This document shows, piece by piece, positions 1 through 64,000 of a DNA stretch of 64,000 nt. Source of the DNA: Amphiscolops sp. MND2022 (Eukaryota). The translations under genes and the position numbers were made by a program. Below the pieces are notes generated by a model, which saw only the letters and a program-made list of their open reading frames with translations, had not been told where the DNA came from and made no database searches. The first letter of the stretch is position 1, and the number at the start of each line of letters is the position of its first letter. The stretch is taken from assembly GCA_964187785.1 (NCBI GenBank), contig OZ076409.1, forward strand, positions 98,394,001 to 98,458,000, read 5' to 3'.

Positions 1-1
1 T

Positions 2-523
2 TTATTCAAGGAAAAACCCAAAGCTGGCGTGGACTTCCCATTAGATGTTGTTATTTCCATTGGCTTACACTCACCTGTGCATGATGGGCTTTGTAACGCT
101 TTGCCAGACAATCACTATCATGTTTTGGCCCAGTGTTTTGGTGAAAATTATAAAGGGCAACCCAAAAGTTATTTATTACCATGTTTGTATTCAACCTACG
201 CCTTACTAATTGCAAACAGTGATGAAAAGGAAATATGTGGTGAAATTTTTGAAAAATTGGATCAAGCCGTTCAATACAATTGTGACCCTCCTAATCGAAA
301 CCCAAAGAAACTCTTGCCATCAATCTGTTTTTCTGTTCAAAAATGTGACAAGGCTGTGCAAGTCAGCTCTGGGTTGAGTCAAGGAACAATACAACGCTTG
401 GAAAATGTTATGCTTGGACCGTATGGTGGTCATTTCCTACTCATTGCTGATATTTTTCAAACTGGTCACGGATCGCTTAATTTTGTGCCTGTACTAACCT
501 TTTCTCTGAATGAAATTGTTTGA
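2..523 (+). CDS. C-terminal part of a hypothetical protein, convergent with the Polinton protease; ORF is open at the window start
   Basis: The frame is open from base 2 (LFKEKPKAGVDFPLDV...), so the GTG at 29 is probably internal. AATAAA follows the stop (525-530). Contains NHYHVLAQC. Confidence 0.6.
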   Translation, partial: LFKEKPKAGVDFPLDVVISIGLHSPVHDGLCNALPDNHYHVLAQCFGENYKGQPKSYLLPCLYSTYALLIANSDEKEICGEIFEKLDQAVQYNCDPPNRNPKKLLPSICFSVQKCDKAVQVSSGLSQGTIQRLENVMLGPYGGHFLLIADIFQTGHGSLNFVPVLTFSLNEIV

Positions 524-553
524 GAATAAAAATGTTTGAAATTAAACATTAAA

Positions 554-994
554 TTACATGAGAGTTTTTACAAAGCGAAGCAAATCAGTTTCAGAAATGT
601 AAGAAATCAATGGATAATACGAACTTAACAAAAAATGAGCAATATAAATACAATACAAACCACACAAGTTTGAATTTTGATTTTGTAACGGCGTCTTTGT
701 TGCATCTTTTAATGTCTGCTGAACTTGGATTGGTATCGCGGAGATTCTTTTAGCAATATTAGGATAATGTAAAAATAGGTCTAGTCCAAGGGGATCTGCA
801 AAGTTGAAAGTACCTTTCACGTTGCTCCAAACAATCCAATGTTTCCCAGCGCTGTTTGAGTTTTCTGAATTGACAATTACAAAAGTGCTGTTGGGTAATA
901 GGATAGGAAACTTGTCTGCGGGATAAATTCCTCCAAACTTGTATTTCAATCTTGGGCTGTTTTTTATTAGGTGGGCAATGTAATCTTCATCCAT
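554..994 (-). CDS. PRO: Adenain-like (adenovirus-type) cysteine maturation protease
   Basis: Catalytic motifs GKHW (His), FADPLG (Asp) and QNQNSNLCGLYC (Gln/Cys); N-terminal FGGIYPAD; 146 aa. Confidence 0.92.
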   Translation of the reverse strand: MDEDYIAHLIKNSPRLKYKFGGIYPADKFPILLPNSTFVIVNSENSNSAGKHWIVWSNVKGTFNFADPLGLDLFLHYPNIAKRISAIPIQVQQTLKDATKTPLQNQNSNLCGLYCIYIAHFLLSSYYPLISYISETDLLRFVKTLM

Positions 995-997
995 TTT

Positions 998-2305
998 TCA
1001 AGTGGTAGGGTTTAACATGACGTTTTTGGAGACTTTTCTATGAGAGTCAATGTAAATTGTTGATGCTTTTTCGCCCAACAGAAACACCTCAGTGTTCACT
1101 GCCAGCGCTGCTGAAAACTTCAACTCGAGCGAAATGGCTGCGTTAGTGAGCTCAGGATAAAGAAAATCATGAGATGCTTGTTGGGTGCTAGTCAGGTCAA
1201 ACACCATTACAAAATGATTAGCATAGTCGGCGAAAGGAATTCCATGTCCATGATGACCAAAGGCGAGAGCATCCATTGTTGACATGTAAACTCGTTTTAG
1301 ATCATCTGTTGCCAAAGGAGTTCCTGCAACAGGGTATCCATTCCGGTAAACAGTAACTTCGTTTAGGTTATGTTTTTGGTAATGAAATGGATTTGTGTCT
1401 TTTGAACCAAGAAAAGACGCATTACTGACGAGCGCCAAAGCGAATCGTCGAATTGGTTCTCGACTGAAAACGTCTTCCTTACTCCAACTGCGACTACCTG
1501 TCGGAATGAGAAAAGTTTTGGGTAGAACCTCTGTGTACCGATACAGAGCTGGAGTTTTTGTCAGAGTTTTCTCTATGGCTATAAAAACCTGCTCAGAAAC
1601 TGTCATTTTCCGGACGTAAAGATTGGCTTGGGTAATGGTAATTTTGTAATTTTTTGCAACGTCATCATGAATCAAAACAAACTCTGGTTTCGAACGGACA
1701 AAAGAAATTCGCAAAGTCACTCCACTCAGTAAACGTTTATCACAAGAAAATACATCAGCTGCAACTTTTCCAAAAAATGTTAATTCTCCAGACTGTCTCG
1801 ACTCCAATTCTCTGTTTGTAAATGGAGTTGTTGTACTGTTCCCAGGATGCTGCTCATATGTATATCCTTGGCAACGTAACCATGTTTCTTTGGCTTCCTT
1901 GCCATTCGAATATTCGGTTTCAACAAAGGCCTTGTGTGCGTAAACACCGTTTGCATTGGAAATTTTTATTCCATTAGCAGTAACAGTGCATTCGGAGAAT
2001 AGAGAGTGTAATGTATTATTCACAAAAATAGGAGTGTCTGTTTGTGTTGCATCCGTTGCATCATATCGTAAGTCATTTCCATCGCTTTGTTTAATTTTGC
2101 ATTTTATCTCGAGAAAAATTTTTTGTAGGTCCAAAAAATTATTTCGGTCTCCTACAACTTCAAATTCCAATGTTGGTCCATTGGGGGAGTAAATCGGGCC
2201 AATCTTTTGTTCAAAGGAAGAGTCAAATGTAATCAAAACAGGTGATCGTTCAAAAATGTCGAGGGAACTATGTGAAGCTTCGAGTGGTAAAATATTAGGC
2301 AACAT
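998..2305 (-). CDS. MCP: Polinton major capsid protein (double jelly-roll), 435 aa from ATG at 2305
   Basis: SLDIF...PTLEFEVVGD..FLDLQKIFLEIKCKI N-terminus, NNTLHSLFS, YRQKHN/NPFHYQ and VFDLT motifs typical of Polinton MCP. The 556-aa ORF in the track includes a fused upstream gene. Confidence 0.88.
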   Translation of the reverse strand: MLPNILPLEASHSSLDIFERSPVLITFDSSFEQKIGPIYSPNGPTLEFEVVGDRNNFLDLQKIFLEIKCKIKQSDGNDLRYDATDATQTDTPIFVNNTLHSLFSECTVTANGIKISNANGVYAHKAFVETEYSNGKEAKETWLRCQGYTYEQHPGNSTTTPFTNRELESRQSGELTFFGKVAADVFSCDKRLLSGVTLRISFVRSKPEFVLIHDDVAKNYKITITQANLYVRKMTVSEQVFIAIEKTLTKTPALYRYTEVLPKTFLIPTGSRSWSKEDVFSREPIRRFALALVSNASFLGSKDTNPFHYQKHNLNEVTVYRNGYPVAGTPLATDDLKRVYMSTMDALAFGHHGHGIPFADYANHFVMVFDLTSTQQASHDFLYPELTNAAISLELKFSAALAVNTEVFLLGEKASTIYIDSHRKVSKNVMLNPTT

Positions 2306-2668
2306 TTTTGACTTTTGAAAAGAAATCGGACCGACTTCTCTGTTTGCGTTTTGATTTCGTAATGGTTTTTCGTTTCTTTGAAGAACGTTTGCTTTTTCCA
2401 CGATCTGCTTCTTTATCGTCTTTTTCATAGCTGTTTTAGCAGCCTCACGTGGCGATTTTCGCTTTGCAATAACATCAAAGACCTCAGGGACACTTTGAAC
2501 GAGCAATTCTTTGCCAATTTTTTTTGCAGCAGGTAAAATAAAATTTTTTGCAAAGGGTAAAGCCACTCGGCCAATACCGGCTGCCAGTGCACCAATTCCA
2601 CTACCTCGTTGTCTGTTGTAACTGGCGAAAAGGGGTAAATACACTTGCTTTGAGTAATAGTCTTCCAT
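2295..2668 (-). CDS. Basic/amphipathic virion core protein (QRGSGIG motif), frameshifted at about 2400
   Basis: RQRGSGIGALAAGIG... amphipathic helix. Adding 1 nt at about 2400 restores QIGG|KSKRSSKKRKTITKSKRKQRSRSDFFSKVKNVA* with the stop at 2295-2297 overlapping the MCP ATG. Confidence 0.72.
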
Positions 2669-3534
2669 TAGGCGAATTTTTTAAATTTTAGGGTCAAAAC
2701 AACTTGACCTTTACCACAAAAGGGTACCAGGATCCCAGTCTCTGTTCTGAGTTGAATGCTTATTGTTTGAATATTTTGAACCAACAGTTTCTTGTATTGT
2801 AAATCAAAAAATGATCTTGTTTCCAAATTCTGGGTTGTCACGACCTTGCCACTTTCAACACGTTTCCCACTATCAATGATTCTCAAAACGGGTGCTTTTA
2901 CGTCGCCCGTGTTTTGATATTCAATCAAATCAGTGTAAACAAGAATTAGACTAATGCCAGAAATCAAATCCACCGGAAAGTCATTCACAACCCATCTACT
3001 GTTCAGGATGTCTTCGTTTCCTATATGAATACCAAAAGCAGTCTCTTTTCCCTTGAATCCAAGTAGGTTGGGAATGTTTCTGTTAGGAAAAGTGTAGCCA
3101 GCATATGCATCAAATTTAATTTCTAGGCCATTTTCGGTGGATCTATGTTTACCGTCTTCCGTGAGTAAATTTACTTTTGAACGCATTTCAAAAAGCAGGT
3201 TGTTGATATGACTGTACATCGAAGGTCTTATCTTTAGTTTTTGATAATATGGAACAACTGGTTCAGAGTCAATTTCAATTTCCTCTGCTTTTTCTTCATC
3301 AATTTCGTCAAGGTTTTCTTCATCTTCCTTCTTTTTGGTAGTGTGAACGTAATAAAAAAAGTCTGTGTAAACGTTATTAATTTCCGAGGGAAAAATAATT
3401 TCTGATAGAGCCACACGCCAGTCGCCTTCCAGGGAAATGTTTTGTGGGAGTTGATTTTTGAATGCTGCCAATGTATTGTCACCAAAAATTTCTAATGACG
3501 CTGTGGATAATAAATGAACTTCAAATTCGTCCAT
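2668..3534 (-). CDS. Polinton minor capsid protein (penton-like, single jelly-roll)
   Basis: F.V.L.S.AS..IF.DNT...FKNQLP..ISLEGDWRVALSEIIFP and YTDLIEYQ.TGDVKAPVLRII motifs; position between integrase and MCP. Confidence 0.88.
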   Translation of the reverse strand: MDEFEVHLLSTASLEIFGDNTLAAFKNQLPQNISLEGDWRVALSEIIFPSEINNVYTDFFYYVHTTKKKEDEENLDEIDEEKAEEIEIDSEPVVPYYQKLKIRPSMYSHINNLLFEMRSKVNLLTEDGKHRSTENGLEIKFDAYAGYTFPNRNIPNLLGFKGKETAFGIHIGNEDILNSRWVVNDFPVDLISGISLILVYTDLIEYQNTGDVKAPVLRIIDSGKRVESGKVVTTQNLETRSFFDLQYKKLLVQNIQTISIQLRTETGILVPFCGKGQVVLTLKFKKFA

Positions 3535-4519
3535 TTTTCTTTTTCACCAAAATCAATTCAGGCTGATAAAACTTGCCCAAGAGTTTTTCCTTCTCAGAGT
3601 CCAGTAAGTTGTAAGTTGGGGGATTGAGAGTTGCGATTTTTTCAATTTGAAAAATTTCGTCGGTAAAATTCTGTTTGTAACCTTTTTTGAAGGGTAAGTT
3701 TTCTTTTGACACTCTCACAAAGTCACCGACTATGAATTTCGGCACTCGTAGCTGTTTAGTGGACTTGTAAGAAACCAGAGAAATCAAATGAGGTACATCT
3801 TTATCTGAAACCTTCTTTGGAGCCAATCCTGTCACTCGGTTTACTCGTGAATTTATGATGTCAACAAAGTCATGGAGTTTTTTGATGTATTGATAAGACC
3901 ATCTCTTTTCCAAATGTTTATATATAATGTTTTTTAGAGAACGAATATTACGTTCTGCAAAAGCAGATTTTGTCTCACTATGAGTGCTGTAAATGTCAAT
4001 GTTTTTGGAATCGCAGAACTGCTTAAATTCCCCTTTAAACTCTGATCCCTTGTCTGACCAGATTTTTTCGGGAATGGACTTTGTTATCATTCTTTTGAAT
4101 GCTCTTGTTGAATCTGCTGCACTTTTTGTTTTCATTGGTTCAACCCGTAGGAATCTCGATAGTACATCAACTGCAACTAGCAAGTATTTCACACCGTTGT
4201 TGTATTTTGCTAATTTGTCCATATAAGCAACATCTATCGACCAAATCTCATTGATTCTGTAAGCTTGAACCTTCAATCGTGGAAATTTTTTTCTGGGAGC
4301 GTGATATTTTGTATGAGCGTCTGTTTGAGCCAAAAATGTTTCCACTTTCCTTTTTGGAAGCTTACTAGCTTTTTTCAAGTTTTCAACGCTACCATAAGCA
4401 GCTGGACCTTGTGTGTAAAGTTTCTCGAGGGTTTTTCTTTCAGATTCCGAGAGATGTCCATATTTTCGATCCAGACGCTTTGCTTTTAGCAATTTCTTCA
4501 GATTCTTCGTTGCTGGCAT
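3521..4519 (-). CDS. INT: Retroviral-like DDE integrase of Polinton
   Basis: WSIDVAYM (D), IWSDKGSEF (D), AFAERNIRSLK (E); C-terminal FKKGYKQNFTDEIF; no chromodomain seen. Confidence 0.95.
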   Translation of the reverse strand: MPATKNLKKLLKAKRLDRKYGHLSESERKTLEKLYTQGPAAYGSVENLKKASKLPKRKVETFLAQTDAHTKYHAPRKKFPRLKVQAYRINEIWSIDVAYMDKLAKYNNGVKYLLVAVDVLSRFLRVEPMKTKSAADSTRAFKRMITKSIPEKIWSDKGSEFKGEFKQFCDSKNIDIYSTHSETKSAFAERNIRSLKNIIYKHLEKRWSYQYIKKLHDFVDIINSRVNRVTGLAPKKVSDKDVPHLISLVSYKSTKQLRVPKFIVGDFVRVSKENLPFKKGYKQNFTDEIFQIEKIATLNPPTYNLLDSEKEKLLGKFYQPELILVKKKNGRI

Positions 4520-5057
4520 CTGATTCGTCTCGAGTGGGTTCTGCTCTCTTTCTTGTTGTACTAGGGTTCAAAATGTTTTTGGCGTTCCGGTTAGGCACTA
4601 AATTAGGATTTACCATCAATTCTTTAAGAATGATAGAGTATGAAGGATCAGTTAGGTTTTTGTTGGGTTGCTGCAGATTATAAAGAAATGTTGAGAGCGA
4701 AATTTTTGTGGAAATTTTGTTTACTGTAATATCGCCTGTTTCATCAAAATCAATTGTTTCGGAAGATTCAATTTTGTTCAAAAATTCTCTCGTTCTTTGT
4801 TTTTGTGCCGCTGTGAGCATATCCAAAGACTTTAAAATATTTTCTTTACTGGTTTTTTCTTTCTTTTCTACTGTTGAGGGGTCCTGAAAAGTATTGTTTC
4901 TTTGCAGTAGAGCGAGAGACTTTGCCTTTTGTTCAACTTCTGGGTCTCTCAAAACTTGCAGTGTGGAGTGTTTCTGTTGAGTATAAAAACTTTTTGGGAT
5001 AAGTACAAATTCTTGGGTGTTCATAACGGAATTCAATCTGTCAGGTAACAGAAACAA
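4440..5057 (-). CDS. Conserved Polinton protein of unknown function
   Basis: Overlaps both neighbours; FVLIP N-terminus, IDFDETGDI and C-terminal Trp resemble the usual Polinton core ORF at this position (from recall, not searched). Confidence 0.65.
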   Translation of the reverse strand: MFLLPDRLNSVMNTQEFVLIPKSFYTQQKHSTLQVLRDPEVEQKAKSLALLQRNNTFQDPSTVEKKEKTSKENILKSLDMLTAAQKQRTREFLNKIESSETIDFDETGDITVNKISTKISLSTFLYNLQQPNKNLTDPSYSIILKELMVNPNLVPNRNAKNILNPSTTRKRAEPTRDESDASNEESEEIAKSKASGSKIWTSLGI

Positions 5058-5335
5058 GGCCGAATAATAAAGTTTAACAATTTGAGACCTTTTGGTGACA
5101 TTAAAATTTTTCTGCGTTCCTTATTGGAGGTAGACCTTTTACAAAGTAATCTGAGTTGGATTTCGTACTGTTTTAATTCGTCCACGTTGATACCAACCGT
5201 TCCATTCACAACATTGATTGCACACTCGCAACAAAATTTCAAAAATTCCTTGTCACAATGTCGTAGAAGTTTTTGTTGCTGTACTGAAGTGAGTTTTTCC
5301 AAGAGACTGAGTGTATGCAAATTTTTCTCGCTCAT
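5033..5335 (-). CDS. Conserved small basic Polinton virion-associated protein
   Basis: LLRHC..EFLKFCCECAINVVNGTV motif, typical of the Polinton ORF downstream of the ATPase. Confidence 0.7.
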   Translation of the reverse strand: MSEKNLHTLSLLEKLTSVQQQKLLRHCDKEFLKFCCECAINVVNGTVGINVDELKQYEIQLRLLCKRSTSNKERRKILMSPKGLKLLNFIIRPCFCYLTD

Positions 5336-5978
5336 TGTTAATTTCTGTAATTTTTGCTTGTGACGAAGGCAAATAAAATATTGTTGGTCCTGGTCCTACA
5401 ATGTTTGAACAAAAGCGTAGACATTCACTTGTCTTTGGATCCAAATCAATGAGTAAATGACCATGTGGTTCTGCAACAGCGTCTGTGTAGCACTCTTTTA
5501 GAAATACAGCTTTGTTTAATTGTCTTCCAAGATATTCAATTTGCTGTGTGTCACGAGGAGAATTAAAAAGAATAATGTGGGTTGTGTTGAGGTCAATTGT
5601 ACGTGACCACTTACTTTGATGATACAAATTATGTTTGACAAAAATACAGTTAATTCCTCTGTGTCGGCCAGAGACTGCAATTTTTGCAAAGTTTTTATCT
5701 TGGTAAATTTCTTCGCAAGAGTCGTCAAATATCAGCAAACACTCCTGAAGCGTCTTTATCAAATCAAAATCTAGACAACTGATAAACTCGATGTTCATCC
5801 GTTTTTCCACTTCTTTGAAAATTTGTTGGAACTCCCGATAAAAGTAGTAAATTTTTTGAAAGCGTGGATAAAAGGTCTTGGATGTGAGCATAGAAAAAAT
5901 CAGTCGGGTTTTTCCAGATCCAGATGGTCCAACAACTGACATGAAAACTCTTTCTGTAGTAAAAATGACTTTGTTCAT
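5253..5978 (-). CDS. A32/FtsK-like DNA packaging ATPase
   Basis: Walker A GPSGSGKT, Walker B LLIFDD, SGRHRGINCIFVKHNLY and PHGHLLIDL motifs. Confidence 0.94.
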   Translation of the reverse strand: MNKVIFTTERVFMSVVGPSGSGKTRLIFSMLTSKTFYPRFQKIYYFYREFQQIFKEVEKRMNIEFISCLDFDLIKTLQECLLIFDDSCEEIYQDKNFAKIAVSGRHRGINCIFVKHNLYHQSKWSRTIDLNTTHIILFNSPRDTQQIEYLGRQLNKAVFLKECYTDAVAEPHGHLLIDLDPKTSECLRFCSNIVGPGPTIFYLPSSQAKITEINNEREKFAYTQSLGKTHFSTATKTSTTL

Positions 5979-6253
5979 AATTTTGGGCTAGGTAAAAGAT
6001 ATCCAACTGATCCAGCCAAAAGTGATGTCCAAAATGGCATGTCTTCACATGATACTTCAAAAAAGATTAGTTTCACCAGACAAATTGTTATCACAAAGAA
6101 AGCTGAGAATACATGAACAAAAAATATAACTTGCGATCGTGGTATGTTTGTAGCAAAACAAAATTTCCAGGCTGGTCTCTCGTTATTCTCTTTATCGAAC
6201 ACAATTTCTTGACATGATAATACATCTGGTAAATCAACTGTTTCTGAACCCAT
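5975..6253 (-). CDS. Small two-transmembrane viral protein
   Basis: Two hydrophobic helices and C-terminal GYLLPSP; ATG/stop overlap with the ATPase. Confidence 0.72.
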   Translation of the reverse strand: MGSETVDLPDVLSCQEIVFDKENNERPAWKFCFATNIPRSQVIFFVHVFSAFFVITICLVKLIFFEVSCEDMPFWTSLLAGSVGYLLPSPKL

Positions 6254-6587
6254 TTTTCAAAAAGTGTACTAGGAAATTATTAAATTCAATTCCAATTAAT
6301 TGTACATTATTACACACACGTTGTATATCAGAAATGGTTCAAAATTGTTAAATAAAATGTTAGTACAAAAGATACAAAAAATTGTACTGCGGAACATCAT
6401 GCATTGTTTCCTTAGTACGTGCCGGACCTTGTGTGTCGTTTACACAAGTTTTTTGTTGGCTGTCAATGTTGAGGTAGGTTAAGGTGCAGAGACAAGATTT
6501 TTCTTGCCATTGAGGCACCGAAGGACTACACTACAGAGAGAGTTAGTTTCAAAACAAAAAAAGCATTATATCAAATCACACAAAAAG

Positions 6588-6932
6588 TCAGTTCAAACTT
6601 TTGCTCCTTGGTAAGACGAATATTCTTTGGGTTTCCAGCATTATAAATGAATTCCATTCTTTATCTTTTGTTTCCAAATCGATTTTGAATTTTGAGCCAG
6701 TTTTCCCGGATCCGTAATAGAACCAAATTCTGAGGACACTTTTGGATTTGACTACGTCCCTCACTTCTTGTGGTAGATTCGGGCAATTTTTGTCAATTTC
6801 GACAGGAGGAGGTGGCCTGGAAATGTGCATGTTTAAAGGAGGTAGTTTCTTTTTCATCCTGGACAGTTTTGAGTCTCGTGCACTAGAAGCTACTGACATA
6901 TTCTTTCCAAAAGTCCTGCTTGCTTCCACCAC
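6588..6932 (-). CDS. Hypothetical Polinton accessory protein
   Basis: 114-aa ORF, co-oriented and abutting the upstream ORF. Confidence 0.5.
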   Translation of the reverse strand: MVEASRTFGKNMSVASSARDSKLSRMKKKLPPLNMHISRPPPPVEIDKNCPNLPQEVRDVVKSKSVLRIWFYYGSGKTGSKFKIDLETKDKEWNSFIMLETQRIFVLPRSKSLN

Positions 6933-6936
6933 ACCA

Positions 6937-7506
6937 CTATTGTTTGGAACAGCCTACACACAGACGCTCAAGTTTGGAGTCAACTTTTGATTGGTTTGCA
7001 TTGCGCCTACTCTCTAACCACTGATAAGCAACAGCAGTTTTCAATTTGCTGCAATGCCAGAAATGTTGTTGTTGACTATTCCATGGGAGAAAGTTTGCGT
7101 GGTTCCCACAAGAAACCACAGCATTAACACATAAATGTTTAATTGGGGGACAACCAAGCCTTTGCAAAATGTAAACTTCTTTAAAATAGTTGGAGATAAA
7201 TGCTCTCTTCACATGTCCGTCGACAAAAACAATTGCGTTGGGAAAACGAAGTCGTAAACTGGCCAAATAATTATGGATAGAAGTGTAAGGGTAAACGCCA
7301 CTGTCCCAGTCAATACCGTGTATTCTTTTTGTTAAGAATATTATCGAGTCGCGGTTAATAGTTGAAATTGTAGAAAAGGCTTGAGGAGGTTTGAAAAGTA
7401 GGGTTTCTTGATAATTTTTACTGTGAACGCTCAGCTCTTTAACGATAAGACCGTTGTAGTCAAACCCTTCAAAGTCAATAACAAGAATTTCGTTCTCATT
7501 CAACAT
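6937..7506 (-). CDS. DEDD-like 3'-5' exonuclease-fold accessory protein
   Basis: N-terminal ILVIDFEGF (D-x-E), LTKRIHGIDWDSG, later Cys/His cluster (CGNH...HCS). Confidence 0.6.
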   Translation of the reverse strand: MLNENEILVIDFEGFDYNGLIVKELSVHSKNYQETLLFKPPQAFSTISTINRDSIIFLTKRIHGIDWDSGVYPYTSIHNYLASLRLRFPNAIVFVDGHVKRAFISNYFKEVYILQRLGCPPIKHLCVNAVVSCGNHANFLPWNSQQQHFWHCSKLKTAVAYQWLESRRNANQSKVDSKLERLCVGCSKQ

Positions 7507-7916
7507 TCCAATTCACGGAACCAGTGGGCTTGTGCTGAATATTTGAGTTTCAAAATGCTCCAGAGAGGGCGAACTGAGCATGACCAAAACTTTTGCAATC
7601 TGGTTCTTCTATTCAAGCAGTCACACACGTCACTAAACGCCCCCATAAGCTCTTGCGAGTCGCGAACAATCACAAATAATCTGTACACTTTGCAATACTT
7701 GTAGAAAATTTCACATTTGATTTCTGGTTCTTCTTTCAGCAAATATTTCAAATGGTCCAAAGTAATGTTGTTGAAGTTGCAATTTTTTAGATATACCAAA
7801 CAAAAACTTAGCACATACTTTTGATAAGTTTCGAATTTGTCCGAATTGTCTAATGAAAGTCTATGAAAAGTTTGCTGCACTTTTACAACGTCTATTTTTT
7901 GGGGGTCCATTTCCAA
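7500..7916 (-). CDS. Hypothetical Polinton accessory protein
   Basis: 138-aa ORF overlapping the next ORF; first gene inside the terminus. Confidence 0.55.
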   Translation of the reverse strand: MEMDPQKIDVVKVQQTFHRLSLDNSDKFETYQKYVLSFCLVYLKNCNFNNITLDHLKYLLKEEPEIKCEIFYKYCKVYRLFVIVRDSQELMGAFSDVCDCLNRRTRLQKFWSCSVRPLWSILKLKYSAQAHWFRELEC

Positions 7917-8229
7917 TTTTGATTCTCAGCATTCCTTCCTGCTGCTGATATTTCCTTTATAATGAATTTTTATCAAAACACGTTCGTAACATCAGACGAA
8001 TAATGCATTCGAACAAAACTGTACATAAATTTCACACCCTCTCGTACCCTATTAAACTTTGGTGTGAATTATACGACAAACTAGATTACTTTTTATTGGC
8101 CGATTGATCGCTTGGCACAACAATACTACAACCCGACTTGACTTTTATTACCACCGATTTTCAAGGTTAGTACTTTCCAAACTTTCAGGCATTCAAAGAA
8201 TAAACAAGAGTGTCTACGCTTTTACATGT

Positions 8230-8468
8230 ACTTTCGCAAAAATCCGATTCCAAAAACGAATACAGAAAGAATCCAAAAAACGAATACAAAAAGAATCCGA
8301 CCAATAATTTACTTTCGTAGTCAAAAGCCGAAGTATTTCCGAACACCAATTTGGAAGGACCCCTTCCTTTTAGGGATAGGTCCTAAAATTTCAGAGCAAG
8401 GACCCACCCCGTGAAAACCGAGGACCCCCCCCCCCCCCGTTGAAAGGCCGGCGGAAATCTTAACTACT
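8230..8468. repeat. Probable terminal inverted repeat region of the Polinton
   Basis: C-tracts (8425-8438), a short internal duplication near 8245-8300 and terminal ACTACT. The partner TIR is outside the window, so the left limit is approximate. Confidence 0.6.
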
Positions 8469-8549
8469 GCTGTTAAGTATTTCGGGGTGTTAAGTTGGCT
8501 ACTTAGGGGCGCGAATAACGTCTAAAATCCAATGTACTGAGATTATAAA

Positions 8550-9256
8550 CAGGGTTCGCATGTTTAAAACAGAGGTTGCTTCAAACACGTTTTAAAAATA
8601 GCTGAAATTTAACCTTTGTTTGTCACATGGATGGCATCTCCAATTGTTAATACTGGAAGAAAACGAGATGCAATTTGGCTCGAATTTGAACGATCACAAG
8701 ATGGTGTAAAAGACCCAAATGCAAACATTGTCCCTTGATGAAACACGCAACCGCCTCTCAATAGAAAAAGCCAACAAATTGGCATTTAATTTCAGACTTT
8801 TGTAGTGATCTTCAGTTTAGAGTGTTAGATTTTAGATACATTTTAGATTTTTTTGATTTTGTGAGCCAAGTCATGCTTATTCATAACCAGGGTTCAGAAA
8901 AAAACACGTTTCTGTAAAAATTATGTTTTAAACAAAAATTGCTTGTCAAAAACATGTCGAAAGCTCGAAATCTCAATTTGAATTCATAAACACAAAAATC
9001 TAAAATGTATCTAAAATCTAACACTCTAAACTGAAGATCACTACAAAAGTCTGAAGCAAAATGCCAATTTGTTGGCTTTTTCTATTGAGAGGCGGTTGCG
9101 TGTTTCATCAAGGGACCATGTTTGCATTTGGCTTTTTTACCATCTGATCGTTCAAATTCCAGCCAAATTGCATCGTTTTCTTCCAGTAATAACAATTGGA
9201 GATGCCATTCATGTGACAAACAAAGGTTAAATTTCAGCTATTTTTAGACGTTATTC
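8550..9256. mobile_element. Palindromic, internally deleted hAT derivative
   Basis: CAGGGTT hAT-like starts at 8550 and 8888. About 255-bp inverted arms (8594-8855 / 8995-9245) encode GRKRDAIWLEF..AKCKHC (BED finger) joined to RNRLSIEKANKLAFCFRLL* (hAT C-terminus). Confidence 0.7.
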
Positions 9257-9734
9257 CTGCTCCCCTCGGCTACTCTTTACTGCAGTACTGACTTGATGAG
9301 TGAAGATATGCAAGTGCAGTCAATGATGTAGATGCAGCTCCGGGTGCAGCAGTTGCCCTCTAGGTCTCTTCTGTCAACCAACCCCGCCCTCTCCCCGGGG
9401 GACTCACCCCCAAAACCACCCCCACCCCCGTACTCCCCAGAAGTGGACGCCATCACTAAAAAATAGCATCATTGAATCTTCGGATGTGCATGTGAAAAAT
9501 GTCACAGGAAAAAAAACAAAACGATTTTAATCAAAATTATAAGGATATTTTTGCATCGAACTTGAATGAAACATTTGTTTGTTTATTGGCCATTACCAAG
9601 GACAGGAAAAACAGGTTTTAACCAGGGTTGTCATGTTTTGAAAAATGTTTCAAAACATCATCGTAAAAAATTTTCAAAACTGTTTCGAAAAAACAAGGTA
9701 TTGCCATTGAACAAGCCGGGAGAAACGGCATAAG

Positions 9735-10170
9735 TCGGCGCCATGTCTAAGGCTCAAAAATAGCTAAAGGACTTCAAAGTGTCAAGTATTCTCATCTACA
9801 GTACCCGAAAAACCCAAAAGTTGGACCGAATTTGAGGGCTAAAAAGGGGACCCTTCGGGATTTTCAAGCATCCATTGTTGCAAAACATCAAAAAATTGAA
9901 AGGGGACCCGTCAGGGATTTTTTTTCGAATAAAAGTCTCACAATGCCGAATAAATCTGAAAGGGAATACCCTTTAGAATCTCCTGGTACTGTATGTTACG
10001 CGGAAAAACATAAAAACCTTTTCGGTTCAGTTCGCTGAGCCAAATATTTCAATTTGGCACCATAAAATTTCGCAGAACTTTCAAGAACTATTTTGGTCAG
10101 TTCGTGTGGATTGAAAAAAAAGTCACTATAATAGTCGCGTTTCACGTCATGAAGCGCCGACTAAAAACTG
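9735..10170 (+). repeat. Dispersed repeat ending in a stem-loop (AGTCGCGTTTCA...TGAAGCGCCGACT); Helitron/Helentron-like non-autonomous candidate
   Basis: A related, more diverged copy lies at about 13330-13655; 3' hairpin followed by an A-run. Boundaries approximate. Confidence 0.5.
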
Positions 10171-12300
10171 AAAAAGGACCCGAGAAGAATAAAAGAAAGA
10201 ACTTTTCGAAGATAAATGCAGAAATTCAAAAAAAATGGACACCGACAGGTTCCGATGCCTTGTCTTCTGCTTCTCCGTAGACTGAGCATTCTCTTTAAAC
10301 TGAATAACCACTATGCCAAACGTATACGTGATATGGCTAAAATTCATCGAATTCGGTGTAATTTGTTTTTTTTTTCAGTCAATTAATTGGAGTATGTTTA
10401 GAGGAGTAAAAGCCACTGCTGTAGTCTGCACTTTGAAGAAACAACACTTTCTTCGTAATGGCCAAACCACTAAGCTAGGGTTGCAGGACCTGCTTACTGT
10501 TCAAAAATTTGGACTCCAAACAGGTAGTCGAAACTTTTACCATTTTTTCTTATTGAAGCTCAAAACAGCTACTGGGTAATAGGCGTTTCAACTTCTTCAA
10601 AATTTGAAAATTCTACTTTTGGGAAAATTAACGTGCTAATTTTTCATGACACACTAGTAACTACTTCGATTGCTTTAAAAGCGAGTTAAACAATTGAAAT
10701 TGTATAAACTTGCTGTGATCAAATTCTAAAAGTATGTCAAACAATATAGGGTTTCTTCAAAGGCCCTGATACTTGATGAACCAAAAAAAACGGCACGCAT
10801 AAAAATTTTTGAGCTCCTAAAATGTCAAATTGCAAAACAATTTTGAACGCTGAAATTCAGCTTGTCAATCATTCAATTTGACAATATTGCTTTCTCACAT
10901 TCGAGTGTCAAAGAACTTTCGTACATCAAAAGTGCGAACAAAATGACTGGAAAAGATGTCTAGACTTTCTCGGAAGGCTCAAAACGTGCTTAGAGTTGAA
11001 GATGTGATTACGTAATGAAACCTTCATTTTGAATCCTTGACAGAAAAAAGAAAGCATATCAGCGCCTTGTTTACAAATATTACAATTTTGAGCAGTGACA
11101 TTATTGTTCGTTCCGTATTTTTTACCCAATACAGTACTGTGATTAAAAAAACGTCCCCCGGGGCGATTTTAGGATTGATTTTCTGGAAATCTGTTGAAAA
11201 TTTTGAAAAACATCGAAAATAAAAGTTTCGTAAAATTTCATCTAGTTTATACTAATGATTTTTTTCTGGGAAAAAAATTGAGAAAGTTACATGTAGTTGA
11301 TTTTCAGCAAATTTGGGACTTTTTTCCGTTTTTTAAATTTTTGACCGTTTTATCCACAGTTTTTTTGGCAAGTTTTATGCTCAAATAACTCGCACAAATA
11401 TACTCATTATATGGATCTGTTTCGATTTCAAAAATTATCAACCGTTTTCGAAATATCATGCTCGAAAGGTGAAATTTCGTCGATTTTCATGTATTAAGAT
11501 AGGAAAGGAACGTTTCGCGGCGAAAAATTGCGATTATTTTTTCATTTATAATGTTTTGAAACAAAAAAAATATCATTGAATTCTATACAATCTGCAGAAT
11601 TCGATGAATTTAAAATTTTCAGAAAAGTATTTCGAAAAACCTGCCCAAAACTGGGAAAACAGGAGAAGTGTTCTTTCTGCGCCTGAGATTTCACTCGATG
11701 CGCCAATCAAAATTTTAAGTGAGAGCAAATAAACAATTCTAATTGGTATCTTCTTTTACAACACCAAACCCCGGTTTCAGTACGGGCGGTCCTTATAGAA
11801 TTTCTTTTGCTAACAATTCTAATTGGTTGATAACGACGCTCAGCGCATAGGGGACGGACGATTTCTCAGAGTACTGTATAAAAGATGTCACGAATTGATA
11901 TACTCACAGAGGTTGTCGTTCGAGCCGAATGTCAAATCCGGAAGCGACTGATCGTCCGAATTGTCGTCGCCACTGAAACAACAAGCGATGTAACATCTAA
12001 GATCTAAAACGATTTAAAAAATGGACTGAAAAGCATACGGAGAGAATAAAATGAAAAGAACTTGGAACGTTTGATATTGCAGCGGCGTAAAGATTCAGAA
12101 CTGGCATATTTGGCCTACATACCGGAAACTGGCATTCTTCTTCAGCTTGCCAGAACTTCTGGAAAGGAATGAGATTTTGGCATCAGTCTCGATCATGATT
12201 TACCGATTGCGCAATTAATGAAAGGAAGCTTTTGAATGATGAATTAATAAATGGTGAATACCAAAAAAGTTGAGCATCAACTTCGACACATAATTGAGGC

Positions 12301-12635
12301 CAGGGTTTTGACATCGCTATTTTTTTCCGCTAATCGCTAAACCGCTAATTTTAAAATCACTATTTCGCTAAAAGTTTTTTCTGAATCCTATTAAACGTTT
12401 AACTTCAAGTATGTTTTAAAATGACTTAACTTAATTCAGTTTTTCCAAGAAAAAAGACTAGAATTTTTCATACTGTGTGGATTTTACAACCGTAGGAGTT
12501 GAAATTTTTCAAAATTCATTTTGAAACTCCGTGTATACTCGAAGACATCCCGAATTTGGACAATCTGTTAGTTGCCGCAAATTTGAATCGCTAAAAAATC
12601 GCTGAAAAATTCTAAATAGCGGTGTCCAAACTCTA
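12301..12635. mobile_element. hAT-type MITE (335 bp)
   Basis: TIRs CAGGGTTTTGACATCGCTATTT / AAATAGCGGTGTCCAAACTCTA; 8-bp TSD ATTGAGGC / ATCGAGGC. Confidence 0.8.
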
Positions 12636-13329
12636 ATCGAGGCTATCATTCGACATAAACTGATTCACCAATCATGGGCGTCTAAATTTTGTGACCAACT
12701 TGAACTTACTTAACTTCAAGATACGAAAATGAGAGCTTATGCAGCTCCAAGTCATTTCTATCGCGGCTAGAATTGACTCCAGCCATTTCAAGGCTAAAAG
12801 AAGAAGAACCTGTTTACCAAACACTAAATGACACTCTAACGATGAGAATTACGACGTAGAAAATTGTGCCTTGACAATATCCGTAATAAACATCTTAGTC
12901 CTGAATCCCGGGGATGATTATTCCCTGGGGATGAAAAAACTGGCATATCCATTGATTGTTCAGATTCAAATCTTGGTTTCTAGACTAGTGTTGGCTGCTC
13001 ACTGATACCAGAAAATTATTTCCAGCAGTGATACTAGTCACCAAAAGTGGGTAACTAGTATCAGGTATTTAGTGACTACTCATAGCGTCGAAAAATGAAA
13101 AGTCCTTCTTCCTGATCAATTTGTTGGGCAAAAAATTTCTCCAATGCATCAATTGAGAAAAGGTTAAATAGGTTGTTCACAGTAACATGCATAGTAACAG
13201 TGCAAAATCATGTATTTCTGAGAAATCAATTTCGTTATGAGAATCCAAAGCGTAAAGTTTTAAAACATGCCCAGGACGTATTTATGAAAAGCTCAGAAAA
13301 CAGTTTCGAGACACAAAGGGTGCCTTTCA

Positions 13330-13655
13330 TGCTCGATAAGACTCAGAAACCACTTTTTCACCAACTGGGAACAAAAAAAACCTTTTGATAAAAAAACGTC
13401 GATTTTGTTCTTTCGGAAAATGTCGCATAGTGCCGAAAAAGGCAAAAGGGGGACCCTTTGGGATTCATAAACATACATTCTGTTGCAAAATATCAAAAAC
13501 TCGAAGGGGGAATGTTCCAAAAAAATTTATAATGAAAGTAGTTTTAGTAGTTTCTGTAAAAAGTGGACCGATGAGTGTGATGTCTGTGGTCTGAAGAAAA
13601 AAGTCACTGTAAGAGTCGGGCATTTTTTCTTCAAAGGAAAAAGCGCTGACTAAAA
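13330..13655 (+). repeat. Second copy of the 9735-10170 dispersed repeat family
   Basis: Shares AAAAGGGGGACCCTTTGGGATT and AAAAAAGTCACT..AGTCG..GCGCTGACTAAAAA. Confidence 0.5.
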
Positions 13656-13715
13656 ACGGTGTGCAACGAGATCAGTTCGTTATAAAAGGAAATTCATTGT
13701 AAGCGGGCTCACCTG

Positions 13716-14032
13716 GGATCTCTTTCACTATGCCCCCCCCCCTATATCACTCGTTACACTATGTCCCCCCTAGAGAAAATAAATGTTTGTGGCTCATTTA
13801 TATTTATCTCCTATTGGCTAATCTCCCTGGCTATTCTGTCAATCAATTGATGTCGTCATAACTAACGACACTTTTTATTGGTTCTTATTATCAAAATCCC
13901 CACTCAGCCAATCAGAAGCGTTGTTAGATAAGAGCAGATCTGCGCTATTAGAATGTGCAATACATGTATTTAATAGCGCTTCACTATATCCCCCCTTTTT
14001 GCTGTAGGGGGGGGATATAGTGAAAGAGATCC
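13716..14032. mobile_element. MITE (317 bp) with 8-bp TSD
   Basis: TIR GGATCTCTTTCACTAT(G/A)(C/T)CCCCCC; perfect TSD CTCACCTG at 13708-13715 and 14033-14040. Confidence 0.85.
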
Positions 14033-14916
14033 CTCACCTGTATTTCAACCAACCAGAGAGGTGTTTAATGATTTGATGAAAAGTTTGCAAAATGTCCGCC
14101 ATGGGAAGTAACCCAGGTATTTAACAGTGACGATTACGCAGATGTGCTCAGTGTTGCACTGTCTATTACACCTGAGACTTATAATATATGAGTGAAAAAA
14201 TTGCATAACTTTCAGGGGAAAAAATTCTGAACAAAAGTTATGGATATCTCAACTACACGCTGCACAAAGATTAAAGACTTATTTTTCGCATTTTCCCAAG
14301 AAATATCTTCATTACTTTGCGGTTTAGAACTAGGGAAAATGCTCCACTTTCAAAGAAAAATGAAGACGACTGATAAACTGTCAAATCAGAAATATCAGTA
14401 CGAACCTGTCCGCTTTCAAATACACCGTTTGTTTAGCACTTTTCCCGGGAAGACTCGAAGACCGAAAGCTCATCCAATTCTCAGTTCTTTGATTTGTCGG
14501 GGGAAACAACGCAAGTAGTATTTCCACATAAGAAATCTGAAACTGAACACGGAAAATTTAAGGAGTGAGAATGAGAACACATTTTGTGGTTGTTTCAATG
14601 AGGAAACTCATAATCTGTTGCAATAACTCAATTTCAACAGACATTCAACAGCCCATAATTGCTGCGATTGAAGACAAATTTTTGTTGGCGCTTTTATATA
14701 TTTATTGGAACTCAAATGTCCATGTTCGAATTCTTTAGGAAAGAATTACAGGGCCTACAGCATTGGTATAATAGAGAAATTTTCGCTTTTTTCGAACCCA
14801 GATAAAAACAAGTCACAATTCGATCCTACATAATTCGACTCTGTACAGAAAGGGAGAATCATTGACGATTACAAGTAGAAACAGCTTTAGTTGTCAATGT
14901 TAAACTGTCACAATAT

Positions 14917-14960
14917 GTTTACAAACGTTTTCGACTATGAAAAGTCATCATCAGGCATAA
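14917..14960 (-). ncRNA. Second copy of the hammerhead-like motif (inverted pseudo-LTR)
   Basis: Reverse complement of 15488-15530. Confidence 0.6.
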
Positions 14961-15487
14961 TAATCTGAAAATATAAACAACATGAAAGCACCAAACTAAA
15001 TGGAGATTTATAAATTTGATAGAACGTAAAAAATGCAATGCGTAGACGCTATAAACCAATTGAACTGCTAGAACTTCAACGTCAACTGCCTTCTGCGATA
15101 CTCGTCGCGCTGGTTGAGGGCTGGACGGAACTTCTGAATATATAGCGCTTCAAGAGTCAATAATTTGGAGTCGGAACGGGCAAAATCAAGAATCTGAGGT
15201 TCAGGAAAAGCGGTATTTGGAGAACATTGTGATAAATGTTGGGTTACTGGTGGAGACGATCTCTGATGCTCGTACATTCTTGTCGATAGATGACGGACAG
15301 TTTGTCCGACATAGCTGGCATTACAGCCAGGGTATCGCAGAAGGCAGTATCGCAGAAGGCAGTTGACGTTGAAGTTCTAGCAGTTCAATTGGTTTATAGC
15401 GTCTACGCATTGCATTTTTTACGTTCTATCAAATTTATAAATCTCCATTTAGTTTGGTGCTTTCATGTTGTTTATATTTTCAGATTA

Positions 15488-15530
15488 TTATGCCTGATGA
15501 TGACTTTTCATAGTCGAAAACGTTTGTAAA
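15488..15530 (+). ncRNA. Minimal hammerhead ribozyme-like motif in the Penelope pseudo-LTR
   Basis: CTGATGA-T-GAC(TTTTCATA)GTC-GAAA-ACGTT: catalytic core, stem II and a palindromic stem III (AACGTT). Confidence 0.6.
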
Positions 15531-15765
15531 CATATTGTGACAGTTTAACATTGACAACTAAAGCTGTTTCTATCTGTACAGAAATCCCGAATGCTGTTGT
15601 GGTGGTAGTAGGGTGATGAATAATTGATACTCAACTCCGCTTATAACGATTGCCCGGGACCGCGTTTATTAATCGTTGTATCCGAAAATCGTTTTATACT
15701 AGCACCGTGGCCGGGACCGTGAAACTATCGCTGTTACGAACATAATTCGGGGGACAGGAATAACG

Positions 15766-15935
15766 TCTAAAAGTCCACCGGGAATAACGTCTAAAGGAAT
15801 AACATCTAAATCTGAAATGAACAGGAATAACGTCTAAAAAAACGGGAATAACATCTAAAAAGTGGAATAACGTCTAAAAAGAGGAATAACGTCTAAAAAG
15901 CGGAATAACGCCTAAAAAGCGGAATAACGTCTTAA
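15766..15935 (+). repeat. Short tandem array of GGAATAACGTCTAAAA-based units
   Basis: About 9 copies. The same motif occurs as an inverted pair at 8513-8527 / 9242-9256, suggesting MITE subterminal repeats. Confidence 0.75.
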
Positions 15936-16053
15936 ATGTCAAAGACAAAAGAACAACAGAAATTTTATGAACTAGGAAACCCCTATGTCCGAAGGACAGC
16001 AAAATTGCTCTTCTGAAGTAAAACCTTATGTTTTGCGGTAAACTGTTACAAAA

Positions 16054-17600
16054 AGATCCTTAGATGATATTTGATATCGAAGATATTCCGAAGGTCCTTG
16101 AATGATCTTTGATCTCAAAGATCTTCCGAAGACCCTTGAATGCCCTTCGATATCGAAGAAATTCCGAAGACCCTTGAATAATCTTTGATCTCGACGATCT
16201 TGCAAAGATCCTTGAATGGGCTTTCATCTCGAAGATCTTCCGAAGGTCCTTGGACGACCTTTGAACTCGAAGCTCTTCCGAAGATCCTCGAATGATCTTT
16301 GTTGGCAATGATCTTTCGAGAATCTCTGAAAGGCCTTCGATCTCGAAGAACTTCCGAACATCCTCGAGTGACCTTTATCTCGAAGATGTTCCGTCGGAAC
16401 AGTTCCGAAGACCATAGGAGGATCATCCATCTCGAAGATATTACGAAGATCCTCGATTGATCTTTAATCTCGAAGATCCTTGAAAATATTTGATCTCGAA
16501 GATCTTGGGAAGGTCCTTGGAAGATCTTCAATCTGTATTATCTAAAACTCCTCGGATTTTGTTTGATCTCGAAGATCTTCCGAAAATCTTTGAAAGATCT
16601 TTGACTTCAAAAATCTTCCGAATATCTTTGTCCTTGAAAGACCTTTGATATCGGAGATCTTCCGCAGATCCGTGACTGATCTGTGATATGGAAGATCTTC
16701 CGAAGATTCTTGAATGATCTTTGATCTCGAAGATCTTCCGAAGGTTCTTGATTGATATTTGATCTCGAAGATTTACCGAATATCTTTGAAACATCTAAGA
16801 CACGGAAGATCTTCCGATGGTCCTTGATTGATCTTTAAATCCTTGAAAAATATTTGATCTCGAACATCTTGTGAAGGTCCATGAATGATCTTCGATCTTG
16901 ATTTTATAAAGCTCCTCGAATGTTGTTTGATCTCGAAAATCTTCCAAAAATCTTTGGAAGATCTTTGACTTCAAAAGCTTCCGAAGATCTTCAAATATTC
17001 TTTGATATCAAAGATCTTCCGAAGATTCTTGAGTGATCTTTGATCTCGAAGTTCTTCCGAAGGTCTTTATTCTTATTTGATCTCGATTATCTAGAAATCC
17101 TCGAACTATTTTTGATCTCGAAGAGTTTTCGAAAATCTTTGAACTATCTTCTACCTCAAAAAACTTCCCAAGATCCTTGAATGATCTTCAATCATGAAGA
17201 ACGTCGGGAGTTCCTTGAATGACCATCGATCTCGAAGATCTTCAGAAGATCCTTGAAAGTTTTTTGATATCAAAGATCTTCAGAAGGTCATTGAATGGTC
17301 TTCGATCTCGATTATCAAAAAATCCTCGAAAGATACTTGATCTCGAAGAGTTTTCCAAAAATTTTAAATTATCTTTGACTTAAAATTTCTTCCCAAGATC
17401 CATGAATGATCTTCGATAAATGAAGAACGTCGGGAGTTCCTTGAATGAACTTTGATCGCGAAGATCTTTCGATCATCTTTGAATGGAATTTGATCTCGAA
17501 GATCTTTCGCAGGATCTTGAATGGACTTCGATATCGACGATCTTCCGAAGGTCCTTGAATGATCTTTGATCTCGAAAGTCTCCCGAAGGTCCTTTATCGA
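16054..17600. repeat. Degenerate 38-bp minisatellite rich in GATC/TCGA
   Basis: Unit about GATCTTTGATCTCGAAGATCTTCCGAAGGTCCTTGAAT, roughly 40 diverged copies. Confidence 0.9.
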
Positions 17601-17866
17601 CGATTTCACTGGTATTTCTTTAGATTCGATGCAAGCAGCCATGTCAATCAATTGGCTTTCAGTCATTCGATGTTTTTTCTCAAAGTCAGTTTTCAAAAAG
17701 ATCGAATTTGATTGACATGCCATTTTTCAAAAACATCTTTCAGTTGGCATACAAATTGTTACGTAATATGCTGTGATAATGTTGATCGGCTCTCGGCTAT
17801 TACGTAACAAAGCTGCCGAGACAAAGAAAAGTATCTCCATTATATATAGGATTCAATGAAAATCAA

Positions 17867-18277
17867 TTAGTTGAAAGTAGCAACTTTCAACTCAATTGCC
17901 GTGTTGCATTTCAAACATATTGGTTCTTCAATGCAAAATGTGCACAACATATGTCCACAAGGGATCGCACAAAATGCAAATTTTTCAATTTCACACATGC
18001 AACAGGAATTAAAATCTGTCAGATCATCTTCAGTACATTCCAATTGAGTATCGAAATACTCAATGGTTGCATCGCACTCATTTTCATTTTCATCTTCTGG
18101 TTCATCAAACTCGACTTCTTTAAAAATAATCATTTAGGAAAAAGATCTTTCTGTTGAATGGCTGACGACTCTAAGAAAATTGGTAGCACTGTACCGGCCA
18201 GCCGAAAGCTTGCCTTCAGCTTCGGAAAGGAAGCGGTCACTGGCTTTTGATTCTTTCCGCTTGACTTTTCGTGTCAG
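17867..18277 (-). pseudogene. MULE transposase C-terminal piece ending in a RING-HC finger
   Basis: TRKVKRKESKASDRFLSEAEGKLSAGRYSATNFLRVVSH continues the MULE frame across the LINE TSD. After a frameshift comes CCMC...AIPCGHMLCTFC...CLKC (C3HC4 RING). Confidence 0.7.
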
Positions 18278-20567
18278 AATAGAATAGAATAGATGTTTCA
18301 CAATCTAAGGCTGAAGCCTTCGGTGATTGGCTCATTGCTGCTTGGGTTCCCCTTCCATCGTCATTTCATATTCCAAATTTCTCCAGGTGTTGTCCAATTT
18401 CGCTTTAAAAACGTCAAGGGTTCCTGCCGACGTGACATCTGGCAGGCTATTCAAGTCATTGGCTGCTCTTACAGGGAAAAAATTTTCTCTTGCTGATGTT
18501 CTCGATGGCTGCACCACAAGTTTTCTTTGATTTCCTCTTGTGATTCTGTCATTTTCCATCAGCATCCCTCCAGTGACACTCTTATCATACACTCCATTGA
18601 GTATCTTGTAAACTTCAATCATCCTACCCCGTTTCCTCCTGAAGTCCAGGGTGGGTAGGTCTAGTTTCATTGATCTTTGTTCATAAGGGAGAGATGCGAG
18701 AGAAGGGATGAGTCTTGTCGCTCGTCTCTTGGCATTTTCGAGGTTACTTCTGTGTTTTGGAAATGTGGCTGCCTTGCTTGGTTACAATATTCCAAGTGGG
18801 GTCTGACAAGCGTCTTAATTAGTACACTCAGTGACTGGCAGTTCAATTTCATGAAACATTTTTTGATGAAAGCAAGCATTGAATTCGCCTTCTTTGTTTT
18901 TTCAGCAATGGGTGGGCGGAAATAGGTCGAAGGAACGGGATCGGAAATCAGAGTTAGTCCTCAGGTCGACATACCAAATTTTTGAATGGGATCGAAACAA
19001 CTCGGATCGAAATTTTTATAATGTAGTCAGATATGTTCACATACCCCTAGTGCCCTGAATGCAGGAGCGAAGCGAAGCGGAGCGACGTGCCATATGGCCA
19101 TGTCTCAATGTTGCTACTCGGCGAAGGGAGCGAAGCGACCGAGCCATACAACAAATACGATAAAACTCGACCGCATTCCTTTCGATCCCTGCAATTCGAT
19201 CATAAGGTTCGACCTCTGTCCTTTCGACTAGAAAAATTTGACCTATTAACAGCCACCCTTCAGCAATATGCAAGTCAAAATTTAGTTTGCGATCAGTTAG
19301 TACACCCAAGTCTTTTTCACATCTAACATTTTCCAACATCTTTGTTGTGTTCATAAGGTAATGTCTATCAGTGGAGTCTTTCTTTGTTGTGAGGGTCATT
19401 TTCACGCATTTTTTCTCATTGAATTGAAGTAATCTGCTACTCGACCAGCTTCCCAGCTTTCGAAGGTCATCTTGGAGTATTTTCTGATCTGCGTCTGAGT
19501 GTATTTTCCTCTAGAGCTTCGCGTCATCGGCAAACAGGTAAAGTTCTGACTCCACAGCTTCCGGCATAGAATTTATGTAGATCGTGAACAACACTGGACC
19601 TAATACTGATCCTTGAGGTATCCCGCTTGTAACATTCTGCTAGGCTGAGAATGTGCCATTGACTGCTACCCTCCGTTGTCTCCCGGAGAGGAACGCTTTT
19701 ATCCAGTTCAGAGTTTTTCCATTAGCCCCATTTGGTTTGAGAATAGCTATGAGTCTTCTGTGTGGGACGCTGTCAAACGCTTTCCGGAAATTGAGGTACA
19801 CTACATCTACTTCAACCTTATTGTCCAATGCCAAAGTCCACTGATCAAATATTTTCAGAAGTTGGAGAAGCGTTGATCTTTTTGACAAGAAGCATAATTG
19901 TTTATCACTCAAGATGTCATTATCTGTAAGAAATGTCATTATTCTCTTTCTGATAATTCTTTCCATTATTTTGCAGGGGATTGTTGTCAGGCTCACTGGA
20001 CGATAGTTGGTTGCCTCTGATTTATTCCCTGATTTGAAAATCGGCACTATGTTAGCCCGCAACCAGTCATCGGGTAGTATTGCAGAATTCCAGGATTCCG
20101 TCATGATTTGAGATAGGAGCGGTGCTGTTTCAGACCCTATTTCTTTCATTATCCTTGGGGAGATGTTGTCCACTCCAGCTGATTTTGCTGTATTAAGGGC
20201 ATTAATTTCTTCAAGCACCCCTTTTTCAGTGAAAGTTATGTTATCTTCCATACATTTGTGCGTGGTGTTTATTTGCTGGAGTCCGGGTCCTTCATTCACA
20301 AAAACGGATTTGAAAAACAACGAGAGTTCTTCTGCTTTCTCCAAATCCGTTTGTGTGAAGCTTCCATCTTCTCGTCTGATTGCTGGAATCGTCTCTCTTC
20401 GTTTTGTTTTTTGGCTAACATAACTCCAAAATTGTTCGGGATTGGACTTTAGGTTATTTGTTATTTCCTGTTCCATTTCTTGGGCAAGATTTCTGGTTTC
20501 TTTCCTCAACAAATTCCTGCTTGCTTTGTTGTTTTTGTGATCGTCGGGGGATTTGCTATCAACAAAA
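18278..20567 (-). mobile_element. 5'-truncated CR1/L2-type LINE (decayed RT)
   Basis: RT motifs YRPVSLTTIPCKIMER and YLNFRKAFDSVPH; (TATTC)n 3' tail at 18278-18292; 10-bp TSD TTCGTGTCAG (18268-18277, 20568-20577). Confidence 0.9.
18910..19258. mobile_element. 349-bp MULE-type MITE
   Basis: GGGTGG...CCACCC TIRs; perfect 9-bp TSD TTCAGCAAT; further copies at 45318-45666 and 48304-48652. Confidence 0.9.
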
Positions 20568-20577
20568 TTCGTGTCAG

Positions 20578-21588
20578 CCGTCCTTCATTCAGTTGGTTCG
20601 CCTCCAATTTATACGAACGAGCGACTGATTTCAGTCTCCTTGAAAAACCAGAATTTTGATGTGTTACGACGAATTCTTTTAGCGAAAGCACAATGAAACC
20701 CTTCAACTTCTGAATTTGTTCTTCTTGTTTGGCCAAAAACCGATAACATTTCAGGAGTGATTGTATTAATCCAATAGTTCTCTACATGGTTACCAGTCAC
20801 TTGGCCTAATACCATTTGGCTTAATTTTTTTGTCGAGTCATTTGGCTCAAAAATGTTAAGCCAAGTGACCACAGAATTAAGCCAAAACCATTCCGACTCA
20901 GGGAATAAATAAGTCAACTCCCGAAGATATCAATGTGGGGTATAAGCGGTGTATGCACGCTCGCCCTCACCGTCGCAAAGACCAGCTCCCACTGCGATCG
21001 CTTCGCGATCTGCGTTCCCGCTAGGTCTTTGCTCCTGTTCGACCTCGCATAGCAAGATGGGAATATAAGCGGCCCCAAGGGGCCGCGGAGCACTAGAGGA
21101 AATGGGGACATTTCCGAGATGTGCTTGATATGACATGTTATAATAGTACGCTGACTACAATATATTAATAAATTCGACAAAATCTGCCACGTATTTTCAA
21201 CTAAGTGATTTTAAGCCATTACCCGAGACACTTGGCTTGAAAAATTAGGCCAATTGACCACTTGTATTAATTCAAGTGACTTTAAGCCAAATGGCATTAA
21301 GCCAAGTGACCATTTGTTCTTTACATACCAGAAGAACTCATCGAACTTCTGGCAATTTTTATGTGTCTTAGAGAAGTCTTTGGCGCTAGGTCTTTGAACG
21401 TTGTTGGAATCAAGCAGGCTGGACGCATAGGAAGTGTAATTATCAATTTTAGCCAAAATAGGACTAGTTTATCTTTGCAAGCTGACAGCCCTAGCTGCTG
21501 CCACTTTTTCCAAATGATTTGTCGATAAAGGAAATAACATCCCTTAACGATAGAATCGAAGCTGTGCTTCAAGGAACCCAAAAGGGCT
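20578..21588 (-). pseudogene. MULE transposase central pieces (split by the MITE at 20788-21318)
   Basis: ALLGSLKHSFDSIVKGCYF.YRQIIWKKWQQLGL; FFWYVENYWINT (rejoined across the MITE); RRTNSEVEGFH (catalytic E). Confidence 0.85.
20788..21318 (-). mobile_element. 531-bp MITE with GGT-TIRs and GC-rich core
   Basis: TIR GGTTACCAGTCACTTGGC / GCCAAGTGACCATTT; 8-bp TSD CTCTACAT / CTTTACAT. Confidence 0.85.
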
Positions 21589-21872
21589 TGTTGAAGACTG
21601 AAAATTTCGTTCAATAAACAAATCAAGGATGACTCAAGCATGACAAGCAATTCATGCTAAAAACATATACGCGTAACTATTTGTTTGATTTCATTTTCTG
21701 TTCATGCCGCTATTCATTCTTTCAGTGTTTTCACTAACTCTCTTTCAATCAATTCATTAACATTATTGTTTAACCAAATCTGTTGATTGAAAACAGCAAT
21801 TTGAAACAATCTTTTGCTCTCCCACAAAAGCTAAAATCAAACTTTCAATAAAACAAACCAATCAGAGTAACA
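21589..21872 (+). repeat. BEL 5' LTR
   Basis: TGTTGAAGACTG...AGAGTAACA; about 90% identical by eye to 32152-32435. Confidence 0.9.
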
Positions 21873-21873
21873 T

Positions 21874-21892
21874 TGGTGCCTGTTGACCCGGG
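21874..21892 (+). promoter_or_regulatory. Primer-binding site, tRNA-His-like
   Basis: TGGTGCCTGTTGACCCGGG directly after the LTR, resembling TGGTGCCGTGAC(C/T)CGG. Confidence 0.6.
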
Positions 21893-21910
21893 AAAAATCA
21901 GCGAAGCATC

Positions 21911-22885
21911 ATGTCGTCAGCCTATGAGGGGAAGACTCTTGAACAGTTCAATAGATCCCGATATGCAACCATTGGTGTGACCACCAAAGTAGAAGTGAAA
22001 ATCAGACCAATTCTTGACAAGGAAAAAGAAAAAATCACCACTATTGATCACAGCTATTTGCGAGCTGTCGATAAACAGTTGGAAAAACGCTTGGAAGACG
22101 CAGGTTTCCTGAATGCTGCACTTTTGATCTTACTCCCGATACAGACGCTGATATGGAGAAAGATTTGGAAGAAGCTGCAGAATTTGAAACAAAAATTGGT
22201 GCGCAGCTTGACGAAGTTAGCAGTTGTCGAGCGAATTGAAATGGCAGATCCTGTTTCGACCACAACCACAAGTAATCCCACGCTGGGAAAATTGAAGATG
22301 CCCAAATTTGAACTGCCAAAATTCAGTTGTCAGTACAAAGACTGGACACCCTTTCATGAACAATTTGTAATCTCCGTACATGCCAATAGCACCATACCTG
22401 ACGTCCAAAAATTCAATTATCTTAAAGCATGTCTGAGTGGTGAAGCACTGCAGTTAGTCTCCCTCTTACCTTTATCCAACTCCAACTATCACATTGCACT
22501 CAAATCGTTGACTAATCGGTACAACAATCAGAGGCTAATTGTTAATTCTCATCCGGACACAATTCTTCAAATGAAACCACTGAATGGTGAGTCAGCATCT
22601 GAACTTCGGAGACTTTTTGTAAATTTCGAAGAAAATCTGATGGCCATTGAAGCGCTTGGAGTCCAAACAGAAACATGTGATTTCATTTGGATTAGAATTT
22701 TATCGAAGAGACTGGATCAGGAATCTCGACGGCAATGGGAAATTGATTACCCAGGTAAAGAGTTTCAAACTTTTGACCAGTTGCGAGAATTCATAAACAA
22801 GCGTGTTCAAGCGTTGGAAGCATCAAATTCGGGAGGAAAGGGTCAAAGGATAGAATATGCATCAAATCCAAGTGGAAAACTTTAA
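21911..22885 (+). pseudogene. gag: BEL gag (premature stop before the zinc knuckles)
   Basis: LPKF..QYKDWTPFHEQF...QKFNYLKACLSGEA (DUF1759-like). Cys/His knuckles follow out of frame. Confidence 0.85.
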
Positions 22886-25800
22886 AAATGCAAAAAAATA
22901 GAGCACACGCCTCTCAAAACTACAAAATTGCCCTTGTAGTTCTGAAGCACACAAGAACTACGCTTGTAAAACGTTTGCCAAAATGGACTTCAAGGACAGA
23001 AGAAGTCTTTTCTATTCATCCAAGTTGTGTTTCAACTGTCTTTGCCCCGGACACGTGACAAAAGACTGCAAGTCGAAGCACACTTGCGAAACGTTCAAAA
23101 ACAAACACCTCACGCCGATTCATTGCTAAAGGGCGAAGTAACAGGATCATTGATTGCAGGTCAAACACGTACTTTTTCTGCATCTAATGTGATACCTACT
23201 GCCCTAGTTCCCGTTGAAGACGAAGCCTCTTCAATCATCTTGTGTCGAACCAAGATTGACAACGGTTCGCAATTGAGTCTCATTAGCGAGACAGCTGTGC
23301 AAAGGATGCAGTTGAAACGTCAAAAGCAATCCTTAACGGTGAATGGTATTGGAAAAGTTTCCAAAACATACAACTCGGGAAGTGTGACTTTACGCCTTAA
23401 GCCAAAGTTTGGACCCAAGGTTATTACAGTCAACGCTTTCATTCTACCAAATTCTACTCAGCATCTACCAAACCGTTCTTTTGATACGTCCATTTTATTT
23501 CACATGAAAGCGATTGAATTAGCAGACCCTAATTCCAACGTTTCTAATCCGAGTGAGCTGATTTTGGGATCGGATGTAGCTGAAGAAATCATTCTCGATG
23601 GCAAGTTCACTTAAGACAAGGGATTGCATTTTCGCAACACTGTGTTTGGTTGGATTGTCTCAGGAAAGCAGCCAAACCAAGCCTACAGCATTGCTAACGC
23701 ATCACTTTGCATCAATATTACTTTTGATCTCAAGAAAGATTGGGAACTTGAAGATGCCCAAATTTGAACTGCCAAAATTCAGTTGTCAGTACAAAGACTG
23801 GACACCCTTTCATGAACAATTTGTAATCTCCGTACATGCCAATAGCACCATACCTGACGTCCAAAAGTTCAATTATCTTAAAGCATGTCTGAGTGGTGAA
23901 GCACTGCAGTTAGTCTCCCTCTTACCTTTATCCAACTCCAACTATCACATTGCACTCAAATCGTTGACTAATCGGTACAACAATCAGAGGCTAATTGTTA
24001 ATTCTCATCCGGACACAATTCTTCAAATGAAACCACTGAATGGTGAGTCAGCTTCTGAACTTCGGAGACTTTTTGTAAATTTCGAAGAAAATCTGATGGC
24101 CATTGAAGCGCTTGGAGTCCAAACAGAAACATGTGATTTCATTTGGATTAGAATTTTATCGAAGAGACTGGATCAGGAATCTCGACGGCAATGGGAAATT
24201 GATTACCCAGGTAAAGAGTTTCAAACATTTGACCAGTTGCGAGAATTCATAAACAAGCCTGTTCAAGCGTTGGAAGCATCAAATTCGGGAGGAAAGGGTC
24301 AAAGGATAGAATATGCATCAAATCCAAGTGGAAAACTTTAAAAATGCAAAAAAATAGAGCACACGCCTCTCAAAACTACAAAATTGCCCTTGTAGTTCTG
24401 AAGCACACAAGAACTACGCTTGTAAAACGTTTGCCAAAATGGACTTCAAGGACAGAAGAAGTCTTTTCTATTCATCCAAGTTGTGTTTCAACTGTCTTTG
24501 CCCCGGACACGTGACAAAAGACTGCAAATCGAAGCACACTTGCGAAACGTTCAAAAACAAACACCTCACGCCGATTCATTGCTAAAGGGCGAAGTAACAG
24601 GATCACTGATTGCAGGTCAAACACGTACATTTTCTGCATCTAATGTGATACCTACTGCCCTAGTTCCCGTTGAAGACGAAGCCTCTTCAATCATCTTGTG
24701 TCGAACCAAGATTGACAGCGGTTCGCAATTGAGTCTCATTAGCGAGACAGCTGTGCAAAGGATGCAGTTGAAACGTCAAAAGCAATCCTTAACGGTGAAT
24801 GGTATTGGAAAAGTTTCCAAAACATACAACTCGGGAAGTGTGACTTTACGCCTTAAGCCAAAGTTTGGACCCAAGGTTATTACAGTCAACGCTTTCATTC
24901 TACCAAATTCTACTCAGCTTCTACCAAACCGTTCTTTTGATACGTCCATTTTATTTCACATGAAAGCGATTGAATTAGCAGACCCTAATTCCAACGTTTC
25001 TAATCCGATTGAGCTGATTTTGGGATCGGATGTAGCTGAAGAAATCATTCTCGATGGCAAGTTCACTTAAGACAATGGATTGCATTTTCGCAACACTGTG
25101 TTTGGTTGGATTGTCTCAGGAAAGCAGCCAGACCAAGCCTACAGCATTGCTAACGCATCACTTTGCATCAATATTACTTTTGATCTCAAGAAAGATTGGG
25201 AACTTGAAGATGCCCAAATTTGAACTGCCAAAATTCAGTTGTCAGTACAAAGACTGGACACCCTTTCATGAACAATTTGTAATCTCCGTACATGCCAATA
25301 GCACCATACCTGACGTCCAAAAGTTCAATTATCGTAAAGCATGTCTGAGTGGTGAAGCACTGCAGTTAGTCTCCCTCTTACCTTTATCCAACTCCAACTG
25401 TCACATTGCACTCAAATCGTTGACTAAGCGGTACAACAATCAGAGGCTAATTGTTAATTCTCATCCGGACACAATTCTTCAAATGAAACCACTGAATGGT
25501 GAGTCAGCTTCTGAACTTCGGAGACTTTTTGTAAATTTCGAAGAAAATCTGATGGCCATTGAAGCGCTTGGAGTCCAAACAGAAACATGTGATTTCATTT
25601 GGATTAGAATTTTATCGAAGAGACTGGATCAGGAATCTCGACGGCAATGGGAAATTGATTACCCAGGTAAAGAGTTTCAAACGTTTGACCAGTTGCGAGA
25701 ATTCATAAACAAGCGTGTTCAAGCGTTGGAAGCATCAAATTCGGGAGGAAAGGGTCAAAGGATAGAATATGCATCAAATCCAAGTGGAAAACTTTAAAAA

Positions 25801-26660
25801 TGCAAAAAAAATAGAGCACACGCCTCTCAAAACTACAAAATTGCCCTTGTAGTTCTGAAGCACACAAGAACTACGCTTGTAAAACGTTTGTCAAAATGGA
25901 CTTCAAGGACAGAAGAAGTCTTTTCTATTCATCCAAGTTGTGTTTCAACTGTCTTTGCCCCGGACACGTGACAAAAGACTGCAAGTCGAAGCACACTTGC
26001 GAAACGTTCAAAAACAAACACCTCACGCCGATTCATTGCTAAAGGGCGAAGTAACAGGATCTTTGATTGCAGGTCAAACACGTACTTTTTCTGCATCTAA
26101 TGTGATACCTACTGCCCTAGTTCCCGTTGAAGACGAAGCCTCTTCAATCATCTTGTGTCGAACCAAGATTGACAACGGTTCGCAATTGAGTCTCATTAGC
26201 GAGACAGCTGTGCAAAGGATGCAGTTGAAACGTCAAAAGCAATCCTTAACGGTGAATGGTTTTGCAAAAGTTTCCAAAACATACAACTCGGGAAGTGTGA
26301 CTTTACGCCTTAAGCCAAAATTTGGACCCAAGGTTATTACAGTCAACGCTTTCATTCTACCAAATTCTACTCAGCTTCTACCAAACCGTTCTTTTGATAC
26401 GTCCATTTTATTTCACATGAAAGCGATTGAATTAGCAGACCCTAATTCCAACGTTTCTAATCCGATTGAGCTGATTTTGGGATCGGATGTAGCTGAAGAA
26501 ATCATTCTCGATGGCAAGTTCACTTAGGACAATGGATTGCATTTTCGCAACACTGTGTTTGGTTGGATTGTCTCAGGAAAGCAGCCAAACCAAGCCTACA
26601 GCATTGCTAACGCATCACTTTGCATCAATATTACTTTTGATCTCAAGAAAGATTGGGAAC
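22292..26660 (+). repeat. Tandem triplication of a 1456-bp gag-protease segment
   Basis: Junction microhomology TTGAAGATG at 22292, 23748, 25204 and 26661; near-identical ORFs offset by 1456-1457 bp. Confidence 0.95.
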
Positions 26661-29600
26661 TTGAAGATGTTCCAACTGATAGTCACCACACGGACGAAAA
26701 AATTGCTTGCGAAAAGCTTTTCAGAGACACCACAATTCTGGAAAACAACAGGTTAATCGTTGCAATGCCATTCAAACCTAATGCAGAACCATTAGGCAAT
26801 AAATTCATTCAAGCGAATCGAAGATTTCTTAACCTGGAGAAACGTCTTGAAGCGAATCCTCCATTACGAAAGGATTACTCAGACTTCATTCGCGAACTTG
26901 TCAATGTGGATCATCTTGAAGATGACCCGGAAGAAGTCCTTGTGAAACAAGAATCTGAATTCAATTTCTGGCCTCATCTTTGTGTCCACAAAGAGGACTC
27001 GACCACAACAAAGTTGAGAGTTGTTTTTGATGGATCAGCCTATTCAAGCAATGGCAACTCACTGAATTGATCTTTAATGGTGGGACCAACTATTCAACAA
27101 GATCTGTTCTCCATTCGTGTCAGATTTCGTGCGCACAGAGTTGCACTCTCCGGAGACATTGCCAAAATGTACAGGCAAATTTGTCGTCATGCATCAGCAA
27201 AGGATTTTCATCGGATTCTACGGCGCGATTCATTGAAGGATGTACTCAAGCATTACCGGATGACTCGCGTGACATATGGAATTGCATCGTCTGCCTTTCG
27301 CTCTACACGAGCAACCGTGGAGGTTGCTAATCGCTGCGAAAACAAATCAGTGGCGAATTCCATCAAGAACGTATTTTACGTTGATGACTACCTTTCTGGG
27401 ACAGATTCAAATGAAAAAGCTCATGTGAAAGTGGCAAAACTTTGTGATGAACTCAAGAAGTATGGTTACGAATTGAGAAAATGGACCTCGAGTCATCACG
27501 AAATCACAGCATCATTACCGGAAAGTCTTCGTGAAAGTGCCAAGGACGAACAATTCATGGATGAAAATTACAGAACCAAGACGCTGGGTCTCTCCTGGAA
27601 ACCGAATCTGGATTCAGTCAAATTCCATAGCAACTTTTCTCTTGATGATAATGTCACCAAACGAAACTTGTTATCCGAAACTGCCAAACTCTTTGATCCA
27701 GTGGGTTGACTAGGACCAATCGTCATCAGATTCAAGACAATGTTGCAGAAATTGTGGGTTCAAGGACTCGGATGGGATGACACTTCAACCGCAGAAATGC
27801 GAAACGAATGCACCGAAATGATAGCTGCTTTGAAGCATTTGGCTAATCTATTCTTGCCTCGCTGCATCGTCCCTCCTGTGAAAGAAATTGAAACAGTTCA
27901 ACTTCATCTTTTCACAGATGCTTCAGAAATGGCATATGCCGCAGTTATATACATCCGAATATCTGATATTAGTAGCAAAGTCTTCACCAATCTTGTTGCA
28001 CCGAAAACACGAGTTGCTCCAATAAAAACAGTCTCTCTGCCACGTCTCGAATTGTGTGGAGCCCATCATGGCATCAAGCTTCTCAACAAGTTTCAAGAAA
28101 TACTCGATCTCACCTCACTGCGTTACCAAAGGCCACGACCTTCGGCTGGACAGACTCTACAATCGTCCTGCAATGGCTAACTCAACTTCCACGCACATGG
28201 ACTTGTTTCGTCGCCAATCGGGTGTCTGAAACACAACAAAGTCTGCCCCGTGCTTATTGGAATCATGTCAAATCAAGCGCGAATCCAGCTTATTGTGCAT
28301 CACGTGGATCGTTAGTCAAAAACCTCATTGAGTCCCAGCTACGGTGGTATGGTCCTGAATGGCTCGCCAAACCAAATATTGCTTGGCCACAGTTTTCTGT
28401 ACCTTTGACCACAGAAAATCATGAAGAAATCGAATCACAGAAGATACTGTGTCCACTTCGTCATAGATTGATACGAACCGCTACAGCAATCTTCTAAAGC
28501 TGTATCGTATCATAGCATTAGTCATTATGGCTTTTCAAAAGCTGAAACAACCGACGGCAAAAAATGTCATCAACCGGCAAGCTTTGTCTGAAGCAAAACT
28601 TCTCGTCCTCCAAACACACCAACAGCAGTACTACACAAAAAAACTGGCTCTACTGAAATCTAGCAAGGAATTACCTCGTGATAGCAAAATACTCAACCTG
28701 TCTCCTTTCTTCGATAAGGACACAAATACATTACAAGTTGGTGGGCGATAGTCTCAAAATTCAATTGATGAACAACAAAAGTTTCCACATCTCATACATC
28801 CGGACTCTCACCTAGCCACTCTCGTCTTTCGACACTTTCATGAAGATACCCTTCATGGCGGGGGGCAGCTGACGCTCAACAGTAATAGAGCCGAATATTG
28901 GTTCCCTAGAGGAAAAAATGTTTTCAATAAAGTTATCAAGAACTGTGTGAAATGCAGTTGTTCTGGCAGTGAGGCTCCGGTCCAGATCATGGCCTATCTA
29001 CCAGCTGAACGCATACACGCCGGAAGTCCATTGAGAAACACTGGAATCGATCTCGCAAGACCAATTATAACAGAAGAAAACTCTAAAAGCTACATCATAG
29101 TCTTTGTCTGTTTTGCCACGAAGGCAATTCACATTGAATTAGTAAGAAACTTATTGAAGAAAAAGAAATCCTGCATCATGGCATTGAAAAGATTCATTGC
29201 AAGGCGAGGATTTCCAGAAAAGTTGTTTAGCGATAACGGAACCAACTTCAGTGGAGCCAGGAATGACTTGATGAAGATCAAATCTCTCTTCAGCAAGGAT
29301 TCAAACGAAACTTCAATCAATCATTTCGTTACTCAAAGAGGCATCGACTGGGTGACAATTCTTCCTCGTGCTCCCATTTCGGCGGACTCTGGGAAGCTGC
29401 AATAAAGTCCATGAAGCGACACTTGAAACGTTCAGTTGGTTTGCAGATCCTATCGTTCGAAGAACTCATTACTTTCATAACTGGAATCGAATCGATCCTC
29501 AATTCCAGACCTATCACAGCGATGTCAAACGACCCTTACGACTTACGAGCCCTCACACCAGCACACTTCCTACTCGGAAGGCCCATGAACAAGATGCCGC

Positions 29601-30036
29601 AATCTTATGACAACGACAATAACTCCAATCTGCATTTGGACATGAGAGACAACTTACTTGAAAGACTGAAGTCGTCTATTGGAAGTCATGGCATCGTGAC
29701 TATCTGATAACACTCCAAATACAAAAACAATGACTTTCCAATGGAACAGAAATTCAAATTGGTGATCTTATTTTGGTCGCCGAAGACAACCAGCGTCCAC
29801 TTCAATGGAAAATGGCCAGAATAACAGAGCTGTACTCTAGAAAGGACAACATCAATCGGGTCGCAAGAGTAAAAACAGAGTCTGGACAAATAGTACGACC
29901 AATACGAAAGCTAAGGAAGCTTCCAATGTACCCCTTGCACGCTCCAGCAGCAGGCGGTGATCTAACAGAAGGAGCGCAATCTTCAAATGGATTACCTCGT
30001 CCAATCAGTGGAAAAGTTCATGTAATTCGTCGGTAA
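26537..30036 (+). pseudogene. pol: BEL pol remnants: RT, RNase H, integrase, C-terminal domain
   Basis: TTKLRVVFDGS; GDIAKMYRQI; FYVDD; LFTDASEMAYAAVIY; PRLELCGA; HEDTLHGG..CVKC; SDNGTNF; ALTPAHFLLG; WKMARITEL. Many stops and frameshifts. Confidence 0.93.
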
Positions 30037-31023
30037 CAATAGCGATGCCAAAATTTGATGGAACATGCAATCGACCTACGGTTTTCACATTTCCTCTCCC
30101 GGCACACTCCCGTCGTCATGCCTTGGAAGGGGAATTTTGCATTTCGCTCTCAAATTCAAGTTTATGATGGATTTGTCTCTCCTTTTTGGACAAAATCTTC
30201 AATATTGTTTTGAATTCGCTATTTTCCTGTCACCTCTGATCACTGAGATTCTTATTTGCTTTTTTACACATTGCAACTGAAGCTCTAAAATGCTTGTAAA
30301 CACTTTCTGCGCCCTTCCATTTGACTGTTTTCTTTATTTTATCATTTTTATTGAAAATTCATTCAAATTCCACTGAGTAAACCCAGATTTTTTATTAGTG
30401 CCAAAATTAGGTGGTGATAGTTACAACACCTTGCGTATATGCAATCGAAGCCACTTGCTGCCCCTGAAAACTTCTCGGAAAAGGGAGTTTTGATTTACCT
30501 TGAAAAAACCAATTTTTTCTTCCATTTTACTTCGAAACCATCTCATTTGATTCTTTTTCGTCAGTTTTGTTGCCAAAATACGATGAGTGGAGCGCGCCGA
30601 TCGTCCGCATAACGTTTTTCTGATCTCAACAACCTCGCTTACAACTTCTTGGAAGGGATTTTCAAATTCCTTTCGCTATCCTATTTTTCCCCATTTTAAG
30701 TTACCCAAAGTCGATGAAACGTATCTATTTAAAATAGATAGAAGTTAACAGAAATAGAAGTTAACAGAAAGCAACTTTCTCACCTTCAGTAAACAACGTA
30801 CTCCCCTTTTAACAAGGCAAGCAGCATTTTCGTTGACTTTAGCAGGGTTTCAGACAACTCTGGCTCAGAGATAACCTCCAAGATTTGTTATTCATTCTCG
30901 ATTATTTTTCCTAATCAAAAATTGCTACATGTATATATTTCATTTAGATTTTGGAAATTCTTAGAATGCAGGCAAGCCGTGGATACGTGGCTTAAGGTAC
31001 GACAGAATCAGTTGCTTGCTATA

Positions 31024-32095
31024 TTATTCCCTCATTGGAAACTTCGAAAACCCTTGGAACACCGACAAAGGAAAATCTACAAGTTCTTCTCCAGTCAAAA
31101 GTGTCAAATCGAGAGCAGTTATTGCCTTTTTGACGGTGTGCCCGAAAGGCAATGCAAGCCTCCACTTCCTGGCCTCAAGAAGTTTCATCAGCAGGTCCAA
31201 ACCATAACGGTCAAACCACTGTCTGACAAAACCTTCACCAACACCACTACAGAATAGTCCAAACATACGATTTGCTCTTTTCGAATCAGCAACATTTACC
31301 TCTTCTCATCCTAAACAAGTGCTCATTGGCCAGTTCCATCAGAATTGAAAAAACGTACAGTGAGCACAATGTGTGCACAGAGGGGAGGCTGAATTACAAC
31401 ATCTCCAGGCTGTGCTAGATGGTAGCGCAATCCACGTATCAGCCTTCTTTCTTTCCTGTCCAGCTGTTTTGGCTCTTTCAGAAATCTATACAACGTTACG
31501 AAGCTTTCGATTCCCATGAGAAATTTGGATGAAGCAGTATTGATGGCTATTATCCAAACTTTCAGACCTGACTCTAATTTAGCGATGCTTCCACCTCCAC
31601 CCCATTCGATATGTGCAGCTGTGAACCAAGGTCCCCTTGCAGCCAAAAGAGCCTTGGAACGAAGCACAACGTTGTTCGGAGGAGGAAGGCAATGAACAAA
31701 CTTGTCAGCCAATTCAAAGAGTACGTCAAGCACCCTTTGAAACCAGGATTATCATTGCCCACACTCGAATGATGAACAACTGCTTTTGCTTTGTCGAGGA
31801 AAGTTGCAAATAGAGTTGCACCCCTATTCCACGCAGATTTCGCATCTCCAACTAAATTACAGAGCTTGCTTGCTACAGGACTCCGAAAGGTCCAAGTTGG
31901 AAAGCTCTCCTTCCAGTTGGTGATCGCACTGAATACCAGAAGAGGAATGATTCATCTCTTCCTCCAAGGCAAGCAACCCCGAAGTTCAGCGATCGCGAAC
32001 AGTTCTTCAACCCTAACTTCATTTTCGATCAATTCTACCGGAGGCACCTCTTCACTTTCGCCTCCCTCCACACCCTCAAACATTTTACTCATCAT
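31024..32095 (-). pseudogene. JmjC-domain (Fe(II)/2-oxoglutarate dioxygenase, KDM2/KDM7-like motif) gene, antisense inside the BEL element
   Basis: WFTAAHIEWGG...SGLKVWII...QPGDVVIQPPLCAHIVLT gives T, HxE, K(+17) and distal H. About 350 codons reconstructed over stops and at least two frameshifts. Confidence 0.82.
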
Positions 32096-32151
32096 GCAGT
32101 TTTTCTGAAAATTTTAAAGAATCTTTGACGGGTCCTTCAAGACTGGCGGAA

Positions 32152-32435
32152 TGTTGAAGACTGAAAATTTCGTTCATTAATCAGCTCAAGGATGACACAA
32201 GCATGACCAGCAATTCATGCTAAAAACATATACACGTCACTATTTGTTTGATTTTATTTCTAGTTGATGCCGCTATTCGTTCTTTCAGTCTTTTCACTAA
32301 TTCTCTTTCAATCAGTTCATTCACAATATTGTTCAACCAAATCTGTTAATTCAAAACAGCAGTTTGACAACAATCTTTTGTTCTCCCACAAAAGCTTTAA
32401 AAAACTTTCAATAAAACAAACCAATCAGAGTATCA
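32152..32435 (+). repeat. BEL 3' LTR
   Basis: TGTTGAAGACTG...AGAGTATCA, preceded by GACTGGCGGAA (degenerate PPT). Confidence 0.9.
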
Positions 32436-32700
32436 GAGCCATTCCGAAGTCCGATGTTGATTGGGCAGGTTTCAAGCATGGGATTAGATTTGTATCTGAC
32501 AAACAGACGGCATCATATAAAAGTCTCGATTTACTTGTCATGAGATGAAAATACAAGGAACCATTGTGTCGAGGATTACACAATGAATGATTACCAGCTG
32601 ATAAAGTTCCTTCGGGACTGTTTTGAAAGTACCATCAGCATGGTGTTTTTTTGATTGATTCAGTGCATACTGTAGAATGAGTGGAAATATGGAGGTGTTG
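32436..32700 (-). pseudogene. MULE transposase N-terminal catalytic piece
   Basis: HHADGTFKTVPKELYQLVIIH (first D), VPCIF.LMTSK..LYDAV and STSDFGMA (second D); runs into the BEL insertion site. Confidence 0.88.
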
Positions 32701-32949
32701 GCCGTTTTTCACGTTTGCGAAGAAATGACTGCAATTGAGGGTGGCTAAAGTGTCCATAAGAAAGACTGTAAAACGAATAATGTTGATAGTTTGTAGATAG
32801 CATCCTATAGAGGGGTCAAGATTCTCGTTTAGTAATAGAGGATTGAAAGAAGATTTCGAGTAACTTTTCCTATATGATAACGCTTCATTTAATATTGAGT
32901 GTTGAGCCTGAAAGGTAACTGGATATATATATTTGGACGGAAGGCCGAA

Positions 32950-34980
32950 CTTTTGCTGCAGACAAAGAAATAGTGGTATGCGTTGTATTCATCGCCATAT
33001 GGGCACTTCGAGCAGGCACAATTGCTTAACTTCCAATTGATCTTTTTGAAGGTCGTTCTGTTGGCCATCAGGAGGCCAAAGATGTGGTTTGCATAATAGG
33101 GATTCCACTAATAAGTGGACAGGGTTCACCAATAGCGGGTCTCGAGTGAATGAATTTTTAAAGGAAGACATCGGTCATTGCACCTTTCCATCGGTTGAGC
33201 CATTAAGTTTTTAGATAACCGAATATCAACACAGGCGTGTAACGGTAGAAACGGTCAATTGGTGAGATCCCTGAGAGACTATCAGCTGTACTAATAGGTG
33301 GCAATAAACAGTACTAGAAGATCAATGTCAGGATTTTGATTTTATAAAAATGTGTAGTGATTTGAAATTCTTTTGTGGCAATTTTGGTGCTCCATGTAAA
33401 ACTTAAGGTTGTATGATTGGTAAAGATAAACTAGGGTCGTAACGGTAATGCCCCACTTGGTGCTGCAATGCTTTCGGAGGATATTCCAGTTTCGGTGAGC
33501 AACTGAAATTCCAGTATGTTGTTGGTGGTTGAATTTAGAATCGATGTTATGACAGTAATTTCGTGGTTTTGCTAATTTTGCATTTTTCTCTGTTTAGTTT
33601 GGTCTGGGTAAAGTCTTCGTGGGAATTGGTTAAAGGCAAAATTTCAATTTCCGATCCGTTAACAGCCATTTTTAAGCGTCTACACCGCATTTCGATATCT
33701 AAGCAGGTCTGCTTTAAAAACTCAATTTTTCTTGTCCCGATAGAAGTACTGAAGAAGCATCGGCAAACTTGAATCGTTTGTTTGAGTTGGATAGGAATCC
33801 AGAGATAAAAATAAAAATACCACAGGGGAGAGAACGCTTCCTTGTGATAGATAGTCCATTATATATACTGAACAGGGGTGAGGTGTAAGGATCTAGGTTA
33901 TTTTTTGTCCTTTTTTGGAACGAAGGAAGGCGTTAATCATTTTCATCACTTTCCCATTTACTGGCAGATTATTCAATTTGTACATCAAGCTATCGAGCCA
34001 CACGCTTTAGAAGGTTTTATCAATTCTAGGTTTAGAAGTGCTTCAGATTCTTCATGCGTTTTTGCCGATTCGCATTGGAGATTGACTCTGTAGAGTGATC
34101 CAAGCTTGTTTTTACTTCTGTGAATCCCTTCTGGTTCTTCTTCGATACTTTCTTCCTCAAGGAAAGTACGCAGTCGTCGCTCGATCATTCTTTGAAACAA
34201 CTTCCCAATGTTGCTTCTTACTGATTTGGACACGACAGCTTGATGCAATGTCATGAGCGCTCGTATCAGCATTCTTGGGAATATGATCTTTGGCCCCATG
34301 GGATTGATCCCAATGGCCAGATTGATTTAGTCCAGCACATATTGCAGAAATGAAGAACTTCCAACTTGGTATTTGGTCCCCAATTTGGCAACATTTTTGG
34401 ATGGAAGAGATAGTTGTCGATTGAGCTGCTTTTGACAATTTTCAAGGCTTTCTCGAGCTCAGTAAGAGTGAAATCATCAAGACACGTATCTTTTGTATTC
34501 CTGCGATGAGATATGAACTTCAGTTTGCAGATATTTTTCTTTTTTCAGACATTGATCATCCTCAATTTTGAGGTTTTTAAGTGTTTAGCTCCAGGGAAAG
34601 TCCGTTTCAAATGTTCGGCAAAATCATTTTGTTCGCAGCAATTTTACTTCGGTGTCTTTATCAGGGCCCATCATGCAGGCAGGTTTTTGCTTTGAAACTC
34701 CTCTTGTTAATTGACCAGAAATGTTTTTTGTGTTTGTGTCCCATTTTGGCTGAAATCTTACTCATCCATGTTGATGCGCTCTCTGACAGTAATTTTTTGA
34801 AATTATATCTAGCTTTTGCGAGATGTTGACCGTTTAGGTAGTTGGTGTTGTGTTTAAACTTTTGCGCCTCAAAACTCTTAATTCGTAGCTCGCTTTGCTG
34901 AGACGCTTGTACATGGAGACTACTCGATGGATGTCCAAATCGCAGGGATATCAAGATACCTAATTTCTCGAAACTTAAAC
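32950..34980 (-). mobile_element. Old, heavily decayed LINE (RT plus C-terminal CCHC knuckle)
   Basis: SNIGKLFQRMIERRLRTFLEE; degraded LNLD..KAF..VW; CSKCPYGDEYNAYHYFFVC. Boundaries approximate. Confidence 0.65.
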
Positions 34981-35017
34981 TGAGATATTGCTTGACCTTC
35001 AGTTCTGAATTTATTCA

Positions 35018-36120
35018 AATTAGTTGCCCGAACCAAGTCTTTCCCTAGAATATGGAAACATGCAATTGTTATCCTTGTCTTTAAAGAGGGTTCCGACACT
35101 GACTTTCACAGAATATAGGCCTATCAGCCTTTCAAACATCGGATCTAAAGTTCTTGAGAAGACCTTATATGACACTATAGATCGATGCTTCGTTGAGTTT
35201 TGCCGCAACCGCCAAATAGGATTTCGACCTGGACGGTCTCCAGTTTTACGGATCTTCAAAACATTATCGGAAATCTATGATCCATTGTCTCATGAAGATA
35301 TCTCCTTCATCTTTTCGGACTTCTAGGAGGCGTTCGATAGTAGTAAAGATTATCAAATCCCTATAAAAAAGCATGCTCGAATTCGACTCCACCAAAGTTT
35401 CTTTGATCTTCTACGAAGCTATCTTACCGGAAGAAGAAAATTCGTAACTTTTGAGGGCTCTACCTCTGAATCCGTCTATGTTCGAGCTGGAGTCCCTAAG
35501 ATGTCAACTCTAGGCACCCCTTTGTTTTTGATATTTATCAATGATCTACCCTCTAATGTTCTCATTGCCACTGCCTACAAGTTTGCTGATGACCTCACTG
35601 CTCTTCGCCAATAAGGGCGACATTTGCTATTTTAAGGAAGACAAATCTACAATTCAAAACTGGTGCAATGTCAATCACATCTATATCAATGCCAAAAGGG
35701 CATCATTCCTTTTAGGGGCACTGTAGATGCAGAGCTCGTAATATCGGATATCAACCTCAAAATTAAACAAGCAAGCACAGATCTTGGTTTAATCATGGAC
35801 GAAAATCTGAAATGGCACAACCAAAAACAACCACAACGAAAGTCGAGCTGTGAATTATTGAAAGGTTTCCAAATCATTCGGTGAAACACCACCCCTGGAA
35901 TATTAAATGAAAAAGTAACATCTACATGTCATTGGTAAGTCTTACCCTGCTATATGCATCCGTATTTTATTGGCCATCTCACTTTGATATGAGTCAATTA
36001 AAATCCACGAACAAAGGGGTCACTTACTGGATTTTACCAGTCGAAAACTACAAAGAGCGTTTACTTCAACTTGAAGTGCTGCCTGCCTCTTTAATCGAAA
36101 ATTGATAGAACTTTTATTTT
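35018..36120 (+). mobile_element. CR1-like LINE RT fragment
   Basis: EYRPISLSNIGSKVLEK, QIGFRPGRS, FLIFINDLP, KFADD; inverted homologue at 36430-37605. Confidence 0.85.
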
Positions 36121-36226
36121 TCAATATTATCAGCAATAAACACAATGAGGATTTTTCCAAATACTACGATATCGAATACCCAAATGGTAGGTTCGATATC
36201 GAATACTCAAAACGCGTTTGAAACTA

Positions 36227-36426
36227 NNNNNNNNNNNNNNNNNNNNNNNNNNNNNNNNNNNNNNNNNNNNNNNNNNNNNNNNNNNNNNNNNNNNNNNNNN
36301 NNNNNNNNNNNNNNNNNNNNNNNNNNNNNNNNNNNNNNNNNNNNNNNNNNNNNNNNNNNNNNNNNNNNNNNNNNNNNNNNNNNNNNNNNNNNNNNNNNNN
36401 NNNNNNNNNNNNNNNNNNNNNNNNNN
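36227..36426. other. Assembly gap (200 N)
   Basis: Run of exactly 200 N, typical of a scaffolding join. Confidence 0.99.
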
Positions 36427-39400
36427 GAATTCTGTTAATTGAAGGTGTCCATGAAGGTATTCCACGTAAATTCAAGATTTTGGGCTTTAATCAAAATTTG
36501 TATATCTGGGTTCAGGACTTCCATGATGAGGTTGTCGCGGTAGCAAGCACGATAGCAAAACTTATCTCTGAGGGCTTCGCAGGGCAAGCCTCTTAATTGA
36601 CTCATATCAAAGTGAGATGGCCAAAAATATTCGGATGCATATAGCAGGGTAACACTTACCAATGACATGTAGATGTTACTTTTTCATTTAATATTCAAGG
36701 GGTGGTGTTTCACCGAATGATTTGGAAACTTTTCAATATTTCATAGCTCGACTTTCGTTGTGGTTGTTTTTGGTTGTGCCATTTCAGATTTTCGTCCATG
36801 ATTAGACCAAGATCTGTGCTTGTTTGTTTAGGTTTAAGGTTGATATCCGATATTACAGCGGATATTATCCGAGCTCTGCATCTACAGTGCCCCTAAAGGG
36901 AATGATGCCCTTTTGGCATTGATATAGAGGTGATTGACATTGCACCAGTTTTGAATTCTAGATTTGTCTTCCTTAAAATAGCAAATATCGCCTTTATTGC
37001 CAAAGTTGAGAGCAGTGAGGTCATCTGCAAACTTGTAGGCAGTGGCAATGAGAACATTAGATGGTAGATCATTGACAAATATCAAAAACAAAGGGGTTCC
37101 AAGAGTTGACATCTTAGGGACTCCGGCTCGGACATAGACGGATTCAGAAGTAGAGTCCTTAAAAGTTACGAATTGCCTTCTTCTGGTAAGATAGCTTCGT
37201 AGAAGATCGAAGAAACTTTGGTGGAGTCGAATTCGAGCATGCCTTTTTTTAAGGGATTTGATAATTTTTACTACTATCATCAAACGCCTCCTGGAAGTCC
37301 GAAAAGATGAAGGAGATATCTTCATGAGACAATGGATCATAGATTTTCGATAATGTTTTGAAGATCCGTAAATCTGGAGACCATCCAGGTCGAAATCCTA
37401 TTTGGCGGTTGGGGCAAAACTCAAGGAAGCATCAATCTATAGTGTCATATAAGGTCTTCTCAAGAACTTTAGATCCGATGTTTGGAAGGCTGATAGGTCT
37501 ATATTTTGTGAAAGTCAGGGTCGGAACCTTCTTTAAAGACAAGGATAACAATCGCATGTTTCCATATTCTAGGGAAAGACTTGGTCCGGGCAACTATTTT
37601 GTATAAATTCAGAACTGAAGGTATGTCTTCTGAGAAAAAGGTTCTTGAAAAAAATTCGGGGAAGTAAATTTGCGGGGGAAGGAAGGCCTTTACTGTTACA
37701 GGGTTTTAGAGCACTGATGTGTTTGTGAATGTCTCCTTCGTTGAAATGAAGGTCTTAACTACCAGCAGAAGATATTTGATCATTAGTTTCAGTGGAAAAC
37801 GAAGACCAGATGGAGCTAAAATAATTGTTGAAAAGGTTGGCTTTGTCGGCTGCCGTTCTTGCTTTTTTTTGATTTCCAATATCTTTCACTCGCGGCTACT
37901 TCTTTACCAAGCATTTTCAATTATCCGAACAGTTCTTCAGATAGAAAAAGATTCCGTCCTCGTGGCAAGATTTGTCGTCGAAGAGGAGCGCGTTTTGTTT
38001 GGTCCTGATCATATCATTTTCTGTTTCTTTGCTTCATTGCAAATTATTTCTCCAGAAGTTTCTCTGTTCAATGAGATTGGAAGAATCTTGATTTACTCAA
38101 CGTGGGAGTAAACAAGGGTATTGGGTGCGTTTGGGGCAATGCTTTTCTAACTTTTTGTTGACCCAGTCATGACATTCATCCAACATTTTCTCTTTGTTCG
38201 AATACCATTTGGACAAAAAAGTTTTTGTGTTGTGTCGCTTGGAAAGTTCCATGTCAAATAACATTGTCATCAAAAAAGGACTGTGATTTGAAATAACTGT
38301 GAATGACTAAAAGTCCTCGTCTATTTGGGTAATTTCGATTAGGCCTGGAGCGTTGGTCAACACGATGTCTGAACGACTAGATTTCGTTGTGTTGAATTTT
38401 ACAACATGAGGGAATTTATAGCTGTCAATAAGTTCCTAAAATGCGGACTGATAAGTGTCCTCGGAAGTTTGACTGTTCCAATTTGTTCACTCATTATCAG
38501 ATCACCCATTATTGTCAACCGATCACAACGCTGTTCGCCTAAAACTTTCATGGCAATTTTGAAGTCGTTTATTGTCAGTCTATGGGGACTGTTTACAGGA
38601 GGATTGTAGAGGGTACAACAGCCGAAATATGATGAACCAAAACAAGTTATTGCAGCTGAGCTTGTTTGTTGTAAATTTGTAGGCATGAAGAATGGCAAGT
38701 GTGAAATGTTGCTTGTTCCAAGCAAGGCATTTTCATGATCAGTTGCTTGGTTGAAGAAATTGTAGATTGTCGGTCGCCTCGGAATAATGAATAACTTGGC
38801 AGGAATAATTCTGCATTTTTCATGCCAGGTGTAAGCCAAGTTTCAGGAAGACACAACAAGTCGAAGTATAAATCAGAACAGATTGAGAAAAATTTAGCCT
38901 TCTCGGGCGAGGTTTGATGTTTCGGAGGTTGAAGAGCAGGATTTTCAAAGGTAGTCGCTTTTCTTTTTCCTCGTCGATTGAAGAGCAAGATTTCTTGCCT
39001 TTGACGATTAGTTTTAGATCTCTTATCTTGATATTCCTCGGTGATTCACCTGCGTTGATCAACTCAAGTCAATTTTTGATCAGTTCATGCTCAAATGTAT
39101 GTTCTTCTCTCTTGAGAGTTCTGCTGAAAATGATTGGTTTTCCATTTTCTTTGAGCTTGTACCCTTTCGATAGAAATGTACCTTTCGACATCCTATTGGT
39201 TGGAGAGACAAACAAGCAGCGTTCGTGGCCTTTTTTGATTGGATTTGAAATTTCCTGCTCTCCTCAATTCCAGTATTGTGGTAGATTTTTTCATGAAATC
39301 AAATACATCAGATAGAGATCGAGAATCGTGATCCAACCGCTTTTTCCGGTACTGGCCCGTTTCAACACTAATGAGGTCTAACTCGTGGATGAAATGATTC

Positions 39401-39610
39401 TGAATTGATGTCTTGTTGGTACAATGGACCCATTTTCAGATTTTACAGAATATTGAGCAGGAAAAGTAGGAAGGGGTTTGGAAGCGATTGACTTTTGTTC
39501 AGCAACTGATTTTTTAAGCAAAGCTAATGATTCTTCGATTGGTTTTAGGGACACCTCAAAACTTTCGATAGTACGGGTCTTTGACGTAGAAACTTGACGT
39601 AGAAACTGGA

Positions 39611-40656
39611 GGATACGGGACAATTTGCCAAAAGACAATTTGCCGAAAGACAATTTGCTGAAAATCGACCCAGGGACAATTTGACGAATAATTTTCGGCA
39701 AATTGTCCTTCACGTTCGGCAAATTGGGCTTCGGCAAATTGTCTTTCGGCAAATTGCCCCGTATCCGGTTTTTGCTCCTTAGAAGCGTTTAAAACAGATT
39801 AGTACTTCTACTCACCTAATATGGGGTCATTTACGGGGTATGCACGCTCGCTCTCACCGTCGCAAAGACCAGCTCCCACTGCGATCTCCGTTCCCGCTAC
39901 GTCTTTGCTCCTGTTCGAAGGCTACGTGGAATCAGGTCTAATGAAATAGATCTAAGAGAGGGGCAAAATTGAGATCTAAATAAATTGATCTAAATAATCA
40001 GGTCTAAAAATCTCTTCTAATTTGATCTAATTTGAGAAAAAAAATGAGTCAATTAGGTTCGAAAACTATAAAGTGATATAAAGTATAAAACGTGCCTCGG
40101 ATATGTCCCCTTTTCCTCTAGTGCCCCGTGGCCCCTTGGGGACGCTTATGTCCCCATCTTGCTAAGTGAGGTCGAAAAGGAGCAAAGACCTAGCGGGAAC
40201 GGAGAACGAGAAGCGATCGTAGTGGGAGCTGGTCTTTGCGACGGTGAGGGCGAGCGTGCATACATCGCATATGCCCCACATTATATTTTTGCTTTCAGAA
40301 CACATATTAGTTCATAAAGGGGGTAGACCTAAGTATTTTAGATAAAATTAGATCTGAAAGTTAGACGTAACAGTTAGATCTAATTCCATTAGTCCCAAGC
40401 AATTGGATCAAAGGCGTACAGTCCCTGTTCGACATCGCTTAGCAAGATGGGAACATAAGCGGCCCCAAGGGGGCGCGGGGCACTAGAGGAAGTGGGGGCA
40501 CATCCGACGGTCAAAAACATTGTTGTTTGAAAACCCTATGTATTCGTCAAATTGTCCCTACAAAATTCGGCAAATTCGAAGGACAATTTGCCGAAAAAAT
40601 TCGGCAAATTGTCCTTCACGTTCGGCAAATTGGGTTTCGGCAAATTGTCTATAACC
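39611..40656. mobile_element. MITE with GACAATTTGCC subterminal repeats, carrying the GC-rich core
   Basis: TIRs GGATACGGGACAATTTGCC / GGCAAATTGTCTATAACC; imperfect 8-bp TSD AAACTGGA / CAAATGGA. Confidence 0.7.
39919..40423. mobile_element. MULE-type MITE with GATCTA-rich arms, carrying the GC-rich core, nested in another core copy
   Basis: Perfect 9-bp TSD CCTGTTCGA (39910-39918, 40424-40432). Confidence 0.75.
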
Positions 40657-40681
40657 CAAATGGAAAAGGTGTCACCGGATT

Positions 40682-41179
40682 GGGGCACGGTAATAAGTTC
40701 GAACGCATAAGTTCAAATTTTAATTTCGAATGGACTAAGTTCGATTTTTCCAAAAACTGGAATAAGTTCGAATCACTCTGTTCGAATTTTGAACTAAGTA
40801 TAAAACGTGCCTCCGATATTTCCCCATTTCATCTAGTGCCCGCGGCCCCTTGGGGCCGCATATGTTCCCATCTTGCTAAGCGAGGTCGAACAGCAGCAAA
40901 GACCTAGCGGGAACGGAGATCGCGAAGCGATCGTAGTGGGAGCTGGTCTTTGCGACGGTGAGGGCGAGCGTGCATACACCGGATAAGCCCATATTTCAGT
41001 TTTTAGATTCCTTCAGATCCTAGGTGGTGGAGATCTCAGGATCTTGTGTGAAGGATGTCCAGTTTACACCGGATATGCCCGATATGAAAATTCGAACTTG
41101 GTGTCTCGAAACTAATCCATTCGAACTTATTGCACTAGTTCAAATCCGAACTTTGTAAATCGAACTTTTTGCCCGAAGC
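40682..41179. mobile_element. MULE-type MITE with AAGTTCGA-rich arms, carrying the GC-rich core
   Basis: Perfect 9-bp TSD CACCGGATT (40673-40681, 41180-41188). Confidence 0.78.
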
Positions 41180-41561
41180 CACCGGATTTATTGCATGATT
41201 GGCATTTCCATGGAACCCCTGGGACTTTCTTCAGTTGAGATAGGATGCTTGAAGGAACACGAAGTTGCACTGCAAGCTTCCACTCTGCAAGCTTCCACTC
41301 TTGTATTCCTCGAGACATTGGCTACACGGAAAAATGGTCGAAATGCACCCATCGTTTGTAGAATCCGTCCTCTCATCATAATCGGAAACTATTTTCTAAG
41401 TTAATCGCAAAATTAGTTTATCAATATTTCGGTTTCATAATTTTTGTCGTTTTTCTGGTATGGAACCAGTTTGTGGAAAACCAGTTTGTTGAATCCAGTT
41501 TGTAGAAAAGTGAAGTCCAGTTTGTGGAATTTTTTTCTACAAACTGGATTCTACAAAATGG

Positions 41562-41798
41562 TGTCAGGTTCAGATGGCTGAAAGCCGACCAGCTGACCGA
41601 CTGACCGACAGCCGATGAAACTTTTGAGGTCAAAATAGATAGCAGACTTGACAGGTACCTGCCAGACAGTGAAATGAATTGTACTTTTTCTGGCACCTGC
41701 TGTGACCTGTAAACATTAGTATAAGTAAATCGCTTCCAATTTCATTTGTGTCATTCCAATAATTAATTCAACTATTAATCACTGCATCATTTTTGAGA
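41562..41798 (+). repeat. Copia-1 5' LTR
   Basis: TGTCAGGTTCAGATGG...; first 69 bp repeated at 46017-46085; followed by the PBS. Confidence 0.85.
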
Positions 41799-41917
41799 GG
41801 TTATGGGCCCAGACCATAACTATTGACAAACAACGACGACCAACTCCACCTCAACGATCACAGCCTAACCAGCCCAGATCAACCAATTGACATGGAGTCA
41901 AGCAGTCAGCAGACGAG

Positions 41918-44135
41918 ATGACAGCCACCCACTCGAAGTTGGAGAAGCTCTCCTTCTCTGGCAAAGACGAGGACTTTGCGGCGTTCAGCGAGCAGTTCGA
42001 GGCGAGGATGTACATGCTCAACCTGGGGAAGTGCCTCGAGGACAAGCTGACTGTGCCTGTCTACAAAGAAGACGAGACGAGGGGAGAAGAAACTGCCAGG
42101 GTCAAATCAGAGGACGAGAGGAAGAAGCAGCGATTCATGGTCTGGTGCGAATTTGTTCAGTGCTTGGACAAGGCTTCAATCAACTTCATCCTCCTTCACA
42201 AGCCAGACGGGTTCAAAGCAGAGGACGAGGAGAAGAAGCAGCGATTCATGGTCTGGTGCGAACTTGTTCAGTGCTTGGACAAGGCTTCAATCAACTTCAT
42301 CCGCCTTCACAAGCCAGACGGGGTAGAAGCCTGGAAAGCCATTGTGGGAAAGCATCGCAGCACCGAGAGGCCCCGCATTCAGACGTTGCTCACTCAGCTG
42401 GCTGGATTGAAGATGGCACCAGGAGAAAAAGTGACCCACTACCTCACCAGGGCTGAGGGAATACGGCTGCCCTTCAAGAAGCAGGCGAGATGACTTCCTA
42501 CACGATGTTCAGCGTAATGGTGTTGAAGGATCTTCCTCCAATTTTTGAGAGCATGGCGACGGTTCTCAACTTCGGACCACGAAAGGGCTACGAAGAGATG
42601 AAACAGGACATCATCAACTTTGCCAGCATGAGGGCGGAGCCTGGCACTGATGTGGCTTCAACTGCCTTCCACTCAAGCGGGGGCAACAGCAGCAGGAAGA
42701 TCACGTGCTTCAAGTGCCAAAAGGAGGGTCACATAGCGAGGGACTGCAGGTCAAAGGAAAGCAGGGCGTGCTTAAAGTGTAATGCGAAGGGCCATCTTGC
42801 AAGGGATTGCAAGAGCAAGAAGGGGCAGTCCAGTAGCACCAGCAGGGGTCCAAAGAAGCAAGGCTTCTTCAGCTTCGGAAGCTTTGAAGGGGCTTCAGTG
42901 GAAGGAGGACTCGAGCTATTGGTTGGACTCTCGGGTTGCAACGGGTTCGTGCTGAAGGACAGGGCTCTCTTCAAGGAACTCGACGAGGCTTTCAACACCG
43001 ATGTGGGCAATGCAAACGGTAGTCGAACACGAGTGGAAGGCAGAGGCACAGCACGATGTGGGGTGCTGCGCAGCAGGGGCAGGATGTGTGAACTCGAGCT
43101 GAAGCAGGCCTTCTGGGTACCCACCTACACCCGCAACCTGATTTCACTGAAGAAGCTAGCCGAGCAGAGTGCAATGGTCAGCTTCGGGAAGGAAGCCAAC
43201 ATCAGGACCCAAGACGGGACCCTTCTTCTTTTGGTTTGTACCAGTGATGACCTATACACTCTTCGTGTTCTTCTTTTTGTGTGTAACCTTGGACCAAGAG
43301 CGCTCCCAGTGGAACGTCTCCCAGGCATTGCACATGGATGTGGAGGGCGCAAGGGTTGGTCACCCTGGTTGGGCAGCCATGCAGCCCAAAGCAGAACCCT
43401 GGAACAGTGGCACAGGGCACTGGGACACAACAACTTCAACGATGTGGCACGGCTAACGAAGCTAGTCGACGGTATGCACATTCGGAAGGACGGAGAAGCA
43501 GGGCATTGTGAAACATGCGCGGAAGAAAAGGCCGAGCGTGCACCTGTGAACAAGGCATCGGGCACAGGAGTGAAGAAGAAGCTGGACATTGTTCACACTG
43601 ATGTGCTGGGGCCAATACATCAGGAGTCACACGAGGGTTTCCGATATGCAATCGGGTTGGTTGACAGCTACTCTCAATATGCTGTCATGTACCCAACGCG
43701 GACACGAGACGAGGTCATTGAGAAGCTGGAACGCTTCATTGCGGATGTGGGCTCACCTGGAACACTGGTCTCATACGAGGCACAAGAGTACAAATCACGG
43801 GGTTTCAACGAGGTGTATCGCCTTACACTCCACAGGAGAATGGCAAAATTGAACGCGTGTGGGGCACTGTCATAGGAATGACGAGGTGCATGCTCGAAAC
43901 GGCGGGTCTGCCAAAGATACTCTGGCCTTATGCTCTGGCTACATCTTTCCATGTCAAAAACAGATGTTTCCACTCTGCGCACAACAGTACGCCGTATGAA
44001 ATGTTCTTTGGTGAGAGGCCAAACTTGAGTGAGATGCAACTTTTCGGATGTCGAGCGTTTGTACTCACCGAGGACAGGAAGAAACTCGACAGCAAGGCCC
44101 AGACGGTCACAGTGATGGGCAATGGTGTGGGTTGA
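41918..44135 (+). pseudogene. gag: Copia-1 gag-protease-integrase (frameshifted)
   Basis: CFKCQKEGHIARDC and CLKCNAKGHLARDC; WHRALGHNN..CETC; VHTDVLGP; LWPYALAT. Confidence 0.88.
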
Positions 44136-44974
44136 CGACATCGTCTACGGTTCAACCGACGAGGACTTCGGACGATGGTTTGAGGCAGAGGTGGGCAAAC
44201 AGTTCACAATTGGTGACTTTAGCCCTCTTGCGTGGTTCCTGGGCGTTGCATTCAAAGCGGAACAAGACGGTTTGACGTTGAGCCACAAACTGTACATATC
44301 AAACTTGCTGACGAAGTTCGGAATGCACAACTGCAAGATCGCTTCAACTCCCTTACCAGAGAAGTGTGCGCTCAGCAAAGACGACCAGCCAAAAGACGGT
44401 TCAGGGGATGTGTCGAAGATAGCTGAATGCGACTACCGAGGACTAGTAGGAAGCATCTCTTACCTGGCGATGACGACGAGACCTGACCTGGCATTTGCAG
44501 CTCATCTCCTGTCGAGGTTCCTCAACAATCGTAATCTGGTTCACTGGCAGGCGGCGAAACATGTGTTGCGGTACCTCAGGGGCACCGAAGATGTGGGCAT
44601 CACATACTGGCGGGACTGCGAGGCACACTTGACAGGGTACCCAGACGCAGACTACGCGAGCTGCAAAGACGACCGCAAAAGCGTGACTGGATACTGTTTC
44701 AATTACGGGAGTGGTGCAATCTCTTGGTCAGCGAAGAAACAGACATGCGTGGCCACATCAACGACAGAAGCAGAGGTTCACGCACTTAGCGAAGCGGTCA
44801 AGGTAGCACTTCACTTACAAGGGATCCTGGAGTGCATTGGCGAGACGAAACAAACAACCATTCTCAGCGACTCCCAAAGGTGTTTAGCACTCTGATCTGG
44901 AAGGACGATGGTAGCTACAAGGCAAAACAGTTCGCCACCCGCCTAGCGTTCCTCAAGGACACGGTCAAGTGCAG

Positions 44975-45887
44975 GGTAAATGGTCACTTGGCTTAATGCC
45001 ATTTGGCTTAAAGTCATTTTGTTTACTACAATTGGTCACTTGCCTAATTTTTTAAAGCTAAGTGTCTCGGGTGTTGGTCACTTGGCTTAAAGTCATTTGA
45101 CTTAAAACCACTTAGTTAAAAACACGTGGCAGATTTTGTCGAATTTCTTTTCATAACGTAGTCATCGTATTATTAAAACATGTCATATAAAGTACCCCTC
45201 GGATATGTCCCCATTTCCTCTAGTGCCCTGCGGCCCCTTGGGCCGCATATTTTCCCATCTTGCTAAGCGAGGTCGAACAGGAGCAAAGACCTAGCGGGAA
45301 CGAAGATCGCGAAGCGGGGGTGGTTGTAAATAGGTCGCATTTTTCTGGTTGAAAGGACAGAGGTCGAACCTTTTGATCGAATTGCATGGATCGAATGGAA
45401 TGCGGTCGAATTTTATCGCATTCGTTGTATGGCTCGGTCGCTTCGCTCCCTTCGCCAAGTAGCAACATTGAGGAATGGCCATATGGCACGTCGCTCCGCT
45501 ACGCTTCGCTCCTGCATTCAGGGCACTAGGGATATGTGAACATATCTGACTACGTTATAAAAATTTCGATCCGAGTTGTTTCGATCCCATTCAAAAATTT
45601 GGTATGTCGACCTGAGGACTAACTCTGATTTTCGATCCCGTTCCTTCGACCAATTTCCGCCCACCCACGAAGCAATCGTAGTGGGAGCTGGTCGTTGCGA
45701 CGGTGAGGGCGAGCGTGCATACACCGCATATGCACCACATTATGATACTTCTGGCAGTTGACACTTTTATTCCTTGAGTTGGAATGGAGTTGGCTTAATT
45801 TTCTGGTCACTTGGTTTAAAATTTTTGAGTCAAATGACTCGACAAAAAAATTAAGCCAAATGGTATTAAGCCAAGAGACTGGTAACC
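44975..45887 (+). mobile_element. GGT-TIR MITE (same family as 20788-21318) containing a nested 349-bp MULE MITE (45318-45666)
   Basis: Perfect 8-bp TSD AAGTGCAG (44967-44974, 45888-45895). Confidence 0.88.
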
Positions 45888-46187
45888 AAGTGCAGCGTGC
45901 ACAGAATTGACTTGAAGTTTGTGCCATCAGCAGACAACATGGCGGACTTATTCTCAAAAGGGTTGGGCAGAATCAAGACGATACAGCACACGGAAGGACT
46001 TTCAGCCAAGCGGGGGTGTCAGGTTCAGATGGCTGAAAGCCGACCAGCTGACCGGCTGACCGACAGCCGTTGAAACTATTGAGGTGATGCCCGTCACAGT
46101 GATGATCTTTTTAGGCTACTCGAGCAGAAGCAAGTGTTTCATCGTGTGCACTGAAGATGGAACTCCTGAGCAAAAGCCAAGCAAGAT

Positions 46188-47959
46188 GTGGACATCAAGG
46201 AACGTGACGTTCAACATGGACTGCTTCCCAGGAACCGTTACATATGTCGACACGGACATGACTCCAACAGATGCGGGGAAACGACGATCCATTATGACAA
46301 TGGTCTACACGACGTGAAGGGTTCATCACCAGATGTTGAGCAAACAGAAGTAGCCGTCGAAACAATTCCCAACAAAGGACACTTGGATGATGAGGACAAC
46401 AACACACAGCTGCAGAGGTGCGAAGCGGGGCGAAAGCGGAGGAATGTCAGACGGCCTCGACGTCTCGATGACTTCGTGATGGGGGACGAGCTCGAGAACT
46501 TGGCACTACACAGCGCGGCATTGGTGGCATCGACGGTCCCTGGATCCGCAGCCGAGGCTCTTGCTGACCCTAACTGGAAAGCAGCGATGCAGCGAGAGTA
46601 CGATTCTTTGATGACGAACGAGGTGTGGTCTCTGGTTTCACGGCCAACGAAGCGACAGCCGAGCACTGGGGAGTGGCACTTTGCAGTGAAAGTCAACGAG
46701 GACGGCAAAGTGACAAAGTACAAGGCACTTTTTGTGGCGCGGGGCTTCACGCAGACACCTGGCTTAGACTACCACGAGACGTACTCACCAACGGTTAGAC
46801 TGTCAACATTGAGGACAGTGCTTGCGTGTGGCGTGAGACATGGCATCAAGTTCCGGCAAATGGACATAAAGTCAGCCTACCTCAATGCACCCATAGACGA
46901 AGAGATTTTTCTGGAGCAGCCAGAAGGGTTCAAGCAGGGCCACAGCGACATGGTCTGCAAACTGAAGAGATCGCTGTACGGGCTCAAACAGTCAGGGCGC
47001 AACTGGTACGAGTGCCTAGCACATCAACTGGAGCAGCTGGGGTTTCATTCTTCGCAGCACGACAAGTGTCTTTGGACACAAAAGAGGGGCAACCACCATT
47101 GCTGGGCGCTGGTGTGGGTTGACGACATCGTCTACGGTTCAACCGACGAGGACTTCGGACGATGGTTTGCGGCAGAGGTGGGCAAACCGTTCACAATTGG
47201 TGACTTTGGCCCTCTTGCGTGGTTCCTGGGCATTGCATTCAAAGCGGAACAAGACGGTTTGACGTTGAGCCACAAACTGTACATATCAAACTTGCTGACG
47301 AAGTTCGGAATGCACAACTGCAAGATCGCTTCAACTCCCTTATCAGAGAAGTGTGCACTCAGCAAAGACGACCAGCCAAAAGACGGTTCAGGGGATGTGT
47401 CGAAGATAGCTGAATGCGACTACCGAGGACTAGTAGGAAGCATCTCTTACCTGGCGATGACGACGAGACCTGACCTAGCATTTGCAGCTCATCTCCTGTC
47501 GAGGTTCCTCAACAATCATAATCTGGTTCACTGGCAGGCGGCGAAACATGTGTTGCGGTACCTCAGGGGCACCGAAGATGTGGGCATCACATACTGGCGG
47601 GACTGCGAGGCACACTTGACAGGGTACCCAGACGCGGACTACGCGAGCTGCAAAGACGACAGCAAAAGCGTGACTGGATACTGTTTCAATTACGGGAGTG
47701 GTGCAATCCCTTGGTCAGCGAAGAAACAGACATGCGTGGCCACATCAACGACAGAAGCAGAGGTTCACGCACTTAGCGAAGCGGTCAAGGAAGCACTTCA
47801 CTTACAAGGGATCCTGGAGTGCATTAGCGAAACGAAACAAACAACCATTCTCAGCGACTCCCAATCGTGTTTAGCACTGATCTCGAAGGACGATGGTAGC
47901 TACAAGGCGAAACACTTCGCAACCCGCTTAGCGATCCTCAAGGACACCGTCAAGTGCAG
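46188..47959 (+). pseudogene. pol: Copia-1 RT-RNase H, cut at its 3' end by the MITE at 47960
   Basis: QMDIKSAYLNA, SLYGLKQSGRNW, VWVDDI, TRPDLAFA, YPDADYA, STTEAE. Confidence 0.92.
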
Positions 47960-48777
47960 GGTAAATGGTCACTTGGCTAAATGCCATTTGGCTTAAAGTC
48001 ATTTGGCTTAATAAAATTGGTCACTTGGCTTAATTTTTTTAAGCTAAGTGTCTCGGGTATTGGTCACTTGGCTTAAAGTCATTTGACTTAAAACCACTTA
48101 GTTCAAAACACGTGGCAGATTTGGTAGAACTTCTCTTTATAACGTAGTCAGCGTATTATTAAAACATGTCATATCAAGTACCCCTCGGGTATGTCCCCAT
48201 TTCCTCTAGTGCCCTGCGGCCCCTTGGGCCGCTTATTTTCCCATCTTGCTGAGCTAGGTCGAACAAGTGCAAAGACCTAGCATGAACGAAGATCGCGAAG
48301 CGAGGGTGGCTGTAAATAGGTCGAATTTTTCTGGTCGAAAGGACAGAGGTCGAATCTTTTGATTGAATTGCAGGGATCGAATGGAATGCGGTCGAATTTT
48401 ATCGTATTTGTTGTATGGCTCGGTCGCTTCGCTCCCTTCGCCAAATTGCAACATTGAGGCATGGCCATATGGCACGTCGCTCCGCCTCGCTTCGCTCCTG
48501 CATTCAGGGCACTAGGGGTATGTGAACATATCTGACTACGTTATAAAAATTTCGATCCGAGTTGCTTCGATCCCATTCAAAAATTTGGTATGTCGACCTG
48601 AGGACTAACTCTGATTTTCGATACTGTTCCTTCGACCAATTTCCGCCCACCCGCGAAGCGATCGTAGTGGGAGCTGGTCTTTGCGACGGTGAGGGCGAGC
48701 GTGCATACACCGTATATGCCCCACATTATGATTTTTCCGTGAGTTGACACATTTATTCCTTGAGTTGGAATGGAGTT
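47960..48777 (+). mobile_element. Second copy of the composite GGT-TIR MITE (nested MULE MITE 48304-48652), interrupted by Copia-2; resumes at 53608-53650
   Basis: Collinear with 44975-45790; 9-bp TSD GCGAAGCGA around 48304-48652. Confidence 0.88.
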
Positions 48778-51700
48778 TGTTAGAGATCGATGAAGGTCAA
48801 AGGACCATTAAAGGTCAACCATCTCAGACAATAACCACTCTTCACCAATCTTCCGACAACCCAGCTACGACCAGTAGGAGCCCAGGCCCTAATACGTTAT
48901 GAGCCCAGCAATTTGGTGAGTTTGATTTTTTTCAAAAACCTTCTTCTGCCTACTTTCACTATGCTCGCCTGATCTTATTTTTCGTTCTCCATTTTTGCTT
49001 TTTGCGTCTCAGATATCCAAAATTTTTTCTAATTATGCCGTCCATTACCGCCGTTTCGCTTCCGTTAACTTTGTAGCTTATCTTCGTGGGAATTTTTGTT
49101 TTGCTGCCCCCATTTTTGTTTCAGTTACTTCCTTCTGCCTGTTTCGGGCTTTTGTTGGAGTTTGTGAGGGATGGATCAACCTTTGCAGTATCTCCAGTTC
49201 TCTGGCAAGGAAGAAGACTTCGCTGTGTGGCAGGAGCGATTCGAGGGGTTCTGTTTCACGAAGAAGCCGCTGAACGTGCTGAATGGAACAGATGCTGGCG
49301 CGAATGACAAGAAGTACGAAATTTGGGCGGACTTGGTATTGTGTCTTGACTGCCGCAGTATCCTGATGCTGGCGAACTACTGCAAGGGTGATGGTCCGAA
49401 GGCAACTACTGCGGGACGACTTCTACAGCACCGAAACACCGAGATTGATGAACCTATTGGAGAAGTTCACAACCCCGCGATTGGAGCCCACTTGGAGCAT
49501 GGTTGACTACCTGACTCGAGCAGAGTATGTGAGTAAGCAGTTGGAGATCGCTGGTGACAAAGTTTCTGAAAACTTGTTAACTTCGAAAGTTCTTAAGGGT
49601 TTGCCTTCCGAATATGACTATTTCAAAACTGTGCACGATTTTTCGAAAGATAAGGCGTCTTTTGCGGAAGTAAAGAAAGCATTAAAGTGTTTCGAAATTT
49701 CTCGTAACCTACAAACTGCGACAGCTAGCAATGAAAATGTTGCTTCATTATCCAAAGAAACTGTTGCGAAAAGTTCCTCACGTAAACTCGAAAAATTCAC
49801 TGGGAAGTGTATGTGTTGCGGTAAAAGTGGACATAAACAAGCCACTTGTAGAGTATCCCAGTGCAATTTTTGCAGGCGTTTTGGCCATGAAGAGAATAAA
49901 TGTTTTAAGAAAAACCCTCTTTTGAACCCTAAGTCAAGTGCTGAGACAGGAGAGTCAAACCTAGCTGAGGACTTAGTTTTTGCACTCACTAGCCGAAAAT
50001 GCGAGGTGAAGGAGCACACTTTGGTCATCGACTCTGGTGCTTCCTCGCATGTGTTTTTTGACCGTTCTCTGTTCTTCGACTTTAGCGAAGAAACACAACG
50101 CAAAGTAAAAAATGCGAATGGGACTTTTTCGCAAGTTAAGGGTGTCGGAAAAATTTCTCTTTTACTTTTGGACAAAGAAGGGATCGAACGCTGTGTGACA
50201 TTTTCCGACTGTCTTTTTCTTCCTGATCATTCTCATAACTTGATCAGCGTTAGCAAGTTGAGACAAAACGGGGCTCAAGTAAACTTCGGACAATCTCTGA
50301 GCATTTTTGTCAATGAAAGAGCAACTATTCCTTTTGAAGAGCACGCTAATCTTTACGTTTTGAAAGGAAAGACACTTGATTTTTGCTCTTTTTCCGGCGA
50401 AAACGAAGAAGCGGTGTTGTGGCATCATCGCCTTGGTCACCACAATTTCAAAAATGTGAAATGTTTGGCTCATCATGTTTCGGGGATGAGCTTAAAACAC
50501 AGTGCTTTCGATAAACTTTGTTGTTGTGAAGTTTGCAAAATTTCTAAGTCACGACGGCAACCAGTATCGCAAAAAATGGAGAAACGAAAATCTTCGAAAC
50601 TTGATCTCGTCTTCACTGACATTTTGGGACCGATGCCAACTACTTCGCTTGGTGGCAATGGATACGCTATTTTTTTACGGACAGCTACAGCAGGTACTCA
50701 GCGGTATATTTCCTCAAATCGAAAGAGGAGTGCCTAGATAATATCAAAGTTTTTTGAGTTTTTTGTGCGCAAGTGGGAACGCCCAGAGCAATCCGATCTG
50801 ATAATGGGAAAGAGTACATTTCCAAGTCTTTTCGAAGTTTCTGTATATCAAACCGAATCAAACGTGAGCATACTGCCCCTTATTCGCCTCATCAAAATGG
50901 TGTGAGTGAACGTCGCTGGCGAACAACAGTCGGAATGACTCGCTGCATGCTTAAAACAGCAAAACTCGGCAATGAGTTTTGGGTTCGTGCCTTACACACT
51001 GCTTTTTACATTTCAAACCGTTGCCTCACAGTTAGTTTGCCAAAAGGTAGAACGCGCTTAGAAATGTGCTTTGGTAAAAAACCAGATCTTTCCAACTTGA
51101 AAGTTTTTGGATGTACTGCTTTCAAACACATTGAAACGCATCAAGACAAACTTTTCGATAAAGCCACCAAAGAAGTTTTTGTTGGTTATTCTGAGGATTC
51201 CGAAGCATACATTTTGTACAATCCTTTTTCTAAAAAGACTTCGTTTTCTCGCAACGTCTCCTTTGATGAGATTTTTTTTTGATTTTTTTTGCAGCGCACC
51301 CAAGTCAAAACATCCGAGCATTTGTAACCGAAAGGCCGGCACCGAAACAAGTTTTGACTGAAACACAGAAACATTTTTGCGAAAAGTCTTCAGTTCCTAT
51401 TTTACCGACTGAAACATTGAATGATTTCGAAACTGAAACAACACCTTCCCCCGTTGATGTTGTTTCATCTGAAAACATTGATGCCAATGAAAGTAGTGCT
51501 TTTTTGCGGTCTCGAAGTGGGAGAGTTATCAAACCTTCTGCGTATCTAGATGACTACGTTCTTTTAACGGATGACATGGATGAGAATCTAACTTATCGTG
51601 AAGCAATGATGTCATCGCTTAAACGCGAATGGATCGAAACTACTCAAAAAGAGTACAATGCGCTCATTGAGAACAAGACCTGGGTGCTATCTCCGCTTCC

Positions 51701-53607
51701 CCCGGGCCGAAAAGCAATTGGAAGCCGGTGGGTTTTCAAAATTAAGCGACACGACGACGGAACTATTCAAAAATTCGAGACTCGTTTCGTAGCCCAAGAG
51801 TTTTCGCAAGTTTTTGGGGAACGATTACGATGAAATTTTTGCGCCTACTGCCAAACTTTCTACCTTGAGGATTTATTTTGCGCTCGCTGCTTCTTGGTCG
51901 ACATTTGTTTTTCAGTTAGACGTCCGTTCAGCCTTCCTCAATGCGAACTTGAGTGATGAAATTTATATAGAACAACCAGAAGGCTTCGCGCAAGCGGGGG
52001 CTAATGGTGAAACACTTTATTGCAAGCTTCAAAAATGCCTTTATGGTTTAAAGCAAGCAGGGAGGGAATGGAACAAAACTTTAACCCAGTGGTTTTTGAA
52101 GAATGAATTTATACAGTCTGCCGAGGATCATTGTCTTTTTCGTTGCGATGGGACTAATGGTTCCCTACTTTTTGTACTAGCTTGGGTCGACGACATTTTG
52201 TACTTTTCAAACAACGACAAAATGCTGCATGATTTCAAGGCGAAACTCAGCGATGCATACAGCATCGATGATCGTGGGAAAATGACTTGGTTTTTGGGAT
52301 GCAATGTTAAACAGTCACGCGGTTGCAATTTTCTTAGTCAGCGGTCATATATAAAGGATATTTTGCGCAAAAGTCATATGTCTGATTGTAAACCAGTTAG
52401 TACTCCAGCTATTCTCCATACGAAACAGTCTAAATCGGACTGCCCTATCGAAGGTAGTGAAAAGTCACTTGATATTTGCGAACAGAAACAATATCGTAGC
52501 TTAGTTGGAAACTTAATGTATTTGTCCGTTGTTAGTCGCCCCGATATTTGCTTTGCTGTCTACAACTTAGCACAATTCGTGTCAAATCCTGGTAAAGCTC
52601 ATTGGTGTGCATTGAAAGACCTTCTCCGTTTTCTCAAGGGCACCGAGTCTCTACCTCTTGTGTATAAACGCTCTGAAAATCTCGAACTTTTTGGTTTTTC
52701 GGATTCCGATTGGGCCACCGACAAGGACGATCGCAAGTCAACTTCGGGTTTTTGCTTCAAACTAAGTCGTTCTGGTTGTGTTGTCTCTTGGGCGTCCAAA
52801 AAACAAGGGTGTGTGGCATTTAGCTCTTGTGAAGCCGAGTATGTTTCGTTGGCTTTGGCTGCACAGTCCATTTGCAAGGCTTGCTCACATTCTTCTGCTT
52901 GATGACGATGGACACGCCTGTTCTGTTGTGTGGTGACAATCAAGGGGCACTCGCACTGGCCAGCAACCCTGTCGCCCACAAACGTGCTAAACACATAGAA
53001 ACCCGACACCACTTCATCCGTCAACTGGTTGAGGACAAACGCATTCAACTGTCTTATGTCTCCACAAAAAACAACTTGGCTGATATCTTCAGCAAGAACA
53101 TACCCAAGCCTGCCTTCAATGAGCTCTCATCGCAACTCTTCGTCATTCAGCCACCTCGATCAACAACTTAACCCTTGCCCCCCTCACAACTCAATTATTT
53201 TACATTACTCATTATTGTGTTTATGTTATCACTGGGACTATGACGACTTCCAGCTTCTCTTCAACCGATGGATTGAGCCCTCTCATCCGCTGCCTCGACA
53301 CGACAGATGGTCAAGCACAGTGGTTCGCCATCATCAACCAACAACAACCCTCGGAGTCTCTCATCGAGCGGGGGTGTTAGAGATCGATGAAGGTCGAAGG
53401 ACCAATAATGGTCAACCATCTCAGACTATACCAGACTGAACTAATTTAGTATATTATTGTTGTTTGTAAACATGTATCTGTTATTTTATCTTCACTTGAC
53501 TGAATCACTTCATCAACTCACAACACAAAATAAAGTATTGGCAATAACCACTCTTCACCAATCTTCCGACAACCCAGCTACGACCAGAAGGACCCCAGGC
53601 CCTAATA
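48778..53607 (+). mobile_element. Ty1/Copia retrotransposon 2 (complete outline, frameshifted)
   Basis: 5-bp TSD GAGTT (48773-48777, 53608-53612); 5' LTR 48778-48894 (internally deleted); 3' LTR 53375-53607; PBS CGTTATGAGCCCAG; PPT GAGCGGGGG. Confidence 0.93.
49171..53171 (+). pseudogene. pol: Copia-2 gag-pol fragments
   Basis: CMCCGKSGHKQATC; VIDSGASSH (protease); WHHRLGH..CEVC; RSDNGKEY...SERRWR (integrase); QLDVRSAFLN, AWVDD, FSDSDWA, KHIETRHHFIR. Confidence 0.92.
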
Positions 53608-53650
53608 GAGTTGGCTTAATTTTGTGGTCACTTGGCGTAAAATTTTTGCG

Positions 53651-56376
53651 TGGGAAAGAGTACATTTCCAAGTCTTTTCGAAGTTTCTGTATATCAAACC
53701 GAATCAAACGTGAGCATACTGCCCCTTATTCGCCTCATCAAAATGGTGTGAGTGAACGTCGCTGGCGAACAACAGTCGAAATGACTCGCTGCATGCTAAA
53801 AACAGCAAAACTCGGCAATGAATTTTGGGTTCGTGCCTTGCACACTGCTTTTTACATTTCAAGCCGTTGCCTCACAGTTAGTTTACCAAAAGGTAGAACG
53901 CCCTTCGAAATGTGCTTTGGTAAAAAACCAGATCTTTCCAACTTGAAAGTTTTTGGATGTACTGCTTTCAAACACATTGAAACGCATCAAGACAAACTTT
54001 TCGATGAAGCCACCAAAGAAGTTTTTGTTGGTTATTCTGAGGATTCCGAAGCATACATTTTGTACAATCCTTATTCTAAAAAGACTTCGTTTTCTCGCAA
54101 CGTCTCCTTTGATGAGACTTTTTTTGATTTTTTTTGCAGCGCACCCAAGTCAAAACATCCGAGCATTTGTAACCGAAAGGCCGGCACCGAAACAAGTTTT
54201 GACTGAAACACAGAAACATTTTTGCGAAAAGTCTTCAGTTCCTATTTTACCGACTGAAACATTGAATGATTTCGAAACTGAAACAACACCTTCCCCCGTT
54301 GATGTTGTTTCATCTGAAAACATTGATGCCAATGAAAGTAGTGCTTTTTTGCGGTCTCGAAGTGGGAGAGTTATCAAACCTTCTGCGTATCTAGATGACT
54401 ACGTTCTTTTAACGGATGACATGGATGAGAATCTAACTTATCGTGAAGCAATGATGTCATCGCTTAAACGCGAATGGATCGAAACTACTCAAAAAGAGTA
54501 CAATGCGCTCATTGAGAACAAGACCTGGGTGCTTTGTCCGCTTCCCCCGGGCCGAAAAGCAATTGGAAGCCGGTGGGTTTTCAAAATTAAGCGACACGAC
54601 GACGGAACTATTCAAAAATTCGAGACTCGTTTCGTAGCCCAAGAGTTTTCGCAAGTTTTTGGGGAACAATTACGATGAAATTTTTGCGCCTATTGCCAAA
54701 CTTTCTACCTTGAGGATTTATTTTGCGCTCGCTGCTTCTTGGTCGACTTTTGTTTTTCAGTTAGACGTCCGTTCAGCCTTCCTCAATGCGAACTTGAGTG
54801 ATGAAATTTATATAGAACAACCAGAAGGCTTCGCGCAAGCGGGGGCTAATGGTGAAACACTTTATTGCAAGCTTCAAAAATGCCTTTATGGTTTAAAGCA
54901 AGCAGGGAGGGAATGGAACAAAACTTTAACCCAGTGGTTTTTGAAGAATGAATTTATACAGTCTGCCGAGGATCATTGTCTTTTTCGTTGCGATGGGACT
55001 AATGGTTCCCTACTTTTTGTACTAGCTTGGGTCGACGACATTTTGTACTTTTCAAACAACGACAAAAAGCTGCATGATTTCAAGGCGAAACTCAGCGATG
55101 CATACAGCATCGATGATCGTGGGAAAATGACTTGGTTTTTGGGATGCAATGTTAAACAGTCACGCGGTTGCAATTTTCTTAGTCAGCGGTCATATATAAA
55201 GGATATTTTGCGCAAAAGTCATATGTCTGATTGTAAACCAGTTAGTACTCCAGCTATTCTCCATACGAAACAGTCTAAATCGGACTGCCCTATCGAAGGT
55301 AGTGAAAAGTCACTTGATATTTGCGAACAGAAACAATATCGTAGCTTAGTTGGAAACTTAATGTATTTGTCCGTTGTTAGTCGCCCCGATATTTGCTTTG
55401 CTGTCTACAACTTAGCACAATTCGTGTCAAATCCTGGTAAAGCTCATTGGTGTGCATTGAAAGACCTTCTCCGTTTTCTCAAGGGCACCGAGTCTCTACC
55501 TCTTGTGTATAAACGCTCTGAAAATCTCGAACTTTTTGGTTTTTCGGATTCCGATTGGGCCACCGACAAGGACGATCGCAAGTCAACTTCGGGTTTTTGC
55601 TTCAAACTAAGTCGTTCTGGTTGTGTTGTCTCTTGGGCGTCCAAAAAACAAGGGTGTGTGGCATTTAGCTCTTGTGAAGCCGAGTATGTTTCGTTGGCTT
55701 TGGCTGCACAGTCCATTTGCAAGGCTTGCTCACATTCTTCTGCTTGATGACGATGGACACGCCTGTTCTGTTGTGTGGTGACAATCAAGGGGCACTCGCA
55801 CTGGCCAGCAACCCTGTCGCCCACAAACGTGCTAAACACATAGAAACCCGACACCACTTCATCCGTCAACTGGTTGAGGACAAACGCATTCAACTGTCTT
55901 ATGTCTCCACAAAAAACAACTTGGCTGATATCTTCAGCAAGAACATACCCAAGCCTGCCTTCAATGAGCTCTCATCGCAACTCTTCGTCATTCAGCCACC
56001 TCGATCAACAACTTAACCCTTGCCCCCCTCACAACTCAATTATTTTACATTACTCATTATTGTGTTTATGTTATCACTGGGACTATGACGACTTCCAGCT
56101 TCTCTTCAACCGATGGATTGAGCCCTCTCATCCGCTGCCTCGACACGACAGATGGTCAAGCACAGTGGTTCGCCATCATCAACCAACAACAACCCTCGAA
56201 GTCTCTCATCGAGCGGGGGTGTTAGAGATCGGTGAAGGTCAAAGGACCATTAAAGGTCAACCATCTCAGACTATACCAGACTGAACTAATTTAGTATATT
56301 ATTGTTGTTTGTATACATGTACCTGTTATTTTATCTTCACTTGACTGAATCACTTTATCAACTCAAAACACAAAAT
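53651..56376 (+). repeat. Tandem duplicate of the Copia-2 3' part (INT-RT-RH and truncated LTR 56220-56376)
   Basis: Near-identical to 50805-53531, offset 2845-2846 bp. Confidence 0.95.
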
Positions 56377-56549
56377 CATTACAAGACACAACTTTCACGA
56401 GCCTCAAAAGTTTATTAAATATCCTTAAATGCTCCACAAGGGAATTTTCACTGGCCCCTAATGTATTATTTTTTGTATTATTATTACCTATTTGTATGTT
56501 TTAACTTTTTCGAAAATTTAAGGATTTTTAATATTTGGTGAAAACGGAG

Positions 56550-56770
56550 GATTTTATATACCTACTATCAGGAAACCTAATGCGACTTATTAGGATTTCT
56601 AATAAATATCCATAAATATCCCCATTATAAGGATTTCTTATACTAGTGTCAAGTATAAGTTATACTATTTCCGCGGAGAACATATAGACAAACAGTATTT
56701 CTTATACACAAAAAGGATTCATTATACACAAATAGGATTTCTTATACTAATCTTTAGTAATCCTAATAAA
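56550..56770. repeat. AT-rich cluster of AGGATTTCTTATAC-like motifs (possible transposon subterminal repeats)
   Basis: About 6 degenerate copies. Confidence 0.4.
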
Positions 56771-57149
56771 AACGCATGTTATTGTGGTTTTGACGAAAAT
56801 GCGTTTGCAGTCGCTTGCAGCAATTCGCTGATTCACAGTAATTTTAATAAAGTAATTTTGATACACAATTAGAAGTTTTTTAAATCACAAGTTATACACT
56901 TTGTCCTGTAAAATTGTTTAAGAATTCCGATGCCTCCTCTTGCTCATTGTAAATTTCACTCTCTACCAGCTTAGCATTTTTCCTCAGAAGTAGTTGAAAT
57001 AATTCAACGACAAAAATCGAATCAAGAGCTATCTAATTCCTCGAATTTATTTATTGGTAAAAGTAAATGTTAATATGATCTAACGAATAACAAAGTAACC
57101 AAAATTTACATCAAAAAACAGAAACGAATAATTGAAAATGCACAAGTTA

Positions 57150-58839
57150 TCAAGCTGCCAAGGAGGTTTTTGTGTTTTTCGAGATTAACTCGCGATAGTT
57201 TTCATAGTCCTCGTAGTTTCCTCTGTGTCCTTGAACTTGAATTTTGAGGGCTTCAAAAGCGAGACTGGTTTTTACTTTGAACCGCACCCCCAAGAGGACA
57301 TGATTGAAAAACTTCTCAGCATCCGGCCTGGTTTCAAGGAGATCCCATTTCTTACCGAGAATTTCATCAAACACTTTGTTTCCATGCGATCCCCGCTCCT
57401 CGTTGATAGTGAATTTCTGCCAATGGAAGAAAACTAATGAAATACAATTATAAAACAAACGCTTGATGAAGGTTTCATGTATAGTCTTCAGATACAAAAT
57501 TGCTGAAAGTTATGAAAGCCCTTGGAGTTGCAACGCTGGATTAAAAAATTGTTCAAGATTTTCAATGCCCTGGGAAGTTCAATAATTACACTCCACAGTG
57601 TTTTCAAAGACTTGTTGTCAATGATGCTATTAACTACTTTGACAATTAGCATATGCTTACCGAATCTCTTGACGATTCACAGCCCAAAACTTGCCTAATG
57701 TAAAATGGCACAGGACTGTATATTATTTCTGTGTGGCTGATTGTGTCGTAAGAGAGGAAAAGTTCCCGTTTGATGGCGGAAAACACTGTGAAAACTTCAT
57801 CAACTGGGTGCAAGTTAGGGTTCCTCACTGTGAGTTCTGGGGATTTCATATAATTGATTTCCTGTTGCTTCTTAAGTGATTGATTGGGGTCTACTGACAG
57901 TCGAACTTCTGTGGCTGGCAGTCCAATGTATCTCTTACTCCCGTCTAAAGTTACTTCTGCCATCGCGTGCGCCTCCCTGCGGTCAAAAAAAAGCTTTCGT
58001 ACAACCCCCGTCTGTGACAAGTCTATTACAACACGTGATCCTGCTGCTAGTATTCCGTTCGTAGTGGGAACAAGTGTCAGGCTAACGGTTTCGTCAGATC
58101 CGCACAATGCCCGCAAAATGTCTCCAATGTTGATCTTCGACAGTTTCTCTTTCACTACAGCTTTCACTTCAACTTTCAATTTTTTGGCAACTGGGATTGG
58201 TATCATTTCTTCTTCGTCAGCTATTCCTTCTTTTTGCCAGTCAGAGTTCCTCAACTGGTTGTACGAAATATAAAACTTCTCCACATTGGAGCAAATCAGC
58301 AAAGTTTTTCTAAACCTATCATTGATTAGCACAGTTCCAGATTTCAAAACTGATGCTTCTTGGATCATTTGTTTCATCTCCCAAGGCTCCATAATATCAC
58401 CAACCGATGGCGCAGTCGACCCAACAAAATATACTATATCGCCTTTTGCGAATTTTTCCTTAGTGTAATCCAGTTTGTAATCAATATTGTGTCGTCTGGG
58501 AAATAGAACTTCTTCAAGAGCTTTCCTGACTGGCCAATTTTCAAGATGAACTTGGGGGTCACAAAAAAGAACCCGAACAGGGTCCTTGTTTTTTCCCCAG
58601 CGCGTAAAATTAACACGAACATGATTGGTGCCTTCAAAACCTTCGATTTTAGCCTCCTCCCAGATTTGAGTGTCAGGATCCAAAGCTTGAACGACTGGCT
58701 TAGTCTGGAAGAAAACATTGGCAAAAAGCATTGTTGATTGTTCGAAATTGATTGACCAATTTGATTCGAGGTAAAGCGAAGAGTGGAAAATGAAATTTAC
58801 GGTTTCTGAATGCTTTTAAATTGCGTCTTCGCAAGTCAT
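57150..58839 (-). CDS. Spliced gene for a Tudor/chromo-barrel-like protein, possibly pseudogenised
   Basis: Main exon 58704-57661 begins VQALDPDTQIWEEAKIEGFEGTNHVRVNFTRWG (Tudor/MBT-like barrel). Phase-0 intron GTAAGC(57660)...TTGGCAG(57417) joins exon 57416-57150. Putative first exon 58839-58801 has an in-frame TAA. Confidence 0.68.
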
Positions 58840-59073
58840 AATTTGCCTCAATTCAGTTCTGGTGTTAGACTCAGATTTTTGATGATGTTGCAATGTGAGT
58901 CCGTTGACACCAAATGTAAATCTACGGCACCTGTTTCTCTTTTCGATGAAAGCGTTAACGCGGATAAGCGTATAAGAATGTAGTAAGCCTCAAATGTGAA
59001 TGTTGCTAATTTTGGTAAACGTTTTCCCATCTATTTCGAAATCCTATTCCTTAAAAGCGGTCCCGGTATTACA

Positions 59074-62000
59074 ATGAGTTATTGCAATGAGGAGATAATT
59101 CTGAAAAAACACCTAATCAATTTGCCAGAAGGCCTGTATGTTGATTTATCGTTATTCGACTACTTAGCAGAAGAAACAATAAATGACAAGCAAAGGAAAG
59201 TGAAACCAGCAATCACTTGTCTCTTGAATGGCACAAACGTTCAATTCACCGATGTTTTCATCAGTGCAACGCGCAATGAGACAGGTAGACGAGCAAAATA
59301 CAATGCTGTGGTATTCAAAATTGCACTCTTGCTTGTCTTTAAAGGATTCACTGGCCTATCGTGGACAGATCGTCGCCGACGCTTTGTTGCACACTTCTTC
59401 GGCCCAGAATTCATTCCAGACGGAAAGCCAGTAGAAAACAACTCGGAAATTAGCAAATTCTTACCGAAACTGGAGAATCGCGAACCACCAATAGCAAAAA
59501 ATTCGGATTTACACGAGCCCGCTTTTTGTACTAGTAGCAATCATTTCTGGAGTGATGTGTTGAATCAAATGAACAATCGAGATTTGGAAATTGGGAGTTT
59601 GATTCAACATTTGAAAAATAAAGCCTATATTGCTACCGAAAAAAAAACTTGTACAACGGCCTAATTATTTGAAACAAATCATGAAAGCACTGTTCCCTTC
59701 GAGATACACCCATCAATTCATGGAGCATTTGTATTTGATCAAGAAAACTGGTAATGTTGTTGATTTGGTCGGTTATCTCAAGACTTTATTTGACTTACAG
59801 GGCATAAGAAATGATCAGTTAGTTCCCAGTGTTACAACATTAAACAAATTGTCAAATCCTCTACATTGCTTTTATTACAACATATTCCAACCGGAGAAGA
59901 CCTACTCAGGTTTTAGAGCCGATTTGATTACCTTAGTGAGAACCTCTCACTACCTTCTGACGGGAATTGAATCGTTAGAAGGTGTTGCAGTTGATCTTTG
60001 GGGTGACGGGGTTGAAATTGGGAACTCGGAGTGTACGAGAATGGTTTTCCGATTTCTTGATACAAAAGGGAAAATCAGTCCACAATCTTCAGATGCATGT
60101 TTCACATTTGCTTGCTTCAAAGGTTTGTGCAAAAGTGATTGAACGTTGTTAGGAAAAATGAATACATTCTATTCAACTAAAGTGTTCAAGAAAATCAATG
60201 GTTTAAACTAAGCAAAGATGTTAAACTGAAAACGAGTTGCGTAGCAATATTAACAAACTATAATGGAATGTTTTCAAGCGCTTTTAATGTAGTGGATAAA
60301 TCTATTGTCTATCTCAAGTTTTTACATATGTGAATACAGTTGTGAACAACATTTGTTGTTTTAAACGAGTCCTTTTTGTTTTTCAAACGAACTGTAGAAC
60401 CGCAGTCGATGCTTTATATTCAACTAAACTGATTCGAAAACTGTTGATATATTTTGAATATGAAAAAGATCTATAGATTCGTTTGAATTATGTGAGTTAA
60501 TTGACCATACACTTGCGAAGGAAATTGTGCATTAAACGGTAAAAAATTGGAAAAACGGAAATAAGTCCCGAATTAGCTCGAAATCAGCTGTTTGTAACTT
60601 TCTCAAATTTTGTCCCGGAAAATCTTTTAAAAAATATCAAGAAACTTTTCTCACATTAATCTCATTGGTTTACCAGCCTCAATAAAGAAGTAAATACTTG
60701 CATTAATATAAGCAATTCGCTAGAACTTTTCTTCAAAAACATGCTATATCAAATATTTTTGTACCAAAGATGCAGATACGAGACTGTTTTGCACATGTTT
60801 GCAGGTCATGATAGCAGATTTGCAATGGAACAAAACCTCGGCCCAACACAAGTTGGAGTTCAAAAGAGTGGATGGCTTTACCAGCAGACAAAGACGCTGG
60901 TCGAGGACTACAAAGTGAAACTGACGTTGTCCGGCGATTAGCCATTTGTAATGCGATTGGTTAATGGTGACAACGTTGAAGACGACTCCAAATGCGCAAT
61001 CTATGTTGGCAAAAAGTCGTCAATTGGTTTTGACGTTGAAGATGGAAAGAAAGTTTTCCAACCTTTTTTGTCAACGACAGTTGATCCCAAAACGAAGAAA
61101 CGGACAACGCTGAATATACCCTGGCAGGTGTTACCGTCAACTTCCCTGGTTTATCTTGACGACATCCGAAGAGTTTGCGTTGACACTTGCCATGGTATCA
61201 CAAGAATGGTTGAGAATGACTTGCAAAAGTTTTGCAATCTACTAATTGAGACCCGCGGGAAAACAATTTACACCGTTTTGAACCTATTCGAATCCAATTT
61301 AACCGAGAGAGGAGTGAAGGAGCCCAGGTTCAGATTTAATATCAATACAAGCAAAAACGGACCAACTAGTTGCAATTCTGTGTCTTTAAGTGGAAAAGAA
61401 GCCCTGCTCGCGATTGCTCATCGGGACGAATTTGGAAGCGACAGTGGAATACAAAGCAACCTTTTTGATAATGTCTTCAAAGAAAACGAGTACTTAGTGG
61501 GCCATCCGGCTAACCTAGAAACTCTTAAACTGTGTCACAAGCATGAAGTATTACTTGAAGACAAAACAAATTGGTATTTGATGTCAAAGTACGATGCCGC
61601 AGAGCTATGGCGGCAATCCTTGAACAATATGAACATTATTCTCAGAGGTTCGAAAAACGGTTTCCCTCAAAAACTCATTGATGAATACAATTTCTGGGCG
61701 GAGACATATTATCATATCTCAATGGCTTTCTTTGGCGAAGTTACGCCATATAAAGTGAAAATCCTTCTTGTTCCCAAATTGGTCGAATCGGGTTGTATTC
61801 GGTCACCTTGGGACCACTTAACCGAAGCAATGGAGCACTCGAATCATCGAGCACATCAATTCTACCATCAAAAGACAATGCGCGGGGGAGGTAAACTACT
61901 TCACGTTGATCCCATGCTTCAAGATCTGGTTTTGTCGTTTTTTCGATGTTATATCCACAGCAAGCAACAAATCGCTTTTGAAGAGTGTATGATGCAGCTC

Positions 62001-62702
62001 CGCAGTATCTTCCGGCCAATTCCAACTTTCCACATAGATTACCTATGGATATGTAGGAAAACAATTAAAGCGAGGACTATTCAAATCGATACACCTTGCG
62101 AGAAAGATTCGATTTTTCTAGGCCTACGTTTCACCGTATTTGGAGATTTTCGAAAAGCTAACCTAACGCAGGTTCAAGTGAACAAGATGATTCTCGAATG
62201 TGGCGGCCTGGTAATGACCCAAGATGCCCTGAAAACACTGACTGAAAAGCACTCCCATCTACCGTTTTGCTATGTTTTAGTACAAAATGAAACAGATCTT
62301 AGAATAGCAACTGGAGAACCAGGGGTTGGCCGACCAATGGAGAAACGTGAAAAAATTGTCGAAAAAAAGGAAAGAGCTTTAAAGTTAAGATGTTATGTAC
62401 AATCGGGAGTTGTTTTTTTGAACGTAAAGTTTGTTGTTGATTGCTTGAACAAACGTACTTTGCTTGATCCAGCTAACTATGAAATAAAACCAGGAAATGA
62501 CATACCAATAGTGCCCATTCGTGACATGAAGCCCTTGTTCAAACGACAATGCGAGGCCAAAGAAATAATTGAAGGAGTTACCAAAGGCCCGTTTGTCCTT
62601 ATCAAAGAATTTCGGAAGCAAAACTACTCAAACCTCACACAAGACATCGAGAAGATATTTGGCAAAAGACATACAAAAAAAGATGAGACGTCATCGTTTT
62701 GA
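59074..62702 (+). pseudogene. RAG1/Transib/Chapaev-related DDE transposase with C-terminal BRCT domain (about 980 aa reconstructed; one frameshift, one stop, one intron)
   Basis: VDLWGDG (D, 60005), TLSGD (D, 60936), CVDTCHG (DxxH), TPY..., TEAMEHSNH (E, 61833). Phase-1 intron 60123-60804 gives FACFKG|HDSRF. Poly-A frameshift near 59640; TAG at 60939. BRCT at about 62110-62490. Confidence 0.8.
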
Positions 62703-62929
62703 ACTTTACATCCTAATTTCGTTATTAATGCTGGTTTTAAATGTTGTTCCCTTTGTGACGTTGTATTTCTATAATGTACCCTAGTCTTAAATAATCGAAA
62801 AAAAATCTGCACACAAAAGATTGTTTTCAAACAGAAGTGACTGGTGCAAAGGGCTCAAAGCAACAAGTTCTAATTAAATCTAAATCTTACTGGTACAAGA
62901 AATCTCACAGGAAATATGTTTTCAGAGGC

Positions 62930-64000
62930 AAAGTCGATGCACACATTAGTCTCGATTACTGTTTAGGAGAGTCGATGCACATATTAGTCTCGATTACTAT
63001 TTAAGAAAGTCGATGGACACATTAGTCCTAATACTGTTTAAGAAAGTCGATGCACACATTAGTCTCGATTACTGTTTAAGAAAGTCGATGCAAATATTAG
63101 TCCTACTACTGTTTAAGTAAGTCGATGCACTCATTAGTCTCCAATACTGTTTAAGAAAGTCGATGCACACATTAGTCTCGATTACTGTTTAGGAGAGTCG
63201 ATGCACATATTAGTCTCGATTCCTATTTAAGAAAGTCGATGGACACATTAGTCCTAATACTGTTTAAGAAAGTCGATGCACTCATTAGTCTCCAACACTG
63301 TTTAAGAAACTCGATGCACACATTAATCTTAAGACTGTTTAAGAAAGTCGATGGACACATTAGTCTCGAATAGTGGTTAAGAAAGCCGATGCACTCATTA
63401 GTCTCCAATACTGTTTAAGAAAGTCGATGCACATATTAGTCCTACTACTGTTTAAGAAAGTCGATGCACTCATTAGTCTCCAATACTGTTTAAGAAAGTC
63501 GATGCACACATTAGTCTCGATTACTGTTTAGGAGAGTCGATGCACATATTAGTCTCGATTCCTATTTAAGAAAGTCGATGGACACATTAGTCCTAATACT
63601 GTTTAAGAAAGTCGATGCACTCATTAGTCTCCAACACTGTTTAAGAAACTCGATGCACACATTAATCTTAAGACTGTTTAAGAAAGTCGATGGACACATT
63701 AGTCTCGAATAGTGGTTAAGAAAGCCGATGCACTCATTAGTCTCCAATACTGTTTAAGAAAGTCGATGCACACATTAGTCTCGATTACTGTTTAAGAAAG
63801 TCGATGCACATATTAGTCCTACTACTGTTTAAGAAAGTCGATGCACTCATTAGTCTCCAATACTGTTTAAGAAAGTCGATGCACACATTAGTCTCGATTA
63901 CTGTTTAAGAAAGTCGATGCACATATTAGTCCTACTACTGTTTAAGAAAGTCGATGCACTCATTAGTCTCCAATACTGTTTAAGAAAGTCGATGCACACA
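62930..64000. repeat. 37-38-bp satellite with higher-order structure; continues beyond the window
   Basis: Unit AAGAAAGTCGATGCACACATTAGTCTCGATTACTGTTT; 339-bp (9-mer) repeat at 63223 / 63562; 113-bp (3-mer) repeat after about 63760. Confidence 0.95.

Follow-up and report, generated by a model that had tools for sequence, protein, structure and literature searches.

Transposons are usually viewed as targets of host chromatin silencing. In the RAG1-RAG2 system, the PHD finger of RAG2 reads H3K4me3. CACTA-type elements classically employ a second, DNA-binding protein: En/Spm requires a second element-encoded protein (TnpA/TnpD), and TnpA binds subterminal 12-bp repeats. The wider CACTA/EnSpm-Mirage-Chapaev-Transib (CMCT) clade is characterized by 5'-CA...TG-3' termini and target duplications of 2 to 5 bp (PMC12730594). 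Within EnSpm/CACTA, the giant Plavaka transposons of red algae carry an accessory gene cassette, PAG1-3 (bioRxiv 10.1101/2025.02.11.637652). Here, we analyzed a window of 64,000 nucleotides (the whole stretch of DNA under study) in which a sequence-only reading had proposed a two-gene transposon: a transposase with a head-to-head partner gene encoding a Tudor-like protein, in the manner of RAG1 and RAG2.

The partner gene lies within an element of 19.4 kb that runs from window position 56377 to ~75735 and thus extends past the window end; we reconstructed the part beyond the window from ENA assembly contigs of the same species. The right inverted end is located ~11.7 kb past the window end and forms a perfect 21-bp pair with the left end, supplying the inverted ends that could not be confirmed from the window sequence. 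The ends read CATTACAAG...CTTGTAATG, starting CATTAC. Similarity among 11 copies starts exactly at 56377 with unrelated flanks, and at the right border all copies stop together at query position 1112 of L080:12500-15500. The left-end 29-mer occurs 137 times in the genome (reversed control, 0), and a right-hand inverted copy of this 29-mer was found near none of the known copies because the inversion covers the terminal 21 bp only. An uninterrupted paralogous Copia LTR at window position ~53531 reads ...CACAAA AT AAAGT, the sequence of the empty site. Of the 15 copies with both flanks, 13 are bordered by 2-bp duplications: 4 of the 5 full ones and 9 of the 10 short derivatives. One copy without a duplication (L071/L080; CA versus TG), in which an LTR retroelement terminus abuts the right end, was set aside. 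A "185-bp TIR" in L034 was rejected as an element end, since it belongs to a single older copy that is rearranged.

At least 14 full copies share at least 99% identity, and most copies have open frames. Older subfamilies and many short derivatives are also present, including a 1.67-kb internal-deletion derivative that joins both ends at 99.7 to 100% identity. The element is a young, recently active cut-and-paste DNA transposon. Its features are listed in Table 1.

TABLE 1 Coordinates of element features, in window positions
Feature	Position	Strand	Details
Left 2-bp target-site duplication (AT)	56375..56376	.	Right flank of the same copy (L085) starts AT
Left terminal inverted repeat CATTACAAGACACAACTTTCA	56377..56397	+	21 bp; reverse complement is the right terminus
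Partner gene exon 2	57150..57416	-	88 codons plus TGA stop; C-terminal domain
Partner gene intron	57417..57660	-	244 bp, GT..AG, from sequence; bridged by intronless homologues
Partner gene exon 1	57661..58731	-	357 codons, ATG at 58731; three predicted SH3-like barrels, then helices
Intergenic spacer separating the divergent start codons	58732..59073	.	342 bp; candidate bidirectional promoter
Transposase exon 1	59074..60122	+	First catalytic-type motif DLWGDG; window copy frameshifted by extra A at 59639
Transposase intron	60123..60804	+	Phase 1, GT..AG
Transposase exon 2	60805..62702	+	GHDSR, CVDTCH, and EHSNH motifs; BRCT-like tail ~62103-62483; TAG at 60939-60941 in window copy
First 38-bp tandem repeat array	62930..64000	+	Continues to ~64300, past the window end
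Second 38-bp tandem array	70764-71612 (window-equivalent)		Unit identical to that of the first; in every copy

The partner gene is intact in the window copy, where two minus-strand exons encode a product of 445 amino acids. Its intron has a GT donor at 57660/57659 and an AG acceptor at 57418/57417 and is in phase 0 at both junctions. This gene model, predicted from sequence, is supported because three intronless homologues (P0051, P0052, and P0053) read uninterrupted through the exon-exon junction; exon 2 is homologous to the C-terminal parts of these proteins and of two further intronless relatives (P0068 and P0073). The partner reading frame is unbroken in 14 copies, and purifying selection acts on the gene no less strictly than on the transposase (dN/dS of 0.13 at a dS of about 0.5, compared with 0.15 to 0.23 for the transposase).

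The same head-to-head layout recurs at 23 loci, at least 15 young and 8 older, and the partner-transposase spacing is 2216 to 2220 bp in 14 of the 15 young ones. Rather than a single-copy gene in conserved host synteny that never accompanies other copies of the transposase, the partner is thus multicopy and mobile. Two distant families of the same genome (L090 and L091) likewise carry a partner homologue antisense upstream of the transposase, at 26 to 35% protein identity. The two start codons (partner ATG at 58731, transposase ATG at 59074) are separated by 342 bp, more than the ~235 bp first estimated, and the divergent layout is kept in all copies and in L091. In L090, a SET gene lies between the partner and the transposase, so that a shared promoter is not universal.

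The element holds more than two genes. From the left end, the partner (minus strand), the spacer, the transposase (plus strand), and the first 38-bp array are followed by a multiexon JmjC gene (minus strand), the second 38-bp array, a SET gene (plus strand, with the SET domain at its end), and the right end. Both domains are recognized by Pfam (SET, 3.7e-11; JmjC, 1.8e-6). Against the PDB, the SET sequence matches KMT5A/SETD8 only (E = 2.6e-10), and the JmjC sequence matches KDM7 and PHF8 (E = 1e-16) and has the H-x-D...H residues. Both genes are present in 8 of 8 ENA copies examined, and each full copy appears to carry a KMT5A-like SET gene of histone methyltransferase type and a KDM7/PHF8-like JmjC gene of demethylase type. 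The diverged families retain parts of this set (SET in both L090 and L091, JmjC in L091). By homology, then, a putative chromatin-modifier accessory cassette (a SET gene and a 2OG-oxygenase gene, together with tandem arrays) is inherited with the transposase, and the element seems to travel with chromatin tools of its own. A JmjC-like stretch elsewhere in the window (31024-32095) is not a copy of the element's genes.

Large DNA transposons capture host genes, and the SET and JmjC genes here are similar to their cellular counterparts KMT5A and KDM7; the partner could in principle be such a captured host gene, a passenger without a role for the element. We consider this very improbable, given the strong purifying selection and the coinheritance of the gene set with the transposase across families that share 26 to 35% identity. 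The homologues of the partner argue against it as well. Searches of 1.8 billion cluster representatives (33 homologues) and of 5.8 billion sequences (4 more) returned 37, all unannotated. None of them on a long contig resembles a host gene, the contigs from other data sets being only 1.5 to 3 kb long. Upstream of one homologue (P0051) lies an open reading frame unrelated to transposase exon 1. As judged from these sequences, the partner defines an unannotated protein family linked to RAG1-fold transposases.

The transposase of the window copy is broken. Comparison with DNA contigs from four sequencing runs shows that both of its defects are private to this copy: the extra A is missing from most copies, and most copies have C at 60939, giving CAG in place of the premature TAG. 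The spliced transposase of an intact copy comprises 985 amino acids and is colinear with intronless homologues. The family retains D-x-WGDG, G-x-DSR, a C..D..H block (CVDTCH at 474), and E-x-SNH, and no exact match to the C(2)C and H(3-4)H spacing of the CMCT clade was obtained. The tail gives a weak BRCT_2 match (E = 2.5e-4 to 3.4e-4) that is under the Pfam cutoff. No Pfam RAG1 match was obtained, and PDB sequence searches with the transposase exon and the family profile returned nothing meaningful. When a structural model of the core from a family member was compared with the PDB using Foldseek, RAG1, HzTransib, and BbRAGL made up the top 45 matches (E down to 6e-6, TM of 0.33 to 0.48, ~550 columns), with Hermes far lower; the core is therefore predicted to have a RAG1/Transib-type fold. 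The element itself probably belongs to the wider CMCT clade and not to Transib/RAG proper, because it has a 2-bp duplication and CA...TG ends, both of which fit the definition of that clade.

This fold, the predicted Royal-like fold of the partner (see below), and the head-to-head order that the young family shares with L091 are what one would expect if, as the sequence-only reading proposed, the partner were an obligate, bound cofactor of the transposase that, like RAG2, steers insertion into marked chromatin through a methyl-lysine pocket. We think this decidedly unlikely. Nothing indicates contact between the two proteins. A complex prediction for the partner and transposase exon 2 gave a score of 0.00 with poorly folded chains, which counts neither for nor against contact. 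No sequence preference is obvious from the target duplications and flanks, and the insertions seen fall in other repeats, such as the Copia LTR. In addition, partner and transposase are not neighbors in L090, and an element that encodes a writer and an eraser would seem to modify chromatin rather than merely choose sites.

To characterize the partner protein, we compared its AlphaFold2 model (pLDDT of 80.6; 87 to 96 in the strands) with known structures. The model contains three SH3-like barrels (residues ~10-70, 93-165, and ~209-282) followed by helices. The N-terminal motif VQALDPDTQIWEEAKIEGFEGTNHVRVNFTRWG, from which a barrel had been proposed, is found at residues 14 to 46, inside the first predicted five-stranded barrel, and KFAKGDIVYFVG, noted as a possible second barrel-like segment, forms the start of the second; the third, delimited more narrowly at about residues 213 to 272, was an addition of the model. 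The top Foldseek matches in the PDB are tandem-Agenet readers of H3K9me2, FMRP, MBT, and the SETDB1 Tudor domain, and with the exon 1 model, Foldseek and VIA-align together matched Agenet, Tudor, MBT, and BAH readers. Individual domains reach Z scores of 5 to 7 (TDRD3 and UHRF1 Tudor, AGDP1 Agenet, PHF1 Tudor, EBS/DNMT1 BAH), values that are moderate and within reach of a common small-barrel arrangement. Barrel 1 aligns with the TDRD3 Tudor domain (Z = 5.3; root mean square deviation [rmsd], 1.4 Å; 54 residues) and also matches the UHRF1 tandem Tudor domain and the AGDP1 Agenet domain. Barrel 2 aligns with the PHF1 Tudor domain (Z = 5.3; rmsd, 1.6 Å; 50 residues), and barrel 3 aligns with BAH, PWWP, and Tudor domains (Z = 5.3 to 7.0). 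The partner is thus predicted to have the five-stranded SH3-like β-barrels of the Royal family (Tudor, Agenet, MBT, and chromo-barrel), in line with the Tudor-like resemblance first noticed in its sequence. Because SPT5 KOW arrays and SH3 and CAP-Gly domains are also among the structural matches and the Z scores are moderate, the fold does not single out methyl-lysine binding.

No Pfam reader-family model matches the partner even at E ≤ 1, nor does any other Pfam family match its exon 1 at that threshold, and a PDB sequence search returned no match. Apart from the subthreshold BRCT hit, Pfam searches with both partner exons and all transposase pieces yielded one chance hit, to KH_5. Proteins with Tudor_3 or Agenet domains that a language model places near the partner reach scores of only 0.80 to 0.83. 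Across 17 partner sequences, W24 is invariant, and 16 each have W45 and an aromatic residue at position 42. By motif, W24, F42, and W45 occupy the cage positions of Tudor and MBT domains; the first position of this putative cage is aliphatic (L17).

The barrels might instead contact nucleic acid. In that case, the partner would be an accessory protein functionally analogous to En/Spm TnpA, binding the element's RNA, or its DNA at the ends or in the 38-bp arrays, for synapsis or regulation rather than reading histones. A second protein of this kind is classic in CACTA-type elements, every copy offers two arrays of an identical 38-bp unit, nucleic acid-contacting KOW, SH3-like, and PWWP barrels are among the structural matches, and the lack of any reader-family hit would be expected. 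However, we found no repeated short motif in the 700 bp beside either terminus, the conserved W/F/W residues fall at the putative Tudor and MBT cage positions, and the coinheritance of SET and JmjC genes speaks for a role in histone methylation. We regard this alternative as rather unlikely.

In the explanation that we favor and consider slightly more probable than not, the partner, an accessory gene maintained by selection in a CMCT transposon of 19.4 kb with recent activity, supplies the reader-like arm, binding chromatin, of a histone-methylation kit that the element encodes; that it binds histones falls a little short of an even chance. As such an arm, the partner would share its expression with the transposase through the common divergent spacer and would recognize a histone tail carrying methylation, most obviously at H4K20 or H3K9 because of the types of writer (KMT5A-like) and eraser (KDM7/PHF8-like) encoded alongside. 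In this way, it would recruit the enzymes or the transposase of the element to chromatin bearing suitable marks, and the benefit to the element could be antisilencing or self-regulation, or target choice. In a more far-reaching version, an animal transposon lineage keeps a coherent H4K20/H3K9-methylation kit (KMT5A-like writer, KDM7/PHF8-like eraser, and triple-barrel reader) with a RAG1-fold, BRCT-tailed transposase, and the reader, coexpressed from a shared divergent promoter, is the chromatin-recognition subunit of the transposase, a Tudor-based equivalent, independently arisen, of the PHD finger of RAG2. We consider this version rather unlikely; if true, the element could alter chromatin, or select it, to further its own spread.

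Elements that encode a writer, an eraser, and a reader-like protein of their own suggest that transposons act on chromatin themselves, and the partner family bears on how RAG1-fold transposases gain chromatin-reading helpers. The system is directly testable, since its copies are at least 99% identical and mostly have open frames. In the open literature, we found no animal element that combines a KMT5A-like SET gene, a KDM7-like JmjC gene, and a Tudor-like protein. Comparable cassettes have already been described in red-algal Plavaka and in fungal TET-carrying elements.

Like RAG1-RAG2 and ProtoRAG, the element joins a transposase core of predicted RAG1/Transib fold to a second element-encoded protein with a predicted chromatin reader-type domain. 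From the initial interpretation, mobility, pairing with the transposase, and a predicted Tudor/Agenet-like fold are upheld, and the purifying selection agrees with it; neither a two-gene element nor one of RAG/Transib type is supported. The genes are convergent in RAG1-RAG2/ProtoRAG and divergent here; a Kelch propeller with a PHD finger is replaced by three small barrels and helices; a 5-bp duplication and CAC heptamer contrast with 2 bp and CATTAC; and the element has two further chromatin-enzyme genes. En/Spm shares with it the broad clade and a second protein besides the transposase. However, the ends of the element lack subterminal repeats like those of TnpA, and no En/Spm Pfam family matches the partner or the transposase.

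Fungal KDZ, Plavaka, and ESTA elements with TET/JBP dioxygenases are also DNA transposons with an epigenetic-mark eraser as an accessory gene, and some are CMCT elements with CA..TG ends and 2- to 5-bp duplications; their enzyme targets DNA methylation, whereas that of the present element is of a type that acts on histone methylation, and no reader-like or SET gene is reported there (PMC12730594). The Plavaka PAG1-3 system likewise consists of cut-and-paste elements of 17 to 19 kb from the same broad clade, with several accessory genes (a SET methyltransferase, a 2-oxoglutarate oxygenase beside tandem arrays, and a protein of unknown function) inherited as a cassette over long periods (bioRxiv 10.1101/2025.02.11.637652). 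In contrast, the SET protein of the present element is KMT5A-like and without an N6-adenine methylase, its oxygenase is a KDM7/PHF8-type JmjC protein rather than a ParB-2OG fusion, its transposase has a BRCT-like tail, its third protein is a predicted triple Royal-like barrel, and its host is probably an animal rather than a red alga.

The partner gene belongs to a transposon and is under selection; it is oriented divergently from the transposase and is accompanied by a KMT5A-like writer and a KDM7/PHF8-like eraser. Minus-strand reading and the ORF table bore out the spliced minus-strand gene that the sequence-only reading had placed beside the transposase. Both junctions are phase 0, as had been claimed, and the predicted 445-aa product of the two exons contains both the N-terminal motif and the KFAKGDIVYFVG segment quoted there; the start codons lie 342 bp apart rather than approximately 235 bp. 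The predicted two-exon model rests on homology: three intronless protein homologues (P0051, P0052, and P0053; 426 to 470 aa) align over the splice junction into exon 2. The stretch is present in four sequencing runs, all of which consist of DNA contigs. The partner gene is intact in the window copy.

We searched the window's own genome (1.07 Gb) in six frames with partner exon 1 and recovered 12 copies at 98 to 100% identity with open frames, older copies at 75 to 88%, and several remoter families at approximately 30%; a search with the transposase exon gave a mirror picture. Partner and transposase lie head to head at 23 loci, 15 of them young and 8 older, and the gap between the matched stretches is 2216 to 2220 bp at 14 of the 15 young loci. 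The co-occurrence that had been suggested as a check was thus found in the same layout at several loci, and the Tudor-like gene is neither single copy nor absent from other copies of the transposase (23 head-to-head loci).

The flanks of 11 copies part exactly at the left border. To follow the element beyond the window, we used contigs from a conspecific ENA assembly, one of which includes the window copy and its Copia flank; when the genome was searched with the distal 3 kb, all copies proved to share one right end. The element spans 19,359 bp in the window copy and 19,385 bp in the assembled copy. The sequence-only reading could confirm no terminal inverted repeats and left membership of the partner in an element unproven; the left and right termini do form a perfect 21-bp inverted pair, the right one lying outside the window, and together with mobile copies sharing borders and with target duplications they establish that membership. 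A 2-bp duplication (AT, TT, GG, AT) flanks four of the five full copies having both flanks, and the empty site for the window copy comes from the host Copia element itself, whose 5' LTR is uninterrupted (...CACAAA-AT-AAAGT). Short derivatives retaining both ends (272 to 1672 bp) show such duplications in 9 of 10 cases; one is a 1.67-kb internal deletion at 99.7 to 100% identity. The genome contains 137 occurrences of the terminal 29-mer and 0 of its reversed control. The borders, inverted ends, target duplications, and near-identical derivatives together identify a recently active cut-and-paste transposon.

Features of the element and its surroundings. The order column gives the content common to all eight ENA copies, in window orientation and order; L080 is a sequence handle for another copy.
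Feature	Order	Window position	Strand	Remarks
200 N		36227-36426		Assembly gap or masked stretch
Copia-type LTR retrotransposon		53316-56376		Holds the element insertion in its 3' LTR
Copia 5' LTR		53316-53531		95.8% identical; source of the empty-site sequence
Copia integrase and RVT_2 ORFs		53457-56016
Left border of element		56377		Starts CATTACAAGACACAAC...
Partner gene	1st		minus
Partner exon 2		57416-57150	minus	Acceptor AG 57418/57417; TGA end
Partner exon 1		58731 (ATG) to donor GT 57660/57659	minus	357-codon ORF
Transposase	2nd	ATG 59074	plus
Extra A in transposase		59639		In an A-run
Transposase intron		60123-60804		Phase 1
TAG in transposase		60939-60941		C-to-T
First 38-bp array	3rd	62930 to ~64300		Past window end (64000); L080 790-2156
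Multi-exon JmjC-domain gene	4th		minus
184-bp repeat, then second 38-bp array	5th	70764-71612 (array, window-equivalent)		L080 8579-9516
376-codon ORF	6th		plus
SET-domain exon	7th		plus	Closes coding region ~900 bp before right terminus
Right end of element		75735 (window-equivalent)		C1:98469735

Some copies show further rearrangements or neighbors. An older copy, L034 (G000:C2:77966602-77971362; approximately 87% identical), is rearranged: its left 185 bp are reverse-complemented directly after the transposase 3' end (L034 1146-1328), giving long inverted ends, and that side holds the partner and transposase genes only. From L080:13612 onward (G000:C4:9284679 onward), the terminus of an LTR retroelement (TGGGTC...) lies directly against the right end of the element, and that copy lacks a target duplication; another copy, at C2:50523770, likewise runs on into TGGGTC.

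The element carries more than the two genes first proposed: all eight ENA copies also encode a JmjC-domain gene, a 376-codon ORF, and a SET-domain exon (Pfam E values, 1.8e-6 for JmjC and 3.7e-11 for SET). The sole PDB match of the SET exon is KMT5A/SETD8 (E, 2.6e-10), with NHS and DYG motifs. The JmjC exon matches C. elegans KDM7, PHF8, and KDM7A, then KDM2A and PHF2 (E, 1.1e-16), and retains the H-x-D and distal H residues. In every copy, the JmjC gene is bracketed by two direct arrays of a 38-bp unit, AATACTGTTTAAGAAAGTCGATGCACACATTAGTCTCT, with approximately 36 and 25 copies; the second array sits at a constant offset, 8.1 kb past the transposase stop, and is separated from the JmjC gene by the 184-bp repeat (3.8 copies). 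The intronless homologue P0051 (426 aa) comes from another assembly (L082 and L083; ENA ERZ23877643, NCBI GCA_003704795.1), where it is arranged head to head with a Ser/Thr/Pro-rich ORF at a distance of approximately 230 bp; on these short contigs, that ORF resembles in style the N terminus of the 376-codon ORF.

Partner exon 1 shows a dN/dS of 0.13 at a dS of approximately 0.5 (young family versus copies approximately 13% diverged in protein), and the transposase exon shows 0.15 to 0.23. Two deeply diverged families in the same genome, L090 and L091, repeat the gene set: both have a partner homologue upstream of the transposase on the opposite strand and a SET homologue, and L091 has a JmjC homologue. 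Gene order varies among families. Because these families repeat the set although their transposases are only 33 to 35% identical to this one, the gene set has long been co-inherited with the transposase, which rules out recent capture of the partner as a passenger.

In intact copies, the transposase has two exons, and intronless homologues can be aligned colinearly with the 985-aa product over the splice junction. The window copy is defective through an extra A and a stop codon (CAG in the majority of copies), both private to it; a 684-codon frame remains open in most other copies. PDB sequence searches gave no match, and the sole Pfam signal was a sub-threshold BRCT_2 in the C-terminal tail; the family has 36 members in a large protein database, none annotated. 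We modeled the catalytic core of a family member with AF2 (pLDDT, 79.5; pTM, 0.77). In a Foldseek search of the PDB, its best 45 matches all belong to RAG1, HzTransib, or amphioxus RAG1-like proteins (TM, 0.33 to 0.48 over approximately 550 columns; Hermes far lower), and the predicted fold is thus RAG1/Transib-like. Transib makes 5-bp target duplications and has CAC ends, whereas this element has 2-bp duplications and a CATTAC end. It fits the wider CMCT clade, comprising EnSpm, Mirage, Chapaev, Transib, Plavaka, and others and sharing CA...TG termini, 2- to 5-bp duplications, and RAG1-like profiles (PMC12730594); from the 2-bp duplication, we infer that it is closer to Mirage or CACTA.

Pfam (E ≤ 1) and PDB sequence searches with the partner returned no match, whereas 33 relatives, none named or annotated, emerged when 1.8 billion representatives were searched exhaustively with HMMER; full-length relatives are 25 to 33% identical and 370 to 470 aa long. 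An AF2 model from a 20-sequence alignment (pLDDT, 80.6) predicts three beta-barrels at residues ~10-70, 93-165, and 209-282, with residues 169-198 forming a disordered linker and helices at the C terminus. Foldseek against the PDB placed tandem-Agenet H3K9me2 readers (AGDP3, ADCP1/AGDP1) at the top, ahead of FMRP, MBT repeats, and the SETDB1 triple Tudor, with SPT5 KOW arrays also present; AlphaFold DB and ESM Atlas searches concur. By domain, barrel 1 matches the TDRD3 Tudor (Z, 5.3; rmsd, 1.4 Å over 54 residues), the UHRF1 tandem Tudor, the AGDP1 Agenet, and the MRG15 and MSL3 chromo-barrels; barrel 2 matches the PHF1 and 53BP1 Tudors (Z, 4.9 to 5.3); and barrel 3 matches the BAH domains of EBS, AIPP3, DNMT1, and BAHCC1, as well as PWWP and Tudor (Z, 5.3 to 7.0). 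The likeness to Tudor, MBT, and chromo-barrel domains stands at the level of predicted fold and not of Pfam or PDB sequence matches, and the suspected second barrel is joined by a third. Given the moderate Z scores and how common small barrels are, we call the fold Royal-family-like, short of proven membership. In barrel 1, W24, position 42, and W45 are conserved across the family and occupy putative cage positions by comparison with Tudor and MBT domains.

We propose that the partner may bind methylated histone tails as the reader arm of the element's writer/eraser kit. H4K20 or H3K9 methylation would be natural candidate marks, because H4K20me1 is the product of KMT5A/SETD8, the H4K20 monomethyltransferase, and both H4K20me1 and H3K9me2 are substrates of PHF8/KDM7 demethylases. 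The element might gain by escaping silencing, by limiting itself, or by choosing its targets. In the main rival reading, the partner would instead bind DNA in a TnpA-like manner, for example at the 38-bp arrays; a search near the element termini found no repeated motifs, a result that bears against this reading. The RAG2-like model of the sequence-only reading would require a physical complex of partner and transposase.

Literature searches found no description of this element; related cassettes are described in other transposons. The nearest is the giant Plavaka of red algae (EnSpm clade, 17 to 19 kb), whose three accessory genes encode a SET-containing protein, a 2OG oxygenase, and a protein without assigned function (bioRxiv 10.1101/2025.02.11.637652). 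Its 2OG oxygenase gene adjoins tandem arrays (same preprint), which the 38-bp arrays recall. Fungal KDZ, Plavaka, and ESTA elements carry TET/JBP genes (PMC12730594), and the red-algal preprint (bioRxiv 10.1101/2025.02.11.637652) cites HarbingerS elements with a SET gene and Helitrons with captured SET and 2OG genes. Compared with these systems, the present element is distinguished by its KMT5A-like SET and KDM7-like JmjC enzymes, its BRCT-tailed transposase of predicted RAG1 fold, its predicted triple-barrel partner, and its host, which the BEL/Pao-type neighbors indicate is probably an animal.

Follow-up and report, generated by a model that had tools for sequence, protein, structure and literature searches.

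A probable cut-and-paste DNA transposon of Amphiscolops sp. encoding a transposase with RAG1-like architecture and a C-terminal BRCT domain

The transposase gene and its decay in the window

The stretch of Amphiscolops sp. MND2022 DNA analysed here – the window, 64,000 nucleotides long – contains a two-exon gene from which a single protein of ~981 aa can be read on the forward strand, between positions 59074 and 62702. It lies head-to-head with a smaller partner ORF, and the pair is flanked by a terminal inverted repeat (TIR) on one side and a satellite array on the other (Table 1). The initial annotation of this DNA had joined ORFs of the forward strand into one protein of ~980 aa, in agreement with the length found.

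Table 1. Coordinates of the transposase gene and neighbouring features in the window
Feature	Position	Strand	Basis or remark
Left terminal inverted repeat, 21 bp (CATTACAAGACACAACTTTCA)	56377..56397	+	Element start
Partner ORF, 361 aa	57646..58731	-	ORF list; element cargo; head-to-head with transposase
Forward-strand ORFs	58996-59664, 59630-60142, 60741-60941, 60951-62702	+	ORF list of window
Transposase exon 1	59074..60122	+	N-terminal region and first part of RNase H-like core
A-run, 9 A	59639..59647	+	Frameshifting in window copy; comparison with sister copies and run contigs
V-D-L-W-G-D-G motif	59990-60010	+	Holds candidate first catalytic Asp
GT-AG phase-1 intron (predicted)	60123..60804	+	Sequence and comparison between copies
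Transposase exon 2	60805..62702	+	Rest of core, linker, BRCT domain, conserved tail
Second Asp motif, S-G-D	60930-60938	+	Exon 2
In-frame TAG	60939..60941	+	Lesion of window copy; immediately 3' of second catalytic Asp codon
D-x-x-H motif	61176-61193	+	Exon 2
Glu motif, TEAMEHSNH	61821-61847	+	Exon 2
Single BRCT domain and conserved tail	62112..62549	+	Pfam, family profile, fold
BRCT proper	about 62112-62480	+	Contains Lys/Glu-rich insertion of ~40 aa
Stop codon TGA	62700-62702	+	End of exon 2
Internal satellite array	62930..64000	.	113-bp unit, 339-bp higher order (TRF); runs past window end

The reading frame of the window copy is interrupted at several points. The A-run counts nine A in the window and eight in L001 and L003, two of its sister copies; one A fewer than in the window is likewise seen in contigs from four public runs. 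In L003 the N-terminal part is one 397-codon ORF. In place of the TAG, L001/P0001 and the contigs of the four public runs have CAG (Gln), and the position is occupied by Q, T, N, S or D elsewhere in the family. Both the poly-A indel (placed at about 59640) and the interrupting stop codon had been picked out beforehand in the initial annotation. Twelve nucleotides (four aa) that all sister copies possess are missing from the window copy after position 61537. The window copy is recently decayed, with one frameshift, one stop codon and one 4-codon deletion. A sister copy 99.5% identical to the window has neither the frameshift nor the TAG, and a version without either lesion is present in the contigs of the four public runs. 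Word depths in public runs of 0.7-1.4 Gb range from 240 to 770, which might reflect many copies, although depth is a measure that is not equal to copy number.

The phase-1 GT-AG intron proposed earlier is upheld as a predicted intron by its sequence and by comparison; a search for RNA runs returned none, and no splice joint appears in the public-run contigs. Its donor (AAAG/GTTTGT) is conserved in five of six aligned copies and its acceptor (TTTGCAG/G) in four of the six, copy-to-copy conservation restarts exactly at the acceptor, and the length and sequence of the intervening segment vary among copies. Homologues from other samples run without a gap over the exon junction (...RGKDSRF...), and one homologue, P0006, has an in-frame insertion exactly at the junction point. 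A high-depth repeat lies inside the intron at about 60472-60602.

Ends, copies and cargo of the element

Similarity between the window and four other copies, located on different contigs, begins sharply at base 56377, the first base of the left TIR; the flanking dinucleotide at 56375-56376 is AT. The 21-mer CATTACAAGACACAACTTTCA occurs once in the window, against 0.01 matches expected by chance, and is found inverted at the far end of copy L004, while L005/L008 and L001/L011 each have an inverted match to its first 16 bases at their far ends. Collecting genomic copies, as had been suggested for defining the ends, yielded 21-bp TIRs with the termini CATTAC...GTAATG, so that the element starts with CA and ends with TG, and 2-bp TSDs in all three complete copies (TA, AG and GT), in which TSD matches of at least 3 bp fail. 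These copies are 11.3, 23.0 and 20.2 kb long. The window and L001 are 99.5% identical with different flanks. The gene sits in a cut-and-paste DNA transposon with two or more insertions at 99.5% identity. The window copy continues past the end of the window, where its right end lies. No right end was found for the L003 copy; L010 instead carries a left end that belongs to another copy in inverted orientation. L006, a related element with a single gene, has no sharply defined termini, with complex inverted ends of ~400 bp and no clear TSD.

Several other genes travel with the transposase. The partner ORF is conserved as a 361-aa ORF in L003 and has no match in Pfam; there are only weak hints that it is Tudor/Agenet-like, in that Atlas features place it near Tudor/Agenet clusters (scores 0.80-0.83), which serves as a lead only. 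A Tudor-like ORF of this kind is present in the complete copies. In L001 and L005 the transposase is followed by the same satellite array as in the window; distal to the array, the complete copies contain a JmjC gene (in L001 and L004) and a SET gene (in L001 and L005), both above Pfam cutoffs, and then the right TIR. The remaining ORFs neighbouring the transposase in element copies are without assignment, and a Pfam search found no RAG2-like (kelch/PHD) partner among the neighbour genes.

Comparison of copies gives an overall dN/dS of 0.17, with values of 0.14 for the core and 0.18 for the BRCT domain, and both parts are under purifying selection. Purifying selection and wide conservation would also fit a domesticated host recombinase, that is, a RAG1-like host gene with a BRCT domain and no mobile element. 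However, many copies, 78-99.5% identical and in several cases broken, are scattered over different loci, and sharp borders with TIRs and 2-bp TSDs are present in three copies; we regard a host gene as highly improbable and reject it on these grounds. Our overall reading, to which we give a probability of roughly 85%, is a large animal cut-and-paste DNA transposon of ~20 kb whose left 7.6 kb fall within the window as a decayed copy, with a transposase of RAG1 architecture and a BRCT domain.

The predicted catalytic core and placement of the family

Fold comparisons used predicted models of two proteins: P0001, which is 98% identical to the window ORF (model pLDDT 83.4), and P0015, a homologue 37-44% identical that is encoded by L006. 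The P0015 model aligns with mouse RAG1 at Z 17.7 (328 residues, rmsd 3.4; VIA-align), with BbRAGL at Z 15.9 and with HzTransib at Z 15.5, and the P0001 model aligns with RAG1 at Z 12.6. RAG1 matches span 256-335 residues of the two models, and RAG1, BbRAGL and HzTransib are the only transposases among the top fold matches to solved structures. Protein-language-model features score 0.94 to RAG1_RNase_H clusters. These models indicate that the core is of RNase H type with the overall RAG1/Transib architecture, which is what the initial annotation had proposed.

The core contains the conserved acidic motifs D-x-W-G-D, S-G-D and E-x-x-E-x-S-N-H. Among 62 family members the Asp/Asp/Glu columns are 95-100% conserved, and both Asp columns of V-D-L-W-G-D-G are conserved (96% and 100%). 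In the predicted model the two Asp residues map to strand 1 and the end of strand 4 and the Glu to a helix, giving a DDE-type candidate triad on an RNase H fold in a comparison at the level of residue ranges. The pairing of these motifs with RAG1 made by eye in the initial annotation stands as a coarse agreement of ranges: with P0001 residues 12-367 aligned to RAG1 665-978, SGD lies near D708 and TEAME near E962. The family resembles RAG1, BbRAGL and HzTransib in having a pre-RNase H region, an RNase H fold and, preceding the catalytic Glu, a long insertion of helices, and in the same order of Asp, Asp, D-x-x-H and E-x-x-E motifs at similar spacing (about 80 and 290 residues in the window transposase; 108 and 254 residues in RAG1).

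No transposase family from Pfam matched any window ORF or core pieces of nine members at E up to 10, and in particular the core matched no RAG1 model, DUF1280 or Transposase_21. Apart from BRCT, the Pfam matches to these sequences (TrbK, KCTD_C, Ntox28) were at chance level. Family profiles A1 and A4 matched no RAG1 or HzTransib chain among PDB sequences; the only match of A4 was a chance one, to mevalonate diphosphate decarboxylase. A deep profile search recovered a family of 458 clusters at E <= 1e-3, and neither its best 150 matches nor the best 120 of a word-indexed search included a bridging sequence with a known transposase domain, only the family itself. None of the sequence profiles connects the core with RAG1, Transib or a Pfam transposase, even at E 10; its kinship to RAG1 is based on predicted structures and language-model features.

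In the Transib superfamily, TSDs are 5 bp long, and the TIRs combine a CACAATG-like heptamer, with its invariant CAC, and a nonamer in 12/23 spacing (PMC1131882). The element described here also has ends that start with CA, as in RAG1/Transib. However, its TIR starts with CAT, the third base of CATTACAAGACACAACTTTCA being T, there is neither an A-rich nonamer nor a nonamer-like layout, and the TSD is 2 bp in the three complete copies. A motif scan of family columns found no Cys column of at least 70% between the second Asp and the Glu, where the best candidates are a C-x-C at 54% and 69%, and no H(3-4)H before the catalytic Glu, so the zinc motif of the C727/C730/H937/H942 type in RAG1 is not conserved. 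The transposase further differs from RAG1 in having a C-terminal BRCT domain and no RING/NBD-type N-terminus, its neighbours assigned so far are a Tudor-like ORF and, in other copies, JmjC and SET genes, and the element differs from Transib in its size, ~20 kb versus 3-4 kb. Since the TSD, the TIR, the zinc site and the HMM searches all depart from what is expected of that group, the element is not a strict Transib/RAG member.

[quoted passage not shown] The window element agrees with this clade in its termini and TSD, in a transposase that is RAG1-like by structure, and in cargo of chromatin- or DNA-modifying enzymes, found in some CMCT members. Unlike the clade as described, it lacks conserved C(2)C and H(3-4)H motifs, has a BRCT tail where none is described for CMCT lineages, and resides in an animal with histone-methylation-type cargo (JmjC, SET) rather than fungal TET/JBP (PMC12730594). 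We tentatively place the family as an unnamed lineage of the CMCT clade.

The family could instead be an ordinary member of a named group, such as Mirage or another Repbase EnSpm/CACTA subgroup with a 2-bp TSD, whose BRCT tail has simply gone unremarked. The 2-bp TSD and CA...TG termini fall inside the CMCT range (PMC12730594). AFDB and Atlas neighbours include uncharacterised eukaryotic transposase-like proteins and DUF1280 clusters that score almost as high as RAG1, the DUF1280-bearing clusters being near both by features (0.93) and by shape. A 2-bp TSD is also that of Mirage, and the family member P0168, a Holothuria leucospilota protein, already bears the UniRef name 'BRCT domain-containing protein'. 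Against this stand the failure of the Pfam models for DUF1280, Transposase_21 and RAG1 to match the core, the lack of conservation of the motifs said to unite CMCT, and a full-text literature search in which no paper joins a BRCT domain with Transib, Chapaev, Mirage, EnSpm or CACTA transposases. On balance we find membership of a named group unlikely and keep to the placement as an unnamed lineage.

The BRCT domain and its possible role

The C-terminal tail of the transposase is a BRCT domain fused to the core in one reading frame. Residues 388-511 of the 583-aa ORF in the window match Pfam BRCT_2 (E 3.4e-4) at 21.3 bits, below the 27.3 cutoff, and the same model matches 6 of 30 family members, with a best E of 7.6e-7. 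A BRCT-only family profile matched 54 BRCT chains in the PDB, the best being the yeast Dnl4 BRCT (E 1.7e-6), and predicted models align with MDC1, Rev1, 53BP1, BRCA1 and XRCC1 at Z 10-11 (rmsd 2.2-3.0 over 90-100 residues). A search of AFDB Swiss-Prot yielded nothing beyond low-TM matches driven by the BRCT, to Pescadillo, ligase IV and XRCC1. Conservation across the family reaches 89-98% in the BRCT columns G, F, G and GG, and the C-terminal BRCT signature noted in the initial annotation is borne out by both profile and fold.

A separate or captured BRCT gene, joined to the transposase in appearance only by read-through in the window copy, would be in keeping with the 60-90 aa linker between core and BRCT, which is of low confidence in the models; nothing else speaks for it. 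In the window, ORF 60951-62702 is unbroken from core to BRCT, more than 50 homologues, drawn from several samples and one named species, likewise have the two parts in a single continuous ORF, and the conserved BRCT columns and dN/dS of 0.18 point the same way. We reject this reading, raised as a caveat in the initial annotation, as scarcely credible.

The domain shares with break-repair BRCTs (ligase IV/Dnl4, XRCC1, MDC1, 53BP1, BRCA1/BARD1, Rev1) its fold and its sequence signature, in which a hydrophobic strand terminates in Gly, GG follows helix 1 and helix 3 has the pattern aromatic-x-x-x-Cys/Ser. It differs from them in being a single copy fused to a transposase, in having Phe/Tyr for the usual Trp, in its ~40-residue Lys/Glu-rich insertion, and in the family-specific conserved tail LDPxxY...PLxxxQ that follows it. 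The residue preceding the conserved Gly of strand 1 is variable (F, I, H, L, V and others), so that the Ser/Thr of the phosphate pocket is not conserved, and the Lys of helix 2 is frequent and not invariant. The lack of a conserved pocket Ser/Thr weakens a classic role as phosphopeptide reader.

The transposase would bind the TIRs via its N-terminal helical region, pair the element ends, nick them and free the element. RAG1, Transib and hAT enzymes accomplish release via a hairpin on flanking DNA. The 3' OH ends would then be joined to target phosphates 2 bp apart, and the BRCT tail may link the break-making transposase to the cell's break response. The reading we prefer, tentatively and at somewhat less than even odds, is that the BRCT brings repair factors of the end-joining or PAR/XRCC1 type to the break at the donor site; pairing of transposase subunits, binding of DNA ends and docking on phosphorylated chromatin are alternatives. 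The initial annotation had suggested a transposase that may recruit or mimic the machinery of break repair.

BRCT domains pair subunits in XRCC1-LIG3, and those of ligase and RFC1 grip DNA ends. The domain could be a structural or DNA-handling part of the transposome, serving subunit pairing or a grip on DNA ends, rather than an adaptor for host repair or chromatin proteins. Its occurrence as a single BRCT and not a tandem pair, the unconserved pocket, the fit of XRCC1 BRCT2 and the BRCA1 BRCT2 repeat (residues 1757-1859) to the fold about as well as MDC1, and a weak profile match to the NAD-ligase BRCT are consistent with such a part. In the other direction, the best sequence match is to the BRCT of Dnl4 (ligase IV), a protein-protein adaptor, and the helix-2 Lys is frequent. 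A structural or DNA-handling role is quite conceivable, if short of probable, and recruitment of repair factors remains our preferred reading.

The combination of a RAG1-shaped transposase with a BRCT domain was found in no paper of the literature searched. With its 2-bp TSDs, missing CCHH zinc motif and giant elements, the family widens the known range of RAG1/Transib/CACTA transposons, and the window element sets an animal example beside the transposons of fungi that have TET/JBP dioxygenases as cargo. It is possible, if rather doubtful, that the 458 clusters constitute a large unnamed RAG1-fold lineage, present in at least echinoderms and the host animal, in which the zinc-site architecture has been replaced, insertions are staggered by 2 bp, a BRCT break-response adaptor is built in, and JmjC, SET and Tudor-like genes travel along.

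Judging from the near-identical copies and the presence of an unbroken version, the element may still be active. Two insertions that are 99.5% identical, together with the unbroken form found in public reads, suggest that a functional enzyme could be put to the test. RAG1 descended from a Transib-like transposase, and vertebrates link RAG cleavage to NHEJ through separate proteins. A RAG1-shaped transposase and a BRCT domain in one polypeptide, conserved under selection in a large family, offer a direct handle on how RAG1-type enzymes came to be coupled to the cell's machinery for end joining. If the BRCT couples cleavage to end joining, the family would be a natural case of such a link contained in a single enzyme.

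Structure and lesions of the transposase gene

The plus-strand open reading frames (ORFs) join exactly as in the initial annotation, which had assembled three of them into one protein, and the product is about 981 aa long. A +1 frameshift in the A-run at 59639-59647 breaks the frame between ORFs 1 and 2; the run has nine A residues in the window versus eight in the sister copies L001 and L003; in L003 the entire N-terminal part is a single 397-codon ORF. A GT at 60123 closes ORF 2, and the frame picks up in phase 1 after the AG at 60803-60804 (...ACFTFACFK-G-HDSRFAMEQ...). Homologues from other samples have no gap over this junction (...YRGKDSRFAMEQ...), and at precisely this point the homologue P0006 gains 23 residues in frame, presumably by reading through a short intron. 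Of six aligned copies, five retain the donor (AAAG/GTTTGT) and four the acceptor (TTTGCAG/G), conservation jumps at the acceptor, and intron length varies among copies, that of L003 being about 510 bp shorter than the window's. A search for RNA runs found none, and Logan contigs of four public runs show no splice joint over 58900-62800; support for the predicted GT-AG intron comes from this comparison of copies and homologues. The acceptor is mutated from CAG to CTG in the L004 copy, and the L003 donor from GT to AT. Word depth rises about five-fold (about 3500 vs 650) in three of the four runs over intron positions 60472-60602, which probably correspond to a small high-copy (MITE-like) repeat.

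Where the window has TAG (60939-41), L001 and its exon-2 product P0001 have CAG and family members have Q, T, N, S or D, and the window copy lacks 12 nucleotides after 61537. The Logan contigs, from two samples of the same organism, were compared over 58900-62800; in all four runs they read one A fewer at 59639 and C at 60939, and include the 12 nucleotides that the window copy lacks. The species therefore has a version of the gene free of these lesions. Contigs drop minority variants, and the window's lesions may reflect genuine decay or, in the case of the homopolymer, an assembly error. L001 has an extra T of its own near 59727. Contig word depth over the region is 240-770 from runs of only 0.7-1.4 Gb; if the runs are whole-genome, this would imply a very high number of near-identical elements.

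A RAG1-like core and a BRCT domain in one protein

An AlphaFold model of P0015, a homologue encoded by a related element (core pLDDT 80-95), was compared with the PDB by Foldseek. Hits 1-41 are RAG1, HzTransib and BbRAGL, the rows that follow are BRCT domains, and hAT, Mutator, piggyBac, Tc1 and bacterial transposases are absent from the top 50. Model residues 153-636 align with mouse RAG1 469-975 (VIA-align Z 17.7, 328 residues, rmsd 3.4), and Z is 15.9 for BbRAGL and 15.5 for HzTransib. P0001, from the sister copy with 99.5% identity, shares 98% identity with the window ORF; in its model (pLDDT 83.4, pTM 0.80) residues 12-367 align with RAG1 665-978 (Z 12.6). By this alignment S-G-D falls near D708 and T-E-A-M-E near E962, so these two pairings suggested by eye are consistent with the model, at the coarse resolution of alignment ranges. 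Language-model features connect the P0015 core at 0.94 to clusters with RAG1_RNase_H. At the sequence level, profiles link the family neither to RAG1/Transib nor to any Pfam transposase, even at E 10, and its neighbours in AFDB and Atlas are mostly unnamed eukaryotic proteins. For the proposed RAG1/Transib-like transposase, the predicted structures uphold the fold, showing a RAG1-like DDE core, and sequence profiles and canonical Transib features do not bear out membership in the strict sense.

Four further long contigs, all from one ENA assembly, encode products 98%, 87%, 87% and 80% identical in word-indexed searches, which also found about 25 relatives at 34-57% identity. The family's core profile (A4) matches 458 clusters at E <= 1e-3, 148 of them at <= 1e-30, among 1.84 billion representatives; the one named member among the matches listed is Holothuria leucospilota KAJ8050599.1, labelled 'BRCT domain-containing protein' in UniRef. 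Full-length members have 950-1150 aa, and near-invariant acidic or His columns (62 members, P0015 numbering) are D241, D245, D284, D325, D395, H398, E405, H612, E615, E618 and H622.

Pfam BRCT_2 matches the window ORF at E 3.4e-4, below cutoff, and six of 30 relatives (best E 7.6e-7). A BRCT-only profile (38 members) matches 54 BRCT-containing PDB chains, led by yeast ligase IV (Dnl4) at E 1.7e-6, and one non-BRCT chain by chance. Both models align here with the BRCTs of MDC1, Rev1, 53BP1, BRCA1 and XRCC1 (Z 10-11, rmsd 2.2-3.0), in agreement with the BRCT signature first noticed at the C-terminus, and a conserved LDPxxY...PLxxxQ tail follows. Core and BRCT share a single ORF in over 50 relatives as well as in the window, which speaks against a separate BRCT gene. 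Comparing L001 with L003 gives dN/dS of 0.14 (core) and 0.18 (BRCT), with dS 0.35-0.46. On this evidence the fusion is real, old and maintained. Full-text searches found no paper linking a BRCT to such transposases.

Ends, copies and cargo of the element

Similarity to other copies starts sharply at 56377, and three complete copies end in an inverted repeat of the first 21 bases (CATTACAAGACACAACTTTCA). A 2-bp flank match is present in all three and a 3-bp match in none, expected by chance about once per few thousand trials; the genomic copies thereby define terminal inverted repeats (TIRs) and a target site duplication (TSD). Over 6.6 kb the window copy is 99.5% identical to L001, yet their flanks differ; they represent two recent insertions.

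Coordinates of element features (window or locus positions)
Feature	Position	Strand	Remarks
ORF 1	58996-59664	+	
ORF 2	59630-60142	+	
ORF 3	60741-60941	+	
ORF 4	60951-62702	+	
BRCT domain	about 62112-62480	+	~40-residue Lys/Glu-rich insertion
361-aa ORF	57646-58731	-	Tudor/Agenet-like hints only
Satellite array	62930-64000; L001 12148-14305; L005 about 12100-13880		runs off window
JmjC/SET genes and unassigned ORFs	L001 14975-15556	-	
	L004 12493-12903	-	
	L005 19278-20291	+	
	L011 4001-4840		
	L009 1074-2036		
L004 copy	1932-13198		11.3 kb; TA/TA
L005/L008 copy			22,951 bp; AG/AG
L001/L011 copy			20,179 bp; GT/GT
Its target site	L001 about 5564-5583; L011 about 3088-3107		

From left to right the window holds the 361-aa ORF, the transposase and the satellite. 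Complete copies have further genes beyond the satellite, JmjC in L001 and L004 and SET in L001 and L005, both above Pfam cutoff and in agreement with precomputed Pfam marks for L001; the predicted cargo is of histone-methylation type. TIR-bounded copies also hold unassigned ORFs of 355-376 aa.

The satellite (113 bp, 339-bp higher-order) lies immediately 3' of the transposase inside the element in several copies, and in L001 the array is followed by a second occurrence of an 80-bp stretch (window 62816-62895). A 91-bp piece between the head-to-head genes (58801-58891) forms four tandem repeats of period 136 bp in L005 (7738-8146), and L004 has the 3' two-thirds of the transposase gene in tandem duplicate (6341-8403 and 9293-11355). 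Around its duplicated GT, the 20.2-kb copy has a nearly palindromic target site (CTATTAGAGTAC-GT / GT-GCTCTATTAG), a possible sign of symmetric target preference or of insertion into the end of another repeat. Window 13716-13964 (249 bp) matches an internal segment of the 23-kb copy (element position 15007-15255) at 91.6% identity, and could be a nested repeat or a piece of some other copy. About 14 kb separate the L003 transposase from the left end of another, inverted copy (L010 3896-3911); copies seem to be clustered or nested. The P0015-encoding element (L006, another sample) is compact, with a single gene in about 4.5 kb, no chromatin cargo, and complex inverted ends of about 400 bp (2318-2709 and 6507-6800).

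Classification and a possible role for the BRCT domain

Canonical Transib elements have a 5-bp TSD and a CAC heptamer TIR (PMC1131882), neither of which is found here, and the CCHH zinc motif is not conserved in the family. The CACTA-Mirage-Chapaev-Transib (CMCT) clade has CA...TG termini and 2-5 bp TSDs, includes ESTA, with RAG1-like similarity in HHpred, and has fungal members with TET/JBP cargo (PMC12730594). The termini and TSD agree with those of the clade, and the dioxygenase cargo is analogous to the TET/JBP cargo. The element lacks C(2)C/H(3-4)H motifs and its transposase adds a BRCT. We therefore file it as a CMCT-clade transposon rather than a Transib.

The element has TIRs, a 2-bp TSD and both diverged and near-identical copies; its transposase is under purifying selection and exists unbroken in the species. 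By analogy with RAG1, Transib and hAT chemistry, the transposase would bind and synapse the TIRs, then nick and form hairpins on flanking DNA, and integrate with a 2-bp stagger; the donor site would need host end joining. The classical phosphate-pocket Ser/Thr is not conserved in the family BRCT, and a Lys in helix 2 is common. Most likely the BRCT ties the transposome to the break response. We put at roughly 35-40% the reading that it recruits end-joining or XRCC1/PARP-type factors; a structural, pairing or DNA-end role for the domain is almost as probable, and docking on chromatin takes the remaining probability.
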